A DNA stretch of 57,888 nucleotides. Source: an uncultured Dictyoglomota bacterium. Its GTDB lineage: Bacteria > Dictyoglomota > Dictyoglomia > Dictyoglomales > Dictyoglomaceae. The notes beneath the pieces are model-generated. The model made no database searches. It worked only from the letters and a program-made list of their open reading frames with translations, and was not told the origin of the DNA. The DNA is taken from assembly GCA_964654465.1 (NCBI GenBank), contig CAZZIO010000015.1, positions 1 to 57,888 on the forward strand, read 5' to 3'. The position numbers and the translations under genes were made by a program. Of this stretch, positions 1 through 57,888 are shown in pieces. The number at the start of each line of letters is the position of its first letter. The first letter of the stretch is position 1.

Positions 1-687
1 ATATTTAATATCAATTTTTACCGGAACTCTTGGTAAGGTTGTTCCTAAAAGATTTTCAAGGGACTTATATGCTAATTCTAAATTACTTTTTGCTGAGTTA
101 TAATTAGTCTCTGCCAATTTTTCCCTTTGTTTATAATCCAATAAATTTATTTCATTTATAACCTTATTCTCAAATTGTTTCTCCGCTACTTCCCTTTGCT
201 TTACTGCTAAACTATAACTTTCTTCATATATCTTCAATTTTTCCTGAGCTAAATAAAGATTATATATGGATTGTAAAAATTGAAGAAATAGATCATTATA
301 ATTAATTTGAAAATTATTTTTTGCCTGCTCTAAACTTAGCTCAGCTAATTTTAGATTTATTCCCGCTTCTCCGAAAGGAAGAATAATCTGAGAATAACTT
401 AAGGATAGAACTGTGTTTTGAGTTGTATTAATAGTAGTAGATGATCCTATTATAGTCTTTGTTTCTCCCAGATTATATGATGCCTGAAATGTAATATTAG
501 GCTTTAAATTTGCTTGAGATAAATAATAATTCTGTAAGGAATTTTCGTATTGAATTTTATATACGCTATAGAGGGGTGACTTTTGTAAAAGAGGTAAAAG
601 AGAGTCTATAGTTATGTAATCTTCGCTATAAGATATATTTAAAAAAACAAAGAAGATGATCATAACCAAAAGAAGTTTCTTATACAT
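1..687 (-). CDS. TolC-family outer membrane efflux protein (partial, runs off the window start)
   Basis: Not in the ORF track; my translation from ATG at 687 gives [21 protein letters not shown] (signal peptide) then [13 protein letters not shown]...[15 protein letters not shown]...[17 protein letters not shown], a TolC-like helical pattern. Open to position 1 and overlaps the ABC ATPase stop. Confidence 0.75.
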
Positions 688-1399
688 GGCTTATCTCCCT
701 TTTCCTATCCTCTATATCTACGATTTTTCCGTCTTGCATCCTTACAATTTTTTCAGCATAAGAAGCAATATCTTGTTCATGGGTTACTAAAACAATAGTA
801 AGATTTTCTTCTTTATGAAGCCTACTAATTAAATTCATAATCTCATGACTGGATTTAGTATCTAAGTTTCCTGTTGGTTCATCAGCAAGCAAAACTAAAG
901 GATCCACTACAAGTGCTCTTGCAATAGCAACTCTCTGCTGTTGACCACCTGAAAGTTGAGTAGGTCTATGAAATAACCTATCACTAAGACCCATTCTTTC
1001 TAAAATTGCTTTAGCTTTTTCTCTTCTCTCTTTTGGTGAAATTCCTTGGTATATTAAAGGAAGTTCTACATTTTGGAGTGCATTATAACGGGGAAGTAAA
1101 TAAAAACTCTGAAATACAAAACCAATTTTCTTATTTCTTATCTCAGCTAATTCATCATCAGTAAGTTTAGAAACATCCTTTCCTTCAAAATATATTTTAC
1201 CAGATGTTGGTCTATCAAGACATCCTATAAGGTGCATCATAGTAGATTTACCAGATCCGGAAGGGCCCATTATTGCTATAAATTCCCCTCTCTTAACCCT
1301 TAATGAGACTCCATTTAATGCAGTAGTCTCTACTCCATCCATTTTATAAATCTTAATCACATCTTCCAAAACAATAATGTCTTCCATCTTGACTCTCAC
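680..1399 (-). CDS. ABC transporter ATP-binding protein, MacB/LolD family (start GTG 1399 or ATG 1387)
   Basis: Walker [47 protein letters not shown]. Confidence 0.92.
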
Positions 1400-1479
1400 A
1401 CCCTTTCTTTAATAGTTTATCCAATTAAATTAGACATTTTAAATGATATCGTTATTCCATGAAATTAAATTAAAACAAT

Positions 1480-1509
1480 TTGACAAAAACCTTTTGTTTT
1501 GATTAAACT
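1480..1509 (+). promoter_or_regulatory. Sigma70-type promoter for tRNA-Ala
   Basis: TTGACA (1480-1485), 18 nt spacer, TAAACT (1504-1509), ~20 nt upstream of the tRNA. Confidence 0.65.
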
Positions 1510-1529
1510 TAAAAAGGTTTAAATAAGGT

Positions 1530-1604
1530 GGGGGCGTAGCTCAGCGGGAGAGCGCTTGCTTCGCATGCAAGAGGCCGTGGGTTCAAATCCCATCGCCTCC
1601 ACCA
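1530..1604 (+). tRNA. tRNA-Ala(CGC)
   Basis: Acceptor stem GGGGGCG/CGCCTCC with the G3:U70 alanine determinant; anticodon arm CTTGC-TT CGC AT-GCAAG; GGTTCAAATCC T-arm; encoded CCA. Confidence 0.97.
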
Positions 1605-1714
1605 AAACAGGAGAAATAGTTTATATCAATATCTTCGCCATTTTAGTTATTTTATTAAACAACCTTTATTGTCTTAATTTTTAAAGAAAGCAAACATATT
1701 ATGAAAAACCAGTT

Positions 1715-1754
1715 AAAAAGCTGAGGTTTGCCTATCTTTATCTTTTAGCTTTTT
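1715..1754. terminator. Possible bidirectional terminator between convergent tRNA-Ala and proB
   Basis: Inverted repeat AAAAAGCT...AGCTTTTT with a long loop; weak stem. Confidence 0.3.
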
Positions 1755-1770
1755 GGATCTATATTAATTT

Positions 1771-2880
1771 TTAATCAAGATGTATAAGAGCCATATTGTT
1801 CCTATGAATTACCTCTTCGTAAGAGTTATCCCCTAAAATAGCTTTTATTTCTTCAGAGTTTTTTCCAATTATGTTTTGAATTTCATTGCTGTCATAATTA
1901 ACAATTCCTTTACCTATTTCATTTCCTTCTTCATCCAATATAGATACTGTATCCCCCCTTACAAAATCACCTTCAATCTTTTTTATCCCAACTGGAAGTA
2001 AACTCTTACCTTTTTTAAGAATAGCTTCTTTAGCACCATTATCTACATAAATCTTCCCTTCACTTTTCGCCACAAATAACATCCAGTGCTTTTTTCTACT
2101 TAGATGTTTCTCAGGAGGATAGAAAAAAGTTCCAATTTTTTCATTTTTTAAGATAAGTCTTTCCAAAATATTTTCAATATCTGTTTTTGTTAGAATCATA
2201 GGTATCCCAGCCTCTGTAACTATCTTGGCTGCCATTAACTTTGTATACATACCCCCAGTTCCCTTACCAGGGCCTGCATATTTTTCAATATTTTCATTTA
2301 TCTCATAAACTTCCTTTATCAATTTAGCATCATTAGATTTATTGGGATCTTCTGTATATAGACCATATACATCAGACAATATAACTAAAACGTCAGCATC
2401 TACAGCACATGCTACTTTTGCTGATAATGTATCATTATCCCCAATCTTTATTTCTTCAACTGCTACTGTATCATTTTCATTTACAATAGGAATAATCTTC
2501 TCTTCTAAAAGAGTCTCAAAGGTCTGAGATATATTTAAATACCTCTTTCTATCATAAATATCTTCTGCCGTAATAAGTATTTGGGCTATAGGTTGTTTAA
2601 AAATAGAGAAAATTTGTGCATAGTATTGCATTAACCTTACTTGTCCCACAGCAGATAATGCCTGCTTGGCAGGAAGATCCTTTCTCTTAGAGAGACGAGT
2701 TATAATTTCTCTTCCTGAAGCAATAGCTCCGGAGGATACCAATATAACTTCTTTACCAGATCTTATAAGTTTTACGCATTCTCTTGCTAAGGAAAGGATC
2801 TTCTCTGCCGATGGATTTCCCTTCTCATCAGTAATACTTGAAGTACCAACCTTTACAACAATTCTTTTCCAGTTATTCAT
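1771..2880 (-). CDS. proB: Glutamate 5-kinase with PUA domain
   Basis: RIVVKVGTSS, VSSGAI, PIVNENDTV, GDNDTLSA, GTGGMYTK, C-terminal PUA (KSLLPVGI...EVIHRNNM). Confidence 0.96.
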   Translation of the reverse strand: MNNWKRIVVKVGTSSITDEKGNPSAEKILSLARECVKLIRSGKEVILVSSGAIASGREIITRLSKRKDLPAKQALSAVGQVRLMQYYAQIFSIFKQPIAQILITAEDIYDRKRYLNISQTFETLLEEKIIPIVNENDTVAVEEIKIGDNDTLSAKVACAVDADVLVILSDVYGLYTEDPNKSNDAKLIKEVYEINENIEKYAGPGKGTGGMYTKLMAAKIVTEAGIPMILTKTDIENILERLILKNEKIGTFFYPPEKHLSRKKHWMLFVAKSEGKIYVDNGAKEAILKKGKSLLPVGIKKIEGDFVRGDTVSILDEEGNEIGKGIVNYDSNEIQNIIGKNSEEIKAILGDNSYEEVIHRNNMALIHLD

Positions 2881-3076
2881 CCTCTTTTATTTCTACCTTT
2901 CCCACTTTTTTTGCCTTTCTTTTTATATCGATCCTTGGTAGCATAACTATATGACCACATTTTTCACATTTTAATTTAATATCAACACCAGAATAAAGCA
3001 CAATCCATCTATTTCCACCACAAGGATGTTTCTTAGGTAGTTCTAATATATCACCTACTTCAATTTTCTCTATCAT
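2873..3076 (-). CDS. DUF951 family small Cys-containing protein
   Basis: GDILELPKKHPCGG..W....GVDIKLKCEKCGH pattern. Confidence 0.85.
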   Translation of the reverse strand: MIEKIEVGDILELPKKHPCGGNRWIVLYSGVDIKLKCEKCGHIVMLPRIDIKRKAKKVGKVEIKEDE

Positions 3077-5160
3077 TCCTCTTCTTCTTCTGCTCTTGGT
3101 TTTGCCTTAGCTATAATCTCCTCTTGTATCTTTGCTGGTACCTCTTCATAATGTGAAAATTTCATAGAATAAGATCCTCTACCTTGAGTAATAGATTTAA
3201 GAACAGATGAGTATCTAAGCATTTCAGCCAAAGGTACAAGAGCCTTTACCACTTGTAGTTTACCCAAGGAATCTATCTGGGTTACTCTCCCTCTTCTACT
3301 ATTAAGGTCACTTATAATATCACCTGTATACTCACTTGGTGCTGTAACTTCTACACTCATTATTGGTTCAAGAAGTACAGGTTTTGCCTCCATAAAACCT
3401 TTTTTGAATGCTTTAGCAGCTGCTATCTTAAAGGCCATATCTGAAGAGTCTACTTCATGATAAGATCCATCGAATAAAGTAACTCTAACATCTACTACGG
3501 GGAATCCAGCTAATACTCCTTTTTCCATTGTTTCTCTAACACCTTTCTCAACTGCAGGTATATAGTTCTTAGGAACAACTCCACCAACAATCTTGTCTAC
3601 AAATTCGTATCCAGCACCTCGAGGTAGAGGCTCTAACTCAAGCCATACATGACCATATTGCCCTCTACCACCTGTCTGCTTTTTAACTTTACCTTCAGCT
3701 TTGACAGTAGCTCTAATAGTTTCTCTATAAGCTACTTGTGGTGTACCTAAGGTCACATTTACCCCAAATTTTCTTTGCATTCTCTCTACTACTACTTCTA
3801 AATGAGAATCTCCTAACCCATAAATTAATGTTTCATTGGTTTCCAGATTTCTTTGCACCCTTAAAGTTGGATCCTCCTCTAAAATTCTTGCAATTGCAGA
3901 ACTCATCCTATCTTCATCAGCTCTGGTCTTTGGAACTACTGCAACTGCAAAAACAGGTTCGGGAAATTCCACTGGAACTACCTTTATTGAATTATCTTTA
4001 TCACTCAAAGTCTCATTTGTGCTTGTTTCTTTCAATTTTGTTATGACACCTATATCTCCAGTATTGATCTCTGTTGCAACTTCCTGATTCTTACCTCTTT
4101 GATAGAAAAGTCCACCTATCTTTTCCTGTACTCCTTTATTTACATTGAATAATGGAGAATCTGGCTTTAACACTCCTGATAAAACCCTAATGTAACTTAT
4201 CTTACCAACAAAAGGATCTGCAGAGGTTTTAAAAACAAAAGCCAAAAGGCCATTCTTTTCTCCTATTCGTACAGCTTTTGTTTCCCCCTTTTTAAGATCT
4301 TCAACAGGTATAGCTGGTCTTTCTAAAGGATTTGGGAAGAAAGCAACTATTGCATCAAGTAACTTTGATACTCCTACATTTTTAAAAGAGGATACAGGAA
4401 AGATTGGGAATAATTCTCTTCCTATAAAAGCCTCCTTTAAAGTTTTAGCTATTAATGCACTTTCTATCTCTTCTCCTTCTAAATATTTTTGAAGCAACTC
4501 CTCATCAAACTCAATAATAGTTTCAATTAACTGTTGTCTATATTTTTCATAATCCGACTTAAGCTCTACTGGAATATCAGACTCTACTGGTTCACCCTTC
4601 TCATCTTTATAAATATATGCTTTACCCTCTAAAAGATCTATAATACCATTAAAATTACCTTCTTTACCAATGGGTAAATATATAGGAATTGCTTTGCCTC
4701 CAAATCTTTCTTGAATAGCTTTTACATTTTCATAGAAATCAGCACTCTCTCTATCAAGTTTATTCACTACAAAAGCTACTGGTAACTTCTCTTCCTCACC
4801 TATCCCCCACACCTTTTCAGTCTGAACCTGAATTCCAGAAATAGCATCAATTACAATAAGCATACTATCTACTGCTCTTAAAGCACTCTTGATTTCTCCT
4901 ATAAAGTCTGCATATCCTGGTGTATCAATTACATTAATTTTCTTTACCTTCCATTCCAAGGGTAGAACTGAAAGACTTAAAGATATTCCTCTTTTTATTT
5001 CTTCAGGTTCAAAATCAGAAACCGTATTACCATTTTCAACTTTACCTATTCTATCTATTACTTTTGCAGTATATAAAATTGCCTCAGCTAAACTTGTTTT
5101 TCCTGCACCTCCATGCCCAAAGAGTCCTACATTCCTTAAGTTTTCAGTTTCATATTTCAT
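3073..5160 (-). CDS. fusA: Elongation factor G paralogue (EF-G2 type)
   Basis: Full five-domain EF-G; G1 GHGGAGKT, RGIS, DTPGYADF, NKLD, KKQTGGRGQYG; located outside the str operon. Confidence 0.92.
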   Translation of the reverse strand: MKYETENLRNVGLFGHGGAGKTSLAEAILYTAKVIDRIGKVENGNTVSDFEPEEIKRGISLSLSVLPLEWKVKKINVIDTPGYADFIGEIKSALRAVDSMLIVIDAISGIQVQTEKVWGIGEEEKLPVAFVVNKLDRESADFYENVKAIQERFGGKAIPIYLPIGKEGNFNGIIDLLEGKAYIYKDEKGEPVESDIPVELKSDYEKYRQQLIETIIEFDEELLQKYLEGEEIESALIAKTLKEAFIGRELFPIFPVSSFKNVGVSKLLDAIVAFFPNPLERPAIPVEDLKKGETKAVRIGEKNGLLAFVFKTSADPFVGKISYIRVLSGVLKPDSPLFNVNKGVQEKIGGLFYQRGKNQEVATEINTGDIGVITKLKETSTNETLSDKDNSIKVVPVEFPEPVFAVAVVPKTRADEDRMSSAIARILEEDPTLRVQRNLETNETLIYGLGDSHLEVVVERMQRKFGVNVTLGTPQVAYRETIRATVKAEGKVKKQTGGRGQYGHVWLELEPLPRGAGYEFVDKIVGGVVPKNYIPAVEKGVRETMEKGVLAGFPVVDVRVTLFDGSYHEVDSSDMAFKIAAAKAFKKGFMEAKPVLLEPIMSVEVTAPSEYTGDIISDLNSRRGRVTQIDSLGKLQVVKALVPLAEMLRYSSVLKSITQGRGSYSMKFSHYEEVPAKIQEEIIAKAKPRAEEEEE

Positions 5161-5243
5161 TTTTCTTTCATAACCCCCTTACTTCTTTTTGTTTTAAAAA
5201 CTTCCAATTTTAAATTATATATCACATAAAAGAAAATTACATT

Positions 5244-5693
5244 TTATAAAATCCCAGTACTTCCCAGCCCCCCTTCTCCTCTTTCCGTTAAAGGAAGGCT
5301 TTCCACTTCTTCCCATTCTACCCTCGGATAATGAAGAACAAGAAGTTGGGCTATTCTCATACCTTTTTTACCGTAAAATGGCCTTTGTGAAAAATTGATA
5401 AGATTAACTAAAATTTCTCCTCTATAGTCACTATCAATAAGTCCTGGAGTGTTTAAAACTGTTATACTTTCCTTTGCCGAAAGTCCACTTCTAGGTAAGA
5501 CCAATGCCAAATATCCTTCAGGAAGGGCAATTTTTATTCCTGTAGGAATTATAATTCCTCCACCTATCTCATTAAAGGGGGGAAGTACAAAATCAACGCG
5601 AGAATACAGATCTAAAGCAGCAGATCCAGATGTAGCATAAAAAGGAAGTGATAGTTCTTTATCTATTCTTTCTATAAGTACTTTAACCTTCAT
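5244..5693 (-). CDS. dut: Trimeric dUTP diphosphatase (start reassigned to ATG 5693)
   Basis: [41 protein letters not shown]. Confidence 0.95.
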
Positions 5694-5697
5694 ATCT

Positions 5698-7140
5698 CTA
5701 ATATGCCTTTGCAAATAAGGCTTTAATTTTTGTTTCCTTTCCACAAAGAATACATTTTCCTTCTTCCTCTTTCCAATCAAGGGGTAAATTTCTTATTGTT
5801 GCTCCAGTTAATTCTTTTATCTTTAACTCACATTCTCCGTCTCCACACCAACTTGCTTTAACAAACCCCCTTTTTGTATCCATAATTTCTTTAAATGTAT
5901 TAAAGTCTCTTACATTATGGAAATTTTCTTCTCTAAATTTTAAAGCCTTTTGGAAAAGAGTTTTTTGAATATCATCTAAAAGATTACTTAGCTCTTCCAC
6001 CATATTTTCTTTTTTATACGACATTTTCAATCTTAAATCTCTTCTTGCCACAAATATTTCTTGCTTATCTACTTCCTTTGGACCTATTTCTAATCTTACT
6101 GGAACACCTTTAAGTTCATACTCATTAAACTTCCAACCAGGAGTATGTTCCTCATCCTTATCTACCTTTACTCTAAAGTATCTCTTCAAGATATTATATA
6201 TTTCATCTACATAATTGTAGACTTTTTCCCTTTCAGCATCATTTTTCCATATCGGTATAATCACTATTTGATAAGGAGCAACCCTAGGAGGTAATACAAG
6301 GCCATAATCATCACCATGAGTCATTATCAAAGCTCCAATAAGCCTTGTAGACACTCCCCAGCTGGTTTGCCAAACATATTTTCTCTCTCCATCCAAATCT
6401 TGGAACATAATATCAAATGCCTTAGCAAAATGCTGACCTAAATTATGAGATGTACCAGCTTGAAGGGCCCTTCCATCTGCTAAAAGAACCTCTATAGAAT
6501 ATGTGTGTAAAGCACCAGCAAATTTTTCATTCTCCGTTTTTTTACCAGCAATTACTGGAATAGCTAAATCATTCTCAACAAAATCTTTATACACAAAAAG
6601 CATTTTTAATGCTTCTTCTTCTGCTTCTTCAAGGGTTCTATGAGCGGTATGACCTTCCTGCCATAAAAATTCAGTGGTTCTTAAAAAGGGTCTTGTTTCT
6701 TTTTCCCATCTAACAACATTAGCCCATTGATTTATTAGTACTGGTAAATCTCTCCATGATTGAATCCATTTAGCATACATGCTGCAGATTATTGATTCTG
6801 AGGTAGGTCTCACAGCAAGAGGTTCAAAAAGATCCTCATCTCCCCCCTTTGTAACCCAAGCAACTTGAGGTGAAAAACCCTCCACATGTTCTGCCTCTTT
6901 TTCCAAGAAGCTCTTTGGTATAAAAAGAGGGAAATATGCATTTTCATGACCTGTTGCTTTAATCTTTTCATCTAAAATCTTCTGTATATTTTCCCATATA
7001 GCATATCCATAAGGTTTTATTACCATACAACCTTTAACAGGAGAGTAATCCACAAGTCCTGCCTTTAATACCACTTCGGTATACCATTTTGAAAAATCAT
7101 CTTTTTGAGATGTTAATGCTTCTACAAATTTTTTTTCCAT
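5698..7140 (-). CDS. proS: Proline--tRNA ligase, archaeal/eukaryote-like type
   Basis: [49 protein letters not shown]; no INS editing domain; C-terminal Cys cluster and AKAY end; SD AGGAGG. Confidence 0.96.
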
Positions 7141-7155
7141 AAAAATCACTACCTC

Positions 7156-8343
7156 CTATATCTCAAATCTTATTTTTAAAGGACCACTGTTATAAGTATC
7201 CTCTTCAACTATCACTTTTAGGATAACCTTTTTACCCCTCTCTTTAATTTTATAAGCAGTATCATAAAATTCATCAAAAGATATTTCACCAACAGTATTT
7301 GATAATGGATCAGGAAGTATTCCTTTTTGTTGAGCTATTTTATTAACCTCTGATAGAACCTCTAATAGTCTTGATTCAATCTTATCTAAACTTTCACTAC
7401 CATCAATAACTTTTAGTAATATTACCTCTCCTGTCTTATATACTAATTTATAAGGAAAAATTTGGAAATATACAATAACTGGTTCACCCTCAAATATGTT
7501 TGCTAGAGAATGTACCCTTACCAATTTTTCCTCTGTAGTTTTCATTTCCTCTAAAAGTTTTTTCCATTCCGCTTCTGGCACCCATACGTATCCTTTTTCT
7601 TCATTTCCTGCTCCTCTTTCTCTTGCTATACTTTCAATTAAAGAAAGAAGTGCTTTTGCCTCTTTTTGTATATCATCACCTGTTTTACCTCTAATAATAT
7701 AATTAAGTATCAATTCTCCTCTTTTAAATATAATTCCTTCTGTACGTAGACTGGCTATAGTAGAATTCAAAAACTGTAATTCATCAAGTAAATATTTTTT
7801 ATCTTTCTCCAAAGATTCTTTTTCCTTAGATAATGTGGCTATTTTTTTAGAGACTTCGTATATAGACCTTTGAAGCTTCTCATTTTCTTTCTTTAATCTC
7901 TCTTTTTCCATAGATAATTTATTAAGTTCTTTAAGTAATTTTTCTCTTTCCATTTCCAAAATATGAATTTTATTTTTATATTCCTCTAAATCTTTTAGAG
8001 CCTTATCTCTACCTTTCTTAACTTCTTCATACCTCTTTAAAATCTCTGTATATTCTTTTTCCTTTGACTTAATCGAATTTTCTAAAGAATATATTTGTTT
8101 CTTTAATTTTTCCATTCCAAATAAAGCTACTCGAACATTTTCCGAAATAACAGAAAGCACAACAAGAGAGAAAATCATAATTAAAATGCCAGTCAAAATA
8201 CTGATTATACGAGAAGTATATTTAGGCCTAAGGCCAAAGAGAGAAAGTTTCTTTTTCCCTGCTTTTCTACCTACATAATCTCCTGCATATGCAATCAAAC
8301 CACTTGCAAGAATCAATATAATTATTAAAAAAAATCCAGACAT
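7156..8343 (-). CDS. DUF3084 domain protein (two N-terminal TM helices plus long coiled coil)
   Basis: GLIAYAGDYVGRKAGKKKLSLFGLRPKYTS motif and heptad-rich central region. Confidence 0.82.
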   Translation of the reverse strand: MSGFFLIIILILASGLIAYAGDYVGRKAGKKKLSLFGLRPKYTSRIISILTGILIMIFSLVVLSVISENVRVALFGMEKLKKQIYSLENSIKSKEKEYTEILKRYEEVKKGRDKALKDLEEYKNKIHILEMEREKLLKELNKLSMEKERLKKENEKLQRSIYEVSKKIATLSKEKESLEKDKKYLLDELQFLNSTIASLRTEGIIFKRGELILNYIIRGKTGDDIQKEAKALLSLIESIARERGAGNEEKGYVWVPEAEWKKLLEEMKTTEEKLVRVHSLANIFEGEPVIVYFQIFPYKLVYKTGEVILLKVIDGSESLDKIESRLLEVLSEVNKIAQQKGILPDPLSNTVGEISFDEFYDTAYKIKERGKKVILKVIVEEDTYNSGPLKIRFEI

Positions 8344-9062
8344 TAAAGATTAAACCTCTCTCCTAAGAAAAATCTTTTTGCCATATCACTATTAACTATT
8401 TCTTCTGGAGTACCGGAGATAAGAACCTCTCCAGAAAATATTATATATGCATAATCTGTTATAGCTAATGTATCTCTAACATTATGATCAGTAATTAATA
8501 TACCCAACCCCTTTTCTCTTAAATAGGAAATAGTTTCTTGTAAATTTTGAACAGTAATAGGATCAACCCCTGCAAAAGGTTCATCTAAAAGTATATACTT
8601 AGGAGAAAGGGCTAAAACCCTAGCTATTTCAACCCTTCTTCTCTCTCCTCCAGAGAGTGTATACCCTAAATTTTTCCTAACTTTCTGTAATCGAAATTCT
8701 TCTATTAATTCTTCTAATCTCTCTTTTTGCTCTTTTGGGGTTAACTTTGTTAATTCTAATACCAATTTTATATTGTCTTCTACTGTAAGCTTTCTAAATA
8801 TTGTAGGATCTTGGGCAAGATAACCAATACCTTTTCTTGCTCTTTGGGGCATAGATAAATGTGTAATATCCTCGCCATCAAGTAAAATCTTACCCTGATT
8901 AGCAGTTACTTCCCCCATAATAGTATAAAATGTAGTAGTTTTTCCTGCCCCATTTGGTCCTAAAAGCCCAACTACATTCCCAGGGGTTACACGTATAGAG
9001 ACATTTTTAACTACACATCTTTTTCCGTAGTATTTATATATACCTATGGTCTCAAGTGCCAT
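8343..9062 (-). CDS. lptB: LPS export ABC transporter ATP-binding protein
   Basis: VGLLGPNGAGKTTTFY, LSGGERRRVEIAR, LLDEPFAGVDP, LITDHNVRDTL. Confidence 0.95.
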   Translation of the reverse strand: MALETIGIYKYYGKRCVVKNVSIRVTPGNVVGLLGPNGAGKTTTFYTIMGEVTANQGKILLDGEDITHLSMPQRARKGIGYLAQDPTIFRKLTVEDNIKLVLELTKLTPKEQKERLEELIEEFRLQKVRKNLGYTLSGGERRRVEIARVLALSPKYILLDEPFAGVDPITVQNLQETISYLREKGLGILITDHNVRDTLAITDYAYIIFSGEVLISGTPEEIVNSDMAKRFFLGERFNL

Positions 9063-9068
9063 AATTTA

Positions 9069-9097
9069 ATGTTAAGAAAATTTTAACAATATGTCAA
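9069..9097 (-). promoter_or_regulatory. Internal sigma70 promoter for lptB, likely leaderless, overlapped by a palindrome
   Basis: Minus strand TTGACA (9097-9092), 17 nt, TAACAT (9074-9069), 6 nt, ATG 9062; no SD; TGTTAA-N7-TTAACA at 9070-9088. Confidence 0.6.
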
Positions 9098-9098
9098 T

Positions 9099-9731
9099 TT
9101 ATCTCAAATTTTTTAAAATTCCAAATATGTTTTTATATCCTTTTCTTTGAACAATACTCAAAGTCATAAAGTATTCCTTAAGGGCAGAGAAATATCTATT
9201 TTCTCTTAAATATAAGGCACATAAAAGAGCGTGAAAAACCTCATTATCTTTATTTAATTTTAATCCTTTATCTATTAATTCTTTTGTCTTATTTAAATTA
9301 TCTTTTAAATAGTACAAATATGCAAGAAAAGCTATTACCCAATCATCGTTAGGTTTTAAATCATATAACCTTTCAAAATAAAAGATAGATTTATCATAAT
9401 CTTCTAAGAAATAATACAAAAATGCTAATTTATATAGATTGAATATACTACTATCTTCTTCCTTTATATCTTTTTTTAGGTTTTTAAGAAAGTTGGGATC
9501 AGTAGCAATAAGCAAATTATATGTATTATAAAGATTCTCTAAATCTCCTAAAGCCCCATATACTACCATAAGATTAAAAAGAACTTTAGAATTTTGAGGC
9601 TCTTTTTTTAATTGCTGTTCAAATTGAGTTTTTAAATATTTTAGATCATCAGAAGATAATGATAGAATAATAAAAAAGATAAGAAAGATTATAGATAAGT
9701 AAAAATTTTTAAGTATCTTTCTTAATATCAA
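9099..9731 (-). CDS. Exported or membrane-anchored tetratricopeptide repeat protein
   Basis: N-terminal hydrophobic stretch; TPR-like repeats (LYKLAFLYYFLEDYDKSIFYFERLYDLKPND). Confidence 0.7.
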   Translation of the reverse strand: MILRKILKNFYLSIIFLIFFIILSLSSDDLKYLKTQFEQQLKKEPQNSKVLFNLMVVYGALGDLENLYNTYNLLIATDPNFLKNLKKDIKEEDSSIFNLYKLAFLYYFLEDYDKSIFYFERLYDLKPNDDWVIAFLAYLYYLKDNLNKTKELIDKGLKLNKDNEVFHALLCALYLRENRYFSALKEYFMTLSIVQRKGYKNIFGILKNLR

Positions 9732-10662
9732 AAATTCTCAGCTCCTTTAAAATTTCAGTAGCAAGGGCTAAAGCTAATTTTCCATCCTCAAGGGTAACTT
9801 CAGGATCCGACCCCTCAAGAATACAATTCACAAAATGTTCAAGCTCTAATCTCAAAGGTTCCTCTTTCTCTAAAACTGGAGTCTCTATAGATGTTTCAAC
9901 TTGTTTTCTATTCCCATGAATTATAGATATGCTTTGTTCCATATAATCTATGCTTATTAAATCCCCATTCTTCTCATAAATATCTAATCTTCTAATCTTT
10001 TTAGGAGTTACCCTACTGGCAATCAGATTTACAAGAAGATTTCCCTCAAAAACAAGTTCTACATTTGCAAAATCTTCATAAGAAGTATAAAAAGAATAAC
10101 CATATCCTTTTATGTCTAATATTTTTCTACCCTTACCTAATACATAAAAAAGTATATCCAAATCATGAATCATAAGATCCATTACAACCCCCACATCAGT
10201 TATCCTACCGTCAAAAGGACCAGATCTTTTTATCTCCATGTAAAAAGGATCATTTATATATCTTTTTAATTCTTGAACAGCAGGATTAAATCTTTCTATA
10301 TGACCTACCTGTAAAATAAGATTTTTCCCACTGGCAATCTCTAAAAGAGTTTCCGCTTCTTTTAAAGTTTGAGTTACAGGTTTCTCTATAAAAGTATGAA
10401 TACCTCTAAGCAAAAAGTCTTTTGCTATCTGAAAATGAGTATTAGTAGGAGTAACAATACTAACAGCATCAACCCTATCAAGTAAATCTCTATAATCAGA
10501 AGTTACAAAAGGTATATTATAAATAGAAGCAATCTCTTTTGCTCTTTGTAAATTTAAATCTGCAATTCCTACAATTTCTACTTTAGGAATCTCGCTGAAA
10601 ATTCTTACATGATGTTGCCCTAAATATCCTACTCCAACAACTCCTATCTTTACCTTATTCAT
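9709..10662 (-). CDS. Gfo/Idh/MocA oxidoreductase, probable UDP-GlcNAc 3-dehydrogenase (GnnA-like)
   Basis: GVGYLGQHH, EKP, QVGHIERFNPA, DLMIHDLD; position inside the lpx cluster supports GnnA. Confidence 0.75.
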   Translation of the reverse strand: MNKVKIGVVGVGYLGQHHVRIFSEIPKVEIVGIADLNLQRAKEIASIYNIPFVTSDYRDLLDRVDAVSIVTPTNTHFQIAKDFLLRGIHTFIEKPVTQTLKEAETLLEIASGKNLILQVGHIERFNPAVQELKRYINDPFYMEIKRSGPFDGRITDVGVVMDLMIHDLDILFYVLGKGRKILDIKGYGYSFYTSYEDFANVELVFEGNLLVNLIASRVTPKKIRRLDIYEKNGDLISIDYMEQSISIIHGNRKQVETSIETPVLEKEEPLRLELEHFVNCILEGSDPEVTLEDGKLALALATEILKELRIFDIKKDT

Positions 10663-12394
10663 CTCCTATATTACTCTCCTCAAGTTGCCATTTTATTATT
10701 CTTGCATAAATTCCACCCTTCTTCAAGAGATCTTCATGAGTACCCTCTTCTACTATTTCTCCATTTTCTAATACAATTATTCTATCAGCTTTTCTTATAG
10801 TAGATAAGCGATGAGCCACAATAAAAGCAGTTTTTCCCTCCATAAGATCTTTTAAAGCTTCCTGTACATAGGCTTCTGATTCTGAATCTAATGCTGAGGT
10901 AGCTTCATCAAGAATTATTAATCTTGGCTTTAAAAGAACAACTCTTGCAATAGCAATTCTTTGTGCCTGTCCTCCCGAAATACCTACCCCACCTTCTCCA
11001 ATTACAGTATCGTATCCATTTGGTAGATTCATAATAAAATCATGAGCCCTTGCAATTTTAGCAGCCTCTATAATTTCATCTAAAGTTACATTTGGGTTTC
11101 CATAACTTATATTATCCTTTACTGTACCATAAAAAATAATAGTCTCTTGTGGAACGAAACCTATTTGAGATCTTAAAGATTTTAAACTCACTTCTTTTAT
11201 ATTGTACCCATCAATTCTTACTTCTCCTTGAGTGGGATCTATAAACCTTGGAATAATATTTACCAGAGAACTTTTTCCTGCACCACTACTTCCAACAATA
11301 GCAATTTTTTCTCCAGGATTAACTTTAAGATTTATATTCTTTAAAACCCAACTCTTTCCGTCATATGTAAAATATACATTTTTAAATTCTACAAAACCTT
11401 TTATTGGAGGTAGAACTATTGGATTTTTAACCTCTTCTACTTCTTTACCTTTATCCAAAATCTCAAAAATTCTTTCTAAAGCTGCATAGGTTTGCCTAAG
11501 TCCTGAAAACACTCTAAGAATAGTTTGAGTAGGATCCAAAGCCATACCCACATAAGTAAGAAAGGCTACAAATGATCCCATTGTTATCTCTCCTCTTGCT
11601 ATCTTTCTTGTACCTAACCAAAGGATAAAAACAAGTGCTAAAGCACTTAAAAAGCTAGCAAGAGGAATTTGAAATGCTGTAAGTCTTGCAATTTTCAAAT
11701 TTCTAAAAAAGTTTTTCTCGTTTTCTTTCTTAAATCTTTCAATTTCTTTTTCTTCTTGAGAAAAGCCTCTTACTATTCTTGCTCCTTTTATACTCTCCTG
11801 TATAAGTTTTGTTAAATCTGCTACCTTTTTTTGTACAGACATGGACCATTTTTGTATTTCCCTACCTATACCAGATATAGAAAAAACAAAAAGAGGAATA
11901 ACAATAAGAGTTGCAAGAGCAAGTTGCCAATCTGTGATGAATATTATAACAAGTACTCCTGATAAAAGGACTATAGCATAAAAAAGATCTGCTATGCCTG
12001 ATAAAAAAGAAGTTTGTATCAATTGAGTATCTTGAAGAGTACGAGCTATAAGATCACTACTTCCCCATCTATTTAAATAATCTAAAGAGAGATATTGAAT
12101 CTTCTCGAATAATTTTTCTCTTAAATCTGCTACTAATCTATGACCAATAAAAGAAAAAATATAAATCTGACCATACAAAAAAATACTTCTTGTAAAAAGA
12201 AGAAGAATAATTATAAAGGCTAATCTATTTAAAACATTTAAATCTCTAATATGAGAAAGCTGATCCAAAAGTTCTCCTAAGAATTTTGGTGCATATAATT
12301 GAGCACCATTACCAACTATAATACAGAAAAAACCTATTATAAAATAAATTGCATATGGTTTTAAAAATTCAAATAGCCTTTTCAAGTACTTCAT
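10655..12394 (-). CDS. msbA: Lipid A flippase-type ABC exporter
   Basis: Fused TMD and NBD (GSSGAGKS, ISGGQAQR, ILDEATSALD, AHRLSTI) in the lpx cluster. Confidence 0.85.
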   Translation of the reverse strand: MKYLKRLFEFLKPYAIYFIIGFFCIIVGNGAQLYAPKFLGELLDQLSHIRDLNVLNRLAFIIILLLFTRSIFLYGQIYIFSFIGHRLVADLREKLFEKIQYLSLDYLNRWGSSDLIARTLQDTQLIQTSFLSGIADLFYAIVLLSGVLVIIFITDWQLALATLIVIPLFVFSISGIGREIQKWSMSVQKKVADLTKLIQESIKGARIVRGFSQEEKEIERFKKENEKNFFRNLKIARLTAFQIPLASFLSALALVFILWLGTRKIARGEITMGSFVAFLTYVGMALDPTQTILRVFSGLRQTYAALERIFEILDKGKEVEEVKNPIVLPPIKGFVEFKNVYFTYDGKSWVLKNINLKVNPGEKIAIVGSSGAGKSSLVNIIPRFIDPTQGEVRIDGYNIKEVSLKSLRSQIGFVPQETIIFYGTVKDNISYGNPNVTLDEIIEAAKIARAHDFIMNLPNGYDTVIGEGGVGISGGQAQRIAIARVVLLKPRLIILDEATSALDSESEAYVQEALKDLMEGKTAFIVAHRLSTIRKADRIIVLENGEIVEEGTHEDLLKKGGIYARIIKWQLEESNIGDE

Positions 12395-13460
12395 GATAAA
12401 AATCCTTCCAGATCAACTCGGACGATAGATAATTCTTATTAAACTTTTCTTTTAACTCATTATGTATATTTAAGATTATCTCCCTTTCAACAATTAATCC
12501 TCTTAAAAATTCTAACACATCCTTAAACAAAAATTTACCTACTACTTCAGGTAGTATTCCAGGATATAGCTTATTGGGCAAGGCTAAATATGGATTTCTA
12601 TTTAAGTAGGCTTTTATAATAAAATCTCGTATTCTTCCCTTAAACAAATTACCAATCCCTTCAAGAGGAAGATATTCTGGTCTATGAAGAGGCAATATTA
12701 CTAACATAGGAATCTTCATATATGCAAGTTGCAAAGTATTGGTACCAGGAAGTGTAATAGCAAGAAAATAACCATTCACATCTCTCATATCCTTTAGATC
12801 TCTAAACTCCATAGGTAAATCTTTCCAAAGAGGTTGCAGTTTCTCTAATATTTTTCCCCTTTCTGATGGATTTAAAAAGGGAGAGAAAAATAAGGTGAAG
12901 TTAAGATCTGGAAAATCTTTTAAAATTTCTCTTGCTAACATGAAATAAAATGGCAAATAAAATCTCAACCCATAGGTCCTACTCCCCGGAAATAAAGCAA
13001 TTTTATTATTGTTAGAAAACCCATTATTGGGAAGAAAATCAAATCTTAAATCTCCAACTACTACTGCCTTTTTATATTTCAATACTTCAGATGCATAGAT
13101 CCTATTATAAAATCTTTCCCAATAAAAATCTTTCTCCAAGTATGCTAAAGATTTACTTTTCCACCTTTTGGCAAGAGCCAAATTAAAAAATAAATCTCCT
13201 CCTATATGGAAGATTATTGTGTTACTTTCTTTAACTTTAAAAAGCTTCCAATATTCATTTGGTAAGATTATATCTTCAAAAAATTCCCATGTTCTTACAA
13301 CTCTTTCTTCTTCTCCTGATGCAAATTGACAAGGATTTAATATTAAATAATATGACAAATTTTTACTCCAAAAAGGCTCATACTCCCTTATCCACTGTAC
13401 CAATGGATAGAGCCAGCCTGCTATTTCTCCAGGCCCATTAGCTATGAAATAAATTTTCAT
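12369..13460 (-). CDS. LpxB-related GT-B glycosyltransferase (NGPGE type)
   Basis: N-terminal ANGPGE motif; LpxB-like IALFPGSR, TLPGTNTLQLA, LALPN. Confidence 0.7.
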   Translation of the reverse strand: MKIYFIANGPGEIAGWLYPLVQWIREYEPFWSKNLSYYLILNPCQFASGEEERVVRTWEFFEDIILPNEYWKLFKVKESNTIIFHIGGDLFFNLALAKRWKSKSLAYLEKDFYWERFYNRIYASEVLKYKKAVVVGDLRFDFLPNNGFSNNNKIALFPGSRTYGLRFYLPFYFMLAREILKDFPDLNFTLFFSPFLNPSERGKILEKLQPLWKDLPMEFRDLKDMRDVNGYFLAITLPGTNTLQLAYMKIPMLVILPLHRPEYLPLEGIGNLFKGRIRDFIIKAYLNRNPYLALPNKLYPGILPEVVGKFLFKDVLEFLRGLIVEREIILNIHNELKEKFNKNYLSSELIWKDFYHEVLEKAI

Positions 13461-14545
13461 AAAAGATTTAATATAAAATCAGAAATTTTATCTAAAACCC
13501 CAGGTTTTCCAATTATTTCAGAGATTCTATCAAGATCTTTTAACATTTTTTCTCTTCTATCGCTATCTTTCAAAAAATCATCTATATCCTTAACAACCTT
13601 GTTTATATCTATATACTGCACATACTCAGGAAATATACGTTTTTCTAAAATAATATTGGGCAAAGCAATATAAGGATAATGAACAAGTCTTTTAGCAATA
13701 AAATAAGTCAATGGAGAGATCTTATAAAATACAAAAACAGGTGTCTTGAGAATGGCAGCCTCTAAAGTTACTGTACCAGAGGCTACAAGGCTTATGACAG
13801 ATGCCCTTAAGATCTTTTGGCTTTCATTTCCTGACACAACTTTCACCAAATTCTCCTTCCCTTTAATGATAGAATATAATAAATTAGAAAAATTTTGACT
13901 TGCTAAAGGAATAACAAATTTATATCCTGGCAATTTCTCAGCTATCTCTAAAAAAATAGGAGTAAGTTTTTTAATTTCCTGTACTCTACTTCCTGGGAAA
14001 AGTCCTATAAGATCATTTTTTTTGTCTATATTTGAATAAACTGAAAGATAATCTATAAGAGGATGTCCAAAAAAAACCACATTATCTCCAAATGATTTAT
14101 ATAAAGAATACTCTTGAGGAAAAGTAGCAATTATCCAATCCAAATTTGAAAGAACTTCTTTAGCTTCTTCTTTCTTTCCCCATAGCCAATATTGTGGAGC
14201 AAAATAATATACAGTTATTATACCTAAACTTTTCGCATATTTTGCTAATGGGAGGTTAAAACCTTGAGCATCAATAAATATAGCAAGATCAGGTCTTGCC
14301 TCTCTTAATAAATTTTTGGCTTCTTGCTGTATTTTTAATAACTTTGGAATATAAGGTAAAGGCTCAACAAAACCAACAGTACTATATCTTGTTAGATCCC
14401 ATCTTACATCTAAGCCTTCTTCCTTCATTCTTTCTCCGCCAAGACCAAAAAAATATATATTTTTTTGTTTTTGTTTTAGCGCATTTATAAGCTTTGATCC
14501 ATGTAAATCAGCAGAAACTTCTAATGCTGAAAAGAATATTTTCAT
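13457..14545 (-). CDS. lpxB: Lipid-A-disaccharide synthase
   Basis: EVSADLHG, IDAQGFN, YYFAPQYWLW, GHPL, LFPGSRVQE, ASGTVTLE, IALPNII. Confidence 0.92.
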   Translation of the reverse strand: MKIFFSALEVSADLHGSKLINALKQKQKNIYFFGLGGERMKEEGLDVRWDLTRYSTVGFVEPLPYIPKLLKIQQEAKNLLREARPDLAIFIDAQGFNLPLAKYAKSLGIITVYYFAPQYWLWGKKEEAKEVLSNLDWIIATFPQEYSLYKSFGDNVVFFGHPLIDYLSVYSNIDKKNDLIGLFPGSRVQEIKKLTPIFLEIAEKLPGYKFVIPLASQNFSNLLYSIIKGKENLVKVVSGNESQKILRASVISLVASGTVTLEAAILKTPVFVFYKISPLTYFIAKRLVHYPYIALPNIILEKRIFPEYVQYIDINKVVKDIDDFLKDSDRREKMLKDLDRISEIIGKPGVLDKISDFILNLL

Positions 14546-15336
14546 TCTTCATTCCTCCAAGATGCATCAGCAATTCCTCTTTTCGAGCCTTTAACAAAAT
14601 CAACCAACATTTTAGCCTCTTCATATTCTATCTTAGATATTGCCTCTAATCTTTTCTCAAAAGATAAACCTTTATCATATAATATATGAAAGAGTTTTCT
14701 AATTATTCTAATCCTATCACTCGAAAAACCATTTCTTCTTAGACCTACCACATTAATACCATATATTAGAGCCGGATTACCATCACATAAAGAAAAGGGA
14801 GGAATATCTTTAACCAACTTAGATAATGCTCCAACCATTGCATAACTACCTATCCTTACGAACTGATGAATCCCTACAAGACCACTTATAAATGCCTTGT
14901 CTCCAATTTCCACATATCCAGCAAGTTGTGTGGCATTGGCTATTATAACATCTCTTCCAATTTTAACATTGTGAGCCACATGAACATATGCCATTAAATA
15001 ACAATTATCACCTATGATTGTAGCATTACCATTACCAGATGCCCTATGAAATACACAATATTCTCTTATTGTTACATTATTTCCTATTATAAGAAAACTT
15101 TCTTCTCCTCTGAAACTCAAATCTTGAGGAATATCACCTAAAACACTTCCTGTATGTATATGACAACCACTACCTATAATGGTTCCTCTTTTAATATGAA
15201 CATTGTTTTCAATTTTTGTATAATCTCCAATTCTTACCCCATCCTCAATTACAGTAAAAGGACCAATCTCTACATTTATACCTATTTCAGCCTTACCACT
15301 GATTATAGCAGTAGGATGTATTGATACATCCTTCAT
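14542..15336 (-). CDS. lpxA: Acyl-ACP--UDP-N-acetylglucosamine acyltransferase
   Basis: IHPTAII, hexapeptide repeats, PQDL, MAYVHVAHN, IHQFVRIG, GINVVGLRR. Confidence 0.95.
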   Translation of the reverse strand: MKDVSIHPTAIISGKAEIGINVEIGPFTVIEDGVRIGDYTKIENNVHIKRGTIIGSGCHIHTGSVLGDIPQDLSFRGEESFLIIGNNVTIREYCVFHRASGNGNATIIGDNCYLMAYVHVAHNVKIGRDVIIANATQLAGYVEIGDKAFISGLVGIHQFVRIGSYAMVGALSKLVKDIPPFSLCDGNPALIYGINVVGLRRNGFSSDRIRIIRKLFHILYDKGLSFEKRLEAISKIEYEEAKMLVDFVKGSKRGIADASWRNEE

Positions 15337-15773
15337 TCTTTTCCTCCTAATGCAATAGTAATTTCTCCGTCTGCCACAATATTATCATCTACTTTACAAA
15401 TTGCATCAAACTTATATATATTCCTTACTGTTTGCTTTAGTTTTACTTCTAAAACTATTTGATCACCCGGAATTACTGGTTTTCTAAATTTAACGTTATT
15501 CACCCCTGCTAAATACGCTATATATTCTTTATCACTTTTATCTTTTCCATAGCTTAGAAATAAAAATATACCTGCAGACTGTGCCATAGCTTCAATTATT
15601 AATACTCCCGGCATAATAGGTCTTTCAGGAAAATGTCCTACAAAAAAATAGTCATTATACGTAACATTTTTTATTGCTTTTAACCATTCCCCTTCTTTAA
15701 AATCTAATACTTTATCAACAAGAAGAAAAGGGAAACGATGAGGAAGAATTTTAGTAATATCAATATTATTCAC
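15333..15773 (-). CDS. fabZ: 3-hydroxyacyl-ACP dehydratase
   Basis: LPHRFPFLLVD, GHFPERPIMPGVLIIEAMAQ. Confidence 0.96.
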   Translation of the reverse strand: MNNIDITKILPHRFPFLLVDKVLDFKEGEWLKAIKNVTYNDYFFVGHFPERPIMPGVLIIEAMAQSAGIFLFLSYGKDKSDKEYIAYLAGVNNVKFRKPVIPGDQIVLEVKLKQTVRNIYKFDAICKVDDNIVADGEITIALGGKE

Positions 15774-15777
15774 ATCA

Positions 15778-16581
15778 TCACCCCCTAAGTAGATATGACA
15801 TAGCTTTCATATGTAGCGAGTGTCCTGATCCAATAGATATAATTTTTAATTTTAATCTTTTACCTGAAAGGGATATATCACCTATTAAATCAAGAATTTT
15901 ATGCCTTACTGGCTCATCTTTGAAGCGAGGTTCATTAACATATCTACCTTCTCCCACAAGAAGTGCATTGTTAAGATCAGCACCACTTATGAGTCCTTTT
16001 TTAACAAGCTCCTCTACCTCATAATAAAACCCGAAAGTTCTTGCTGGAGCAATTTCAGTTTTATAATCTTTAAGATCTTTTAAATAAAATGTTTGCCATC
16101 TTAAAAAGGAATTAGGAAAAGAGATAGCACAAAGTACTTGAAATCTGCTTGAGGGAAAAAAGAGAATTTCAGCATTTTTAACCCTAAAAGAATATGGTTT
16201 CTCAATCGTCAATTCATCTATTAAATCATCCTGATCTTTTACTAAATCCTCAAGAATTTCTACCCAATAAAAAGCACTGCCATCTAAAATTGGCACTTCG
16301 TCTCCATCAACTTCCACATATAAGTTAGAAATTCCAAGGTAATATAATGAAGACAAAAAATGTTCAACAGTAGAAATCTTTTCGCCATCTTTTTCTAAAA
16401 CAACTCTACGTGAAGTTTCTACTACAAACTTATAATTGGCTGGAATTTTTACTTTATTCTTAATAAACAAAACACCTGTATTTTCTGGGGCAGAATGTAA
16501 ATACATTTTAGTATAACAACCAGTATGTAGGCCTTTACCTTCTACCTTGACAGATTCTTTTATTGTTCTTTGTCTAACCAA
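15778..16581 (-). CDS. lpxC: UDP-3-O-acyl-N-acetylglucosamine deacetylase
   Basis: GKGLHTG, TVEHFLS, EVPILDGSA, IAPARTFG, VRHKILDLIGD, GHSLH. Confidence 0.95.
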   Translation of the reverse strand: MVRQRTIKESVKVEGKGLHTGCYTKMYLHSAPENTGVLFIKNKVKIPANYKFVVETSRRVVLEKDGEKISTVEHFLSSLYYLGISNLYVEVDGDEVPILDGSAFYWVEILEDLVKDQDDLIDELTIEKPYSFRVKNAEILFFPSSRFQVLCAISFPNSFLRWQTFYLKDLKDYKTEIAPARTFGFYYEVEELVKKGLISGADLNNALLVGEGRYVNEPRFKDEPVRHKILDLIGDISLSGKRLKLKIISIGSGHSLHMKAMSYLLRG

Positions 16582-17566
16582 GTTTATCCCTCAACTTCTT
16601 TATTTCTTCCCAAATCTCAGGAAGTCTTCTCATAATAGCTTGTACTCTCATCTCTTCCCTATGAGGTCTGGCGGGAAATCCAGAAACTATCATGTTATCA
16701 GGTATGTCTTTAATCACACCACTCTTAGCAAGGATGGTTACGTTATTGCCTACTTTAACATGATCAGAAACACCGCTTTGACCTGCCATGATTACATTAT
16801 TTCCTAATTTACTACTTCCAGCTATACCACTCTGACTTACTATAACGCAATTCTCTCCTATTCTTACATTATGTCCTATGATTATCAATGATCCTATTTT
16901 AGTACCTTTACCTATGCGTGTTTCTCCCAAAGTGGCTCTTTCAATAACCGTGTTTCCTCCTATTTCTACTTCATCCTCTATAACCACCTTACCAATATGA
17001 GGGATTTTGTAATGCTCTTCTCCATTCCATACATATCCAAAACCATCTATTCCAATACTACATCCTGAATGAATTATAACTCTATCTCCAATATAGCAAT
17101 GGTCATAAATAGTTACTCTTGGATATATGATACAATTCTCACCTATTTCCACATTATTTCCTATTACTACTCCTGAAAATATCTTTGATCCTTTGCCAAT
17201 CTTTACATTATCTCCTATAACAGTATATGGTGCTATTCCCACATCCTCTCCTAATTGAATCCCTTTGCCCATAATAACTGTAGGATGAATATCTTTAGGA
17301 TATACCCGCCAATCAAAATACTTTAATAATTCTGCCATTGCAAGTTTAGGATTCTCAACCCTTATATGTGGCTTAGAAGAAGACCCACCATATGGAATCA
17401 CCATTGCTTTTGCCCCTGTTTTTTCAGCTACTTTTATATCATCCAAATCAAATACAAATATAAGATCATTATCTCCTGCTTTGTCCCATTCAGAGATCTT
17501 TTCTATATATACATCTTCCCCAACTAACTCTCCATTAATTATCTTTGCTATTTCACTAAGATGCAT
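16574..17566 (-). CDS. lpxD: UDP-3-O-acyl-glucosamine N-acyltransferase
   Basis: N-terminal uridine-binding domain, hexapeptide repeats, IGIDGFGY, IGHNV, GFPARP. Confidence 0.95.
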   Translation of the reverse strand: MHLSEIAKIINGELVGEDVYIEKISEWDKAGDNDLIFVFDLDDIKVAEKTGAKAMVIPYGGSSSKPHIRVENPKLAMAELLKYFDWRVYPKDIHPTVIMGKGIQLGEDVGIAPYTVIGDNVKIGKGSKIFSGVVIGNNVEIGENCIIYPRVTIYDHCYIGDRVIIHSGCSIGIDGFGYVWNGEEHYKIPHIGKVVIEDEVEIGGNTVIERATLGETRIGKGTKIGSLIIIGHNVRIGENCVIVSQSGIAGSSKLGNNVIMAGQSGVSDHVKVGNNVTILAKSGVIKDIPDNMIVSGFPARPHREEMRVQAIMRRLPEIWEEIKKLRDKLG

Positions 17567-17579
17567 CTTTATTCACCCT

Positions 17580-18008
17580 TTATTTATTCAAATTTTTTAA
17601 AACCTCATCAGTAATATCAATCCCACCCCATATTCTTATCTTCTTTTCGATAACCACAGAAAGCTTCTTGATCTTTGCTATATTTTCAACTTCTTTTAAA
17701 ATTTTATTTTTTATATCTTGTCTTGCTTTCTCTACATATTCTCCTAATTTTTTCTCTTCTTTAGCCCTTAATTCATTAATCTCCTTATCAGTTTTTCCAC
17801 TTTTCTTGGCATCAACTACCAATTTCTCAATTTCAGACTGTCTTTTCTGTATTACAGTTTGAACACTCTTAGTATATCTGAAATCAAGAAATACCTTTGA
17901 ATAATCTATATATCCTATATTAATACTCTGTTGAGAAGAAATAATAGAGAAAGATGAAACAAATATAATGTATACAGATAAAATTATCTTCAATAGCCTT
18001 TTTTTCAT
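17580..18008 (-). CDS. skp: OmpH/Skp family periplasmic chaperone
   Basis: Signal peptide, IGYID, helical tentacle, GGIDITDEVLK. Confidence 0.85.
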   Translation of the reverse strand: MKKRLLKIILSVYIIFVSSFSIISSQQSINIGYIDYSKVFLDFRYTKSVQTVIQKRQSEIEKLVVDAKKSGKTDKEINELRAKEEKKLGEYVEKARQDIKNKILKEVENIAKIKKLSVVIEKKIRIWGGIDITDEVLKNLNK

Positions 18009-18010
18009 GT

Positions 18011-18481
18011 CTATTTACCAGAAGATAGAATATTTATAACTTTATCTGTAATATCTACTCCGCCCCAAATTACAATCTCCTGACCTTGTACATTCTTTGT
18101 AAGTACTGCTATGTATCCCTCTTTTTTAGCAAGATCAGAGAATATTTTATCAAGAGTCTTTTTTAAGCTATCTAACACTTTTTCCACTGCTTGCTTATAA
18201 GGTTGAAGTTCCGCATCATATTGGGCCGATAGTTTCTTTATTTCATCCTGAGATTTTCCAGCCTTCTGAGCTTCATTAAGCTTATTAAGCCTATCTTGAT
18301 ATTCTTGTTGATATTTATTATAGGCATTCATAAAAGGAGGATAACTTCTTAAAAGTTTATCTTCATCAATATATGCTATTTTCAGAGAAGTCTGAGTCTG
18401 TGCTCCAACAATTTTAATACCAACAAAGATGAATGAGATTGCAATTAGTAAAAATACTATGAACAGACCATATTTTTTCAT
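18011..18481 (-). CDS. skp: OmpH/Skp family periplasmic chaperone (second copy)
   Basis: Signal peptide, KIAYID, GGVDITDKVI. Confidence 0.85.
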   Translation of the reverse strand: MKKYGLFIVFLLIAISFIFVGIKIVGAQTQTSLKIAYIDEDKLLRSYPPFMNAYNKYQQEYQDRLNKLNEAQKAGKSQDEIKKLSAQYDAELQPYKQAVEKVLDSLKKTLDKIFSDLAKKEGYIAVLTKNVQGQEIVIWGGVDITDKVINILSSGK

Positions 18482-18493
18482 TTTCCTTACCTC

Positions 18494-19963
18494 CTAAAAT
18501 TCTAATTTTGATTTGATATAAAAATTTCTTAAAGATACAAGATCACTCTCTAATCCAAAGGCAGAGAATAAGGATTTTTGAGTAACTGAAAACTCCACAC
18601 CAAAAAATGGATTAATTCTAATATCACTTGCAGACACTAAATCTCTTGGATTAAAACAGCTATCACCTCCCACAGATAGAGTTAAATATATCCATTTGTT
18701 TAAGGGAAATGCATAAGTAATCTTTAAATACAAAGATCCATCCTCTGGTGAATCTCCAAAAGGATATCTTATATCCCCCATTAAACCTAATATACGTTCA
18801 TTAAGACCCTCTCCGTATCTTATAAAATACTTACCTGATAATGAGGCTAAAGAATAATTATAATTAGAGCCTCCACCATGAAAATCTATGCCAAAATTAA
18901 AATAGCTTCCAGATTTATAAACACCATTCTCTTCTAAAGTTGCATCTTGAGTTATATCAAAACTCAACACTTTATCATCAAGATTCGGATTATTTTTAAA
19001 ACCAATTTCACCTACTATATTATTACTACTGGAAAGAGTTTTATTAATACTCAATCCCCAATAATTATCTCCAAAATAAACTTTTAAAAACTCCCGTTGC
19101 CAAGAAATAAGGTAGTCAAAAGATCCTCGCATATTGTTAGAAATGTTTAACTCTAAATTGCCATAATTACTCAAATAGTAGCTAAAACGTAAATTTACTC
19201 TCTCATTTTTTTCATAAATCAAAGAAACTATTCTTGGTGATAGATATTCAACATTAAGATATAAAATTGTATAAGCTCCTTCAAAAGCCCATTCTGGTAT
19301 TATTTTTATCCTTATATTCTTTTTCAAAAGTTTCTGATTAAGTTCATCTATTTTCTTTAGATCAAGAGGATCTCCTATTGAAAGATTCAAATTCTCTTCA
19401 ATAACCTTCTTTTCCCATTGATTACCGCTTATTATTTCAATACTACCTATAATAGGAGCCTCTTTCCAAATAAATGAAAGAATTCCATCTTTAAAAATAT
19501 ATTGAGGAGAAATTTCTAAAACAAAACCCTTCTTTCTATAAAGATCCTCAATCTTTTTGCAATCCTCTTTAACTTTATCCTCAATAAAAAATTTGCCTTT
19601 GCCACTATAAATAACTTTCTGAATAGCATTAATTGTTATAAGCTTTATATCTGGAAATATTATGTCAGCAACAACAGGAAATTCTTCCACCTTTATGATC
19701 AGTTCATAACCACCATCTAATTTTTTAAGATCATAAGAGACAGATTTAAAATAACCACTTTCCTTTAACTTATTTAGTTGACCTTCTATATACTTTCCAT
19801 TATAAGTATTTAAAACTTTAATGTTTAATATATTCTGAACCGTATCGTAAGAAACATTTTTCAAACCTATTATAGATATTCCCTGAATAAAATAATTTTC
19901 ATCAGCAAAGGTAAGGTTTAAAGTAATTAAAAGAAATAAAGAAAATATTATTATCCTTTTCAA
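18494..19963 (-). CDS. Omp85-like outer membrane protein with ~3 POTRA domains and a short barrel (likely TTG start 19963)
   Basis: SD GGAGG before TTG; signal peptide; POTRA motifs (GLKNVS...SGYFKSV); amphipathic C-terminal strands ending KSKLEF. Confidence 0.7.
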   Translation of the reverse strand: MKRIIIFSLFLLITLNLTFADENYFIQGISIIGLKNVSYDTVQNILNIKVLNTYNGKYIEGQLNKLKESGYFKSVSYDLKKLDGGYELIIKVEEFPVVADIIFPDIKLITINAIQKVIYSGKGKFFIEDKVKEDCKKIEDLYRKKGFVLEISPQYIFKDGILSFIWKEAPIIGSIEIISGNQWEKKVIEENLNLSIGDPLDLKKIDELNQKLLKKNIRIKIIPEWAFEGAYTILYLNVEYLSPRIVSLIYEKNERVNLRFSYYLSNYGNLELNISNNMRGSFDYLISWQREFLKVYFGDNYWGLSINKTLSSSNNIVGEIGFKNNPNLDDKVLSFDITQDATLEENGVYKSGSYFNFGIDFHGGGSNYNYSLASLSGKYFIRYGEGLNERILGLMGDIRYPFGDSPEDGSLYLKITYAFPLNKWIYLTLSVGGDSCFNPRDLVSASDIRINPFFGVEFSVTQKSLFSAFGLESDLVSLRNFYIKSKLEF

Positions 19964-19980
19964 AGAGATCCCTCCATTCA

Positions 19981-22851
19981 TTAAAATATGTCTCCAAAAC
20001 TAAAATGAATTCTCCACTTAGTATTAGGATCCATTGGATCATTACCAAAATTATATCCAAAATCAAATCTTATTGGAATAATTATAGTTTCATACCTTAA
20101 ACCAAGTCCTACGCCAGTATAAAGTTTAATATCAGATAAGGAGGAAATATCTTTTGAATACCATGTACTTCCTGTATCTAAAAAGAAAACCCCATAAATT
20201 CCATTCCCAAGAGGAATTCTATATTGGACATTAAAAAGAGCAAATGTATCTCCTTTAAATTCATTATCATAAAATCCTCTGATAGAACTTGAGCCACCTA
20301 AGGTAAAGAGTTCAGTAGTTGGTATATTACCCTCCCCATATCCTAATCCTAATCTAAATGATAAAACTTGTCTATTTTTCTGCTCTATAATAGTTAAGGT
20401 GGACTCTCTATTAGTGAGAGGTATATGCCACTGAAAATCTCCTACATATTTGATAAAGTTAGCATCACTTCCACCACCAGCAAATTCTAAGTTTACATAT
20501 TGTCTATTTCCTTGTGTAGGATTTAAATAAAAATCTCTAGAATCTCTTATTAATCCTATCTTAAAACTCCCTACACTACTCTTAGGATTAGAGTTATCCA
20601 AATAAGTAATCTCTTCATATTTAAAACCAAAAGAAAGGCTCCAAAGTCTACCCAAAGGATAGGAGAATGAAAAAGCACCCCCAGTCTTTTCAACGGTAGA
20701 TGTTGTTAAATCTGTAATAGTTGTTTTTTTGTCATAAATATCCAATTGAAAAGAATTTCTCCCTCCTAAAAACCAAGGATCACTGAAACTTAACTGATAA
20801 TTGATCTTTCCTAAACCTGTTAATGATAATTGTAAACTTAAACTTTTAGCTTTCCCAAATAAATTGCCTTCTTTATACTCCACAAAACCATATATACCTA
20901 CATCCGTCGCATACCCACCACCAAAATTAAAAGATCCGGAAAGTTTTTCTTTTGCAACATAAATAACCTTTACCATTTCCTCTGAACTTCCCTGTTCGAA
21001 CCTAACAGATACGTCTTCAAATATTCCCACATTATATATATTTTGAAGATCCCTTTTTATCTTTTCCCAATTAACAGGTTCTCCAACCTTTAATGAAATT
21101 TCCCTCTTAATCACATTCTTATCTGTCGGTCTTCTTAGTACAGCTAAAAATCCTAATACCGAAGTTTCTGTAGCAGGAACAATTTCTACTCCAATGTCTT
21201 CTACTTTATACTCCTTAAAGGTAAATATCAATTCACCATCTTCAGTAAAAGAGAAGGATTGAAGAACTGTGAAAACATACCCTTTTTGTTGGAGGAAATT
21301 TTGAATATTAATTATATCCTTTTTTATAAAATTAGTATTAAAAGGGCTATCCTCTTTTGTTAACAATATAGTCTTTAAGTAATCAATTGCTACTCCCGTT
21401 AATCCTACAAAACTTATCTTTCTAACTATAGGATTTTCCTTAAAAATAAAAGTAAGAGATATCTTATCTTCATTGGTTATGGATTCTACATCTACATCTT
21501 CAAAATAACCTAATTCTTTAAATTTAGAAACTTGTTCATCAATCTTATCTTGCGTAATAAAATCCCCCCTATCTATTATTCTATACTTGTCAACCTCGGA
21601 TTCTGCAACTTTAGAAAGTCCTTTATAACTAATATTCTCTAAGATAGGATTTTCCCTTACTATAAAAGTCACATAAGCCATATTATTAGGTGACACCACA
21701 TATTTTATATCTACATATGAAAAATAACCAGAATTTATTAAGAGATTTTTTCTTTCTTCAACATATTTTTCAGATAAGAAATCCTTTGAAGTTTTTTTAA
21801 TTATATTAAAAAACTTATCCTTGGACACATTTTTTAAACCCTTTACATCGATCAAAACTATCCATGGATTTTCCTTTAAGTTAATATCTAATCCAGCAGC
21901 ATTGTTTCCAAGATTAATTGTTTTAAAAGCTATTTCTTTAAAATATCCTGTATCCTCTAATCTAGATCTTAGATTGTCTAAAAGCCCTTGAGACAGATAA
22001 ACCTCTGTATTTAAAAATATAGAATTTCCTTTTATATCTCCCTTAAATCCTATTACTTGCATTAAATCTTTCATCTCTAATTTATTTAGACCAGAAATCG
22101 AGATTTTAGATAATAACGGATTCTCTTTTAGATTTATATTAAGTGATAACTTATTATCCTTTTTTTCAATTTTAAAATCTACTTCAGAAAATAAACCACT
22201 ATACATTAACATTTCTTTCTTCTCTAAAATTGCATCTTCCGATATAAGCATGCCTTCTTTTAACCCTAATAATTCTAACACTCTCTCCTTAGATATTCTA
22301 TTTAGTCCGTTTATTTGAATGCTATCTAAAACTGGATTTTCTTTAAAATAAAATGTCAAAATTACACCAGAATCTATTTTTTCTTGTGTAATATCAATAT
22401 CAGAAAAATAACCTTTAGACATGAATTTTCTTCTCTGCTCCCAGATAAGCTGATCAGTAGTCCATCCTATATAAGGAAGAATAACTGAATCTTGAATATC
22501 TTTTAAAGCTAGTTTCTGTAAGCCTTGAAATCTTACTCCATTCACAAATATAAGAAAGGGTGATTCTACCACATTTATTTCAAGAATAATTCCATCCTTC
22601 TGGGAGATCTTATTCAACACAACAGAAATGAAATAAGAAGAATCCTCCAATTTTTCTTTTATCGCATTCAGTTTATCGTCAGAGATATATATATTCTTTC
22701 CTATTCCTGCTATCTTTAATATCTCTTGAGTGCTTATTTTTGTATTGCCCTTTACTATAACATCTATTACTTTATATTCTGTCTGAGCGAATACTAATAC
22801 AGAGGAAAATATTAAAAAGAAGAATAAGGATAAAAATACTATCTTTTTCAA
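19981..22851 (-). CDS. bamA: Outer membrane protein assembly factor BamA with ~8 POTRA domains
   Basis: Signal peptide, repeated POTRA units, barrel motifs GSFNFGGGY, NLFG, DPWF, GGSSSIRGF, GLGLRY, RFDFG, C-terminal F. Confidence 0.92.
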   Translation of the reverse strand: MKKIVFLSLFFFLIFSSVLVFAQTEYKVIDVIVKGNTKISTQEILKIAGIGKNIYISDDKLNAIKEKLEDSSYFISVVLNKISQKDGIILEINVVESPFLIFVNGVRFQGLQKLALKDIQDSVILPYIGWTTDQLIWEQRRKFMSKGYFSDIDITQEKIDSGVILTFYFKENPVLDSIQINGLNRISKERVLELLGLKEGMLISEDAILEKKEMLMYSGLFSEVDFKIEKKDNKLSLNINLKENPLLSKISISGLNKLEMKDLMQVIGFKGDIKGNSIFLNTEVYLSQGLLDNLRSRLEDTGYFKEIAFKTINLGNNAAGLDINLKENPWIVLIDVKGLKNVSKDKFFNIIKKTSKDFLSEKYVEERKNLLINSGYFSYVDIKYVVSPNNMAYVTFIVRENPILENISYKGLSKVAESEVDKYRIIDRGDFITQDKIDEQVSKFKELGYFEDVDVESITNEDKISLTFIFKENPIVRKISFVGLTGVAIDYLKTILLTKEDSPFNTNFIKKDIINIQNFLQQKGYVFTVLQSFSFTEDGELIFTFKEYKVEDIGVEIVPATETSVLGFLAVLRRPTDKNVIKREISLKVGEPVNWEKIKRDLQNIYNVGIFEDVSVRFEQGSSEEMVKVIYVAKEKLSGSFNFGGGYATDVGIYGFVEYKEGNLFGKAKSLSLQLSLTGLGKINYQLSFSDPWFLGGRNSFQLDIYDKKTTITDLTTSTVEKTGGAFSFSYPLGRLWSLSFGFKYEEITYLDNSNPKSSVGSFKIGLIRDSRDFYLNPTQGNRQYVNLEFAGGGSDANFIKYVGDFQWHIPLTNRESTLTIIEQKNRQVLSFRLGLGYGEGNIPTTELFTLGGSSSIRGFYDNEFKGDTFALFNVQYRIPLGNGIYGVFFLDTGSTWYSKDISSLSDIKLYTGVGLGLRYETIIIPIRFDFGYNFGNDPMDPNTKWRIHFSFGDIF

Positions 22852-22870
22852 AGCTAATTCACCTTCCTTC

Positions 22871-25800
22871 TTAAAACTTTGTAGAATATTCCATATTAAA
22901 ATTGAATTGTTTTCCCTGAGAGGTATAAAGCTTAAATTTCAAATCATTACTTAATTTATAGCTAAATTCACCACTCCACATCCTATCTCCCCCTAAAGAA
23001 TAATTTAATGTGAAATATAATCTATCCCAAATTCTCTTTTCAAGAGTTAAGCTTTTCCAAATCGGTAATAAACCTTGTATTTCATAATCTACTTTTAAAC
23101 TATCAAGACTAAAGATATTAGATATCTCTGAAACAATAGGATTTAAAATAAAATTTCCAAAAGCAGAGCTTATAACTCCTTCTACTCCTATAGGAATGCT
23201 TTCTATAATACTTGAAAGAGTCCAGGTTTCTGATTGTGCTATAGGAAGATTTTTTTGTCCCACAAGAAGAAATAAAATTTCTCTAAAGGTAAGAGGGGGA
23301 TCTGAAGAAAACACAAAAGAATTATTTCCCATAAAACTATAACCTTTCAAATATATGATATATCCCTGTATGATAGTACTAGCAGAAATTTCCCAAATAT
23401 TCTCTTCAAAACTTAAGCCAGGAAACTTAATATATCCATTATTCACAATAAAAGAATTACCTAAAACATTAATATTTCCACTATTAAAGGATAACTTTCC
23501 ATCCAAAATTGGCTTTGCACTATTACCTTTTACTGCAAGATCCCCCTTAATTGACAGATATAAAAACTCATTTTCATAAAACATAACATTATCTTTAAAG
23601 GATATTTTAAGATCAAAATCTAATGGAAGAGAAATATTAGGAATCTGTGTATTTAACTGCGGATATTTAACATGGGTATTAAAAACTATGCAATTTCCAC
23701 TAAGAATATATCTATCTTTTTTCTGATAAAACATTAAATCCCCAGATAAATAGCCCTTTGCCATATCAGGTATGCAAAAACAAATTTCTGAAAAATCAGA
23801 TTTTATCATTATATTTGGATAAACTTTACCTTTTAAAATAAGATTATTATTGTCTCCACCTAAATTTAAATTATTTAATAAAATCTCACCATTTTTTGCA
23901 ATCATATCAAAACTTACATACTTAAATTTTTTTTCTATATAATTAACCACAATCGGATCTTTCCATTTAATATCACCTTCAATACTTTGAAGATCCTTAT
24001 TACCCTTTATACTGACCCTTAATTCTCCCTTAGTTATATCTCCGCTTTTTAAAATTCCTTTCGGTAATAATGAATTAATAAAGAAAATATCAGGTAATGA
24101 TATGTTAAATGTAAAGTCATTCAAAGAAAATTCTCCTTTAATTTCACCATTATCTTTTGACAATCTTGAGATCGTTCCTCTCAATAAATATCTATTCTGG
24201 ATGTTATAAATATTCATGGATATATCAAATGGCATAAATCCAGAGATAACCACATCCTTGGTATTTAATTTTACATTATTCACTTGAAAACTCTTCATCT
24301 CCATATTACCAGATAACATTCCACTTACAAAATCTATATTCATATTTTTCAAAAAACTAAGATTAATATTTTCAAAAGCCCAAAATCCATTTCCAGAAAA
24401 ATCTATGTTCCCTTCAATTTTTCCAGCCTCTTCTAAATAAACCCTTAAAAATACTTCTCCTTCTTTTAAAGAAATATTAGCGATGAGATCTTTTAGTTGA
24501 AAAACGTTATGCTTATCTATTTTGAGATTAATATAATCAAGATCCTTGTTGACTTTTCCAATAAAAGATGAATTTAAGAGAGAAATCTTAGAATTAATAT
24601 AAAGATTAAAATCATTATTTCCTTTTAAATCAAATACCCCATCAATTTTTAAATTAACTAATGAATAATCAAAAACAATCTGGAACTTCAAAAGATCTTT
24701 GTAAGTTCCTTTAAATACAACATTATTTAAGTTTATATTTCGAATGCTAAAAGTCTTAGAAACCCCAGAGAAATTAATCCCCTCATTAGCAAAATCTATT
24801 TCTAATTGATCAATTTTTCCTAAATAATCATTAAGAGAAGAAAGATCTAAATTCTCACAGATAATTTTAACCTCTTTTTCTTTCAAGTTCACATTACCAG
24901 CTAACTTTCCTCCAAGAATATCCCCATTTAATTTCATATTATCCTTTTCAATCTCTACACTAAGCTTAACAAATTCATTTCTCTCTCTATATATAAAAAT
25001 CTCTCCTTTTAGATTTACACTATCAAAAGAAAACTTTCCAACTCCTTCTAAAGAATATGGTCCAATAAAGCTGATATCTTTTATCTCTTTAGAATTTGAA
25101 AGATCTAATGTTGCTTTTATATCTTCTATATTCATGCCGTAAAAATCTAATTTAGGAATTTTAAAGAGTACCTTATTTCCTTTTATTAATACATTTCCTG
25201 AAAGCTCAAAATCCAGCAACTTAATATCATTAAAATCTATGTTCCCATCACCCGAAATATCATAATAACCTTTTATTGATCCCTCAAGAATTTGCCCATC
25301 TATATTAAATTTGTTATCCCTAAAGCTCCCATGTATATATCCAAGTTTATTTTTATTAATTAAAAGATTTTCAAGTAGTATATTTCCTTTTTCTAAAGAA
25401 AAAACAAAATTACCTTCCAAACTACCTATATTATCAAGTTCTGAATAAAATTCTCCTGAAAACTTATTATCCATGGTTAATTTCAATTTTTTAACCTTAC
25501 CACCCAAAAAATCAATATTTTCGCCCCAAAATGAAATCTTCCAATTGTTAAAATCTCCTTCTATTTTTGCATTCAAAAAGCAATCTTTATCCACACTCAA
25601 AAAATAACCATCAACACTTCCACTACTATCTAAATTCAAATCAAAATTAGAAACCTTAATTTCAAAATCTTTATATTTTAGACTTCCTATTTTTGTATAA
25701 AATTTCAACTTCCAAGAAGAAAAATCTCCTTTAAAATAAAATAAACTATTAAAACTAAACTCCTCTCTAAAAGATAATCTTCCTTCCACTTCCCCATTCA

Positions 25801-26302
25801 TATTTAAAATATTTAACTTTCCCTTTCCTAAAAATAAACTATTATTATATTTTCCACTTAAGGACAGGCTTAGATTCTTTAAATCATGACCCTTTAGATT
25901 TATGCTGACTATTCTCAATGGAAAGTTTTTGATAATAAGATCTTTTCCATAGAGAGATATATCAAAATAGGGATTCTTTAAAATATTACCTGAGATCTTA
26001 ATCCTTATCAACAGATCTCCATCAATATCTAAGTTGGATAATTGATGAATTGAGGATTTAATTTTCAATATTTCAATATTTGATGAAAGGAGAGAAATGT
26101 ATCCCAATAGATTTTTAGGATCATATTTACCGCTTACCCAAACATATCCAAAATCATCAGTAAGTAATTTACCATTAATATTAAAATCTTCCGTAGTAGT
26201 TTTGTTTATACCTAATACTCCTTTTTTAACATATATCCCTGCGGATATACTAAAAAACTCTAACCTTAGCTTTTTTAAAAAAAAACTGAATTTCTCAATA
26301 AA
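22871..26302 (-). CDS. tamB: TamB/AsmA-like protein, C-terminal part (DUF490); frame open upstream of TTG 26107 to 26302
   Basis: Beta-taco-like repeats; FSSDPPLT.REILFLL motif; directly upstream of bamA; my translation shows no stop between 26302 and 26107. Confidence 0.75.
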   Translation of the reverse strand, partial: FIEKFSFFLKKLRLEFFSISAGIYVKKGVLGINKTTTEDFNINGKLLTDDFGYVWVSGKYDPKNLLGYISLLSSNIEILKIKSSIHQLSNLDIDGDLLIRIKISGNILKNPYFDISLYGKDLIIKNFPLRIVSINLKGHDLKNLSLSLSGKYNNSLFLGKGKLNILNMNGEVEGRLSFREEFSFNSLFYFKGDFSSWKLKFYTKIGSLKYKDFEIKVSNFDLNLDSSGSVDGYFLSVDKDCFLNAKIEGDFNNWKISFWGENIDFLGGKVKKLKLTMDNKFSGEFYSELDNIGSLEGNFVFSLEKGNILLENLLINKNKLGYIHGSFRDNKFNIDGQILEGSIKGYYDISGDGNIDFNDIKLLDFELSGNVLIKGNKVLFKIPKLDFYGMNIEDIKATLDLSNSKEIKDISFIGPYSLEGVGKFSFDSVNLKGEIFIYRERNEFVKLSVEIEKDNMKLNGDILGGKLAGNVNLKEKEVKIICENLDLSSLNDYLGKIDQLEIDFANEGINFSGVSKTFSIRNINLNNVVFKGTYKDLLKFQIVFDYSLVNLKIDGVFDLKGNNDFNLYINSKISLLNSSFIGKVNKDLDYINLKIDKHNVFQLKDLIANISLKEGEVFLRVYLEEAGKIEGNIDFSGNGFWAFENINLSFLKNMNIDFVSGMLSGNMEMKSFQVNNVKLNTKDVVISGFMPFDISMNIYNIQNRYLLRGTISRLSKDNGEIKGEFSLNDFTFNISLPDIFFINSLLPKGILKSGDITKGELRVSIKGNKDLQSIEGDIKWKDPIVVNYIEKKFKYVSFDMIAKNGEILLNNLNLGGDNNNLILKGKVYPNIMIKSDFSEICFCIPDMAKGYLSGDLMFYQKKDRYILSGNCIVFNTHVKYPQLNTQIPNISLPLDFDLKISFKDNVMFYENEFLYLSIKGDLAVKGNSAKPILDGKLSFNSGNINVLGNSFIVNNGYIKFPGLSFEENIWEISASTIIQGYIIYLKGYSFMGNNSFVFSSDPPLTFREILFLLVGQKNLPIAQSETWTLSSIIESIPIGVEGVISSAFGNFILNPIVSEISNIFSLDSLKVDYEIQGLLPIWKSLTLEKRIWDRLYFTLNYSLGGDRMWSGEFSYKLSNDLKFKLYTSQGKQFNFNMEYSTKF

Positions 26303-27714
26303 TCAAAATTTAAGCTTCCTTCCTCATTTTCCAAAGAAAAGATAATTTTTTCAGCAGAATAATCTCCCATTTTTCCATTCTCTATTACTCCATCAACAAA
26401 AACCTTCCATCCTTTACTAGCCTCTTTATTCCCTTTCACAACTAAAGAACCTTTTCCTTCTATATCTGGTAGGTTAAATAGCTTGGATATCTTTTCTAAT
26501 CTTATGTTTTCAGCACTTAAGTAAAACTTGCCAGAATTCTTTTCAAGTTCATAATTCATATTTCCTGATGCCTTACCAATTTCCAAATCACCAGTAAAAG
26601 AGACTAAAAGCCCAGGTATCTTAGCATCCAGATTTAAGGCTATATTATCAAATTTGATATCATAAATAGTTCCATCTTTAATATACACCTCTCCTGAAAT
26701 CCAGGGTTTATCCCATGAATTTTTAATAATTAAATTTCCTTCTCCCTTTCCCTTAAGTTTGAGGGAACTATTAAGAAACTCTTTATCTATTTTCTCTCCA
26801 TTAAGGTTCTTAAAAGATACTTGGATATCAGGATCTGGTGCTACTTTCCCACTGAAATTTACAGAAGCTTCAAACCAAACCCCATCTCCTTGTACAACTG
26901 ATATATTTTCATTATTTATTTTTACCTTCATACATACATTCTCTATTGTTCCTGGAACACCAGATATGCTTCCTTTTACCTCTTTTGTATCCATCTCTCC
27001 ACTATAACTCCATTTATCTTTGTCCCCTTTTGTATTAAACCATCCAGAAAAAGTTCCCTTTTCAACCTTAAATATATCAGGTAGAAATATAGGAGCCCAT
27101 ATTGTAGCATTAGTATTTTTAAACTCAAAAGTTAAATCTCCCGATAATTTGGAAAAATTATAATATCCATAGGCTTTTATGTTTTGTCCATCAGCCAAGA
27201 TTGTAGCTACATCATAATTTATGACTTGATTTTTATAAGATAAATCTCCATTTACCTTATTTATCTCTATATCTTTCTTAAGCTTCAAATCCCTGATTAC
27301 AAAAATTCCATCTTTTATTTTTCCCTTAATTTCAATATTGATATTTTGAGAAGATGTTCCAGATTTTCCAATACCAGGAATTTCAGGAAACTTCCATTCC
27401 CCTTTTTCATCATGTATTATTATTATTTTGGGTTTTATAAATTCTAAAGTAATAGGAGAAAGCTTTATAGCATCTCCCACTGAAAGGCTTACATTGGTAA
27501 ATAACGCAAAATTTCCAAGCTCTAACTTTGCAATCTGTATCTTATTCGGAAAAATATACCTTACATCTTCTACCTTAAAAGATTCTCCAAAACTTCTATT
27601 CAATACATAAACTACAACATACTTTACCCATAATGGTGATGTTATGTATATAATTCCTATTAATATAAAAACTATACTAAAGACTAAGATCAGAAACTTT
27701 TTTACCTTCTTCAT
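26275..27714 (-). CDS. TamB/AsmA-like protein, N-terminal part
   Basis: N-terminal TM anchor; AsmA-like KPKIIIIHDEKGEWKF; stop falls at the end of a T9 tract. Confidence 0.7.
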   Translation of the reverse strand: MKKVKKFLILVFSIVFILIGIIYITSPLWVKYVVVYVLNRSFGESFKVEDVRYIFPNKIQIAKLELGNFALFTNVSLSVGDAIKLSPITLEFIKPKIIIIHDEKGEWKFPEIPGIGKSGTSSQNINIEIKGKIKDGIFVIRDLKLKKDIEINKVNGDLSYKNQVINYDVATILADGQNIKAYGYYNFSKLSGDLTFEFKNTNATIWAPIFLPDIFKVEKGTFSGWFNTKGDKDKWSYSGEMDTKEVKGSISGVPGTIENVCMKVKINNENISVVQGDGVWFEASVNFSGKVAPDPDIQVSFKNLNGEKIDKEFLNSSLKLKGKGEGNLIIKNSWDKPWISGEVYIKDGTIYDIKFDNIALNLDAKIPGLLVSFTGDLEIGKASGNMNYELEKNSGKFYLSAENIRLEKISKLFNLPDIEGKGSLVVKGNKEASKGWKVFVDGVIENGKMGDYSAEKIIFSLENEEGSLNFDLLRNSVFF

Positions 27715-28978
27715 AACTCACTCTCTTAACATTTGCTCCTAATGTAGAAAGTTTTTCTTCTAAAGCCACATATCCTCTATCTATATGTTCATCCACATCT
27801 AATACCTCTGTAACTCCTTCTGCCACTAAACCTGCAAGCACTAAGGCAGCACCCGCTCTTAGATCTGTAGCCTCCACAGGTGCTCCTTTCAATTTTTCAA
27901 CTCCCTGTATCAAAGCTGTTCTTCCATCTATACTTATTTTAGCACCTAATCTCAACAATTCTCCTACATGTAAAAATCTATTTTCAAAAACAGTCTCAAC
28001 TATCAAACTTGTACCCTGAGCAAGGCTTAAAAATACCATCATTTGAGGTTGAAGATCTGTAGGAAAACCAGGATAAGGCATAGTAGTTACCTCTATCCCT
28101 TTCCAAACCTTTTCTCCTTTAACCCTTACCTCTCTATCCCTTATTTGCAAAGAATTTACACCAGCCTCTTTAAGCTTAATAAATAAACTTTGGAGATGTT
28201 CAGGTTCTATATTCTTTATTACTAAATCTTTTCCTATCATTATTCCTGCTATTATAAAGGTCCCTGCTGCTATCCTATCAGGAATAATTTTATAATAATC
28301 AATGGGTTGTAATTCTTTCTTACCTTTTATATATATGGTGGAAGTGCCTAAGCCTTCAATTTCCGCTCCCATGCTTTTTAAAAAATTTCCAAGGTCCACA
28401 ACTTCAGGTTCACAAGCTGCATTCTCTATTATAGTTTCTCCTTGAGCTAAAACAGCAGCCATCATAATATTTCTTGTAGCTCCTACACTTGGTTTATCAA
28501 GATGAATTTTGGCTCCCTTCAACCCCTTTTTTGCTCTTGCACAAACAAAACCTTTATCTACAGTTATCTCTGCTCCTAAACTTTCAAAGCCTTTTATATG
28601 AAGATCCACCGGTCTTAAACCAATTCTACATCCACCTGGATAAGGAATCTCTGCTTCTCCAAAGTAAGCAAGTAGAGGTCCCATCAATTCAAAAGAAGCT
28701 CTCATTCGAGAAACTAATTCATAAGGAGCTCTATATCCCTTTGGTTCTCCTTTAATAAGTACCTTATCTCCTTCTAAAAACTCTACGCTTAATCCTAAAT
28801 ATCTCAGTATTTCAGCCATTGTTAAGTTATCTTTTACAGGTGGAACATTATCCAAAATAAGATCTCCAGAGTTTAAAAGAGAGGCAGCCATAATAGGCAG
28901 AGAAGCATTTTTACTTCCCCATATATCTATTTCACCTTTAAGCTTATGTCTGCCTTCAATAATAAACTTATCTCTCAT
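27677..28978 (-). CDS. murA: UDP-N-acetylglucosamine 1-carboxyvinyltransferase (start ATG 28978)
   Basis: GSKNASLP, RMRAS, PGGCRIGLRPVDLH (active-site Cys), PGFPTDLQ, TDLRAGA, HIDRGY. Confidence 0.96.
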   Translation of the reverse strand: MRDKFIIEGRHKLKGEIDIWGSKNASLPIMAASLLNSGDLILDNVPPVKDNLTMAEILRYLGLSVEFLEGDKVLIKGEPKGYRAPYELVSRMRASFELMGPLLAYFGEAEIPYPGGCRIGLRPVDLHIKGFESLGAEITVDKGFVCARAKKGLKGAKIHLDKPSVGATRNIMMAAVLAQGETIIENAACEPEVVDLGNFLKSMGAEIEGLGTSTIYIKGKKELQPIDYYKIIPDRIAAGTFIIAGIMIGKDLVIKNIEPEHLQSLFIKLKEAGVNSLQIRDREVRVKGEKVWKGIEVTTMPYPGFPTDLQPQMMVFLSLAQGTSLIVETVFENRFLHVGELLRLGAKISIDGRTALIQGVEKLKGAPVEATDLRAGAALVLAGLVAEGVTEVLDVDEHIDRGYVALEEKLSTLGANVKRVSYEEGKKVSDLSL

Positions 28979-29000
28979 TCCAACTTTATTTAAAGTAATA

Positions 29001-29624
<624 letters not shown>

Positions 29625-29628
29625 TTAA

Positions 29629-30873
29629 TTAATTCTCCTTTCTATAAATTGGAAATTGCTTGCAAAGCTCTTCTACTTCACTTTTTACCTTTTCCTTTAC
29701 TTTATCGTCCTTTATGTTTGATAAAACCTCATGAATAAGTCTCGCAATATATCTCATTTCACCTTCTTTCATACCTCTTGTAGTTAAAGCTGGTGTACCA
29801 ATTCTTATACCACTTGTAACAGTAGGCGGTTGAGGATCAAAGGGTATTGAATTTTTATTCACAGTAATACCAGCTTCTTCTAATGCTTTTTCAGCTTCTT
29901 TTCCAGTAATACCCTTATCTCTCAAATCTACTAACATGAGATGATTATCAGTACCACCACTTACCAATCTATATCCAAGTCTCATAAGTTCATCAGCAAG
30001 AGCTTTAGCATTAAATATAATTTGCCTTTGATACTCTTTAAACTCAGGAGACATAGCCTCTTTAAATGCTACAGCTTTGGCTGCAATTACATGCATAAGA
30101 GGACCACCTTGAATACCTGGAAATATAGCCTTATCAATCTCCTTTGCAAACTCTTTTTTACAAAGGATAAAACCTCCTCTTGGCCCTCTTAAAGTTTTAT
30201 GAGTAGTACTTGTAACAAATTGAGCATAAGGGACAGGAGATGGATGCAACCCTGCAGCAATCAGCCCTGCAATATGTGCCATATCAACCATAAGATAAGC
30301 ACCTACATCCTCTGCTATACTTGAAAATTTTTCAAAATCAATAATACGAGGATACGCACTTGCCCCAGCAACAATAAGTTTTGGCTTTACTTCCTTTGCC
30401 AAATTCCAAACAGCATCATAATTTATTCTCTCAGTGTCTTTATCTACTCCATAAAAATAAAAATTAAAAAATTTACCAGAAAAATTTACAGGACTTCCAT
30501 GAGTTAAGTGTCCCCCATGTGCCAAATTCATACCTAAAACCTTGTCTCCAGGATTTAACACTACAAAATAAACAGCCATATTTGCTTGACTTCCAGAATG
30601 AGGTTGAACATTTGCATGCTCAGCACCATAAATAGCCTTTACTCTTTCTCTTGCTATATCCTCTACCCTATCCATATAAAGACAACCACCATAATATCTT
30701 TTTCCAGGATAACCTTCAGCATACTTGTTAGTAAGAACAGAACCTTGAGCCTCAAGAACAGCTCTACTTACAAAATTTTCAGAGGCTATAAGTTCTAAAT
30801 GATACTCCTCCCTATATTCTTCACCCCTTATTGCTTCATAAATTTCAGGATCTACATTAGGTAAGTACTTCAC
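29629..30873 (-). CDS. glyA: Serine hydroxymethyltransferase
   Basis: [29 protein letters not shown]. Confidence 0.97.
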
Positions 30874-31316
30874 AGCTCCTCCTCCTCAATCATAGATATT
30901 TTTTGAATTCTTAATTTATGTCTTCCACCAGTAAACTCAGAATTTAGCCATACTTTTACTATCTCCTTTGCCAAATCATAACCAAGGATTCTCCCTCCTA
31001 ATGCCAAAATGTTTGCATCATTATGTTCTCTACTTAATTTTGCCTCATAAGGATCTCTACATAAAGCAGCTCTTATACCTTTTACTTTGTTAGCTACAAT
31101 ACTCATACCTATACCTGTACCACAAATTAATATACCTTTTTCAAAACCCCCTCTTGCCACAGCCCTTGCTACTAATATCCCATAATCAGGATAATCTGTT
31201 CTTTCTGCCGAATAAGTTCCAAAATCATGATAACTAATATTCCATTCTTCTAACCATTTTTTTAATTCTTCTTTTAATAAATATCCTGCATGATCAGCCC
31301 CAATTGCAATCTTCAT
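30870..31316 (-). CDS. rpiB: Ribose-5-phosphate isomerase B
   Basis: [33 protein letters not shown]. Confidence 0.95.
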
Positions 31317-31753
31317 AGATCTACCCTCACCATCATATTTTTGATTAAGTTTTTTAATTCTTTTTCTATCTTATTACGAACTTCTCTATACGTCTCTATA
31401 TCTTTACCATATGGATCCAAAATATCTTCATCACTTAGAGTAGATATTTTGTAGCTATATTTAGGATAAACACTTTTTAAAATCTCAGCTTGTTCTTTTG
31501 TCATAGTAAAAACACAATTAGCTCTTTCCATGAGTTCATTATCTATTTTTTTAGAAGAATGATTTGTAATATCAACACCTATCTCTTTCATTACTTCTTG
31601 AGAATATATAGATGCCTTATTTCCTTCCAAAGCAAATATACCTGCCGAGGAAACTTCAATTTCTATATCATACTCTTTAATAAGCTTACGAAAAAGATAT
31701 TCTGCCATTGGACTTCTACAAGTATTTCCTGTACAAACGAATAATATCATCAC
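31313..31753 (-). CDS. ywlE: Low-molecular-weight protein arginine phosphatase (YwlE type)
   Basis: CTGNTCRS P-loop with Thr, DPYG; sua5-ywlE-rpiB-glyA synteny. Confidence 0.85.
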   Translation of the reverse strand: MMILFVCTGNTCRSPMAEYLFRKLIKEYDIEIEVSSAGIFALEGNKASIYSQEVMKEIGVDITNHSSKKIDNELMERANCVFTMTKEQAEILKSVYPKYSYKISTLSDEDILDPYGKDIETYREVRNKIEKELKNLIKNMMVRVDL

Positions 31754-32766
31754 TATTTATCACCTGCTGCTCTCTTTAGTCTATCCATAATTGCAAGACC
31801 TATTCCCTCTTCTGGATAAGATTCCGCAAGAATAATATCAACTTCCTTCTCCAATCTTCGTAAGGAGGGAAATAAATTTAAAGCAATATTATATAGATCA
31901 GATCTACTTCCTATAACATAAATTTTAAGATCTTTTGGATAAACATCTTTGGTTTCTTCTGAAGCAAGAACTCCCACTTTTTTACCTTCCTTTATCCAAG
32001 ATTTTATTTTATTTTGCCATATTTCATTAAACTCTTCAATAATGTATAAAGGTACCTTAGGAGCATAATGTCTATATTTTAAGCCAGGAGAGGGAATATC
32101 TTCTTTTTTTACTTCTTTCCAAAAAACTATTTTTTTCTTTAATACTTTCTCAATTTCTTCTTTTGGACATGCTCCAGGCCTATATAAAACAGGTGGATCA
32201 GTAGTTATATCCAAAACTGTAGATTCTACTCCAAAACTTACATCTCCCCCATCAATTATTAAATCAACCTTATCTCCTAAATCCTCAAGAACGTGTTCAG
32301 CCTTAGTAGGACTTGGTCTTCCGGAAGCATTTGCAGAAGGAGCAGCTATTGGCCGTCCAAAAAGATTTAGAAGGGTTAAAGCAACCTTATTTTGAGGTTC
32401 TCTTATACCCACTTTGGGACTTCCACCTGTAACTATATCACTAACTATAGGTGATTTATAGAAAATTAAAGTTAATGGCCCTGGCCAAAAAGCTTCCATT
32501 AATCTCTCAGCATCAGGTGGAACATCATCCACAAGACTATAGACTTGCTCCATATTTCCTACATGAACAATAATGGGATTATCAGGTGGCCTACCTTTAG
32601 CTTCAAAAATTCTTCTAACAGCCTCTTCATTCAAAGCATCAGCCCCAAGACCATAGACAGTCTCTGTAGGAAAAGCCACAAGACCACCTCTTCTTAATAC
32701 TTCAATCGCTATATTTAAAATCTTTTCATCTGGATTGTTTCTATCTACCTTAATTATTTCCACCAT
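31753..32766 (-). CDS. sua5: L-threonylcarbamoyladenylate synthase, Sua5 type
   Basis: FPTETVYGLG, KGRPPDNP, APSANASGRPSPT, SPGLKYRHYAP. Confidence 0.94.
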   Translation of the reverse strand: MVEIIKVDRNNPDEKILNIAIEVLRRGGLVAFPTETVYGLGADALNEEAVRRIFEAKGRPPDNPIIVHVGNMEQVYSLVDDVPPDAERLMEAFWPGPLTLIFYKSPIVSDIVTGGSPKVGIREPQNKVALTLLNLFGRPIAAPSANASGRPSPTKAEHVLEDLGDKVDLIIDGGDVSFGVESTVLDITTDPPVLYRPGACPKEEIEKVLKKKIVFWKEVKKEDIPSPGLKYRHYAPKVPLYIIEEFNEIWQNKIKSWIKEGKKVGVLASEETKDVYPKDLKIYVIGSRSDLYNIALNLFPSLRRLEKEVDIILAESYPEEGIGLAIMDRLKRAAGDK

Positions 32767-33599
32767 ATTAATTTGATCACTCTATTCTTTTGGGAAAGAT
32801 CTTTGTATACATGAAATTCAAACTTAAGAAAGGTTCTTTTAATCAATTTTACTAAATTGTCATAAATAAACGGTGAAATTTCAAAAATAAATACACCTTT
32901 ATCCATCTTTTTCAAGTCCTTAATAATATTCTCATAAAAAACACAACCATTCCAACCACCATAAAGAGACTCCCAAGGCTCTCTTTTAACTTCCTTTTGA
33001 AGAAAAGGCATTTCCCAAGAAGCAATATATGGTGGATTACTTAATATTAAATCAAATTGTAAATTTCTCATGATAATAGGGTGTAGATAAGGTCCTAAGA
33101 AGAATTTAATCTTATCTATAACCCCATATTTTTGAGCATTAATTTTTGCAAATTTTAGAGCAAAAGGTGATATATCACACGCATAAACAGTGAGATTGTC
33201 AATTTTCTTAGCTAACGTTACTGCTAAATTACCACTACCTACCCCGATGTCAACAATTTTTTTTGAAGAATAACTTTTGATAGTATCAATAGTCACATCT
33301 ACTAATAATTCCGTTTCATTTCTCGGTATCAAAACCCCTTTATCTGTAAAGAACTCATAATCATAAAAAAATTTTTTCTTAAGGATATAACTTATAGGTA
33401 TTCCTTTTTTCCTTAAACCTAATAGTTTTTTAATCTCCTTTACCTTTTCTTCTTCAATAAAATCTACCGTATAAATAAAGCTTCTATCTTTATTTAGAAC
33501 GTAGGATATAAGTAATTCAGCCTCCAAATATGCAGAATCTGGATCTATGTCTTCTAATTCTCTTTTTAACCAAAATAATACTTCTCTAAGAGCCTGCAC
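32754..33599 (-). CDS. prmC: Release factor glutamine methyltransferase
   Basis: [21 protein letters not shown]; follows prfA. Confidence 0.92.
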
Positions 33600-34689
33600 T
33601 TACTTCTTCAAAAAGTTTTTTAATTTGCTCTTCTTTTTCAGCAAGGATGAGCCTATCTATAAACTCATCCAGCTCTCCTGATAACACTTCTTCTAATTGG
33701 AAAGATGAATAATTTATTCTGTGATCTGTAACTCTTCTTTGTGGAAAATTATATGTTCTTATCTTTTCACTTCTTTCCCCACTTCCTACTTGAGCTCTTC
33801 TTTGAGAAGCGATCTCATTTTCTTTTTCCTTTTGATAGTATTCATACAATCTTGCTCTAAGAACTTTCATGGCCTTTTCTCTATTTTGATGCTGAGATCT
33901 CTCGTCTTGACATTGAACCACAATTCCAGATGGTATATGGGTTATTCTTACTCCTGATTCTGTCTTATTTACATGTTGTCCTCCTGCCCCACCAGATCTA
34001 AAAGTCTCAATCCTAAGATCCTTAGGATCAATTTCTATTTCCACTTCCTCCATTTCAGGAAGAACCGCAACAGTAGCGGTAGATGTATGAATTCTTCCAC
34101 TTGACTCAGTCACAGGTACTCTCTGAACTCTATGCACTCCACTCTCAAATTTGAGCCTACTATAAGCACCTTTACCTTCAACAATAAATATAATCTCTTT
34201 ATAACCCCCAAGTCCTGTTGGGTTAGAACTCACAATATCTACCTTCCATCCCTTCTTCTGGGCATATCCAATATACATTCTAAAAAGATCTGCAGCGAAA
34301 AGGGCAGCCTCCTCTCCTCCAGCTCCTGCTCTTATCTCCATAATAATGTTTTTCTCATCATTAGGATCCTTAGGCAAAAGAGCAGATTTTAATTCAAACT
34401 CCTTTTGTTCAATCTTTCTTTCTATTTCTTCCAATTCCATCTCAGCTAAATTTCTAATCTCTTCATCATTTTCTTCTCTTAATACTTCTTCTAAATCTTC
34501 TTTTTCCTTCAATAATTTTTTATAATCTCTAAAATTCTCTACTATTTCCGTAATTTTTGCTCTTTCTTTAAGAAGATTCTGGTATTTGTTAAAATCATTA
34601 ATTACCTCCTGTTGAGCTAAGAGATCCTCAATCTCATTAAATCTTTTTTCTATTTCTTCTAATTTTTCAATCACTATATCTTGAAGCAT
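33586..34689 (-). CDS. prfA: Peptide chain release factor 1
   Basis: PVT specificity motif, GAGGQHVN. Confidence 0.97.
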
Positions 34690-35551
34690 TTTCCTCCAGT
34701 GTCACCTCCTTTAAAGCTACAATTGCTGTTTCTAATTGCATATCATCTGGTTCTTTTGTTGTAAAATACTGCATCCATAACCCTGGTTTAAGCAAGATTT
34801 TCCAAAAAATAGAATCAATATGCTCAGATCCTAATTTTATTATCTCGTAAGATATACTAAAAATCAATGGGATAAGCAAAACTCTAGTAATAATTCTTAA
34901 AAGAAAAGGCTGTTTACCTAAAAAGGCAAAAATAACTATACTTACTATCATTACTACCAATAGAAAAGAGGTTCCACAGCGGGGATGAAAACGAGGATAT
35001 TTCCTGCAATTCTCAACTGTTAATTCTTCTCCTGCCTCATAACAGAATACCGTCTTATGTTCTGCACCATGATATTGGAAAACTCTATAGATTTCTTTTA
35101 TCTTACTTATTAAATAAAGATAAATTACAAAAATAGCTAATCTTATAATTCCCTCTAAAAGTCTCAAAATTATTAAAGAATTTATATATACCTCTATAGG
35201 TTTTAATATAAGAAGGGGTAAGACAATAAATAATGCAACAAAAAGAAGAAATCCTAAAACTAATGCAATACCTATCTCGGCATTACTGGTTGGTTTTTCA
35301 TCTTCCTCAAAAGCAATCGATGTGGAATAATTCAATGCTTTTATTCCCCAAAAGAGAGAATCCATTAAAACCATAAGACCTCTTAGTAAAGGTATTCTTG
35401 TCCAGTTTTTAAAAAAGGGCTGTAATCTCTCTTTCTTTACAATAATTTCTCCCTTTGGGTCTCTTACAGCAACAGCAATATCTATTCCCTTTCTCATCAT
35501 TACTCCCTCGTAAACTGCTTGTCCACCAACTAACTCTTTTTTATTCTTCAT
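34667..35551 (-). CDS. DUF1385 membrane protein (putative metal-dependent)
   Basis: [33 protein letters not shown]. Confidence 0.9.
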
Positions 35552-36137
35552 CTTTATCTCTCCTTAAAACTGTATGGCAATTTCTACATCTTGCTTCATA
35601 GCTTTCAAAAGCTCCTACTAAAATAATTGGATCGTCATAGTATGCAGGTTTTCCATTAATTATTCTTTGAGTTCTACTGGCTAAATTTCCACATTTCATA
35701 CAAATAGCATGAAGTTTATCAACGTATTCTGCTACTGCCATTAAATATGGCATAGGGCCAAAAGGTTCTCCTCTAAAATCCTGATCTAAACCTGCCACGA
35801 TAACCCTTTTCCCTTTATCTGCTAATCTCTGGCAAACTTTTACAATTCCCATATCAAAGAATTGTCCTTCTTCTATAGCTACAACCTGAGTATCCTCGTC
35901 TACATACTTTTCTATGTCTGCACTATTACTCACAGCTATCGCCTCTATCTTCAAACCTGTATGAGATGTTATATAATCTTTATCATATCTTGTATCTAAA
36001 CTGTGCTTAAAAACTTGCACTTTTTGTTTTGCAATTTGTGCTCTTCTAACTCTTCTAATTAACTCTTCACTTTTTCCACTATACATTCCTCCACAAATAA
36101 CCTCTATCCACCCTGAAGGCATATTCATAAATTCCAT
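35541..36137 (-). CDS. tdk: Thymidine kinase
   Basis: [29 protein letters not shown], CxxC pairs. Confidence 0.96.
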
Positions 36138-36143
36138 AAATTA

Positions 36144-36800
36144 TCACCTTCTCTTAGGAATACAGCTCTTTCCCTCAGGACATGTACCTCTAAAACAAGA
36201 CGGTCCTGCATCTTCAAATATATTAGGTGCTACTTTTTTAACCAAATCTAACATTTCCCAAGCCATCTCCCTTATTTCCCATTGGGCAGAATTACATGTT
36301 CTTAACGTAAAAAAATGAAGTAGTTCTCTGGCATTCATAGTAACAATTATTTTAGATTCCACAGCTTGGGGTAATAGATATCTTGCATCCTCCTTAGGAA
36401 CTCCCATTTTTACAAGTTCCTCATAAGCATTAAAGGCTTTATCTAAAGTTTCTTTATATACTTTTTCCCTCTCCTTATCTATCAATATAGACTCAGGAAT
36501 TACATATTCTTGCCTTATTTTTACATACCTCTGACTTTGTTGTGAATAAGATGCAATCCTATGTCTCACTAACTGATGAGTAGTAACTCTTGATATACCT
36601 TCTATATAAAAAGTAAAATTAGCATGCTCAAATATGGAAAAATGTTGTAAGGTTTTTGCCTTTTTTAAAAGACGAGAAATCTCCTCAAGAGTTAGTTTTT
36701 CTTCCAACTCTTCAATATTTCCTTGATAATGACATAATCTCATAGCCAGAGCACATACTTTTTCGGGCTCTGGCGTATAAGCTATTAGTTTTACCCTCAA
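36144..36800 (-). CDS. thyX: Flavin-dependent thymidylate synthase
   Basis: SR..THQLVRHRIASYSQQSQRY, EDARYLLP, MNARELLHF, AQWEIR. Confidence 0.96.
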   Translation of the reverse strand: MRVKLIAYTPEPEKVCALAMRLCHYQGNIEELEEKLTLEEISRLLKKAKTLQHFSIFEHANFTFYIEGISRVTTHQLVRHRIASYSQQSQRYVKIRQEYVIPESILIDKEREKVYKETLDKAFNAYEELVKMGVPKEDARYLLPQAVESKIIVTMNARELLHFFTLRTCNSAQWEIREMAWEMLDLVKKVAPNIFEDAGPSCFRGTCPEGKSCIPKRR

Positions 36801-36802
36801 TT

Positions 36803-37009
36803 TTATTTAATTTCCCAATTATATTTTTTAGTAAATCTTTCTACTCTTCCCTCCGTATCCACAAATTTTCTTTGACCTGTAAAGAATGGATGGCATTTAG
36901 AGCATATTTCTACTGTCATATATTCCTTTGTTGATAAAGTCTCATAAACAGCCCCACATGCACATACTATCTTTGCTTTTTTCAATTCAGGATGAATACC
37001 TTTTTTCAT
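36803..37009 (-). CDS. rpmE: 50S ribosomal protein L31, zinc-binding type
   Basis: [21 protein letters not shown]. Confidence 0.97.
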
Positions 37010-37059
37010 GTTTCCTCTCCTTTCTTTACTATAAAATTTCCAAATTTACATTCTGAAAA

Positions 37060-37068
37060 ATTATACCA
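37060..37068 (-). promoter_or_regulatory. Extended -10 promoter for the rpmE operon
   Basis: TGGTATAAT on the minus strand ~50 nt upstream of rpmE; no clear -35. Confidence 0.5.
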
Positions 37069-37078
37069 TAAAAATTAT

Positions 37079-37114
37079 AAGGAGGCAGAAAGAAAATCTT
37101 CCTGCCTCCTTTTT
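37079..37114 (-). terminator. Intrinsic terminator after spoVS
   Basis: 10-bp inverted repeat AAGGAGGCAG...CTGCCTCCTT just downstream of the spoVS stop, A/T-rich flanks. Confidence 0.7.
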
Positions 37115-37137
37115 ACTTACCTTTACTTCAATTTAAA

Positions 37138-37401
37138 TTAACGAGGCTCAACTATAAAACGGATGGCTGTTCTTTCTTCTCCATCAATTTGTACATCAGT
37201 AAATGCAGGAATACAAATTAAGTCAATGCCACTTGGAGCTACATAACCCCTGGTAATAGCAATTGCTTTAACTGCTTGGTTGACAGCTCCAGCACCAATT
37301 ACTTGGATCTCAGCACGTCCCTTTTCACGAATTACACCTGCTAATGCACCAGCTACTGCATTAGGATTAGATTTAGCGGAAACTTTTAATACTTCTACCA
37401 T
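37138..37401 (-). CDS. spoVS: SpoVS family protein (start ATG 37401)
   Basis: EVLKVSAKSNPNAVAGALA, IGAGAVNQAVKAIAI; SD AAGGAGG. Confidence 0.95.
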   Translation of the reverse strand: MVEVLKVSAKSNPNAVAGALAGVIREKGRAEIQVIGAGAVNQAVKAIAITRGYVAPSGIDLICIPAFTDVQIDGEERTAIRFIVEPR

Positions 37402-37447
37402 AAACCTACCTCCTTTATATGTTCTTCCCATGGCAGACTTTTAAATT

Positions 37448-38233
37448 TTAAATTTCTCCCCTCCTTTGTAACCTGATAATGTTTTTTGTCTTTCCATTTA
37501 CTTCTTCTACCTCTATAATCACCCCTTCCACTTTAAAAAGTCCTTTTTCTGGTACATCAAATTTTTGAGGTATTTGGAGAAGAAATTTCTTAAGAACAGC
37601 CTCCTTATCTACACCTAATATAGAATCGTAAGCCCCACACATACCTAAATCAGATATATAACCAGTTCCCCCTGGGAGAATTTTCTCATCAGCTGTCTGA
37701 ACATGTGTATGTGTACCTACTACTGCTGTTACTCTTCCATCTAAAAAATATCCCATAGCTATCTTCTCAGACGTTGCTTCAGCATGCATATCCACTACTA
37801 TTATTTTAGTATCTTTTTCCATTTCTTCAACTATATTATGCACTACTGTAAACGGATTTTCAATAGGTTCCATAAAAATACGTCCTTGTATATTAATTAT
37901 ACCAATTTTTTTGCCATAATATGAGACTGTAATATAGCCTCTACCAGGAACTCCCGAAGGATAATTAGCAGGTCTTAATACTCTCTCGTAATTCTCTAAA
38001 ACAGAGATCCCTTCTTTTTTATCCCAAATATGATTACCACTTGTAAAAGCATCTATACCATAATCCATTAATTCTTTCAAAACACTTTCAGTAATACCAA
38101 ATCCGGTAGCAGCATTTTCAATATTTGCAATTGTAAAATCAATTCCATATTCTTTTTTAATTTGAGGGAGAAGAAGCCCTACACCTCTTCTCCCTATTTT
38201 TCCTACTATATCACCAAGTATAAGAATATTCAT
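37448..38233 (-). CDS. ymdB: YmdB family metallophosphoesterase
   Basis: GDIVG, TSGNHIWD, RPANYP, DMHAEATSEK, GTHTHVQTAD. Confidence 0.94.
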   Translation of the reverse strand: MNILILGDIVGKIGRRGVGLLLPQIKKEYGIDFTIANIENAATGFGITESVLKELMDYGIDAFTSGNHIWDKKEGISVLENYERVLRPANYPSGVPGRGYITVSYYGKKIGIINIQGRIFMEPIENPFTVVHNIVEEMEKDTKIIVVDMHAEATSEKIAMGYFLDGRVTAVVGTHTHVQTADEKILPGGTGYISDLGMCGAYDSILGVDKEAVLKKFLLQIPQKFDVPEKGLFKVEGVIIEVEEVNGKTKNIIRLQRRGEI

Positions 38234-38236
38234 AAC

Positions 38237-39745
38237 TTATTTTGCGTACTCTACAGCCCTTGTTTCTCTTATTACAGTAACTTTTATTTGACCAGGATAT
38301 TCCATTTCTTTCTCAATTTTTTTAGCAATCTGATAAGCTAATCTAGTAGCTGTCAAATCATCAACTTCTTCAGGGCTTACTAACACTCTAACTTCTCTTC
38401 CTGCCTGAATGGCATAAGCCTTTTCTACACCAGGAAATGACATAGCTATCTCCTCAAGCTTTTCCAGTCTCTTTATGTAAATTTCTATGCTTTCTCTTCT
38501 TGATCCAGGCCTTACTGCAGAGATACTATCCGCTACTTGAATTATAACATCTAAAGTCTTAATAAGAGGAATCTCTTCATGATGAGCTGCTACTGCATGG
38601 ATCACATCTGGATGCTCTCCATATCTCTTTAAAAGATCAGCTCCTAAGGTTGCATGCGATCCCTCAACCTCATAATCTATAGCTTTTCCTATATCATGTA
38701 AAAGCCCAGCCCTCTTTGCTAAATTTACATCCGCATGTAATTCTGCAGCAATAATTGCTGCAATTTTTGCAACCTCAATTGAGTGCTGAAGAACATTTTG
38801 TCCATAACTGGATCTATAATAAAGTCTTCCTAAAACCCTTACTAAATCAGGATGTAAATTTTGAAGACCTACTTCTATTGAAGCTCTTTCTCCTTCCTCT
38901 CTTATCTTACTCTCTACTTCTTTTCTTGCTTTATTTACCATTTCTTCTATTCTTGCAGGATGAATTCTCCCATCTTTTACTAATCTTTCTAAGGCAATTC
39001 GAGCAATTTCTCTTCTTACTGGATCAAAGGAAGAAAGAACCACAGCCTCTGGAGTATCATCAATTATAAGATCTACACCTGTCAAAGTCTCAAAAGTTCT
39101 TATATTTCTTCCTTCTCTACCTATTATTCTTCCCTTCATTTCTTCACTGGGCAAACTAACAACAGATACTGTAGATTCCACAGTATGATCCACTGCACAT
39201 CTCTGAATTGCTTCCGTTAAAATCTCTCGAGCCTTTTCATCTGCTATCTCCTTATATTTTGCCTCTGCTTCTTTTATCCTCATAGCTATATCTCTTTGTA
39301 ATTCTTCTTCCACCTTCTTGAGAATAATATCACGAGCTTCTTCTCTACTCATCTGAGCAACCTTTTGAAGCTCCATAAATGCTTCTTCTTCCAATTTCTT
39401 TAGATTTTCGAGTTTTTTATCTATTTCTCTTTCTTTATTGGAGAGAATTTCCTCTTTTCTCTCTAAATTTTCTTCTCTTTGAAGAATTCTCTTCTCCAAA
39501 TTGAAAAGCTCTTGTCTTCTTTCCTTAATTTCCCTTTCAGTCTCAGACCTTAATTTAAAAATTTCTTCTTTAGCTTCTAATAAAGCAGTTCTTTTCCTTT
39601 CTTCTGCTTCCTCTTCAGCCTTTTTAACTATCTCCTCTGCTCTCTTTTCTGCGACTTGTATTGTTTTTTGCTCAATATTTTTCCTTATAAGATACCCGAG
39701 ACCAACTCCTATAATAAGTGTGATTAAAGCTATTAATATGCTAAT
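38237..39745 (-). CDS. rny: Ribonuclease Y (extended to a probable ATT start at 39745)
   Basis: KH ([13 protein letters not shown]) and HD (LLHDIGK) domains; frame open upstream of 39499 through the coiled coil and TM anchor [21 protein letters not shown]. Confidence 0.93.
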
Positions 39746-40805
39746 TTGAATTCACCTCCTTCCATTTTTCAAGCTCTTTTTCTAATTCCAAAATTGCTTT
39801 TTCCCATGTTGTCTCCTTTACTATCTTACCATACTTAAAAATTATAACTCTTTTATTTGAGCCTGCAATTCCTATATCTGCCCATTTCGCTTCACCAGGA
39901 CCATTTACTTCACATCCCATTACAGCTATCGTTATATCTAATGGAAAATCCTTAAATCTTTTTTCTATTTCTTTAGCTACTTTTTCTACTGGAAAATGAG
40001 CTCTTGCACACATGGGACACGAAATAACTTTTATACCTCTTTGCCTTAATTCTAAGCTTTCCAATATATGGTATGCTACTTCTACTTCTTTTTCTGGAGA
40101 AGCAGAAAGAGAAACCCTAATTGTATCACCAATACCCTCATAAAGTAAGATACCAATTCCTACTGCGGACCTAACACTTCCTGGAACAAGTGTACCAGCT
40201 TCTGTTATTCCTATATGGAGAGGATATTTTACTTGGGAAGAAAGTAGCTTATAAGCCTGTATAGTCAAAGGAACAGATGAAGATTTAACAGACACAACTA
40301 TATCAGTGAAATCATTCTCCTCTAATAATCTAATCTCATTTAAAACGCTCTCTACCAATGCCTCAGGAGTAACTCCACCATATTTTTCAAGAATCTCCCT
40401 GCTCAAAGAACCAGCATTACTACCTACTCTTATTGGTACGCCTCTTGCTTTTGCTTCCTTTGCTATTAAAGATATATATTTAGGATTCTTAATATTACCT
40501 GGATTTATTCTCAATTTGTCTGCCCCTTGCTCCAAAGCTATTAAAGCAAGTCTATAATCAAAGTGTATATCAGCAATAATAGGAATAGGGCTCTTTTTCT
40601 TTATCTTTCCCAGAGCTAAAGCTGAGTCTTTATCAGGTATTCCTAACCTTACTAACTCACAACCCTTCTTAGCCAATCTTCTAATTTGTCTAAGAGTAGA
40701 CTTAACATCTACTGTAGGAGTCTTAGTCATAGACTGTACTCTTACAGGATTATCTCCACCAATCTCTACATTTCCTACTTTTACTACCCTTGTTCCTCTT
40801 CCCAT
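39741..40805 (-). CDS. ispG: HMBPP synthase
   Basis: [44 protein letters not shown]. Confidence 0.96.
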
Positions 40806-41851
40806 CACTTTCTAAGTCTTAACACATCAAAGAAAGTAATAATGATCATGAGAAATAAGAGAATTAGTAGACCTATCCAATGTACTATTTCTTCTTTTTT
40901 AGTTTCAATAGGCTTTCCCCTTATTTTCTCAAGAATAATAAACAATATCCTACCTCCATCTAAAGCAGGAAATGGAATTAAGTTAAATATCCCCAGTTGT
41001 ACACTTAACAGTGCTGTAAAATTAAGATAATATACAAGCCCTAAAGAAGCTACTTCTCCCGTCATCTTGGCAATACCAATCGGACCTGAAACTGATATCC
41101 CTTGAGCTCCTGTAAAAAGTGCTTTTAATACAAAGAAAATAAGCAAAAAAGCATTGATTAGCATAGCAAATCCATTTTTCAGTGCTAATGTTATAGGATA
41201 TCTCTTAGGGATTGATCTAAAGACAATACCTATAATACCTCCCTTTCTCTCCTCATCCCATTGAGGTATAACCCTTAAAGTAATTAGTTTACCATCTCTT
41301 TCCACATCCACTGTTATTTCTTTTCTATCATTAGGGCTTTTTATAGATTTTGTAATAAGATTTACTGCATCCTCTATTTTTTCTATTTTTATACCTTCTA
41401 TCGAGATAATTTTATCACCTGGTAGAAAACCTGCCATTTGAGCTGGTTTACCTTCTACTACTCTATCAATTATAGGTATAGGTTGAGGAATTCCAATTAA
41501 AAAAATACTTACAAATAAAAGAAAAGCAACCAAAAAATTAAAAAAGGCTCCTGCAAAAAGTATTAAGAAGCGTTGCCATGGAGCCTTTTTATAGAATTTT
41601 CTTTCTTCTGGAACCTCCTCTTCTATTGGTAACTCTAAATCATCAACACCAGCCATTTTCACAAAACCACCAATAGGAATCAACCTCAATACAAATTTAG
41701 TCTCTTTACCTTTGTATTCATAAAGCTTAGGGCCAAAACCAATAGCATATTCAAAAACCTTAACCCCAAAAAGTTTAGCTAATATAAAATGTCCAAGTTC
41801 ATGCGGTACAGTAAGTATAGCAAAAAGGACCAAAAACAAAATAATATCCAT
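40805..41851 (-). CDS. rseP: M50 intramembrane metalloprotease with one PDZ domain
   Basis: HELGH, GFGP, IPIGGFVKM, NLIPFPALDGG. Confidence 0.93.
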   Translation of the reverse strand: MDIILFLVLFAILTVPHELGHFILAKLFGVKVFEYAIGFGPKLYEYKGKETKFVLRLIPIGGFVKMAGVDDLELPIEEEVPEERKFYKKAPWQRFLILFAGAFFNFLVAFLLFVSIFLIGIPQPIPIIDRVVEGKPAQMAGFLPGDKIISIEGIKIEKIEDAVNLITKSIKSPNDRKEITVDVERDGKLITLRVIPQWDEERKGGIIGIVFRSIPKRYPITLALKNGFAMLINAFLLIFFVLKALFTGAQGISVSGPIGIAKMTGEVASLGLVYYLNFTALLSVQLGIFNLIPFPALDGGRILFIILEKIRGKPIETKKEEIVHWIGLLILLFLMIIITFFDVLRLRK

Positions 41852-41902
41852 CTATTTTTTCACTCCTTTTTTATCTCTTCTCCTAAAAATCTAAAATTCT
41901 AT

Positions 41903-42850
41903 TCAATAATACAGGTTACTCATAAATTTTTCAACCTCGTCTAAATTAGGGGGGTTAGCACCACGCCTTGTACAAGTTAAAGCAGCTACACTGTTAGCAA
42001 AAATAAGAATATTTTTTAACTCTTCTAAAGAAAGATTGGATATTTCTTTTTTAACTGTTTTGCCAAGCTTATATAAATAATATAAAAAGCCCCCCATAAA
42101 AGAGTCTCCAGCTCCCACAGTATCTATAACCTTTACCTTCATACCTGGCACTTTAACATAATTAGATTTTTGATAAGCAACAGATCCATCCTTTCCTAAA
42201 GTAACCACAAAAATTTTAACTCCCAAATTAATAAATTTCTCAGCAATTTTGTCTAAATCCTCTTCTCCATATAACCACTTCAAATCTGCCAAACTTACTT
42301 TTAATATATCCACCCTACTTACCCAATTTTCAAATCTTGATAAATACTGTTCCTTATTCACAATTAGATTTGGTCTTACGTTTGGATCAAAGGAAATTAT
42401 ACAATTTTTGTAATTTTCAAAAATCATTTTTTCAAAGACATAACAACCAGGTTCTCTAATCATTGATATAGATCCAAAATGAAGGATTTTCACTTTTTGT
42501 GAATCAATAAAAGGAATCTCTTCTTCTTTAAGCATAGTATCAGCAGTATTATCCCCATAAAATATAAAATAAGGTTCACTGTCCTTTAATATTACAAAAG
42601 CTAAAGTAGTAAGGTATTTATCTCTTAACACAAAAGATGTATCCACATTATTTTTTATAAGATTAGAATAAAGAATCTCCCCAAAAGGATCATAAGAAAT
42701 TTTACCAAAGAAATATACACGTGCTCTAAGCTTTCCAAGGGTAATAGCAACATTATATGGAGATCCTCCAGGATTAGGTACATACGCATATCCATCTCCT
42801 AAAGATATAGGCGTAAAATCTATTAAGGATTCTCCAGATACTAATATCAT
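41903..42850 (-). CDS. PfkB family carbohydrate kinase, fructokinase-like (start ATG 42850 or GTG 42868)
   Basis: GESLIDF, PGGSPYNVA, FDPNVR, DTVGAGDSF. Confidence 0.88.
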   Translation of the reverse strand: MILVSGESLIDFTPISLGDGYAYVPNPGGSPYNVAITLGKLRARVYFFGKISYDPFGEILYSNLIKNNVDTSFVLRDKYLTTLAFVILKDSEPYFIFYGDNTADTMLKEEEIPFIDSQKVKILHFGSISMIREPGCYVFEKMIFENYKNCIISFDPNVRPNLIVNKEQYLSRFENWVSRVDILKVSLADLKWLYGEEDLDKIAEKFINLGVKIFVVTLGKDGSVAYQKSNYVKVPGMKVKVIDTVGAGDSFMGGFLYYLYKLGKTVKKEISNLSLEELKNILIFANSVAALTCTRRGANPPNLDEVEKFMSNLYY

Positions 42851-42878
42851 ATTTTCTTTAACCTCCACATAAAAAATA

Positions 42879-42907
42879 TTGTATTTAATTATAACCTATG
42901 ATAGAAT
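42879..42907 (+). promoter_or_regulatory. Promoter for the GH13 amylase, overlapping a divergent -10 for the kinase
   Basis: TTGTAT, 17 nt, TAGAAT with TG extension on +; TATAAT on minus at 42893-42888. Confidence 0.55.
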
Positions 42908-42944
42908 AAAACTAACACGAGTTAATATAAAGAGGTAAGGAGAA

Positions 42945-44648
42945 ATGTATATAGATGATAAAATTTTTGGAGATTTAGAAAAAAAAGAATTTTTATCAAA
43001 TAGAAAAATAGAAGAGCTTGAAAAGTTTCCTTACATAGAAATAATTCCTGAAGATCCAACTCCTAAGGATGAAATTAAAGTTATATTTACTTGTACTCCA
43101 TCTCAGAATTATAAGACTATTTATTATAAAATAAAATCCCAAACATCAGAAATACAAGAAGTTTCAATTGAAATTAAAGATGTGATTTGGGATAATGATT
43201 TTTTTAGTTTTTTACAAATCTTAGAAGCCCAAATTCCTCCTTTGAACAAAGAAGGTATAATTGAAATAACATTAAATCCGGAAGATGATTATGAAAAAGA
43301 TTATTTTTCCTTTTCCATTGATGAATTTGAACCACCAAAGTGGTCCCAAGAAAGCATAATATATCACATCTTTGTTGATCGATTTGCAAAAGATAATTTT
43401 GAAGTGAGTTTATCTAATAATCTAAAAGAGAAACTTGGAGGTAATATCAAAGGAGTTATCAATCACCTTGATTATATAGAATCCTTAGGTATAAACACAA
43501 TTTGGCTTTCTCCTATATTTAAATCAACTTCTTATCATGGATATGATATAGAGGATTATTTTGAAATTGATCCCGCATGGGGTAATAAAGATGATCTCAA
43601 AAAATTAGTTAATGATGCATTTGAAAGAGGAATTAGAATAATTCTGGACTTTGTACCAAATCATTTATCCTATTTAAATCCTATATTTCAAGATGCATTG
43701 AATAATAAAGATAGTAAATACAGAAATTGGTTCATTTTTAAGGACGATAATTCTTATGAATCATTCTTTGGAGTAAAATCCATGCCACAGATAAATCTAA
43801 AAAATAGAGAGGCAAGAAAATATATTATAGATGCAGCTAAATATTGGATTAAAAATTTCGGAATATCTGGATATCGATTGGATTATGCAATTGGACCAGA
43901 TATCAATTTTTGGACTGAATACTATTATTCCATAAAAAGAGATTTTCCTGAAACTTTTCATTTTGGGGAGATAGTAGATACTCCCGAATATGTAAGAAGG
44001 TTTATAGGGAAAATGGATGGAGTACTTGATTTTTACCTTTTTAAATTAATAAGAGAGTCTTTTATAGGTAAAAAATGGAAATTAAAAGAATTTTTGAAAA
44101 TTATAGATTTAAGATATAAATTTTACAAGAATCATATAAGGCTAATTTCGTTTTTAGAAAATCACGATTCTAATAGATTCCTTTTTGTAGCTAATGACAA
44201 AAGATTATTAAAAATAGCTTCCATATTTCAATTTTCACTTAATGATATACCCATAATATATAATGGACAAGAGATGGGTGCTAATCAATATAGAAACATG
44301 TTAGAAGGAAACAGGGCTCTTCATGAGTATGTACGACTACCTATACCCTGGGATGAAACCAAACAAGATTTAGAACTTATTGAGTTTTATAAAAAACTAT
44401 CAAGAATCAGAAAAAATTATCCAGCCCTATATAAAGGAGATTTTACTTTAGGCCCTATAAAGGATATTATTAGCTTTTACAAGATTTATGATGATCAAAA
44501 AATACTGGTAATAATAAATAATACAAAAGATGAAAAAAATATATATCTTAATGGTGTTTTCAAAAATTTATTTAATAACAAGATTTATAAGAATGATTTG
44601 ATAATTCATCCTTTTGAGGGTTATATACTTCTTGAGCTAAATCACTAA
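42945..44648 (+). CDS. amyB: Cytoplasmic GH13 alpha-amylase (Dictyoglomus AmyB-like)
   Basis: GH13 regions DFVPNH, GYRLD, GEIV, FLENHD; no signal peptide; resembles recalled D. thermophilum AmyB. Confidence 0.85.
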   Translation: MYIDDKIFGDLEKKEFLSNRKIEELEKFPYIEIIPEDPTPKDEIKVIFTCTPSQNYKTIYYKIKSQTSEIQEVSIEIKDVIWDNDFFSFLQILEAQIPPLNKEGIIEITLNPEDDYEKDYFSFSIDEFEPPKWSQESIIYHIFVDRFAKDNFEVSLSNNLKEKLGGNIKGVINHLDYIESLGINTIWLSPIFKSTSYHGYDIEDYFEIDPAWGNKDDLKKLVNDAFERGIRIILDFVPNHLSYLNPIFQDALNNKDSKYRNWFIFKDDNSYESFFGVKSMPQINLKNREARKYIIDAAKYWIKNFGISGYRLDYAIGPDINFWTEYYYSIKRDFPETFHFGEIVDTPEYVRRFIGKMDGVLDFYLFKLIRESFIGKKWKLKEFLKIIDLRYKFYKNHIRLISFLENHDSNRFLFVANDKRLLKIASIFQFSLNDIPIIYNGQEMGANQYRNMLEGNRALHEYVRLPIPWDETKQDLELIEFYKKLSRIRKNYPALYKGDFTLGPIKDIISFYKIYDDQKILVIINNTKDEKNIYLNGVFKNLFNNKIYKNDLIIHPFEGYILLELNH

Positions 44649-45750
44649 TTTTCTCTAATTTTACATTGTTAAAAAATCCTTCCTGATAAAGCTCTTTTAA
44701 CACCTTTATGGTCTTTGGTCTTAAATGAAATATGAATATACCCCAACCTTTCCTCTCAGCTATCTTAATAGCTTGAGAAAACCTGTATTTTATTCTATCT
44801 TCTTGATTCTCATGATCTATAAATAACATATTTTCTAAAACAGGAACTCCCACTTTATTACCGATTTTTTTCCCTACTGAATTTAAAATAGTTTTACTAT
44901 CCAAAAAGCTTAGGCCATATTTTTTGAAAACCTTTAACACTTTCTCCATAGTTTCATCGTCTTTTGTAACTTTCGATCCCATATGATTATTAACCCAACA
45001 TATTTTAGCATCTCCAAATCTCTTTAGATGAAGGTTCACAATTTTATCTATTTCCTCTTCACTCATACCACTCATTATTGCTTCTGAAGTTAAATATTTT
45101 GCATCTTTCGGATAAGTAATTGATTCCATAGGAATATGCATCATTACTTCCCAACCCTTTTTGACAAACTTATATGCTAAGTCCTTTGTATGTGATGTAG
45201 GAATTATAGAAACATTCAATGTATAAGGAAAAGATAATAATTCTTCAACCCAATAATTATCTTCCACTAAATCATCTACCACGAAGGCTATTTTGGGCTG
45301 AGATGACTTATGAGATATGTAAATTGGAAAATATAAAAATATATTATCAAGCTCAATTGAATCACCATTAGGAAGATCTATATCTGAACTTAAAATATAC
45401 TTTTCATATTTAGAAGATATGGTTCTCCTAATGTCATAATTTTTAATTATTTCTTTTCTAATCTGAGTATTATAGACAGTTGATCTAAAATAAACAGAAT
45501 ATAACTTCCAATTTATAATATAATCTCCAGTTTCTCTTCTTTTTCCCTCTATTATGTATCTTTCTATAAAAGGCTTATATTCAGATAAAATTTTATTTAT
45601 TTCATCTGATTCAACATTTATTTCAATCCTATTTTTCACAAATTTTTTATCATCTTTTAAAACTTCCTCTTTTCTGTTTTCCTTACATCCATAAAAAACC
45701 AATAGAAAAAATAAAAATAAAATTCCTATCTTCCATATCTTTCTTTCCAT
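44572..45750 (-). CDS. Divergent polysaccharide deacetylase family lipoprotein
   Basis: Lipobox-like VFYGC; IAFVVDD, MHIPME, NNHMGS, FLDSKT, FID. Confidence 0.85.
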   Translation of the reverse strand: MERKIWKIGILFLFFLLVFYGCKENRKEEVLKDDKKFVKNRIEINVESDEINKILSEYKPFIERYIIEGKRRETGDYIINWKLYSVYFRSTVYNTQIRKEIIKNYDIRRTISSKYEKYILSSDIDLPNGDSIELDNIFLYFPIYISHKSSQPKIAFVVDDLVEDNYWVEELLSFPYTLNVSIIPTSHTKDLAYKFVKKGWEVMMHIPMESITYPKDAKYLTSEAIMSGMSEEEIDKIVNLHLKRFGDAKICWVNNHMGSKVTKDDETMEKVLKVFKKYGLSFLDSKTILNSVGKKIGNKVGVPVLENMLFIDHENQEDRIKYRFSQAIKIAERKGWGIFIFHLRPKTIKVLKELYQEGFFNNVKLEKISDLAQEVYNPQKDELSNHSYKSCY

Positions 45751-47021
45751 AATTTTTTAATCCTTTCTTTTATTATTTTCTCCTTTCCTTGCTCAGTTGG
45801 ATTATAAAAAACCTCATTCACATCATATGGTAAATATCTTTGAATTACAAAATGTTCCGGAAAATCATGAGGGTACAAATAATCAGGAGAACTTCCCCAT
45901 AAATGCTTTGGAATCTCTGACACTCCTTTCTCCTGTATGTAATTCATGGCTTTTTCTATGGAAGATATCACACTATTACTCTTTGGAGCGGTCGCAAGGT
46001 ATATGGTAGCTTCAGCTAAAGGAATTCTTGCCTCTGGCATACCTACCACATCCACAGCATAATATGCAGACTGAGCAATCAATAAGGCTAAAGGATCTGC
46101 CATTCCTATATCTTCAGCAGCATGGATTATAAGTCTTCGAGCAATAAATCGCGGATCTTCTCCTGCAAGAAGCATCTTAGCCAGATAATATAAAGCAGCA
46201 TCGGGATCAGAACCTCTTATGCTTTTAATAAATGCTGATATAGTGTGATAATGCTCGTCCCCTTTTTGATCATATCTTATCACCCTTTTCCCTATTACCT
46301 CTCTTACCACAGATGCATCAATAAGGACTTTTCCATCTTCATCAGCTTTTGCAACAAAGGAAGCAATTTCTAAGGTATTAAGAGCAATCCTTGCATCACC
46401 ATTGGCAAACCTAACTATTTCATCAACAGCATCTTGAGAAATTACAATGTTTTTTCCTCCTAAACCTCTTTCTCTATCTTTTATTGCTCTGTCAATTAAT
46501 ATCCTTAGTTTATCATCCGTTAAGGGCTTCAGTTCTATAATCCTACAACGAGAAAGAAGGGTTGTATTTAAAGCAAAAAGAGGGTTTTCAGTAGTAGCAC
46601 CTATAAGAATTATTATACCTTTTTCTACAAAGGGTAGTAGCACATCTTGTTGTAATTTATTGAAATGATGTATTTCATCAAGAAATAAAACAGTTTTCTT
46701 TTTATAAAGTTCAATATTTCTTTGAGCTTTTTGAAGGGCTTCTTTAAGATCTTGTACTCCAATTATAGCAGCATTTAATTCTATAAAATCAGCATTTATC
46801 TCCTTAGCTAACAGAATAGAAAGGGTAGTCTTTCCAGATCCTGGGGGGCCAAAGATAATAAGGGAAGGTAAATAACCTTTTTGAACTGTCCTTCTTAAAA
46901 AAGATCCTTCACCTATAATCTCCTCTGCACCAAGAAATTCATCAAAACTTCTTGGCCTCATTCTGTATGAAAGAGGTTGAAAACTATTATCCTCTTTAAA
47001 TAGCTTTTCTTGCCTATCCAT
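45726..47021 (-). CDS. rarA: Replication-associated recombination protein A (MgsA)
   Basis: PLSYRMRP, GPPGSGKT, DEIH, ATTENP, SAFIKSIRGSDPD, EDIGMADP. Confidence 0.95.
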   Translation of the reverse strand: MDRQEKLFKEDNSFQPLSYRMRPRSFDEFLGAEEIIGEGSFLRRTVQKGYLPSLIIFGPPGSGKTTLSILLAKEINADFIELNAAIIGVQDLKEALQKAQRNIELYKKKTVLFLDEIHHFNKLQQDVLLPFVEKGIIILIGATTENPLFALNTTLLSRCRIIELKPLTDDKLRILIDRAIKDRERGLGGKNIVISQDAVDEIVRFANGDARIALNTLEIASFVAKADEDGKVLIDASVVREVIGKRVIRYDQKGDEHYHTISAFIKSIRGSDPDAALYYLAKMLLAGEDPRFIARRLIIHAAEDIGMADPLALLIAQSAYYAVDVVGMPEARIPLAEATIYLATAPKSNSVISSIEKAMNYIQEKGVSEIPKHLWGSSPDYLYPHDFPEHFVIQRYLPYDVNEVFYNPTEQGKEKIIKERIKKLWKERYGR

Positions 47022-47787
47022 CTAAGAAGTGCCTAAAAACCACCTGAAAATTTTTTATTATATCTCCCTTACTTTGCATTATATAAATCCCATTATCAAA
47101 AGCGTATACACCATCTTTTAAAGAGAAGACATTTATTTTTTTACTTTTCATAAATCTTCTTTCTAATAGAGAACATATATTTTCAATTATATTTCTTTCT
47201 ATTTTTAATGTTGTATCAATAAAAAATATTGTAATCTTTGGTTTTAATACTTCTCTTCTTCTTAAAAATTCCCAAATTTCTCTTAGTCTTATATTATTAG
47301 GAGGACTTGTTTTACACTCCACATACAATAAGTTATTCTCTAATATGGAGAGGATATCAAAGTCTCCTCCACCTTTAATCTCCTTTATTTTTATTCCCCA
47401 AATCGTGGGCATATAAAATTCTCTTTTAAATATCTCTGATATGAACCACTCTAAAGTTTCTCCAAAATTATCCAAATAAAAGTAAGAAAACAAATACTGA
47501 TCTTCTTTTAAACTTTCTATAATATGAGCTTTCAATAAAAAATTCCATTGTTCTTCTACTTCATCCTTTTTCCAGCGAGAAAAAAGAGTTTCACAATCAA
47601 TATAATCATCTTTTCTAAATAGTAAAAGATCACCTAAAAAGCGTCTAAATCTATAATTAAAAAGTCTTTGATAATATTCGTCTAAAAACTCCCCTCCTTT
47701 AGGTACTATCACCCTCTCAATAGGACATTCTTCTATTATCTCATATCCTCTACGCCAAAGTGCTCTTCTTACCTCTTCAGAATTCAT
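47014..47787 (-). CDS. Hypothetical protein with a PD-(D/E)XK nuclease-like C-terminal domain
   Basis: E..E(GETLEWF)...DFDIL...YVECKT motif arrangement. Confidence 0.6.
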   Translation of the reverse strand: MNSEEVRRALWRRGYEIIEECPIERVIVPKGGEFLDEYYQRLFNYRFRRFLGDLLLFRKDDYIDCETLFSRWKKDEVEEQWNFLLKAHIIESLKEDQYLFSYFYLDNFGETLEWFISEIFKREFYMPTIWGIKIKEIKGGGDFDILSILENNLLYVECKTSPPNNIRLREIWEFLRRREVLKPKITIFFIDTTLKIERNIIENICSLLERRFMKSKKINVFSLKDGVYAFDNGIYIMQSKGDIIKNFQVVFRHFLDG

Positions 47788-47791
47788 TAAA

Positions 47792-48688
47792 TCAATCTTT
47801 ATCTTCCTCTAACATCTTTAGAATTTTTTCCAGTACTTTATCTTTGTCATTATCCCTTTCCTCTTTTGTATAAACCCTAATCACTTCATCTAAAGATACT
47901 AATTCTCTTCTTTCTTCGTCATATTCTACAATAAGCTTACTTAATGGTACATGATGATCTACTACTACTCCCTTCCCCTGCTTAGTTTCTACAATACTAC
48001 CTTTGGGAGGCATCTCTTCCTTAATTTTTTGATATGTTTCATATTCATAAGCTAAACAGCACATGAGTCTTCCGCATATTCCAGATATTTTTAATGGATT
48101 TAAAGCCAAAGATTGCTCCTTTGCCATCTTAACAGAAATAGATTCAAATTCTTGCAAAAAAAGATGACAACACACTTCTCTACCACATATTCCTAAGCCT
48201 CCCATATATTTTACTTCATCTCTTACTCCTACCTGATGTAATTCAATTCTTGTTTTATATTGTGAAGCAAGATCTTTTACTAATTCTCTAAAATCTACTC
48301 TATCTTCAGAAGCAAAATGTATCGTTATCTTGCTATAATCAAAAGTTATTTCACAAGCAAGCATTTTCATAGGAAGAGACATTTCATTTGCCTTTTTTTG
48401 AGCATACTCTAAAATTTGTTTCTCCTTTTCCCTATATCCTCTTATCTTCTCTAAATCTTCTTCTGTTGCTCTTCTTAGTATAGGTTTTAAGGGAGATGGA
48501 GGTTGAAAACCATCTGGAGGCTCAAAGGGTGGAATTGCTACTCTACCTGCCTCTGTTCCTTGTACAGTTTTAACAATTACCCAATCTCCTACTTTTAAAT
48601 TCAAATCATTAGTAGAAAAATAATAAACCTTCAAACTTCTTAATCTAATACCTACCACATATTCTTTAGCCTTAATTTCTTCCATCAT
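47792..48688 (-). CDS. ricT: RicT/YaaT PSP1-domain protein
   Basis: RVDFRELVKDL, GICGREVCC, KMAKEQ, ISGICGRLMCCL; follows holB. Confidence 0.93.
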   Translation of the reverse strand: MMEEIKAKEYVVGIRLRSLKVYYFSTNDLNLKVGDWVIVKTVQGTEAGRVAIPPFEPPDGFQPPSPLKPILRRATEEDLEKIRGYREKEKQILEYAQKKANEMSLPMKMLACEITFDYSKITIHFASEDRVDFRELVKDLASQYKTRIELHQVGVRDEVKYMGGLGICGREVCCHLFLQEFESISVKMAKEQSLALNPLKISGICGRLMCCLAYEYETYQKIKEEMPPKGSIVETKQGKGVVVDHHVPLSKLIVEYDEERRELVSLDEVIRVYTKEERDNDKDKVLEKILKMLEEDKD

Positions 48689-49665
48689 CCTTTTATCCCT
48701 ACTCTCAAAAATAAGGTTTCTATTGTAAGAGTCAAATTTGCATTATTTCTAATATTCCTAATAGCATCCTGCGTCATTCTAAAGAAAATTTTCAAATCCT
48801 CTAAGGAATATTCTTGAGATTTTCTCGCAATCTCTATAGAAAAATCTTTCTGAGTTATAAAATCCTCTTTCTGTAATAGTTTCCAGAAAAACATATCTCT
48901 CCACCAAAAAAGAACTAATTCTAAATAATTAATTATCTTTTCATTATCCTTTTCTTCTACAAGAAAATCAACTACCTCAAATGGAGAATATAATTTTTCT
49001 TTCTTTAGTAAAGTTAAGTATTTAAAAAGTTCAATTCTTTTATTCCAATTTTCTTCTTCATTCCAATACAAAGCCTTTCCAACACTTCCTTGGGATAAAG
49101 ATATTAATATATCAATTCTATCTTCTGGAACTCTATCTTCTATAATTTTTCGGACTTCTTCCTCGTTAAGATATGAAAAATTAATAATCTGACTCCTTGA
49201 TATTATAGTAGGAAGAAGAAGCTCAGGACGATAAGCTATCAATATAAATATGGTATATTCCGGAGGCTCCTCAAGTATCTTCAAAAGGGCATTTGCCCCT
49301 TCATTTCTCAATTGATGAGCATCGTCTAAAATAAAAAACTTATAATTACTTACATAAGGCTTTAAATAAGCTTCCCTTCTCAAATCTTTAATCTGCTGTA
49401 TCTTATACCACATTCCATCAGGTTGAAGATAAAATAGATCAGGATGACTCAATTTCTTTATACTTAGACAAGTCTCACACTCCCCACATCCCTCAAAAGG
49501 TTCTACTTTACAATTTAAAGCCTGAACCAAAGAAATAGCTGTTAACTTTTTACCTACCCCTTCAGGACCCACAAAAAGATAGGTTTGGGATACTTTGTTC
49601 TCCTTAAGGGATTTCCTGAGTATTTTTATAGCTAAATCCTGACCTATAATCTCTTTAAATGCCAT
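48685..49665 (-). CDS. holB: DNA polymerase III delta prime subunit
   Basis: GPEGVGK, C..CGECETC, HPD, ANALLKILEEPP, LPTIISR. Confidence 0.94.
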   Translation of the reverse strand: MAFKEIIGQDLAIKILRKSLKENKVSQTYLFVGPEGVGKKLTAISLVQALNCKVEPFEGCGECETCLSIKKLSHPDLFYLQPDGMWYKIQQIKDLRREAYLKPYVSNYKFFILDDAHQLRNEGANALLKILEEPPEYTIFILIAYRPELLLPTIISRSQIINFSYLNEEEVRKIIEDRVPEDRIDILISLSQGSVGKALYWNEEENWNKRIELFKYLTLLKKEKLYSPFEVVDFLVEEKDNEKIINYLELVLFWWRDMFFWKLLQKEDFITQKDFSIEIARKSQEYSLEDLKIFFRMTQDAIRNIRNNANLTLTIETLFLRVGIKG

Positions 49666-49667
49666 CT

Positions 49668-49994
49668 CTAAATCTTCTCAAAATAAGCCACATCTACAGC
49701 AAACACAATGGCTCCGCCAACTTTTACCTTAACAGGCATTGGTACCATCCTTAAAAGTTCTACAGAAGGAAGAGGAGGAATAATTATTTTTTCTCTTTCC
49801 TTACAATTTTCTTTTAAAACTGTAATAAAATCCTCAAATTCATCATCTTCTACAACAGTCATTATAGTAACACTACTTTCTTCTAAAAATCCTCCTTTAC
49901 TTCTGAAGAAGGTCAAGGAAAAGTTCTTCTCTAAGAGAATCTCTCTAACTTTTTTCCAGTCCTCTTCCTGAATAATAGCAAAAACTAATTTCAT
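49668..49994 (-). CDS. darA: PII-like cyclic-di-AMP receptor (DarA/PstA, YaaQ)
   Basis: MKLVFAIIQ, GGFL, VKVGGAIVF; tmk-darA-holB synteny. Confidence 0.85.
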   Translation of the reverse strand: MKLVFAIIQEEDWKKVREILLEKNFSLTFFRSKGGFLEESSVTIMTVVEDDEFEDFITVLKENCKEREKIIIPPLPSVELLRMVPMPVKVKVGGAIVFAVDVAYFEKI

Positions 49995-50004
49995 TTATCC
50001 ACCT

Positions 50005-50613
50005 CTAAAGATATTTTCTTTCCAAATAAGCAATGATGTCTTTACTTACTTCTTCCTTTGGTCTATCTCCAGAAATTACTACAAATCTATCTTTTTCAAT
50101 TTCAGCTATTTCTAAATATCCTTTTCTTACTTTATTATAGAACTCTAAATTTTCCCTTTCTATTCTATCAAAATTCTTTTTTCTACTCAAAGACTTATAA
50201 GGATCTATATCAATAAGAAAGGTTATATGGGGTATCAAATTGGAAGTCGCAATCTTATTAAGATCAGATAATATATTTATTGGTAAACCTCTACCATATC
50301 CTTGGTAAGCTATAGTAGAATCCATATAACGTTCACATAGAACCCAAAACCCTTCTTGAAGCTTTTCCTTAATCTTTTCTGTATTTTCTACTCTTGATCC
50401 TATATAGAGAAAAGCTTCGGTCCATGGTCTTAATGCTAAATCTGGATCTAAAAGGATAGACCTTATTTTTTCTCCTACCTCTGTTCCTCCAGGTTCTCGA
50501 GTTACATAGACCTTTACACCTTTATCTTCCAAATAATTTTTAAGTATTGAAATCTGAGTACTTTTTCCAGATCCATCTAAACCTTCAAAAGTTATAAATA
50601 CAGATCTTTCCAT
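50005..50613 (-). CDS. tmk: Thymidylate kinase
   Basis: FITFEGLDGSGKSTQ, TREPGG, ERY.DS..AYQG. Confidence 0.96.
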   Translation of the reverse strand: MERSVFITFEGLDGSGKSTQISILKNYLEDKGVKVYVTREPGGTEVGEKIRSILLDPDLALRPWTEAFLYIGSRVENTEKIKEKLQEGFWVLCERYMDSTIAYQGYGRGLPINILSDLNKIATSNLIPHITFLIDIDPYKSLSRKKNFDRIERENLEFYNKVRKGYLEIAEIEKDRFVVISGDRPKEEVSKDIIAYLERKYL

Positions 50614-50623
50614 TTTTATAAAT

Positions 50624-52150
50624 CTATGCTGGGAATATTTTTACTTTTCTAAAGGGCTCCACCCCAACACTCTCAGAATGTAAACCATATTGTTGAATAA
50701 GTTGATGCTGTAATCTCCTTATATAGGCAGGTTGAGGAGACAATTCATAGGGTTCTTCATGGGTAAGAACATATTCAATTCCTTCTTGAGCTTCTCTTAA
50801 GGCCTCTTCTTCTTCGCTACTCTTTCCTCCTACAGTTTTAATACCAAATCTTTCTCCTAAAAACCTTTCAATTTGTGTCACAGTATTACTTCTTAATACT
50901 GCTATATCTATCTTTCTTTTTTCTGCCTCTTTAAGTAAATCCTTAGCCCTCTTTTGATGAGCTTTCAATATAAGTAAACAATTTGCTTCTGATAAATTTT
51001 TTACTATGAAAGCTGGTACACCAAGATTTCGAATGGCTTTTTCCAATCTATTTCTACTTATACCATAAGGATAAATTTTAAGGACATCTGTCTTTTTATC
51101 TATCTTAACGACTGACTCCTCAGTCTCTTGAGAAGAAATTTCCAGTACAGAAGCCTCAACCTTTTTTACTTCACCTTCTGCAGTCCTTACTCTTATCTCT
51201 GGTCTTATAATATAACCTCTTAATAATGCATCTACTGTTTTTGCTACATCATGATGAATAGCCAGCTTATCCCTTTCTTGTATCTCTACTACAACTTGAA
51301 AGGTTGGAGGAGCTTTTCTCTCTAATACCGTTTTTTGGGTACCTCTTCTTTTTGCCTCTTCATCACTTAAAGTTACAACTTGTATACCACCCACAAGATC
51401 CGATAATGTAGGGTTTAATAAAAGGTTTTGTAAGGTTATTCCATGAGCAGTACCAATAAGTTGTACCCCTCTTTCTGCAATAGTTCGAGCTGCTTTTGCT
51501 TCAAGCTCTGTACCAATCTCATCAATTACTATAACTTCTGGCATGTGATTTTCTACTGCCTCTATCATCACATCATGTTGTTTTGAGGGATTTGGCACTT
51601 GCATTCTCCTTGCTCTACCAATAGCAGGATGCGGAATATCACCGTCCCCACCAATTTCATTAGAAGTATCTATTATTATTACCCTTTTACCTAATTCATC
51701 AGCTAAAACCCTTGCGGTCTCTCTAAGAAGGGTGGTCTTACCAACTCCAGGTTTTCCTAATAGTAGAATATTTTTTCCACTTTCTATAACATCTCTTATT
51801 ATATCTACAGTACCTAAAACTGCCCTACCCACACGACAAGTTAAACCTATAATTCTTCCATGTCTATTTTCAATAGCTGAAATTCTGTGTAATGTTCTTT
51901 CTATGCCAGCCCTTTTATCACCACTAAACTCGCCAACTCTGGCAATAATATAATTTAAATCCTCCTCTGTAGTATATCTTCCTTCAAAAATAATAGTTTT
52001 TTTATAAAATCTCGCTTCTATTTCCCTACCAAGATCTAATACAACCTCTATAAGATCCTTAACATCAGAATCCTTTTCCAATTTTTCTTTAATATCCGCA
52101 GGAAATATAGATAAAAATTTATCTAAATCATCAACTATTTGCTGAACCAA
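50624..52150 (-). CDS. Ycf45/SpoIIIAA-like AAA ATPase with C-terminal R3H domain
   Basis: GLTCRVGRA, GKPGVGKTT, DTSNEIGGDGD, ENHMPEVIVIDEIG, RRLQH. Confidence 0.88.
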   Translation of the reverse strand: MVQQIVDDLDKFLSIFPADIKEKLEKDSDVKDLIEVVLDLGREIEARFYKKTIIFEGRYTTEEDLNYIIARVGEFSGDKRAGIERTLHRISAIENRHGRIIGLTCRVGRAVLGTVDIIRDVIESGKNILLLGKPGVGKTTLLRETARVLADELGKRVIIIDTSNEIGGDGDIPHPAIGRARRMQVPNPSKQHDVMIEAVENHMPEVIVIDEIGTELEAKAARTIAERGVQLIGTAHGITLQNLLLNPTLSDLVGGIQVVTLSDEEAKRRGTQKTVLERKAPPTFQVVVEIQERDKLAIHHDVAKTVDALLRGYIIRPEIRVRTAEGEVKKVEASVLEISSQETEESVVKIDKKTDVLKIYPYGISRNRLEKAIRNLGVPAFIVKNLSEANCLLILKAHQKRAKDLLKEAEKRKIDIAVLRSNTVTQIERFLGERFGIKTVGGKSSEEEEALREAQEGIEYVLTHEEPYELSPQPAYIRRLQHQLIQQYGLHSESVGVEPFRKVKIFPA

Positions 52151-52154
52151 AATT

Positions 52155-53024
52155 CTATACCTCTCCTTCTTTTTGAATTTCCTTAAAAGCTATTATACCC
52201 CATGATCCTGGACCTATATGTGAAAGAATAGTACAACTAAAAGATCCTATATAAAAATCAGTAATTCTAAATATTTTCTTTACTTCTTCTGCGACTTCTA
52301 AGACTTCTTCATAATTATCAGAATAAGCTATAGCTATTTTTACAGGAACATCCCCCACTCTTTCCTTAATTATTTCTATAATTCTTGATTTCACTTTTTG
52401 TTTTGTCCTAACCCTTTCAACTGGCTCTATTGCTCCATCTCTAAGCTCCAAAATAGGCTTTATCTGTAACAAACTTCCCATCCATGCTTGGGCTGCGCCT
52501 ATTCTTCCTCCCCTATAAAGGTATTCCAAAGTATCTACTGTGAATTTTACTTCGGAATTTCTGAACATAATCTCCGGAATATTCAAAATCTCATTTATAC
52601 TTGCTCCCTTTTCTATGGTCTTAGCCAACTCTATAACTACAACACCAAGAGCAAGTTCTGTAAGTTTTGAATCAATCACATATATTTTATCACCGTAAGG
52701 TAAAAGCTCTTTTGCAGCATTTGCAGACCCAATAGTTCCACTTAATTTAGAAGAAATATGTATAGATATAATCCCCTCTAAATCTGGATTCTTCTCAAAT
52801 ATATTTTTGTATGCATTATAGAAATCTTCCACAGAAGGCTGAGAAGTTTTCGGGAATATATTGGTTTCTCTTGCCTTTTTAAAGAAAATTTCAGGCGTTA
52901 TATCTATACCATCTCTATACACTTCTTCCTCAAAAGCAACCTTTAGCGGTACGACTGTTATATCATATCTTTCTACATATTCTTTTGGAAGAGCAGCTGT
53001 ACTATCAGTTACAATTTTAAACAT
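52155..53024 (-). CDS. DegV family fatty acid-binding protein
   Basis: IVTDST, PKTSQPS, ISSKLSGT, LYRGGRIG, HIGPG. Confidence 0.93.
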   Translation of the reverse strand: MFKIVTDSTAALPKEYVERYDITVVPLKVAFEEEVYRDGIDITPEIFFKKARETNIFPKTSQPSVEDFYNAYKNIFEKNPDLEGIISIHISSKLSGTIGSANAAKELLPYGDKIYVIDSKLTELALGVVVIELAKTIEKGASINEILNIPEIMFRNSEVKFTVDTLEYLYRGGRIGAAQAWMGSLLQIKPILELRDGAIEPVERVRTKQKVKSRIIEIIKERVGDVPVKIAIAYSDNYEEVLEVAEEVKKIFRITDFYIGSFSCTILSHIGPGSWGIIAFKEIQKEGEV

Positions 53025-53046
53025 ATTTTCCCCCCTAAATTTATTT

Positions 53047-53664
53047 TTAAGATCCCTCAGTCTCTTCAGAAACAGTAGTTTCCTCTGTATACCTTTGTGG
53101 GGTTACTATGGCAACTATAACATCATCAAGAGGAGTTAATACCTTAATTTTATCAGGGATATTTAAATCCCTCACAGTAATCGCATCTCCAATATCCAAA
53201 TCCGAAATATCTACTTCTATATTGGTAGGTATATCAAGAGGTAAAGCCCTAACTAAAATTTCTTCCACTCCATGTTGTAACAACCCACCCTGTTTAACTC
53301 CTTTTGGCTCTCCTTTAAGAACCACAGGCACATAAACATCTACTACTTCTTCCAATGTTACAGCATGAAAATCTACATGTATTGGTTCATCTGTTAATGG
53401 ATCAATTTGTATATCTTGAAGTAAAGCAGTCTCAGTAACACTGTTATTACCATCTTCTACTATTATTTTAAGTATATGCTGTTCTTTTGAATGCCCTCTT
53501 TTAATTAGATCCCACAATGCCTTTCTTTCTATCAATATATGAACATTTTCCTTCAAGTGTACCCCATACATTACACCTGGTACCAACCCCATTCTTCTAT
53601 ATTTTTTTGCAGATTCTTTTCCTAATTTCTCTCTTTTTTTGACTTTTATTTCAACCACATCCAT
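53047..53664 (-). CDS. rplY: 50S ribosomal protein L25/Ctc (start ATG 53664)
   Basis: VPGVMYG, HVDF, GVKQGG; SD AGGAGG; follows prs. Confidence 0.93.
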   Translation of the reverse strand: MDVVEIKVKKREKLGKESAKKYRRMGLVPGVMYGVHLKENVHILIERKALWDLIKRGHSKEQHILKIIVEDGNNSVTETALLQDIQIDPLTDEPIHVDFHAVTLEEVVDVYVPVVLKGEPKGVKQGGLLQHGVEEILVRALPLDIPTNIEVDISDLDIGDAITVRDLNIPDKIKVLTPLDDVIVAIVTPQRYTEETTVSEETEGS

Positions 53665-53704
53665 TTTCTTAAACCTCCTTAAATCAATTTTTTTAATCAA
53701 TTTT

Positions 53705-54646
53705 TTAGTCAAATAATGAACTTAAGGAATCCTTATTTGAGATCCTTTTAATAGCTTCTCCTAAAAGATTACCTACTGATATTATAGTAAGCCTTGGGAC
53801 CCTCTTTTCTACAGGAATTGGTATTGTGTTAGTTACTACTAATTCCTTTATCTCAGATTCTTCTAATCTCTTATGGGCATCATTTGTTAAGATACCATGC
53901 GTAACAGCTGCATAAATATCTCTTGCACCTCTTTCTCTTAAAAGCTTTGCCGCTGAAAAAAGAGTATTCCCTGTTGTAATTATATCATCACATATAATAA
54001 CATCTCTTTCTATAACATCTCCAATTATTTCCTCAACCTCTGCCACCTCTGGAGCTGGTCTTCTTTTATAAATTATAGCAAGAGGAGTATGTAATCTTTC
54101 TGCTAAAGCTCTTGCTCTTGTAACACCTCCAATATCAGGTGATATAACAACAGGATTTTTAAGATTTTTATCCTGAAAATACCTTGAAAAAAGAGGTAAA
54201 GCTGTTAAATTATCAACAGGAATATCAAAAAACCCCTGAATCTGACCAGCATGAAGGTCCATAGTTACAACCCTTGAAGCCCCAGCAACTGTAAGAATAT
54301 TAGCTATAAGCTTAGCAGAAATAGGCTCTCGAGATTTAGTTTTTCTATCCTGTCTTGCATAAGCATAATATGGAATTACAGCTGTAACCTCATCTGCAGA
54401 TGCCCTTTTTAAAGCATCAATTATTACTAAAAGTTCCATAAAGTATTCATTCACTCTGCTACCAAGAGACTGAATTACATATACTTCTGCTCCTCTTACA
54501 CTTTTTGAAATCCTTGCATATATCTCACCATCTGAAAATCTTCTTATTTCAATTTCTCCAAGCTCAATACCTAAATATTTAGCTACTTCTTCAGCAAGTT
54601 CCCTATTAGAGGTCCCACTATACAAAGCTAAACATTTATGTGCCAT
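53705..54646 (-). CDS. prs: Ribose-phosphate pyrophosphokinase
   Basis: FSDGE, YARQDRK, DLHAGQIQGFF, SPDIGG, DDIITTG. Confidence 0.97.
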   Translation of the reverse strand: MAHKCLALYSGTSNRELAEEVAKYLGIELGEIEIRRFSDGEIYARISKSVRGAEVYVIQSLGSRVNEYFMELLVIIDALKRASADEVTAVIPYYAYARQDRKTKSREPISAKLIANILTVAGASRVVTMDLHAGQIQGFFDIPVDNLTALPLFSRYFQDKNLKNPVVISPDIGGVTRARALAERLHTPLAIIYKRRPAPEVAEVEEIIGDVIERDVIICDDIITTGNTLFSAAKLLRERGARDIYAAVTHGILTNDAHKRLEESEIKELVVTNTIPIPVEKRVPRLTIISVGNLLGEAIKRISNKDSLSSLFD

Positions 54647-54648
54647 AC

Positions 54649-55563
54649 TTACTCTCCTTTAACTCTTTTATTTATATTTATATATGAGTAAGGCCCAATT
54701 ATTGCTCCCTTTTTAAGATTAATATCTCCAAATATGAAAGAAAAAGGATATACAATAACATCATGCTCTATATTAGTTTTTTTTCCTATTACAACGTTCT
54801 CCGGTTCTATCATAATAACACCATTTTCCATATGTTTTTTATTTATTTTATTCTTTAATATTTTTCTTAAAAATGCAAGCTCTTCCTGAGTGTTAGCTCC
54901 TAACACCTCTTCCTTATTTACATGAAAAACACCAACTTTTTTGCCTTTTTTAACAAAATATCTAATCGCATCAGTTAAATAAAATTCTCCTTGAGCATTA
55001 TTGTTAGATAAAAGTGGTAAAATTTCTTTAAGATACATCCATTTAAAAACATAAATAGATGTATTAATCTCCTTGATATTCTTTTCTTCTTCATCTGCAT
55101 CTTTTTCTTCTACAATTTTCAAAACATTACCATTAAAATCACGTACAACTCTTCCATATCCTTTAGGATCTTCTAAAAAAGTAGTTACTAAGGTACAATC
55201 ATTATTTTTTTCTATATGTTCCCTACACAAATCTCTTATCGTATTTTCTTCCACTAAAGGTACATCTCCTGGAAATATTACCAGATTACCACTAAAATTA
55301 CCAAGTTTTTCTTCAGCCCTTTTTATTGCGTCACCTGTACCTAAAGGAACATCTTGAACCACCATGTGATCATTATCAGAAATTAATGCTTTTATTTTGG
55401 GGCTCACAACTAATATATAATTTTCACCAAAAACCGACTTTATTGTATCAAGTAAAAAATCTAAAAGATTAGATTCATAGAGGGGATGAAGAACCTTTGG
55501 AAGCTCAGTTCTCATCCTTTTACCTTGTCCTGCTGCTAAAATTATAGCCTTAAATCCATTCAT
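54649..55563 (-). CDS. glmU: GlmU-like UDP-GlcNAc pyrophosphorylase with truncated acetyltransferase domain
   Basis: ILAAGQGKRM, PKVLH, LGTGDA, GDVP, GYGR, IVEEKD, NAQGEFYLTD; only 304 aa. Confidence 0.88.
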   Translation of the reverse strand: MNGFKAIILAAGQGKRMRTELPKVLHPLYESNLLDFLLDTIKSVFGENYILVVSPKIKALISDNDHMVVQDVPLGTGDAIKRAEEKLGNFSGNLVIFPGDVPLVEENTIRDLCREHIEKNNDCTLVTTFLEDPKGYGRVVRDFNGNVLKIVEEKDADEEEKNIKEINTSIYVFKWMYLKEILPLLSNNNAQGEFYLTDAIRYFVKKGKKVGVFHVNKEEVLGANTQEELAFLRKILKNKINKKHMENGVIMIEPENVVIGKKTNIEHDVIVYPFSFIFGDINLKKGAIIGPYSYININKRVKGE

Positions 55564-55590
55564 GCTTAGGTGAATTTTTATAATAAAAAT

Positions 55591-55666
55591 TGGCTGGGGA
55601 GGCTGGATTCGAACCAGCGAATGGCGGATCCAAAGTCCGCTGCCTTACCAGCTTGGCTACTCCCCA
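55591..55666 (-). tRNA. tRNA-Gln(TTG)
   Basis: TGGGGAG/CTCCCCA acceptor stem; anticodon arm GCGGA-CT TTG GA-TCCGC; GGTTCGAATCC; encoded CCA. Confidence 0.97.
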
Positions 55667-55677
55667 GTGCCAAAATA

Positions 55678-55706
55678 ATTATATATTATAGTGAAAAAGA
55701 GGTCAA
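55678..55706 (-). promoter_or_regulatory. Sigma70 promoter for tRNA-Gln-glmU-prs
   Basis: TTGACC (55706-55701), 17 nt, TATAAT (55683-55678). Confidence 0.75.
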
Positions 55707-55729
55707 TAAATGATAAAATAATTTTCAAA

Positions 55730-57727
55730 ATGAAAGTCAGGATTAATACAAACTTTAAAAATTTAAGAAAAGTCTATAAAAATCTGATTGAAAAATCAAA
55801 ACACAATATAGTTTATCCTCTATTATTATTTATAATTATCGACCTTTTAATCCTCTTAATTGATTTTATTATTACCCCACCTTTAAAAATAGGAGATATA
55901 GCCCCTAAAAATATAGAAGCACCAAGAACTATAATATATAAAGATGAAGAGGAAACAGAAAGAATAAAAAATCTCCTTCTTTCTCAATTCAAACCAGTTT
56001 ATACTATTGACCAAAATATTATTTTACAGAATATTAGCAAGCTATCAGAATTAATGATAGTTACAGAAGAATCTTCAAATATAACTAAGTATTTTTCTTC
56101 TCTTCCCTCATCAAGAATTAACCTAATTAAAAAGAAAATAGAGAAATGGTTAATAGAAAATTATACAAAAGGGATTAAACCAGAAGAGACTGATGAGGTA
56201 AAACAAAAATTTATAAATTTCCTAATAGATGAAATTTATATACCAGCCCAAATAGCCCAAGAACTTTCAGAAATACTGATAGTTCCTAACATGTTTATAA
56301 ATGAAAAAGAGACGGAAACAAAAAAACAAGAACTATTAAAGTCCATTAAACCTATAGAAAGACTAATTACAAAAGGTGAAATTATTGTTAGAAAGAGTGA
56401 AAAAATAACAAGAGATAAATTTATAATTTTAGAGGCCTTAGGCTATACCCTTTCTCAAAAAAACATATTAAGACTTATAAGTCTTTTTTTAACTTTATCA
56501 GCCCTCCAATTATCCATTACCATTTTTACGAGAAAATATTTAATAATAGAAAAAAACTTAAATATTTTTCTATTGATGAATTTTTTATTTACTCTATCAA
56601 TACTTTCATCTAAGATTTTCTCTTTCTATTCTCCCTACTTAAATCCTTTAACTTCATATTTATTCATTTCTACAGTTTTATTAGATTTTCCATTATCTTA
56701 TATTGTTTCTCTAACAATAATAGTAAGCTCTTCTATTTTCTCCTTTTCTTATACTATCCCTATTTTATTGTTCTTTGATTTTCTTATCATAAATAACAAA
56801 ATTAAAGAATTAGAAAACAGATCAGATTATGTAAAGATTGGTTCTCTTATATCACTAATTAGAATACCCTTTATTGTTTTTGGCAAGCTTGTTTTTAACG
56901 AGTCAGATTTGACATATACAAACATGATTTATTCATTTATTAACCCTACCTTATCAGCTATTCTTTCAGTGGGAATAATTCCTCCCATAGAAGAATTATT
57001 TAGAGTAGCTACACCATTAAAATTATTAGAAATGACAAATCCAGATCATCCCCTTCTAAGAAAACTCCTTATGGAAGCACCAGGTACTTATTATCACAGT
57101 TTAATTGTAGGAAACTTAGCAGAAAGAGCAGCTAAAGAAGCTGGAGCAAATGAGAGAATAACAAGAACTGCAGCCTTATATCACGACATAGGCAAAGTAA
57201 AAAGACCTCAATATTTCATAGAAAACCTTCTTCCAGGCCAAAATAATCCTCATGAAAATTTATCTCCCTATATAAGTGCTCTTATTATCAAATCACATCC
57301 AAAAAATGGAGCGATAATTTTAAATAATTATAAGTTTCCCAAAAACATTATAGATATTGTTGAGCAACATCATGGTACAAGCCTCATTAACTATTTTTAC
57401 AATAAGCAATTACAGATTTCTAAGAAATATGTACCTGAGGATGATTTTAGATATCCTGGCCCAAAACCCGAATCTAAAGAAGCAGCTATAGTGATGTTGG
57501 CAGATAGCATAGAAGCAGCCACAAGAACCATTACTAATATTACTCCAGAAACTATAGAAAAAGTAATAAGAGAAGTAATTAGAGAAAAACTTATAGATGG
57601 ACAATTAGAAAACAGTAAACTAACCTTAGAAGAATTAGAAAAAATTGCTCAGAGTTTTATAAAAACAATTATTGAGCTAAGACACCCAAGGATACCATAT
57701 CCAAGTTTTAAACTTAAGGAAGAATAA
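55730..57727 (+). CDS. pgpH: 7TM-HD cyclic-di-AMP phosphodiesterase (start probably ATG 55730)
   Basis: Extracytoplasmic domain, TM bundle, EAPGTYYHS, YHDIGK, FIEN, HHGT, FRYPGPKP, MLADSIEAA. Confidence 0.9.
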   Translation: MKVRINTNFKNLRKVYKNLIEKSKHNIVYPLLLFIIIDLLILLIDFIITPPLKIGDIAPKNIEAPRTIIYKDEEETERIKNLLLSQFKPVYTIDQNIILQNISKLSELMIVTEESSNITKYFSSLPSSRINLIKKKIEKWLIENYTKGIKPEETDEVKQKFINFLIDEIYIPAQIAQELSEILIVPNMFINEKETETKKQELLKSIKPIERLITKGEIIVRKSEKITRDKFIILEALGYTLSQKNILRLISLFLTLSALQLSITIFTRKYLIIEKNLNIFLLMNFLFTLSILSSKIFSFYSPYLNPLTSYLFISTVLLDFPLSYIVSLTIIVSSSIFSFSYTIPILLFFDFLIINNKIKELENRSDYVKIGSLISLIRIPFIVFGKLVFNESDLTYTNMIYSFINPTLSAILSVGIIPPIEELFRVATPLKLLEMTNPDHPLLRKLLMEAPGTYYHSLIVGNLAERAAKEAGANERITRTAALYHDIGKVKRPQYFIENLLPGQNNPHENLSPYISALIIKSHPKNGAIILNNYKFPKNIIDIVEQHHGTSLINYFYNKQLQISKKYVPEDDFRYPGPKPESKEAAIVMLADSIEAATRTITNITPETIEKVIREVIREKLIDGQLENSKLTLEELEKIAQSFIKTIIELRHPRIPYPSFKLKEE

Positions 57728-57753
57728 AAAAAATCAACAAAAAAAAAGAGGCT

Positions 57754-57871
57754 CTCTGGCGATGACCTACTCTCCCACCCCGTTGCCAGGGCAGTACCAT
57801 CGGCGCTGGAGGGCTTAGCTTCCGTGTTCGGAATGGGAACGGGCGTTTCCCCTCCGCTCTAATCACCAGTA
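57754..57871 (-). rRNA. rrf: 5S ribosomal RNA (ends approximate)
   Basis: Reverse complement CTGGTGATTAGAGCGGAGGGGAAACGCCCGTTCCCATTCCGAACACGGAAGCTAAG...GGGAGAGTAGGTCATCGCCAG; helix I closes. Confidence 0.96.
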
Positions 57872-57888
57872 GCCTCCTCTTCCTTCAT

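Follow-up and report, generated by a model that had tools for sequence, protein, structure and literature searches.

The lipid A genes of Dictyoglomus have been described in part. Opiyo et al. reported a four-enzyme lipid A pathway in Cyanobacteria and Dictyoglomi and linked it to cyanobacterial LPS that has no Kdo, heptose or phosphate (Opiyo et al., 2010; PMC3087551). In Dictyoglomus turgidum, the cluster Dtur_0814-0824 was reported to include an LpxB-related gene (Brumm et al., 2016; PMC5167688). [quoted passage not shown] TIGR03492, the lipid-A-disaccharide synthase-related protein, is a hypothetical equivalog in NCBIfam to which no function is assigned. In this study, we analysed a window of 57,888 nucleotides, meaning the whole stretch of DNA, from an uncultured Dictyoglomota bacterium. 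It carries the conserved operon for the outer membrane and lipid A of a thermophile from the Dictyoglomus group, with a minimal "four-enzyme" pathway. The absence of the later steps and the LpxB-related gene were already published (Brumm et al., 2016; Opiyo et al., 2010). What goes beyond the parts of those papers considered here is the clade of the LpxB-like protein (LpxB2), its co-occurrence with TIGR03492 and LpxC, and a GnnA-like dehydrogenase with candidates for GnnB. What may be new is the membership of the extra LpxB-like gene in an enzyme family that is widespread and unstudied and that could supply the missing steps.

Organization of the operon

Gene calls were based on the listing of ORFs and on Pfam and NCBIfam scans (Table 1), and they agreed with the original prediction of an overlapping lpxD-lpxC-fabZ-lpxA-lpxB-[LpxB-like]-msbA-[Gfo/Idh/MocA]-TPR run. 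Neighbours in this run overlapped by 4-26 nt or were separated by 4-nt gaps, so that an extra gene within it was excluded. The run was flanked by TamB/BamA/Skp genes on one side and by lptB on the other. The start of LpxB2 overlapped the stop of lpxB by 4 nt, and LpxB2 is translationally coupled to lpxB; the DUF3084 gene overlapped the stop of lptB by 1 nt. In three related loci (L019, L020 and L014), the TPR gene and the DUF3084 gene after lptB were kept, and the dehydrogenase gene had the same place in the cluster. The close relatives were Dictyoglomaceae and Dictyoglomus, in the phylum Dictyoglomota, and the diderm Firmicutes to which the cluster had been compared earlier were not the right reference.

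Table 1. Features of the operon, with positions in the window
Gene or product	Position	Strand	Evidence
lpxD, UDP-3-O-acylglucosamine N-acyltransferase	16574-17566	-	TIGR01853, 340.9 bits vs cut-off 242.5
lpxC, UDP-3-O-acyl-GlcNAc deacetylase	15778-16581	-	TIGR00325, 215.6 bits vs cut-off 187.25; PF03331, 259.8 bits
fabZ, 3-hydroxyacyl-ACP dehydratase	15333-15773	-	TIGR01750, 179.2 bits vs cut-off 155.15
lpxA, UDP-GlcNAc O-acyltransferase	14542-15336	-	TIGR01852, 312.8 bits vs cut-off 231.05
lpxB, canonical lipid A disaccharide synthase (GT19)	13457-14545	-	TIGR00215, 242.9 bits vs cut-off 190.25
LpxB2 (LpxB-like), GT-B glycosyltransferase, third GT19-like clade	12369-13460	-	PF02684, 24.5 bits, residues 150-255; TIGR00215, 18.3 bits
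MsbA-like ABC exporter, half-transporter	10655-12394	-	ABC_membrane and ABC_tran; TIGR02204, 499.9, and TIGR02203, 487.7, both below cut-off
Gfo/Idh/MocA dehydrogenase, GnnA-like	9709-10662	-	NF040723, 266.5 bits vs cut-off 450
TPR protein, membrane-anchored	9099-9731	-	TPR_19 and TPR_8; hydrophobic N-terminal segment
lptB, LPS-export ATPase	8343-9062	-	TIGR04406, 345.2 bits vs cut-off 240
DUF3084 membrane coiled-coil protein	7156-8343	-	PF11283, 103.2 bits; two N-terminal hydrophobic segments, then coiled coil
Skp/OmpH gene	17580-18008	-	Pfam/NCBIfam
Skp/OmpH gene, second copy	18011-18481	-	Pfam/NCBIfam
POTRA protein	18494-19981	-	Pfam/NCBIfam
BamA	19981-22851	-	Pfam/NCBIfam
TamB-like gene	22871-26107	-	Pfam/NCBIfam

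The canonical LpxB was aligned to E. coli LpxB (5w8s, E 3.8e-37), with its E9, S11, D92, P184, S186, R187, T258, E262 and N297 at the positions of E. coli E15, S17, D98, P198, S200, R201, T277, E281 and N316, respectively. The MsbA-like exporter is presumed to be the flippase of the lipid A glycolipid. The machinery for LPS export is present, consisting of lptB in the operon together with LptF/G, which was found in all 11 Dictyoglomota genomes, mostly in two copies.

Genes missing from the genome and the phylum

The assembly is 1.91 Mb in size and 99.97% complete. It was searched with models for LpxH, LpxI, LpxK, WaaA, KdsA and KdsB. As predicted, the cluster (9099-17566) contained no LpxH, LpxI, LpxK, WaaA or DegT-type aminotransferase. 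No match in the whole genome was obtained with LpxK (PF02606), WaaA (PF04413), LpxI (PF06230), LpxH (TIGR01854) or KdsB (TIGR00466). The sole match of KdsA (TIGR01362; 133.6 bits, cut-off 314) was a DAHP synthase (NF006421, 500.7 bits), whose gene sits between aroB and the prephenate dehydrogenase gene. Since KdsA and KdsB are themselves absent, the Kdo step is truly missing. Ten metallophosphoesterase (Metallophos) ORFs were present in the genome, all outside the cluster. Among the 11 Dictyoglomota genomes, nine of which are at least 90% complete, neither LpxK nor WaaA exceeded the cut-off in any (0/11 each). Because the later-step genes were absent from both genome and phylum, a Kdo-free and 4'-phosphate-free lipid A in Dictyoglomus is a sensible inference from gene content, as the original prediction had suggested, and it is not new (Opiyo et al., 2010). 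Our literature search found no Dictyoglomus lipid A chemistry.

The LpxB2 family

The AF2 model of LpxB2 (pLDDT 91) had a GT-B fold, and its top PDB fold match was E. coli LpxB (E 1.3e-10). The same enzyme was matched at E 2.5e-23 by the family profile (alignment A2), and hhalign of LpxB2 alignment A1 against the LpxB alignment gave 99.7% probability. LpxB2 retained E12, P158-G159-S160-R161, T240, N296 and E305, and the counterparts of the retained residues in LpxB are E15, the PGSR loop (including R201, which is essential), T277 and N316. The PGSR-loop Arg and other donor-site residues were conserved in at least 90% of 119 family members. According to hhalign, H85 occupied the position of the LpxB catalytic base D98, and a conserved D89 lay four residues past it, within a 3-residue insertion; the ribose-binding Glu (LpxB E281) was Gln244 in Dictyoglomota. 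From its fold and its retained residues, LpxB2 looks to be an active glycosyltransferase that uses UDP-sugars.

The family comprised 529 cluster representatives at E <= 1e-3, and relatives were spread over Cyanobacteria, Armatimonadota, Gemmatimonadota, Proteobacteria and other phyla. Weak matches to the LpxB model were given by 107 of the 119 members (best E 3e-23) and to the TIGR03492 model by 82 (best 3e-15). A tree built from 63 proteins placed LpxB, LpxB2 and TIGR03492 each on its own side of a branch (support 100/99, 100/99 and 100/100, respectively). As judged from the sequences, LpxB2 is a third, ancient GT19-like clade, which is neither LpxB nor TIGR03492 and no recent copy of LpxB.

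Genomic company of LpxB2

Co-occurrence was analysed in 15 genomes from about ten phyla, which were picked for carrying LpxB2 and came with no completeness figures. LpxC and TIGR03492 were found in all 15, the latter over cut-off in 12. LpxK was present in four and WaaA in three, leaving 11 and 12 genomes without them, while LpxI was present in five, four of which had neither LpxK nor WaaA. By these counts, the presence of LpxB2 and TIGR03492 follows the disappearance of post-LpxB steps more closely than that of LpxH/LpxI, and the genomic associations of LpxB2 point to the steps after LpxB. The counts of LpxK and WaaA also indicated that the two proteins are not confined to Kdo-free lineages, and modules with LpxB2 and TIGR03492 were found in Proteobacteria and Gemmatimonadota in which LpxK and WaaA are present. 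In Deinococcus radiodurans, TIGR03492 was over cut-off and LpxC gave no match, indicating that TIGR03492 is not everywhere tied to lipid A. Four of the 15 genomes (G014, G017, G019 and G024) had no TIGR00215 match over cut-off; three of them are metagenome bins of unknown completeness.

Frequent neighbours of LpxB2 were an MsbA-like exporter, GT2 genes and an O-antigen-ligase-like gene. Among 80 related loci, an MsbA-like gene lay directly 3' of LpxB2 in 10 and TIGR03492 was inside the LpxB2 locus in 14. LpxB2 modules also carried GT2 genes, Wzy_C/WaaL-like (O-antigen-ligase-like) ligases (L024, L031), and LptF/G with LptB (L030, L048). In the Dictyoglomota genus g3, TIGR03492 was encoded within the lpx operon itself (L014:13922-15004, 251.8 bits). 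The source genome had it outside the operon (G000:C62:14115-15335), with GT2, GT4 and a Wzy_C ligase about 9 kb away on the same contig. In the cyanobacterial loci LpxB2 was isolated (50/50), with no MsbA-like or TIGR03492 neighbour, and the gene was distant from lpxB. Both Dictyoglomota and cyanobacteria retained a canonical LpxB with the full set of active-site residues. In locus L072, the order was lpxD-lpxC-gfo-fabZ-lpxA-LpxB2-msbA, with LpxB2 in the slot expected for lpxB and no canonical LpxB in the genome.

The GnnA-like dehydrogenase

The GnnA/GnnB route leads to GlcN3N-based lipid A in Acidithiobacillus, Leptospira, Campylobacter and others. The best PDB match of the operon's dehydrogenase was 7bvj (E 1.6e-48; labelled "Oxidoreductase, NAD-binding"), which we take to be GnnA of A. 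ferrooxidans. The protein looks like GnnA and is a candidate UDP-GlcNAc 3-dehydrogenase; its gene was also found inside the lpx cluster of L072. Two unassigned DegT-family aminotransferase genes on contigs C32 and C70, unlinked to the cluster, could serve as GnnB. The dehydrogenase would act on the backbone of the sugar and would not stand in for a missing step.

Proposed pathway and alternatives

The reading that we prefer, to which we give roughly an even chance, is that LpxB2 and TIGR03492 add sugars to the lipid A disaccharide, and that this glycosylation takes the place of the Kdo and 4'-phosphate chemistry. It is built on the observed gene content, the absences from genome and phylum, the LpxB2 clade, the UDP-binding residues, the co-occurrence and the neighbourhoods. 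From these we infer which substrates are used, how the steps are ordered and what the product is chemically. UDP-2,3-diacylglucosamine would be made by LpxA, LpxC and LpxD, possibly after the GnnA-like dehydrogenase, together with an aminotransferase whose gene is unlinked, has turned the sugar into its 3-amino form (GlcN3N), in which case every primary acyl chain would be amide-linked. The disaccharide would be formed by LpxB. With LpxK, WaaA and Kdo synthesis all lacking, it would bear neither 4'-phosphate nor Kdo. LpxB2 would put the first non-Kdo sugar or sugars on it from UDP-sugar donors at the cytoplasmic face, probably with TIGR03492, its constant genomic partner, as co-worker. The product would then be flipped by the adjoining MsbA-like exporter, possibly extended by the GT2, GT4 and WaaL-like ligase of contig C62, and exported by LptB and LptF/G. 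The His at the D98 position and the Gln for E281 count against this reading, and so do the occurrence of LpxB2 and TIGR03492 in genomes with LpxK or WaaA, the four genomes with no TIGR00215 match over cut-off, the gene order of L072, the TIGR03492 of D. radiodurans, the isolated LpxB2 of the cyanobacterial loci, the choice of the 15 genomes for their LpxB2 and the need for a supply of lipid X without LpxH, LpxI or LpxG.

Another reading, which we consider unlikely but worth weighing, is that the missing LpxH/LpxI step is bypassed by LpxB2, either by itself or together with TIGR03492. It would act as an alternative lipid A disaccharide synthase, with UDP-2,3-diacylglucosamine as donor and with water, a second UDP-diacylglucosamine or a sugar as acceptor instead of lipid X; the reducing end would then have no phosphate. 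LpxB is both the nearest solved structure and the nearest profile to LpxB2, whose PGSR loop and "ALPN...PE" donor-domain motifs are LpxB-like, and LpxH and LpxI were found neither in the source genome nor in the two cyanobacterial genomes checked. The four genomes with no TIGR00215 match over cut-off and the gene order of L072 fit this reading as well, yet the completeness of three of the four is not known. Furthermore, LpxB2 and TIGR03492 are present in five of the 15 genomes even though these keep LpxI and canonical LpxB, and the canonical LpxB of Dictyoglomota and cyanobacteria has an intact active site.

It is less probable, and in our view rather doubtful, that the gaps are only apparent, with non-homologous enzymes supplying lipid X and perhaps more, and with LpxB2 making an unrelated ABC-exported glycolipid or polysaccharide primer. 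One of the ten Metallophos ORFs could be LpxH- or LpxG-like, LpxG being outside the model set, and the Deinococcus case and the modules in LpxK- and WaaA-bearing Proteobacteria and Gemmatimonadota are in line with such a role. However, LpxB2 occurred together with LpxC in every genome of the sample, it is translationally coupled to lpxB, its modules contain LptB, LptF/G and a WaaL-like ligase, and the Kdo step at least is genuinely missing. The coupling to lpxB, the swapped dimer of E. coli LpxB (Bohl et al., 2018), the Gln at the ribose-binding position and the unaligned catalytic Asp would also suit a non-catalytic LpxB2 that regulates or anchors LpxB in a mixed dimer. This is highly improbable, given that the PGSR Arg and donor-site residues are so widely kept, that cyanobacterial LpxB2 is encoded far from lpxB and that the family occurs in genomes without canonical LpxB. 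The original prediction was partly supported: of the extra genes said to replace the missing steps, the LpxB-like gene is a credible candidate on comparative genomic grounds, whereas the GnnA-like gene would serve to modify the backbone.

Comparison with known systems

In the preferred reading, LpxB2 resembles WaaA (GT30) as a cytoplasmic-face GT-B enzyme that would add the first core sugar before the MsbA flip. However, it is no member of that family by sequence, and the genome has neither PF04413 nor a supply of CMP-Kdo. LpxB2 has in common with E. coli LpxB the GT-B fold, the PGSR loop and its essential Arg, the GT-motif Thr, the LPN Asn and the N-terminal GE motif. It differs in its identity of 21% (hhalign), its TIGR00215 score (18.3 bits vs 190.25) and its separate clade, in the His at the D98 position with a GGD insertion nearby, in the E281 to Gln change of Dictyoglomota and in the S17 to Ala change of the source genome. 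TIGR03492 is likewise a GT-B, LpxB-related protein with a PGSR motif, and in genus g3 it shares the operon, but LpxB2 gave no match to its model at E <= 0.001 and has its own clade. As in the GnnA/GnnB route, a Gfo/Idh/MocA dehydrogenase is encoded amid lpx genes, but no aminotransferase adjoins it in this operon, and its score with the archaeal UDP-GlcNAc 3-dehydrogenase model fell short of the cut-off (266.5 vs 450).

[quoted passage not shown] The LpxB-like paralogue, TIGR03492, the MsbA-like and GnnA-like genes and the completion of the pathway are not treated in the parts of that paper compared here (Opiyo et al., 2010). In the part of Brumm et al. considered, the order of Dtur_0814-0818 is that of the upstream TamB/BamA/POTRA/Skp genes of our operon. 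However, their cluster stops at the LpxB-related gene, whereas the operon here runs on through the MsbA-like, GnnA-like, TPR, lptB and DUF3084 genes, and it was called unique to Dictyoglomus, whereas the LpxB-related gene here has relatives in multiple phyla (Brumm et al., 2016).

Organization of the lpx operon

The gene order and positions predicted for 9099..17566 were confirmed by ORF analysis with Pfam and NCBIfam scans, and the cluster is indeed too tightly packed to hold further genes: between lpxD and the TPR gene, successive genes either share 4-26 nt or are separated by 4 nt. Every gene across 7156-26107 is on the minus strand (see the table). The genes lpxD, lpxC, fabZ, lpxA and lpxB are contiguous and all five scored above their NCBIfam cut-offs, as in a four-enzyme lipid A pathway. 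They are followed by the LpxB-like gene, here called LpxB2, and by an ABC exporter which has the correct domain architecture for MsbA but scored below the equivalog cut-offs of TIGR02203 (487.7 vs 602 bits) and TIGR02204 (499.9 vs 780.4). A scan of 6900-26500 for promoters and terminators gave 100 and 7 hits vs 100.1 and 6.7 in shuffled sequence and was therefore uninformative.

Several other features of the region were recorded. The DUF3084 gene overlaps lptB at its stop by a single nucleotide and keeps its place after lptB in the other Dictyoglomota loci (L019, L020 and L014); its product has two N-terminal hydrophobic segments followed by a long coiled coil and may be a candidate unrecognised component of the Lpt machinery. 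Upstream, two Omp85-related genes stand in tandem, BamA (956 aa, five POTRA matches) and a 495-aa protein which matches the N-terminal POTRA part of BamA only (TIGR03303, 75 bits). Two ORFs, the 479-aa one of them directly downstream of the TamB-like gene, had no Pfam or NCBIfam match at E <= 1e-5. GC skew was strongly negative throughout the 58 kb (cumulative skew -7.9) and the minus strand carries nearly all genes, which fits one replichore with co-oriented genes.

Features of the lpx region and related genes (positions are those of the window unless a contig or locus is named)
Feature	Coordinates	Strand	Evidence or size
ORF without family match	47014-47787		257 aa
ORF without family match	26275-27714		479 aa
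TamB-like	22871-26107	minus	Pfam/NCBIfam scans
BamA	19981-22851	minus	Pfam/NCBIfam scans
POTRA protein	18494-19981	minus	Pfam/NCBIfam scans
Skp/OmpH genes (two)	between POTRA protein and lpxD	minus	Pfam/NCBIfam scans
lpxD	16574-17566	minus	above curated NCBIfam cut-off
lpxC	15778-16581	minus	above curated NCBIfam cut-off
fabZ	15333-15773	minus	above curated NCBIfam cut-off
lpxA	14542-15336	minus	above curated NCBIfam cut-off
lpxB	13457-14545	minus	above curated NCBIfam cut-off
LpxB2	12369-13460	minus	weak LpxB-model matches
MsbA-like ABC exporter	10655-12394	minus	ABC_membrane + ABC_tran
Gfo/Idh/MocA dehydrogenase	9709-10662	minus	Pfam/NCBIfam scans
TPR protein	9099-9731	minus	Pfam/NCBIfam scans
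lptB	8343-9062	minus	above curated NCBIfam cut-off
DUF3084 protein	7156-8343	minus	Pfam/NCBIfam scans
TIGR03492 gene, source genome (outside the window)	G000:C62:14115-15335		406 aa, 429.9 bits
TIGR03492 gene, genus g3	L014:13922-15004		251.8 bits
Pfam-less protein	L030:7141-7962		about 273 aa
Pfam-less protein	L048:7171-7989		about 273 aa
Pfam-less protein	L056:7050-7880		about 273 aa
Pfam-less protein	L032:6817-7929		370 aa

Absence of the later lipid A steps

Of the steps noted as missing from the cluster, LpxH, LpxI, LpxK and WaaA were also absent from the whole source genome (1.91 Mb, 72 contigs, 99.97% complete), as were KdsA and KdsB. Six-frame family searches gave zero matches for LpxK, WaaA, LpxI (PF06230), LpxH (TIGR01854) and KdsB, so that the genome has neither the LpxK 4'-kinase nor the WaaA Kdo transferase by which the canonical Raetz pathway reaches Kdo2-lipid A. 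The sole KdsA match (TIGR01362, 133.6 bits, cut-off 314) was a DAHP synthase (NF006421, 500.7 bits) inside an aro operon, where aroB and the gene for a prephenate dehydrogenase flank it. The UDP-2,3-diacylglucosamine hydrolase of the Raetz pathway was searched for with the LpxH and LpxI models, neither of which matched; because the genome holds ten generic metallophosphoesterase (Metallophos) ORFs, an unrecognised pyrophosphatase is possible.

The setting was not that of the diderm Firmicutes to which the original prediction referred, but of Dictyoglomota: the sources of the nearest LpxB2 relatives (50-90% identity) label them as Dictyoglomaceae or Dictyoglomus. Among 11 Dictyoglomota species genomes from three genera (9 of them at least 90% complete), LpxK was above the cut-off in none, with one sub-threshold match of 19.6 bits, and WaaA was found in none. 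LptF/G was present in all 11, mostly in two copies. The LptD model (PF04453) had zero matches in these genomes, a null that is uninformative since it detected just 2 of 14 known control genomes; it also missed the Synechococcus and Bacteroides controls, and the result may reflect a sensitivity problem and not true absence.

LpxB2 is an LpxB paralogue with a partly conserved active site

LpxB2 is one of only two genes in the genome that match PF02684, the other being the lpxB of the window. Its matches to the LpxB models were weak (PF02684, 24.5 bits; TIGR00215, 18.3 bits vs a cut-off of 190.25), and it is outside LpxB proper as judged by sequence. The AlphaFold model (pLDDT 91) has a GT-B fold, with E. 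coli LpxB structures (5w8n, 5w8s, 5w8x) as the top Foldseek PDB matches (E 1.3e-10 to 5e-10). The single sequence retrieved nothing relevant from the PDB; the family profile retrieved LpxB at E 2.5e-23, and hhalign against 15 canonical LpxB sequences gave 99.7% probability over 339 columns with 21% identity.

The active site was compared by mapping the window LpxB and the residue list of Bohl et al. (2018; PMC5785501) on E. coli LpxB, in which R201 of the PGSR loop is essential, T277 binds the beta-phosphate, D98 is the catalytic base and E281 binds the ribose. LpxB2 retains E12 (E15 in E. coli), P158-G159-S160-R161 (the PGSR loop with R201), T240 (T277) and N296 (N316), but has A14 for S17 and Q244 for the ribose-binding E281. 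Position 244 is Q in LpxB2 and in the consensus of an alignment of mostly Dictyoglomota rows, and E in the consensus of the wider family. H85 was aligned by hhalign to the catalytic D98, with a conserved G87-G88-D89 just after it, in a 3-residue insertion. Among 119 family members E51, G87, S160, G239 and G268 were invariant, and N8, P10, G11, E12, G88, G159, R161, P238, T240, P295, N296 and E305 were at least 90% conserved. LpxB2 thus looks like an active UDP-sugar glycosyltransferase, a prediction from sequence and structural model.

The family is old. A phmmer search of 1.84 billion cluster representatives gave 529 matches at E <= 1e-3, 338 at E <= 1e-10 and 7 at E <= 1e-30. Weak matches to the lpxB model (107 of the 119 scanned members, best E 3e-23) and to TIGR03492, the model for lipid-A-disaccharide synthase-related proteins (82 of 119, best E 3e-15), were frequent. 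With a 24-sequence alignment as query we took the best 80 of 565 loci with confirmed relatives, by record title 2 from Dictyoglomota, 50 cyanobacterial and 28 from other groups, which comprised Sericytochromatia, Armatimonadota, Gemmatimonadota, Eremiobacteria/Baltobacteraceae, a Meiothermus bin, Fervidifonticultor, Sysuimicrobiota, Rhodobacterales, Rhizobiales and bins of Deltaproteobacteria, Verrucomicrobiia and Spirochaetota.

For the tree, 63 proteins (15 LpxB, 24 LpxB2 and 24 TIGR03492 rows, duplicates L117 and L118 dropped) were grouped by the single one of three Dictyoglomus queries that each ORF matched at E <= 1e-8. IQ-TREE separated each group by one branch (UFBoot/SH-aLRT 100/99 for LpxB, 100/99 for LpxB2 and 100/100 for TIGR03492). 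LpxB2 is therefore not the cyanobacterial TIGR03492 protein: the two form separate clades, LpxB2 had zero TIGR03492 match at E <= 0.001, and the genuine TIGR03492 gene of the genome sits on another contig, C62. In a quick tree the LpxB2 and TIGR03492 subtrees shared the pairings of genomes G011/G020, G012/G023 and G019/G018, and two Gemmatimonadota, as well as the Rhodobacterales, were also paired alike in both.

The TIGR03492 gene

A TIGR03492 gene scored above the cut-off in all 11 Dictyoglomota genomes. That of the source genome adjoins genes for a LacI regulator and a GH106-like protein, and GT2, GT4 and Wzy_C ligase genes lie about 9 kb away; this GT2 has 33% identity to the GT2 following the MsbA-like gene in L030, and the ligase 30% identity to that of L024. 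In another Dictyoglomota genus, g3, TIGR03492 is inside the lpx operon, with the dehydrogenase on one side and the TPR gene on the other (L014; also L020). The out-of-cluster form of the source genus groups with cyanobacterial TIGR03492 in the tree, and the g3 form is a long separate branch. A fold search with its model (pLDDT 95) gave generic GT-B matches only (UDP-GlcNAc 2-epimerases, MurG and GT1 enzymes).

Co-occurrence and gene neighbourhoods of the pair

Fifteen genomes (G011-G025) were picked for the presence of LpxB2 and reached through their loci; their completeness is not given. All had LpxC, and all had TIGR03492 at E <= 1e-10 (12 of 15 above the cut-off). Canonical LpxB was above the cut-off in 9, with none in G014, G017, G019 and G024 and sub-threshold or fragmentary matches in G022 and G025. 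LpxK occurred in 4 (G013, G018, G019 and, weakly, G017), WaaA in 3 (G013, G018 and, weakly, G017) and LpxI in 5 (G011, G012, G018, G020 and G023); LpxH was never above the cut-off, with weak matches in G013 and G019. Because G011, G012, G020 and G023 have LpxI and LpxB together with the LpxB2 and TIGR03492 pair and lack LpxK and WaaA, the pair tracks the loss of post-LpxB steps more than that of LpxH/LpxI. However, the Deinococcus radiodurans control had TIGR03492 above the cut-off and zero LpxC match, which speaks against tying TIGR03492 strictly to lipid A.

Gene neighbourhoods were read by tblastn of the window proteins against the best 80 of 565 loci, dropping MsbA and LptB matches below 120 bits, and by a Pfam scan of 74 ORFs. 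An MsbA-like gene directly followed LpxB2 in at least 10 of the 80 loci (Dictyoglomota 2/2, other groups 8/28, cyanobacterial 0/50), and TIGR03492 was within at least 14 (1/2, 13/28 and 0/50, respectively); as some loci are short, these counts are lower bounds. In Armatimonadota and Fervidifonticultor the module consists of LpxB2, an MsbA-like gene, a GT2, a Wzy_C/WaaL-like ligase, one or two further GT2 and TIGR03492. The proteobacterial module has LptB and/or LptF/G, DUF2334, TIGR03492, a GT2, a Pfam-less protein of about 273 aa and LpxB2, with DUF2334 upstream of TIGR03492 in L030, L048 and L056; in L030 and L056 LpxB2 is followed by an MsbA-like gene with a second GT2, a pair that was not found after LpxB2 in L048. 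A shorter module in Gemmatimonadota (L032) comprises TIGR03492, a longer relative of the Pfam-less protein, LpxB2, an MsbA-like gene and a GT2. In the proteobacterial modules and that of Gemmatimonadota alike, the Pfam-less protein always immediately precedes LpxB2, and its copies matched one another by phmmer (E 1e-50 to 1e-101); neither it nor DUF2334 had a tblastn match in the source genome at E <= 1e-3.

In the isolate Anianabacter salinae (L048/G017) there was zero TIGR00215 match at E <= 0.001 genome-wide; LpxC, weak LpxK and WaaA matches, two TIGR03492 genes and LpxB2 were present, and a paralogue may have taken over LpxB function there.

The GnnA-like dehydrogenase

The dehydrogenase reached 266.5 bits against NF040723, the archaeal UDP-GlcNAc 3-dehydrogenase (cut-off 450), and its best PDB match was 7bvj/7bvk (E 1.6e-48), the former presumably A. 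ferrooxidans GnnA. Its position is kept in the operons L019, L020 and L014, it recurs inside the lpx cluster of the Meiothermus bin (L072), and of five other LpxB2 genomes that were examined, three have homologues with 37-42% identity. There was no aminotransferase (GnnB partner) beside it in the cluster. The three strong DegT-family matches of the genome are all outside the cluster: RfbH, which we rejected as GnnB as it sits in a CDP-hexose cluster, and two unassigned ones, on contigs C32 and C70. The lipid A of Aquifex has a GlcN3N backbone, and such a backbone is plausible in the source lineage.

Possible roles of LpxB2 and TIGR03492

Our preferred reading, to which we give about an even chance, is that the operon encodes the known minimal pathway and that LpxB2, with TIGR03492, decorates the disaccharide in place of Kdo/4'-phosphate chemistry before it is flipped. 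Both would act as cytoplasmic glycosyltransferases on the lipid A disaccharide, and the MsbA-like exporter would then flip the decorated product. The tracking of post-LpxB losses by the pair is consistent with this reading. The main rival, that LpxB2 is an alternative disaccharide synthase with no need for lipid X, appears rather unlikely here, with canonical lpxB intact next to LpxB2 and LpxI plus LpxB retained in five genomes that have the pair. It draws support from genomes without canonical LpxB, among them that of the Meiothermus bin L072 (NZ_JANXCG010000038.1), which has two TIGR03492 genes and in which MreB, lpxD, lpxC, the Gfo/Idh/MocA gene, fabZ, lpxA, LpxB2 and the MsbA-like gene stand together; this is either a Deinococcota lpx cluster using LpxB2 instead of LpxB, or a misbinned contig.

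That unrecognised analogues supply the missing steps is less probable again; the generic metallophosphoesterases leave room for one at the LpxH step. LpxB2 as a non-catalytic partner of LpxB would fit their adjacency and the change at E281, and we consider it very improbable given the retained PGSR loop and T240.

Going beyond decoration, LpxB2 and TIGR03492 may tentatively be regarded as the long-missing enzymes with which lipid A-core synthesis is finished in the absence of LpxK, WaaA and Kdo, although we think this somewhat less probable than not. Their role could be to attach the first core sugars or anomeric sugars to the disaccharide or, in some lineages, to take the place of LpxH and LpxB entirely. 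Both GT19-like families are found in Cyanobacteria, Sericytochromatia, Dictyoglomota, Armatimonadota and several candidate phyla. If this proved true, there would be a second, ancient route to the LPS anchor and a Kdo-independent LPS core pathway in hugely abundant bacteria such as Prochlorococcus and Synechococcus, with a bearing on the nature of the ancestral outer membrane.

Comparison with known lipid A systems

The central idea of the original prediction, that this lineage may build a chemically different lipid A-like glycolipid, was sound, though already in print (Opiyo et al. 2010, PMC3087551; Brumm et al. 2016, PMC5167688); for Dictyoglomus, a lipid A module of non-canonical make-up that lacks genes has already been published. 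In the literature we found no paper on Dictyoglomus LPS chemistry, no function for the LpxB paralogue family (the sole related item was the gene name lpxB2 in Leptospira) and, as far as we found, no enzyme named as finishing cyanobacterial or Dictyoglomus lipid A. The part worth following up is the conserved LpxB2 and TIGR03492 pair, two specific candidate genes to which the operon and the comparison across about ten phyla have led.

According to Opiyo et al. (2010; PMC3087551), it has been known since at least 2010 that cyanobacteria and Dictyoglomus retain just the first four lipid A enzymes, and cyanobacterial LPS is described there as free of Kdo, heptose and phosphate. A review describes cyanobacterial lipid A as phosphate-free and bearing galacturonic acid (PMC4390846). 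In our quick tree Dictyoglomota LpxB was sister to Sericytochromatia and cyanobacterial LpxB (SH-aLRT 97-99) and stood separate from that of Armatimonadota, Gemmatimonadota and Proteobacteria. The four-enzyme pathways of Dictyoglomota and cyanobacteria may share a common origin, or may have been transferred between the lineages.

Follow-up and report, generated by a model that had tools for sequence, protein, structure and literature searches.

How is a core region or an O-antigen joined to lipid A in bacteria that possess only LpxA, LpxC, LpxD and LpxB? To our knowledge, nothing known links either of them to the lipid A of such four-enzyme bacteria. LPS assembly in these organisms has been an open problem ever since cyanobacteria and Dictyoglomi were described as having the four-enzyme pathway (Opiyo et al. 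2010). The window analysed here, a stretch of 57,888 nucleotides from an uncultured Dictyoglomaceae bacterium (contig CAZZIO010000015.1 of GenBank assembly GCA_964654465.1), contains an lpx operon in which a second LpxB-related gene, ORF363, is placed between lpxB and an msbA-like gene. We suggest that, where the outer-membrane lipid is without the usual Kdo, its product is probably the enzyme that gives lipid A its first sugar. The operon is arranged as follows.

14542..17566, minus strand: lpxA, fabZ, lpxC and lpxD, upstream in the operon, named by reading their translations and from the Dictyoglomus gene order (Brumm 2016; Opiyo 2010)
13457..14545, minus strand: canonical lpxB (PF02684, 274.1 bits; TIGR00215, 242.9 bits against a cut-off of 190.25)
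13457..13460, minus strand: overlap of the lpxB stop and the ORF363 start (ATGA, 4 nt; translational coupling)
12369..13460, minus strand: ORF363, an ATG-started ORF of 363 aa encoding an NGPGE-family, LpxB-related GT-B glycosyltransferase
12369..12394, minus strand: overlap of the ORF363 3' end and the start of the msbA-like gene (26 nt)
10655..12394, minus strand: msbA-like ABC exporter with fused TMD and NBD (ABC_membrane and ABC_tran domains; TIGR02203 MsbA_lipidA, 487.7 bits, under the cut-off of 602)
9709..10662, minus strand: Gfo/Idh/MocA oxidoreductase, UDP-GlcNAc 3-dehydrogenase-like (NF040723, 266.5 bits, under the cut-off of 450)

A sequence-only reading of the window had singled out this ORF for its LpxB-like motifs and its overlap with both neighbours. 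Both observations hold: the motifs are IANGPGE (residues 6–12), LFPGSR (156–161), PGTNTL (238–243) and LALPN (292–296), and the two overlaps are those listed above. ORF363 would share its message with LpxB and the MsbA-like flippase. The possibility that it is a pseudogene or a chance ORF was rejected on the grounds of conservation; the gene occurs exactly once in each of the 11 genomes of the host's phylum, and its Dictyoglomus counterpart is described as 'hypothetical, related to LpxB' (Brumm 2016). The orthologue in D. thermophilum is WP_012548451.1.

The relationship to LpxB is genuine yet remote. The match of ORF363 to Pfam PF02684 (24.5 bits, cut-off 22.6) covers residues 150–255 only (positions 184–286 of the 374 in the model), its score against the NCBIfam lpxB model TIGR00215 is 18.3 bits, far under the equivalog cut-off, and BLASTP aligns it with the neighbouring LpxB at 23% identity over 186 aa. 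The family profile aligns with the same LpxB over 248 columns (hhalign probability 99.3%, E 3e-20); the window's LpxB itself scores 131.6 bits against the E. coli enzyme (5w8s). A single-sequence search of the PDB with ORF363 returned nothing relevant, LpxB being reached by the profile only, and among solved structures LpxB is the closest relative of the profile by sequence (85 bits for 5w8n versus 35 for the next). Against this profile ORF363 scores 345.8 bits (profile positions 2–402), a partly circular value given that ORF363 is itself a row of the alignment; independent NGPGE-family members score 260–520 bits. In a quick IQ-TREE phylogeny, for which SH-aLRT is the only support measure, ORF363 falls within a clade of its own (47 rows, 97% support), apart from the LpxB clade (20 rows, 99%) and from TIGR03492.

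TIGR03492, an NCBIfam hypothetical equivalog entitled 'lipid-A-disaccharide synthase-related protein', is likewise an uncharacterised LpxB-like GT-B family, present in cyanobacteria and in the host genome. Its homology to the ORF363 family is distant (hhalign 96.9%, E 1.8e-10) and the two occupy separate branches of the tree. ORF363 has no TIGR03492 match at E ≤ 0.01 in the NCBIfam scan, and with a cut-off of 219.2 bits no sampled family member exceeds 52.5, apart from the LpxB fusion P0034 (74.0). The TIGR03492 member of the host (C62:14124-15323, 429.5 bits) has a LacI-type regulator and a glycoside hydrolase as neighbours and is not in the lpx operon. Besides LpxB and TIGR03492, the ORF363 family makes a third LpxB-related GT-B family, one for which no model exists. 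It comprises 461 cluster representatives at E ≤ 1e-30, whose members carry database labels as varied as hypothetical protein, glycosyltransferase and lipid-A-disaccharide synthase. Our literature search found no functional study, and no biochemical or genetic datum, for any NGPGE-family member.

The AF2 model of ORF363 (pLDDT 95.8, pTM 0.92) has a GT-B fold, with two Rossmann-like domains of which the C-terminal one holds the nucleotide site. Its best whole-chain structural matches are MurG (3s2u; Z 21.3, rmsd 3.7 over 298 residues) and UDP-GlcNAc 2-epimerases (Z about 20). LpxB comes third by Foldseek, its rmsd being large, and is not among the 50 matches listed by the other structure search (VIA); we would take this low rank to reflect the domain-swapped crystal dimer and not as evidence on function. 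Because MurG and the epimerases rank above LpxB, the fold is uninformative on substrate. The likeness to MurG (GT28) and the epimerases is that of the generic GT-B fold, and the accompanying sequence signal is weak (at most 24 bits for the epimerase against the family profile). The comparison with LpxB and WaaA that the sequence-only reading had suggested yielded a GT-B fold, with generic matches among which Foldseek includes LpxB, in third place, and WaaA (2xci).

Eleven columns are invariant over 83 aligned members (G11, E12, P19, E51, G87, G159, S160, G239, G268, N296 and E305), and the conserved segments map to the window as follows.

13425..13439, minus strand: NGPGE motif, residues 8–12; G11 and E12 are invariant in 83/83
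13308..13334, minus strand: PCQFASGEE, residues 43–51, a family-specific N-domain motif not found in LpxB; C44 in 80/83, E51 in 83/83
13194..13202, minus strand: GGD, residues 87–89; position 89 is D in 78/83 and E in 5/83
12978..12989, minus strand: PGSR nucleotide-diphosphate loop, residues 158–161, aligned to LpxB P198-G199-S200-R201
12729..12746, minus strand: GTNTLQ, residues 239–244; T240 equals LpxB T277
12573..12587, minus strand: LALPN, residues 292–296; the invariant N296 equals LpxB N316

The active-site set of LpxB consists of E15, S17, D98, P198-G199-S200-R201, T277 and E281 (Bohl 2018, Table 3). Judged from the alignment, most of the LpxB catalytic residues appear to be kept in ORF363, with a remodelled N-terminal domain. 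E12 would correspond to E15 of E. coli LpxB, an equivalence that, like the others in the N-terminal domain, was read from the motifs by eye rather than from a computed alignment. D89 probably matches the catalytic base D98; it was placed by the sequence around it and is shifted by one residue relative to the IDA motif of LpxB. Position 161 in the diphosphate loop is R in 71, K in 10 and H in 2 of the 83 members. Two differences count as points against a sugar-transfer reading. Q244 occupies the position of the ribose-binding E281 of LpxB (in the family E in 48/83, Q in 31/83), and A14 that of S17 (S in 37/83 relatives).

Overall, ORF363 and LpxB (CAZy GT19; PF02684, TIGR00215; E. coli structures 5W8N, 5W8S and 5W8X) have in common the GT-B fold, a homologous C-terminal two-thirds, the PGSR, GT.T and LPN motifs, an N-terminal GE, a mid-domain Asp and a place in a lipid A operon. 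They differ in the N-terminal domain, where LpxB has GGxRM, PQxW and GHP and the ORF363 family has NGPGE and PCQ(F/Y)ASGxE. The LpxB-invariant N-domain residues (G36, G37, M40, G44, P117 and G160-H161 of the window's LpxB) are not kept in ORF363, and the family-specific motifs NGPGE, PCQFASGxE and VGDL stand in their stead. We predict that ORF363 is an intact, catalytically competent, inverting-type GT-B glycosyltransferase of an ancient LpxB paralogue family.

The setting in which this enzyme would act is Kdo-free. The host genome (completeness 99.97%) was scanned for WaaA (PF04413), a KdsB-type gene, LpxK, LpxH and LpxI, and none was found; canonical LpxB is kept alongside ORF363. Since the host has no KdsB-type gene, the donor of ORF363 cannot be CMP-Kdo. 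ORF363 itself has no match to PF04413 (WaaA Glycos_transf_N) in Pfam, nor any to the LpxH metallophosphoesterase (TIGR01854) or LpxI_C (PF06230) in Pfam and NCBIfam.

Of 80 loci that carry the family gene, 10, belonging to several lineages, have an msbA-like gene directly downstream of it. One type of GT2 gene lies no more than 6.4 kb away in 14 of 83 loci with the family, and four proteins combine the two in a fusion; the host copy of this GT2 sits beside a GT4 and a Wzy_C gene. Wzy_C ligase (O-antigen ligase) genes adjoin the family gene in three loci, and RfaE, PGM/PMM and NTP-transferase genes also occur among the neighbours. Family proteins are fused to a UDPGP (UDP-sugar) pyrophosphorylase (249.8 bits), to heptose-1-P adenylyltransferase (RfaE domain II), to LmtA-like methyltransferases and, in P0034, to a true LpxB; fused forms of at least 791 aa were looked for and not found. 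A conserved ORF of 250–280 aa between the GT2 and the family gene, seen in four carriers without LpxB, matches no Pfam or NCBIfam family. Taken together, neighbours and fusions suggest a step that follows LpxB and precedes flipping, in which a simple nucleotide-sugar would be added to the lipid A disaccharide.

The sequence-only reading had also considered that ORF363 may partner LpxB. Its translational coupling with both neighbours could mean that ORF363 mainly supports or regulates LpxB and has no reaction of its own, as a heterodimer subunit or as a scaffold that couples LpxB to MsbA. The LpxB fusion would agree with this, as would the C-terminally swapped dimer of E. coli LpxB (Bohl 2018). 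However, catalytic-type residues are invariant over 83 members, and among the 80 loci adjacency to lpxB is confined to Dictyoglomaceae, the gene lying away from lpxB elsewhere. We regard a purely non-catalytic partner as distinctly improbable.

The distribution of the family also bears on the first-sugar reading. As the sequence-only reading had stated, similar proteins occur in cyanobacteria: the family is encoded at many loci of Prochlorococcus, Synechococcus, Cyanobium and other cyanobacteria, and it is present in 74 of 121 sampled genomes of the phylum. Synechococcus elongatus PCC 7942 and Synechocystis PCC 6803 are tractable carriers. Among the LpxC-positive genomes of that phylum (n = 118), 73 have the family, 44 have WaaA and none has both, exactly one of the two being present in 117 of 118; in a second phylum 66 of 73 genomes have the family and none of the 73 has WaaA (64/71 and 0/71 without two unpublished genomes, G170 and G174), and these counts, which come from related genomes, may reflect one or two early divergences instead of a large number of separate events. 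Our counts as a whole are drawn from 29 selected carriers and from samples of three phyla. WaaA is found in 8 of the 29 carriers and LpxK over its cut-off in 7, all of these carriers belonging to one clade of the family tree; the family is thus not confined to Kdo-free bacteria.

WaaA (KdtA; GT30, PF04413) fills the place in the pathway that we propose for ORF363: at the cytoplasmic face and ahead of MsbA, it is the first enzyme to glycosylate the lipid A disaccharide. It has the GT-B fold, and its distribution is complementary to that of the ORF363 family in two phyla. The two differ in that ORF363 lacks PF04413 and in that one family clade coexists with WaaA. ORF363 would do the job of WaaA though unrelated to it.

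The clade that coexists with WaaA raises the question of whether the link to lipid A is a loose one, the family serving a separate glycolipid or polysaccharide pathway that has an MsbA-type exporter in common with lipid A. This Proteobacteria/Gemmatimonadota clade keeps the gene by GT2 genes and an ABC exporter despite a full or nearly full Raetz pathway with WaaA, and the related TIGR03492 family was also detected in Deinococcus (control set). On the other hand, LpxC is present in 29 of 29 sampled carriers and in 73 of 74 carriers of the cyanobacterial-phylum sample, the gene is part of the lpx operon in the host, and fusions to LpxB and to LmtA-like proteins exist. A separate pathway is in our view rather improbable.

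The same survey bears on whether ORF363 stands in for LpxH or LpxI, making the LpxB acceptor by hydrolytic or phosphorolytic cleavage of UDP-2,3-diacylglucosamine. LpxH and LpxI are absent from the host and were not found in any of the oxygenic-type cyanobacterial carriers sampled, the gene directly follows lpxB and is fused to it in one protein, and cyanobacterial lipid A reportedly lacks phosphate (Kehr & Dittmann 2015). However, LpxI is over its cut-off in 10 of the 29 carriers and an LpxH-like gene is found in four more, among them the clade nearest to the Dictyoglomaceae proteins, and the genes fused to the family or lying near it serve sugar activation and glycosyl transfer. Because the family co-occurs with LpxI or LpxH in this way, we put the substitute role low, as a very improbable reading. 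Routine co-occurrence with lpxH/I and waaA was among the outcomes that the sequence-only reading set against itself: LpxI or LpxH does accompany the family in roughly half of the 29 carriers, which disfavours the suggestion that ORF363 generates lipid X, and WaaA accompanies it in 8 carriers, all from one clade.

A further alternative is that ORF363 is a second lipid A disaccharide synthase, either an LpxB isozyme that joins acylated sugars with another substrate preference (e.g. GlcN3N-type precursors) or an enzyme that adds a third acylated sugar. The profile scores that make LpxB the closest solved relative would fit such a role, as would the retained diphosphate-binding loop and other LpxB residues, and the UDP-GlcNAc-3-dehydrogenase-like gene in the operon together with three DegT aminotransferases in the host genome. 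In 5 of the 29 carriers, LpxC is present and canonical LpxB was not detected with two family models (in four of them also not with a Rhodobacterales LpxB query); in these five the family protein may itself be the disaccharide synthase. Against a general role of this kind, the motifs of the LpxB N-terminal (acceptor) domain are replaced, canonical LpxB coexists with the family in the remaining 24 carriers as well as in the host, fusions to the UDP-sugar pyrophosphorylase and the heptose adenylyltransferase suggest soluble nucleotide-sugar donors, and the GT2, WaaL and msbA context resembles core assembly. We consider a second disaccharide synthase unlikely.

Transfer of the first non-Kdo sugar onto the lipid A disaccharide is, of the functions put forward by the sequence-only reading, the one that seems to fit the evidence best, given the distribution complementary to that of WaaA in two phyla, the msbA, GT2 and ligase neighbours and the fusions; the carriers with WaaA speak against it. 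From these data we infer acceptor, donor, modified position and order of steps. The acceptor would be the LpxB product, a tetra-acyl glucosamine disaccharide, at the cytoplasmic face. An ordinary nucleotide-sugar would provide the residue transferred to the distal glucosamine, at its 6' or 4' hydroxyl. LpxB recognises the 6-hydroxyl of acylated glucosamine. The transfer would start the core region in an organism without Kdo, WaaA and LpxK, the conserved GT2 partner may add the next sugar, and the MsbA-like exporter would then flip the product for a WaaL-like ligase to attach the polysaccharide. The proposal as a whole, a competent GT-B sugar transferase that acts on the LpxB product and starts a Kdo-free core, we hold tentatively, at slightly less than an even chance.

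More tentatively still, the family may be the missing core-to-lipid-A enzyme of Kdo-free LPS, derived from an LpxB duplication and replacing WaaA in cyanobacteria, Dictyoglomota, Armatimonadota and their relatives. The LpxB paralogue is a concrete candidate for the step that four-enzyme bacteria require, conserved, mutually exclusive with WaaA in one phylum and wired to msbA, GT2 and ligase genes. If the proposal is true, the LPS core can be started by a second route, itself ancient, whose minimal module consists of LpxB, its paralogue, GT2, MsbA and WaaL. Such a function would correct the database names of the family, and it would have a bearing on how the outer membrane evolved and on the low endotoxicity that marks the LPS of cyanobacteria.

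ORF363, the 363-aa LpxB-like GT-B protein, is encoded between lpxB and an msbA-like gene. The features of the window referred to here are:

12369..13460, minus strand: ORF363, 363 aa with an ATG start (ORF listing).
9709-10662, minus strand: Gfo/Idh/MocA oxidoreductase resembling UDP-GlcNAc 3-dehydrogenase (NF040723, 266.5 bits, below the cut-off), after msbA in the operon.
7156-8343, minus strand: DUF3084 protein, 395 aa with a long coiled-coil region, at the end of the lpx-msbA-lptB-like gene string.
26275-27714, minus strand: 479-aa ORF just upstream of TamB, without a Pfam family at the thresholds used.
47014-47787, minus strand: 257-aa ORF, likewise without a Pfam family at those thresholds.

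The ORF coordinates and the translation bear out the motifs and the overlap with both neighbours described in the sequence-only reading. ORF363 contains IANGPGE (residues 6-12), LFPGSR (156-161), PGTNTL (238-243) and LALPN (292-296). An ATGA at 13457-13460 holds both its start codon and the stop codon of the upstream gene; at its 3' end, 26 nt also belong to the downstream gene, which starts at 12394. The upstream gene encodes a canonical LpxB (PF02684, 274.1 bits; TIGR00215, 242.9 bits, cut-off 190.25), the downstream gene an MsbA-like ABC exporter whose TIGR02203 score (487.7 bits) stays under the cut-off of that model (602). Four ORFs further upstream are read as putative lpxA, fabZ, lpxC and lpxD, in agreement with the gene order published for Dictyoglomus (Opiyo 2010; Brumm 2016). 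These are preceded by two Skp/OmpH genes and by genes for a POTRA protein, Omp85/BamA and TamB. Downstream of ORF363 and the msbA-like gene follow the oxidoreductase, a TPR protein, a putatively LptB-like ABC ATPase and the DUF3084 protein, whose gene has the same, conserved position in loci L005 and L006. The host genome encodes three strong DegT-type aminotransferases; together with the oxidoreductase in the operon, they suggest that the lipid A of the host may have a 3-amino-sugar (GlcN3N) backbone.

Searches of the host genome (1.91 Mb, completeness 99.97%) found no WaaA (Kdo transferase, PF04413), LpxK, LpxH (TIGR01854), LpxI_C or KdsB-type cytidylyltransferase (PF02348). This gene set fits the four-enzyme pathway that Opiyo (2010) reports for Dictyoglomi and cyanobacteria. 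Wzy_C/O-antigen-ligase-type genes are present, and at C62:2480-5518 (L104) such a ligase-like gene lies together with a GT2 and a GT4.

ORF363 matches Pfam PF02684 over residues 150-255 only (24.5 bits, cut-off 22.6), scores 18.3 bits against NCBIfam lpxB (cut-off 190.25) and gave no match in the NCBIfam scan to TIGR03492, the 'lipid-A-disaccharide synthase-related protein'. Its BLASTP identity to the neighbouring LpxB is 23% over 186 aa. A first homologue search returned 23 proteins: 14 are 50-90% identical to ORF363 and, where named, belong to Dictyoglomaceae or Dictyoglomus; nine (315-448 aa) are only 25-30% identical, and none of the nine reaches the LpxB or TIGR03492 cut-off. A 16-member profile (A1), searched against 1.84 billion cluster representatives, had 5637 protein matches with E ≤ 1e-3; of these, 1685 reach E ≤ 1e-10 and 461 reach E ≤ 1e-30. 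The tiers weaker than E ≤ 1e-30 surely include LpxB proper; the best 150 matches are nearly all full-length (about 360-470 aa). Among 17 distinct members scanned, one reaches the NCBIfam lpxB cut-off, via a separate N-terminal LpxB half. An 83-row family profile (A2) aligned by hhalign with the C-terminal two-thirds of the window's LpxB (probability 99.3%, E 3e-20) and with the host's TIGR03492 protein (96.9%, E 1.8e-10); its best PDB sequence match was E. coli LpxB (85 bits; next chain 35 bits).

A 69-row tree (quick search, SH-aLRT support only, several long branches flagged) places canonical LpxB (20 rows, 99%), a TIGR03492-type pair (99%) and the NGPGE family of ORF363 (47 rows, 97%) apart. 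Because the tree separates these types, we count three LpxB-superfamily genes in the host genome: lpxB, ORF363 and a true TIGR03492 member at C62:14124-15323 (L003 1492-2712; 429.5 bits), which has a LacI-type regulator and a glycoside hydrolase as neighbours. A TIGR03492-like paralogue (L006 11743-12825) also occurs in a related genome of Dictyoglomaceae type, inside the LPS operon between the oxidoreductase and TPR genes; in this lineage the cluster is therefore linked to both LpxB relatives of uncharacterised function.

An AlphaFold2 model of ORF363 with A2 as input (pLDDT 95.8, pTM 0.92) has two Rossmann-like halves. The structural comparison with LpxB that had been suggested recovered a GT-B fold, with LpxB 5w8n among the matches (Foldseek E 1.6e-9, rmsd 23), but the Foldseek and VIA-align matches are generic: MurG 3s2u (Z 21.3, rmsd 3.7, 298 aligned) and UDP-GlcNAc 2-epimerases (Z about 20) were also retrieved. 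For the predicted model, these matches confirm the fold and nothing beyond it. The LpxB active-site set given in Table 3 of Bohl (2018) comprises E15, S17, D98, P198-G199-S200-R201, T277 and E281. In computed alignments P158-G159-S160-R161 of ORF363 corresponds to the PGSR loop, T240 to T277 and N296 to LpxB N316, and Q244 occupies the position of E281; by motif reading, E12, A14 and D89 would correspond to E15, S17 and D98. Across 83 members 11 columns are invariant (G11, E12, P19, E51, G87, G159, S160, G239, G268, N296 and E305). At position 161, 71 members have R, 10 have K and 2 have H; position 89 holds D in 78 members and E in 5. At position 244, 48 members have E and 31 have Q, the latter including all Dictyoglomaceae rows, and this dimorphism at the position of the ribose-binding Glu of LpxB could reflect different nucleotide donors. 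The invariant N-domain residues of LpxB are replaced in the family by NGPGE and PCQ(F/Y)ASGxE. We interpret this as an LpxB-like nucleotide half joined to an acceptor half that would have been rebuilt.

Each of the 11 genomes of the host's phylum has a single copy of the family gene. With one genome taken per species, a pattern scan yielded at least 600 stretches; a relative is encoded in at least 564 of them, and the 80 best serve here as loci. Judged by record title, these come from Dictyoglomaceae, Sericytochromatia, Armatimonadota, Gemmatimonadota, Alpha- and Deltaproteobacteria, Spirochaetota, Verrucomicrobiia, Eremiobacterota-type bacteria (Baltobacteraceae), others and many cyanobacteria, where the sequence-only reading had placed similar proteins. 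We searched the genomes of 29 diverse carriers for lipid A pathway genes.

Lipid A pathway genes in 29 carriers
LpxC: 29 of 29
Canonical LpxB, whole or fragments: 24 of 29
WaaA: 8 of 29
LpxK over cut-off: 7 of 29
LpxI: 10 of 29
LpxH-like, below cut-off: 5 of 29 (four of these without LpxI)

Thus 14 of the 29 already possess a UDP-diacylglucosamine hydrolase (LpxI, or LpxH-like below cut-off), among them the Armatimonadota-type carriers, whose clade groups with the proteins of Dictyoglomaceae as their sister (86% support). This argues against the earlier idea that ORF363 generates lipid X. Among the five carriers lacking canonical LpxB, four gave no match at all and in the fifth the family gene alone matched. 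These five, and the family's closeness to LpxB, favour the main rival, a second disaccharide synthase, which we consider unlikely.

The eight WaaA-positive carriers all fall in a Proteobacteria/Gemmatimonadota clade, requiring two changes on the family tree. We also sampled 121 genomes (completeness ≥ 90%) evenly from the phylum of a Chroococcopsis genome; the family occurs in 74, WaaA in 44 and LpxC in 118.

Family gene and WaaA in the 121 genomes
Family only: 74 (73 with LpxC)
WaaA only: 44 (all with LpxC, all 1.6-2.3 Mb)
Neither: 3
Both: 0

The WaaA-only genomes would be non-photosynthetic lineages of that phylum. A second sample, from the phylum to which the Armatimonadota genome G008 belongs, has the family in 66 of 73 genomes and WaaA over cut-off in none (64 and 0 of 71 without the unpublished G170 and G174). 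This sample also takes in loci labelled 'bacterium', 'Bacillota', 'Fervidifonticultor' and 'Sysuimicrobiota' (L008, L010, L011, L018, L020), which are not to be tallied as separate phyla. Its lone PF04413 signal (20.6 bits, below cut-off) lies inside the G218 family gene (G218:C44:123914-124042) and is probably generic GT-B similarity. The suggested co-occurrence with absence of waaA and lpxH was seen for WaaA in the 121-genome sample and in that of the G008 phylum; of the 29 diverse carriers, 8 have WaaA and 14 LpxI or an LpxH-like gene. As the genomes are kin, the pattern may rest on few ancient events and is not statistical proof.

Neighbours were surveyed with window proteins as queries against the ORFs of the 80 loci, the best of at least 564. 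Among these, lpxB adjoins the family gene only in two Dictyoglomaceae-type loci, and an msbA-like gene lies directly downstream on the same strand in ten (L005, L006, L012, L017, L018, L019, L020, L041, L056, L084). A Pfam scan covering 134 neighbours in 26 loci, with ten overlong ORFs left out for their size, found GT2 in ten, Wzy_C ligases in three, PMT_2 in three, SIS_2 in two, PGM/PMM in two and RfaE-type neighbours in two (domain I, 347.5 bits; domain II, 174 bits). A sugar-1-P nucleotidyltransferase lies immediately upstream in two cyanobacterial loci. Locus L018 reads family-msbA-GT2-WaaL; its GT2 matches the host GT2 beside GT4 and Wzy_C (C62) at 31% identity over 294 aa. The host GT2 has full-length counterparts next to the family gene and msbA in other phyla. 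Of 83 family-bearing loci, 14 have a GT2 of this type no more than 6.4 kb from the family gene. Natural fusions join the family domain to true LpxB (P0034), L018-type GT2 (P0080, P0119, P0219, P0224), RfaE domain II (P0111), a UDPGP-type UDP-sugar pyrophosphorylase (P0238, 249.8 bits) and PEMT/ICMT/LmtA-like methyltransferases (P0139, P0264). Where the partner is a sugar-activating enzyme, the fusion suggests that the donor is a soluble nucleotide sugar, unlike the lipid-linked donor of LpxB.

Four genomes (G010, G015, G016, G022; loci L017, L025, L033, L059), including the isolate Anianabacter salinae, have LpxC; canonical LpxB and LpxI were not detected in them, and their lipid A route may be unusual. 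Their loci share a GT21-like GT2, a 250-280-aa ORF without a family in Pfam or NCBIfam scans, and the family gene.

LpxB recognises the 6-hydroxyl of a diacylated glucosamine; WaaA normally places Kdo at the equivalent hydroxyl of the distal glucosamine, and LpxK phosphorylates the 4' hydroxyl. We tentatively propose that ORF363 glycosylates the lipid A disaccharide after LpxB and before GT2, MsbA and ligase, and infer every chemical detail. ORF363 would be an LpxB duplicate that kept the nucleotide half while the other half was rebuilt, and would glycosylate, on the distal glucosamine, the hydroxyl equivalent to LpxB's 6-hydroxyl, the Kdo position of WaaA; the free 4' hydroxyl, otherwise the target of LpxK, is the other candidate site. 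The proposed order (LpxB, ORF363, GT2, flipping by MsbA, ligase) fits the operon, neighbours, fusions and distribution.

Our literature searches found no paper assigning a function to the family, and public names of its members range over hypothetical protein, glycosyltransferase and lipid-A-disaccharide synthase; the ESM Atlas neighbours are GT19/LpxB-named clusters from Cyanobacteriota and Synergistota. Within the LpxB superfamily, the family forms a conserved branch of its own, and the reaction it carries out is probably a different one.
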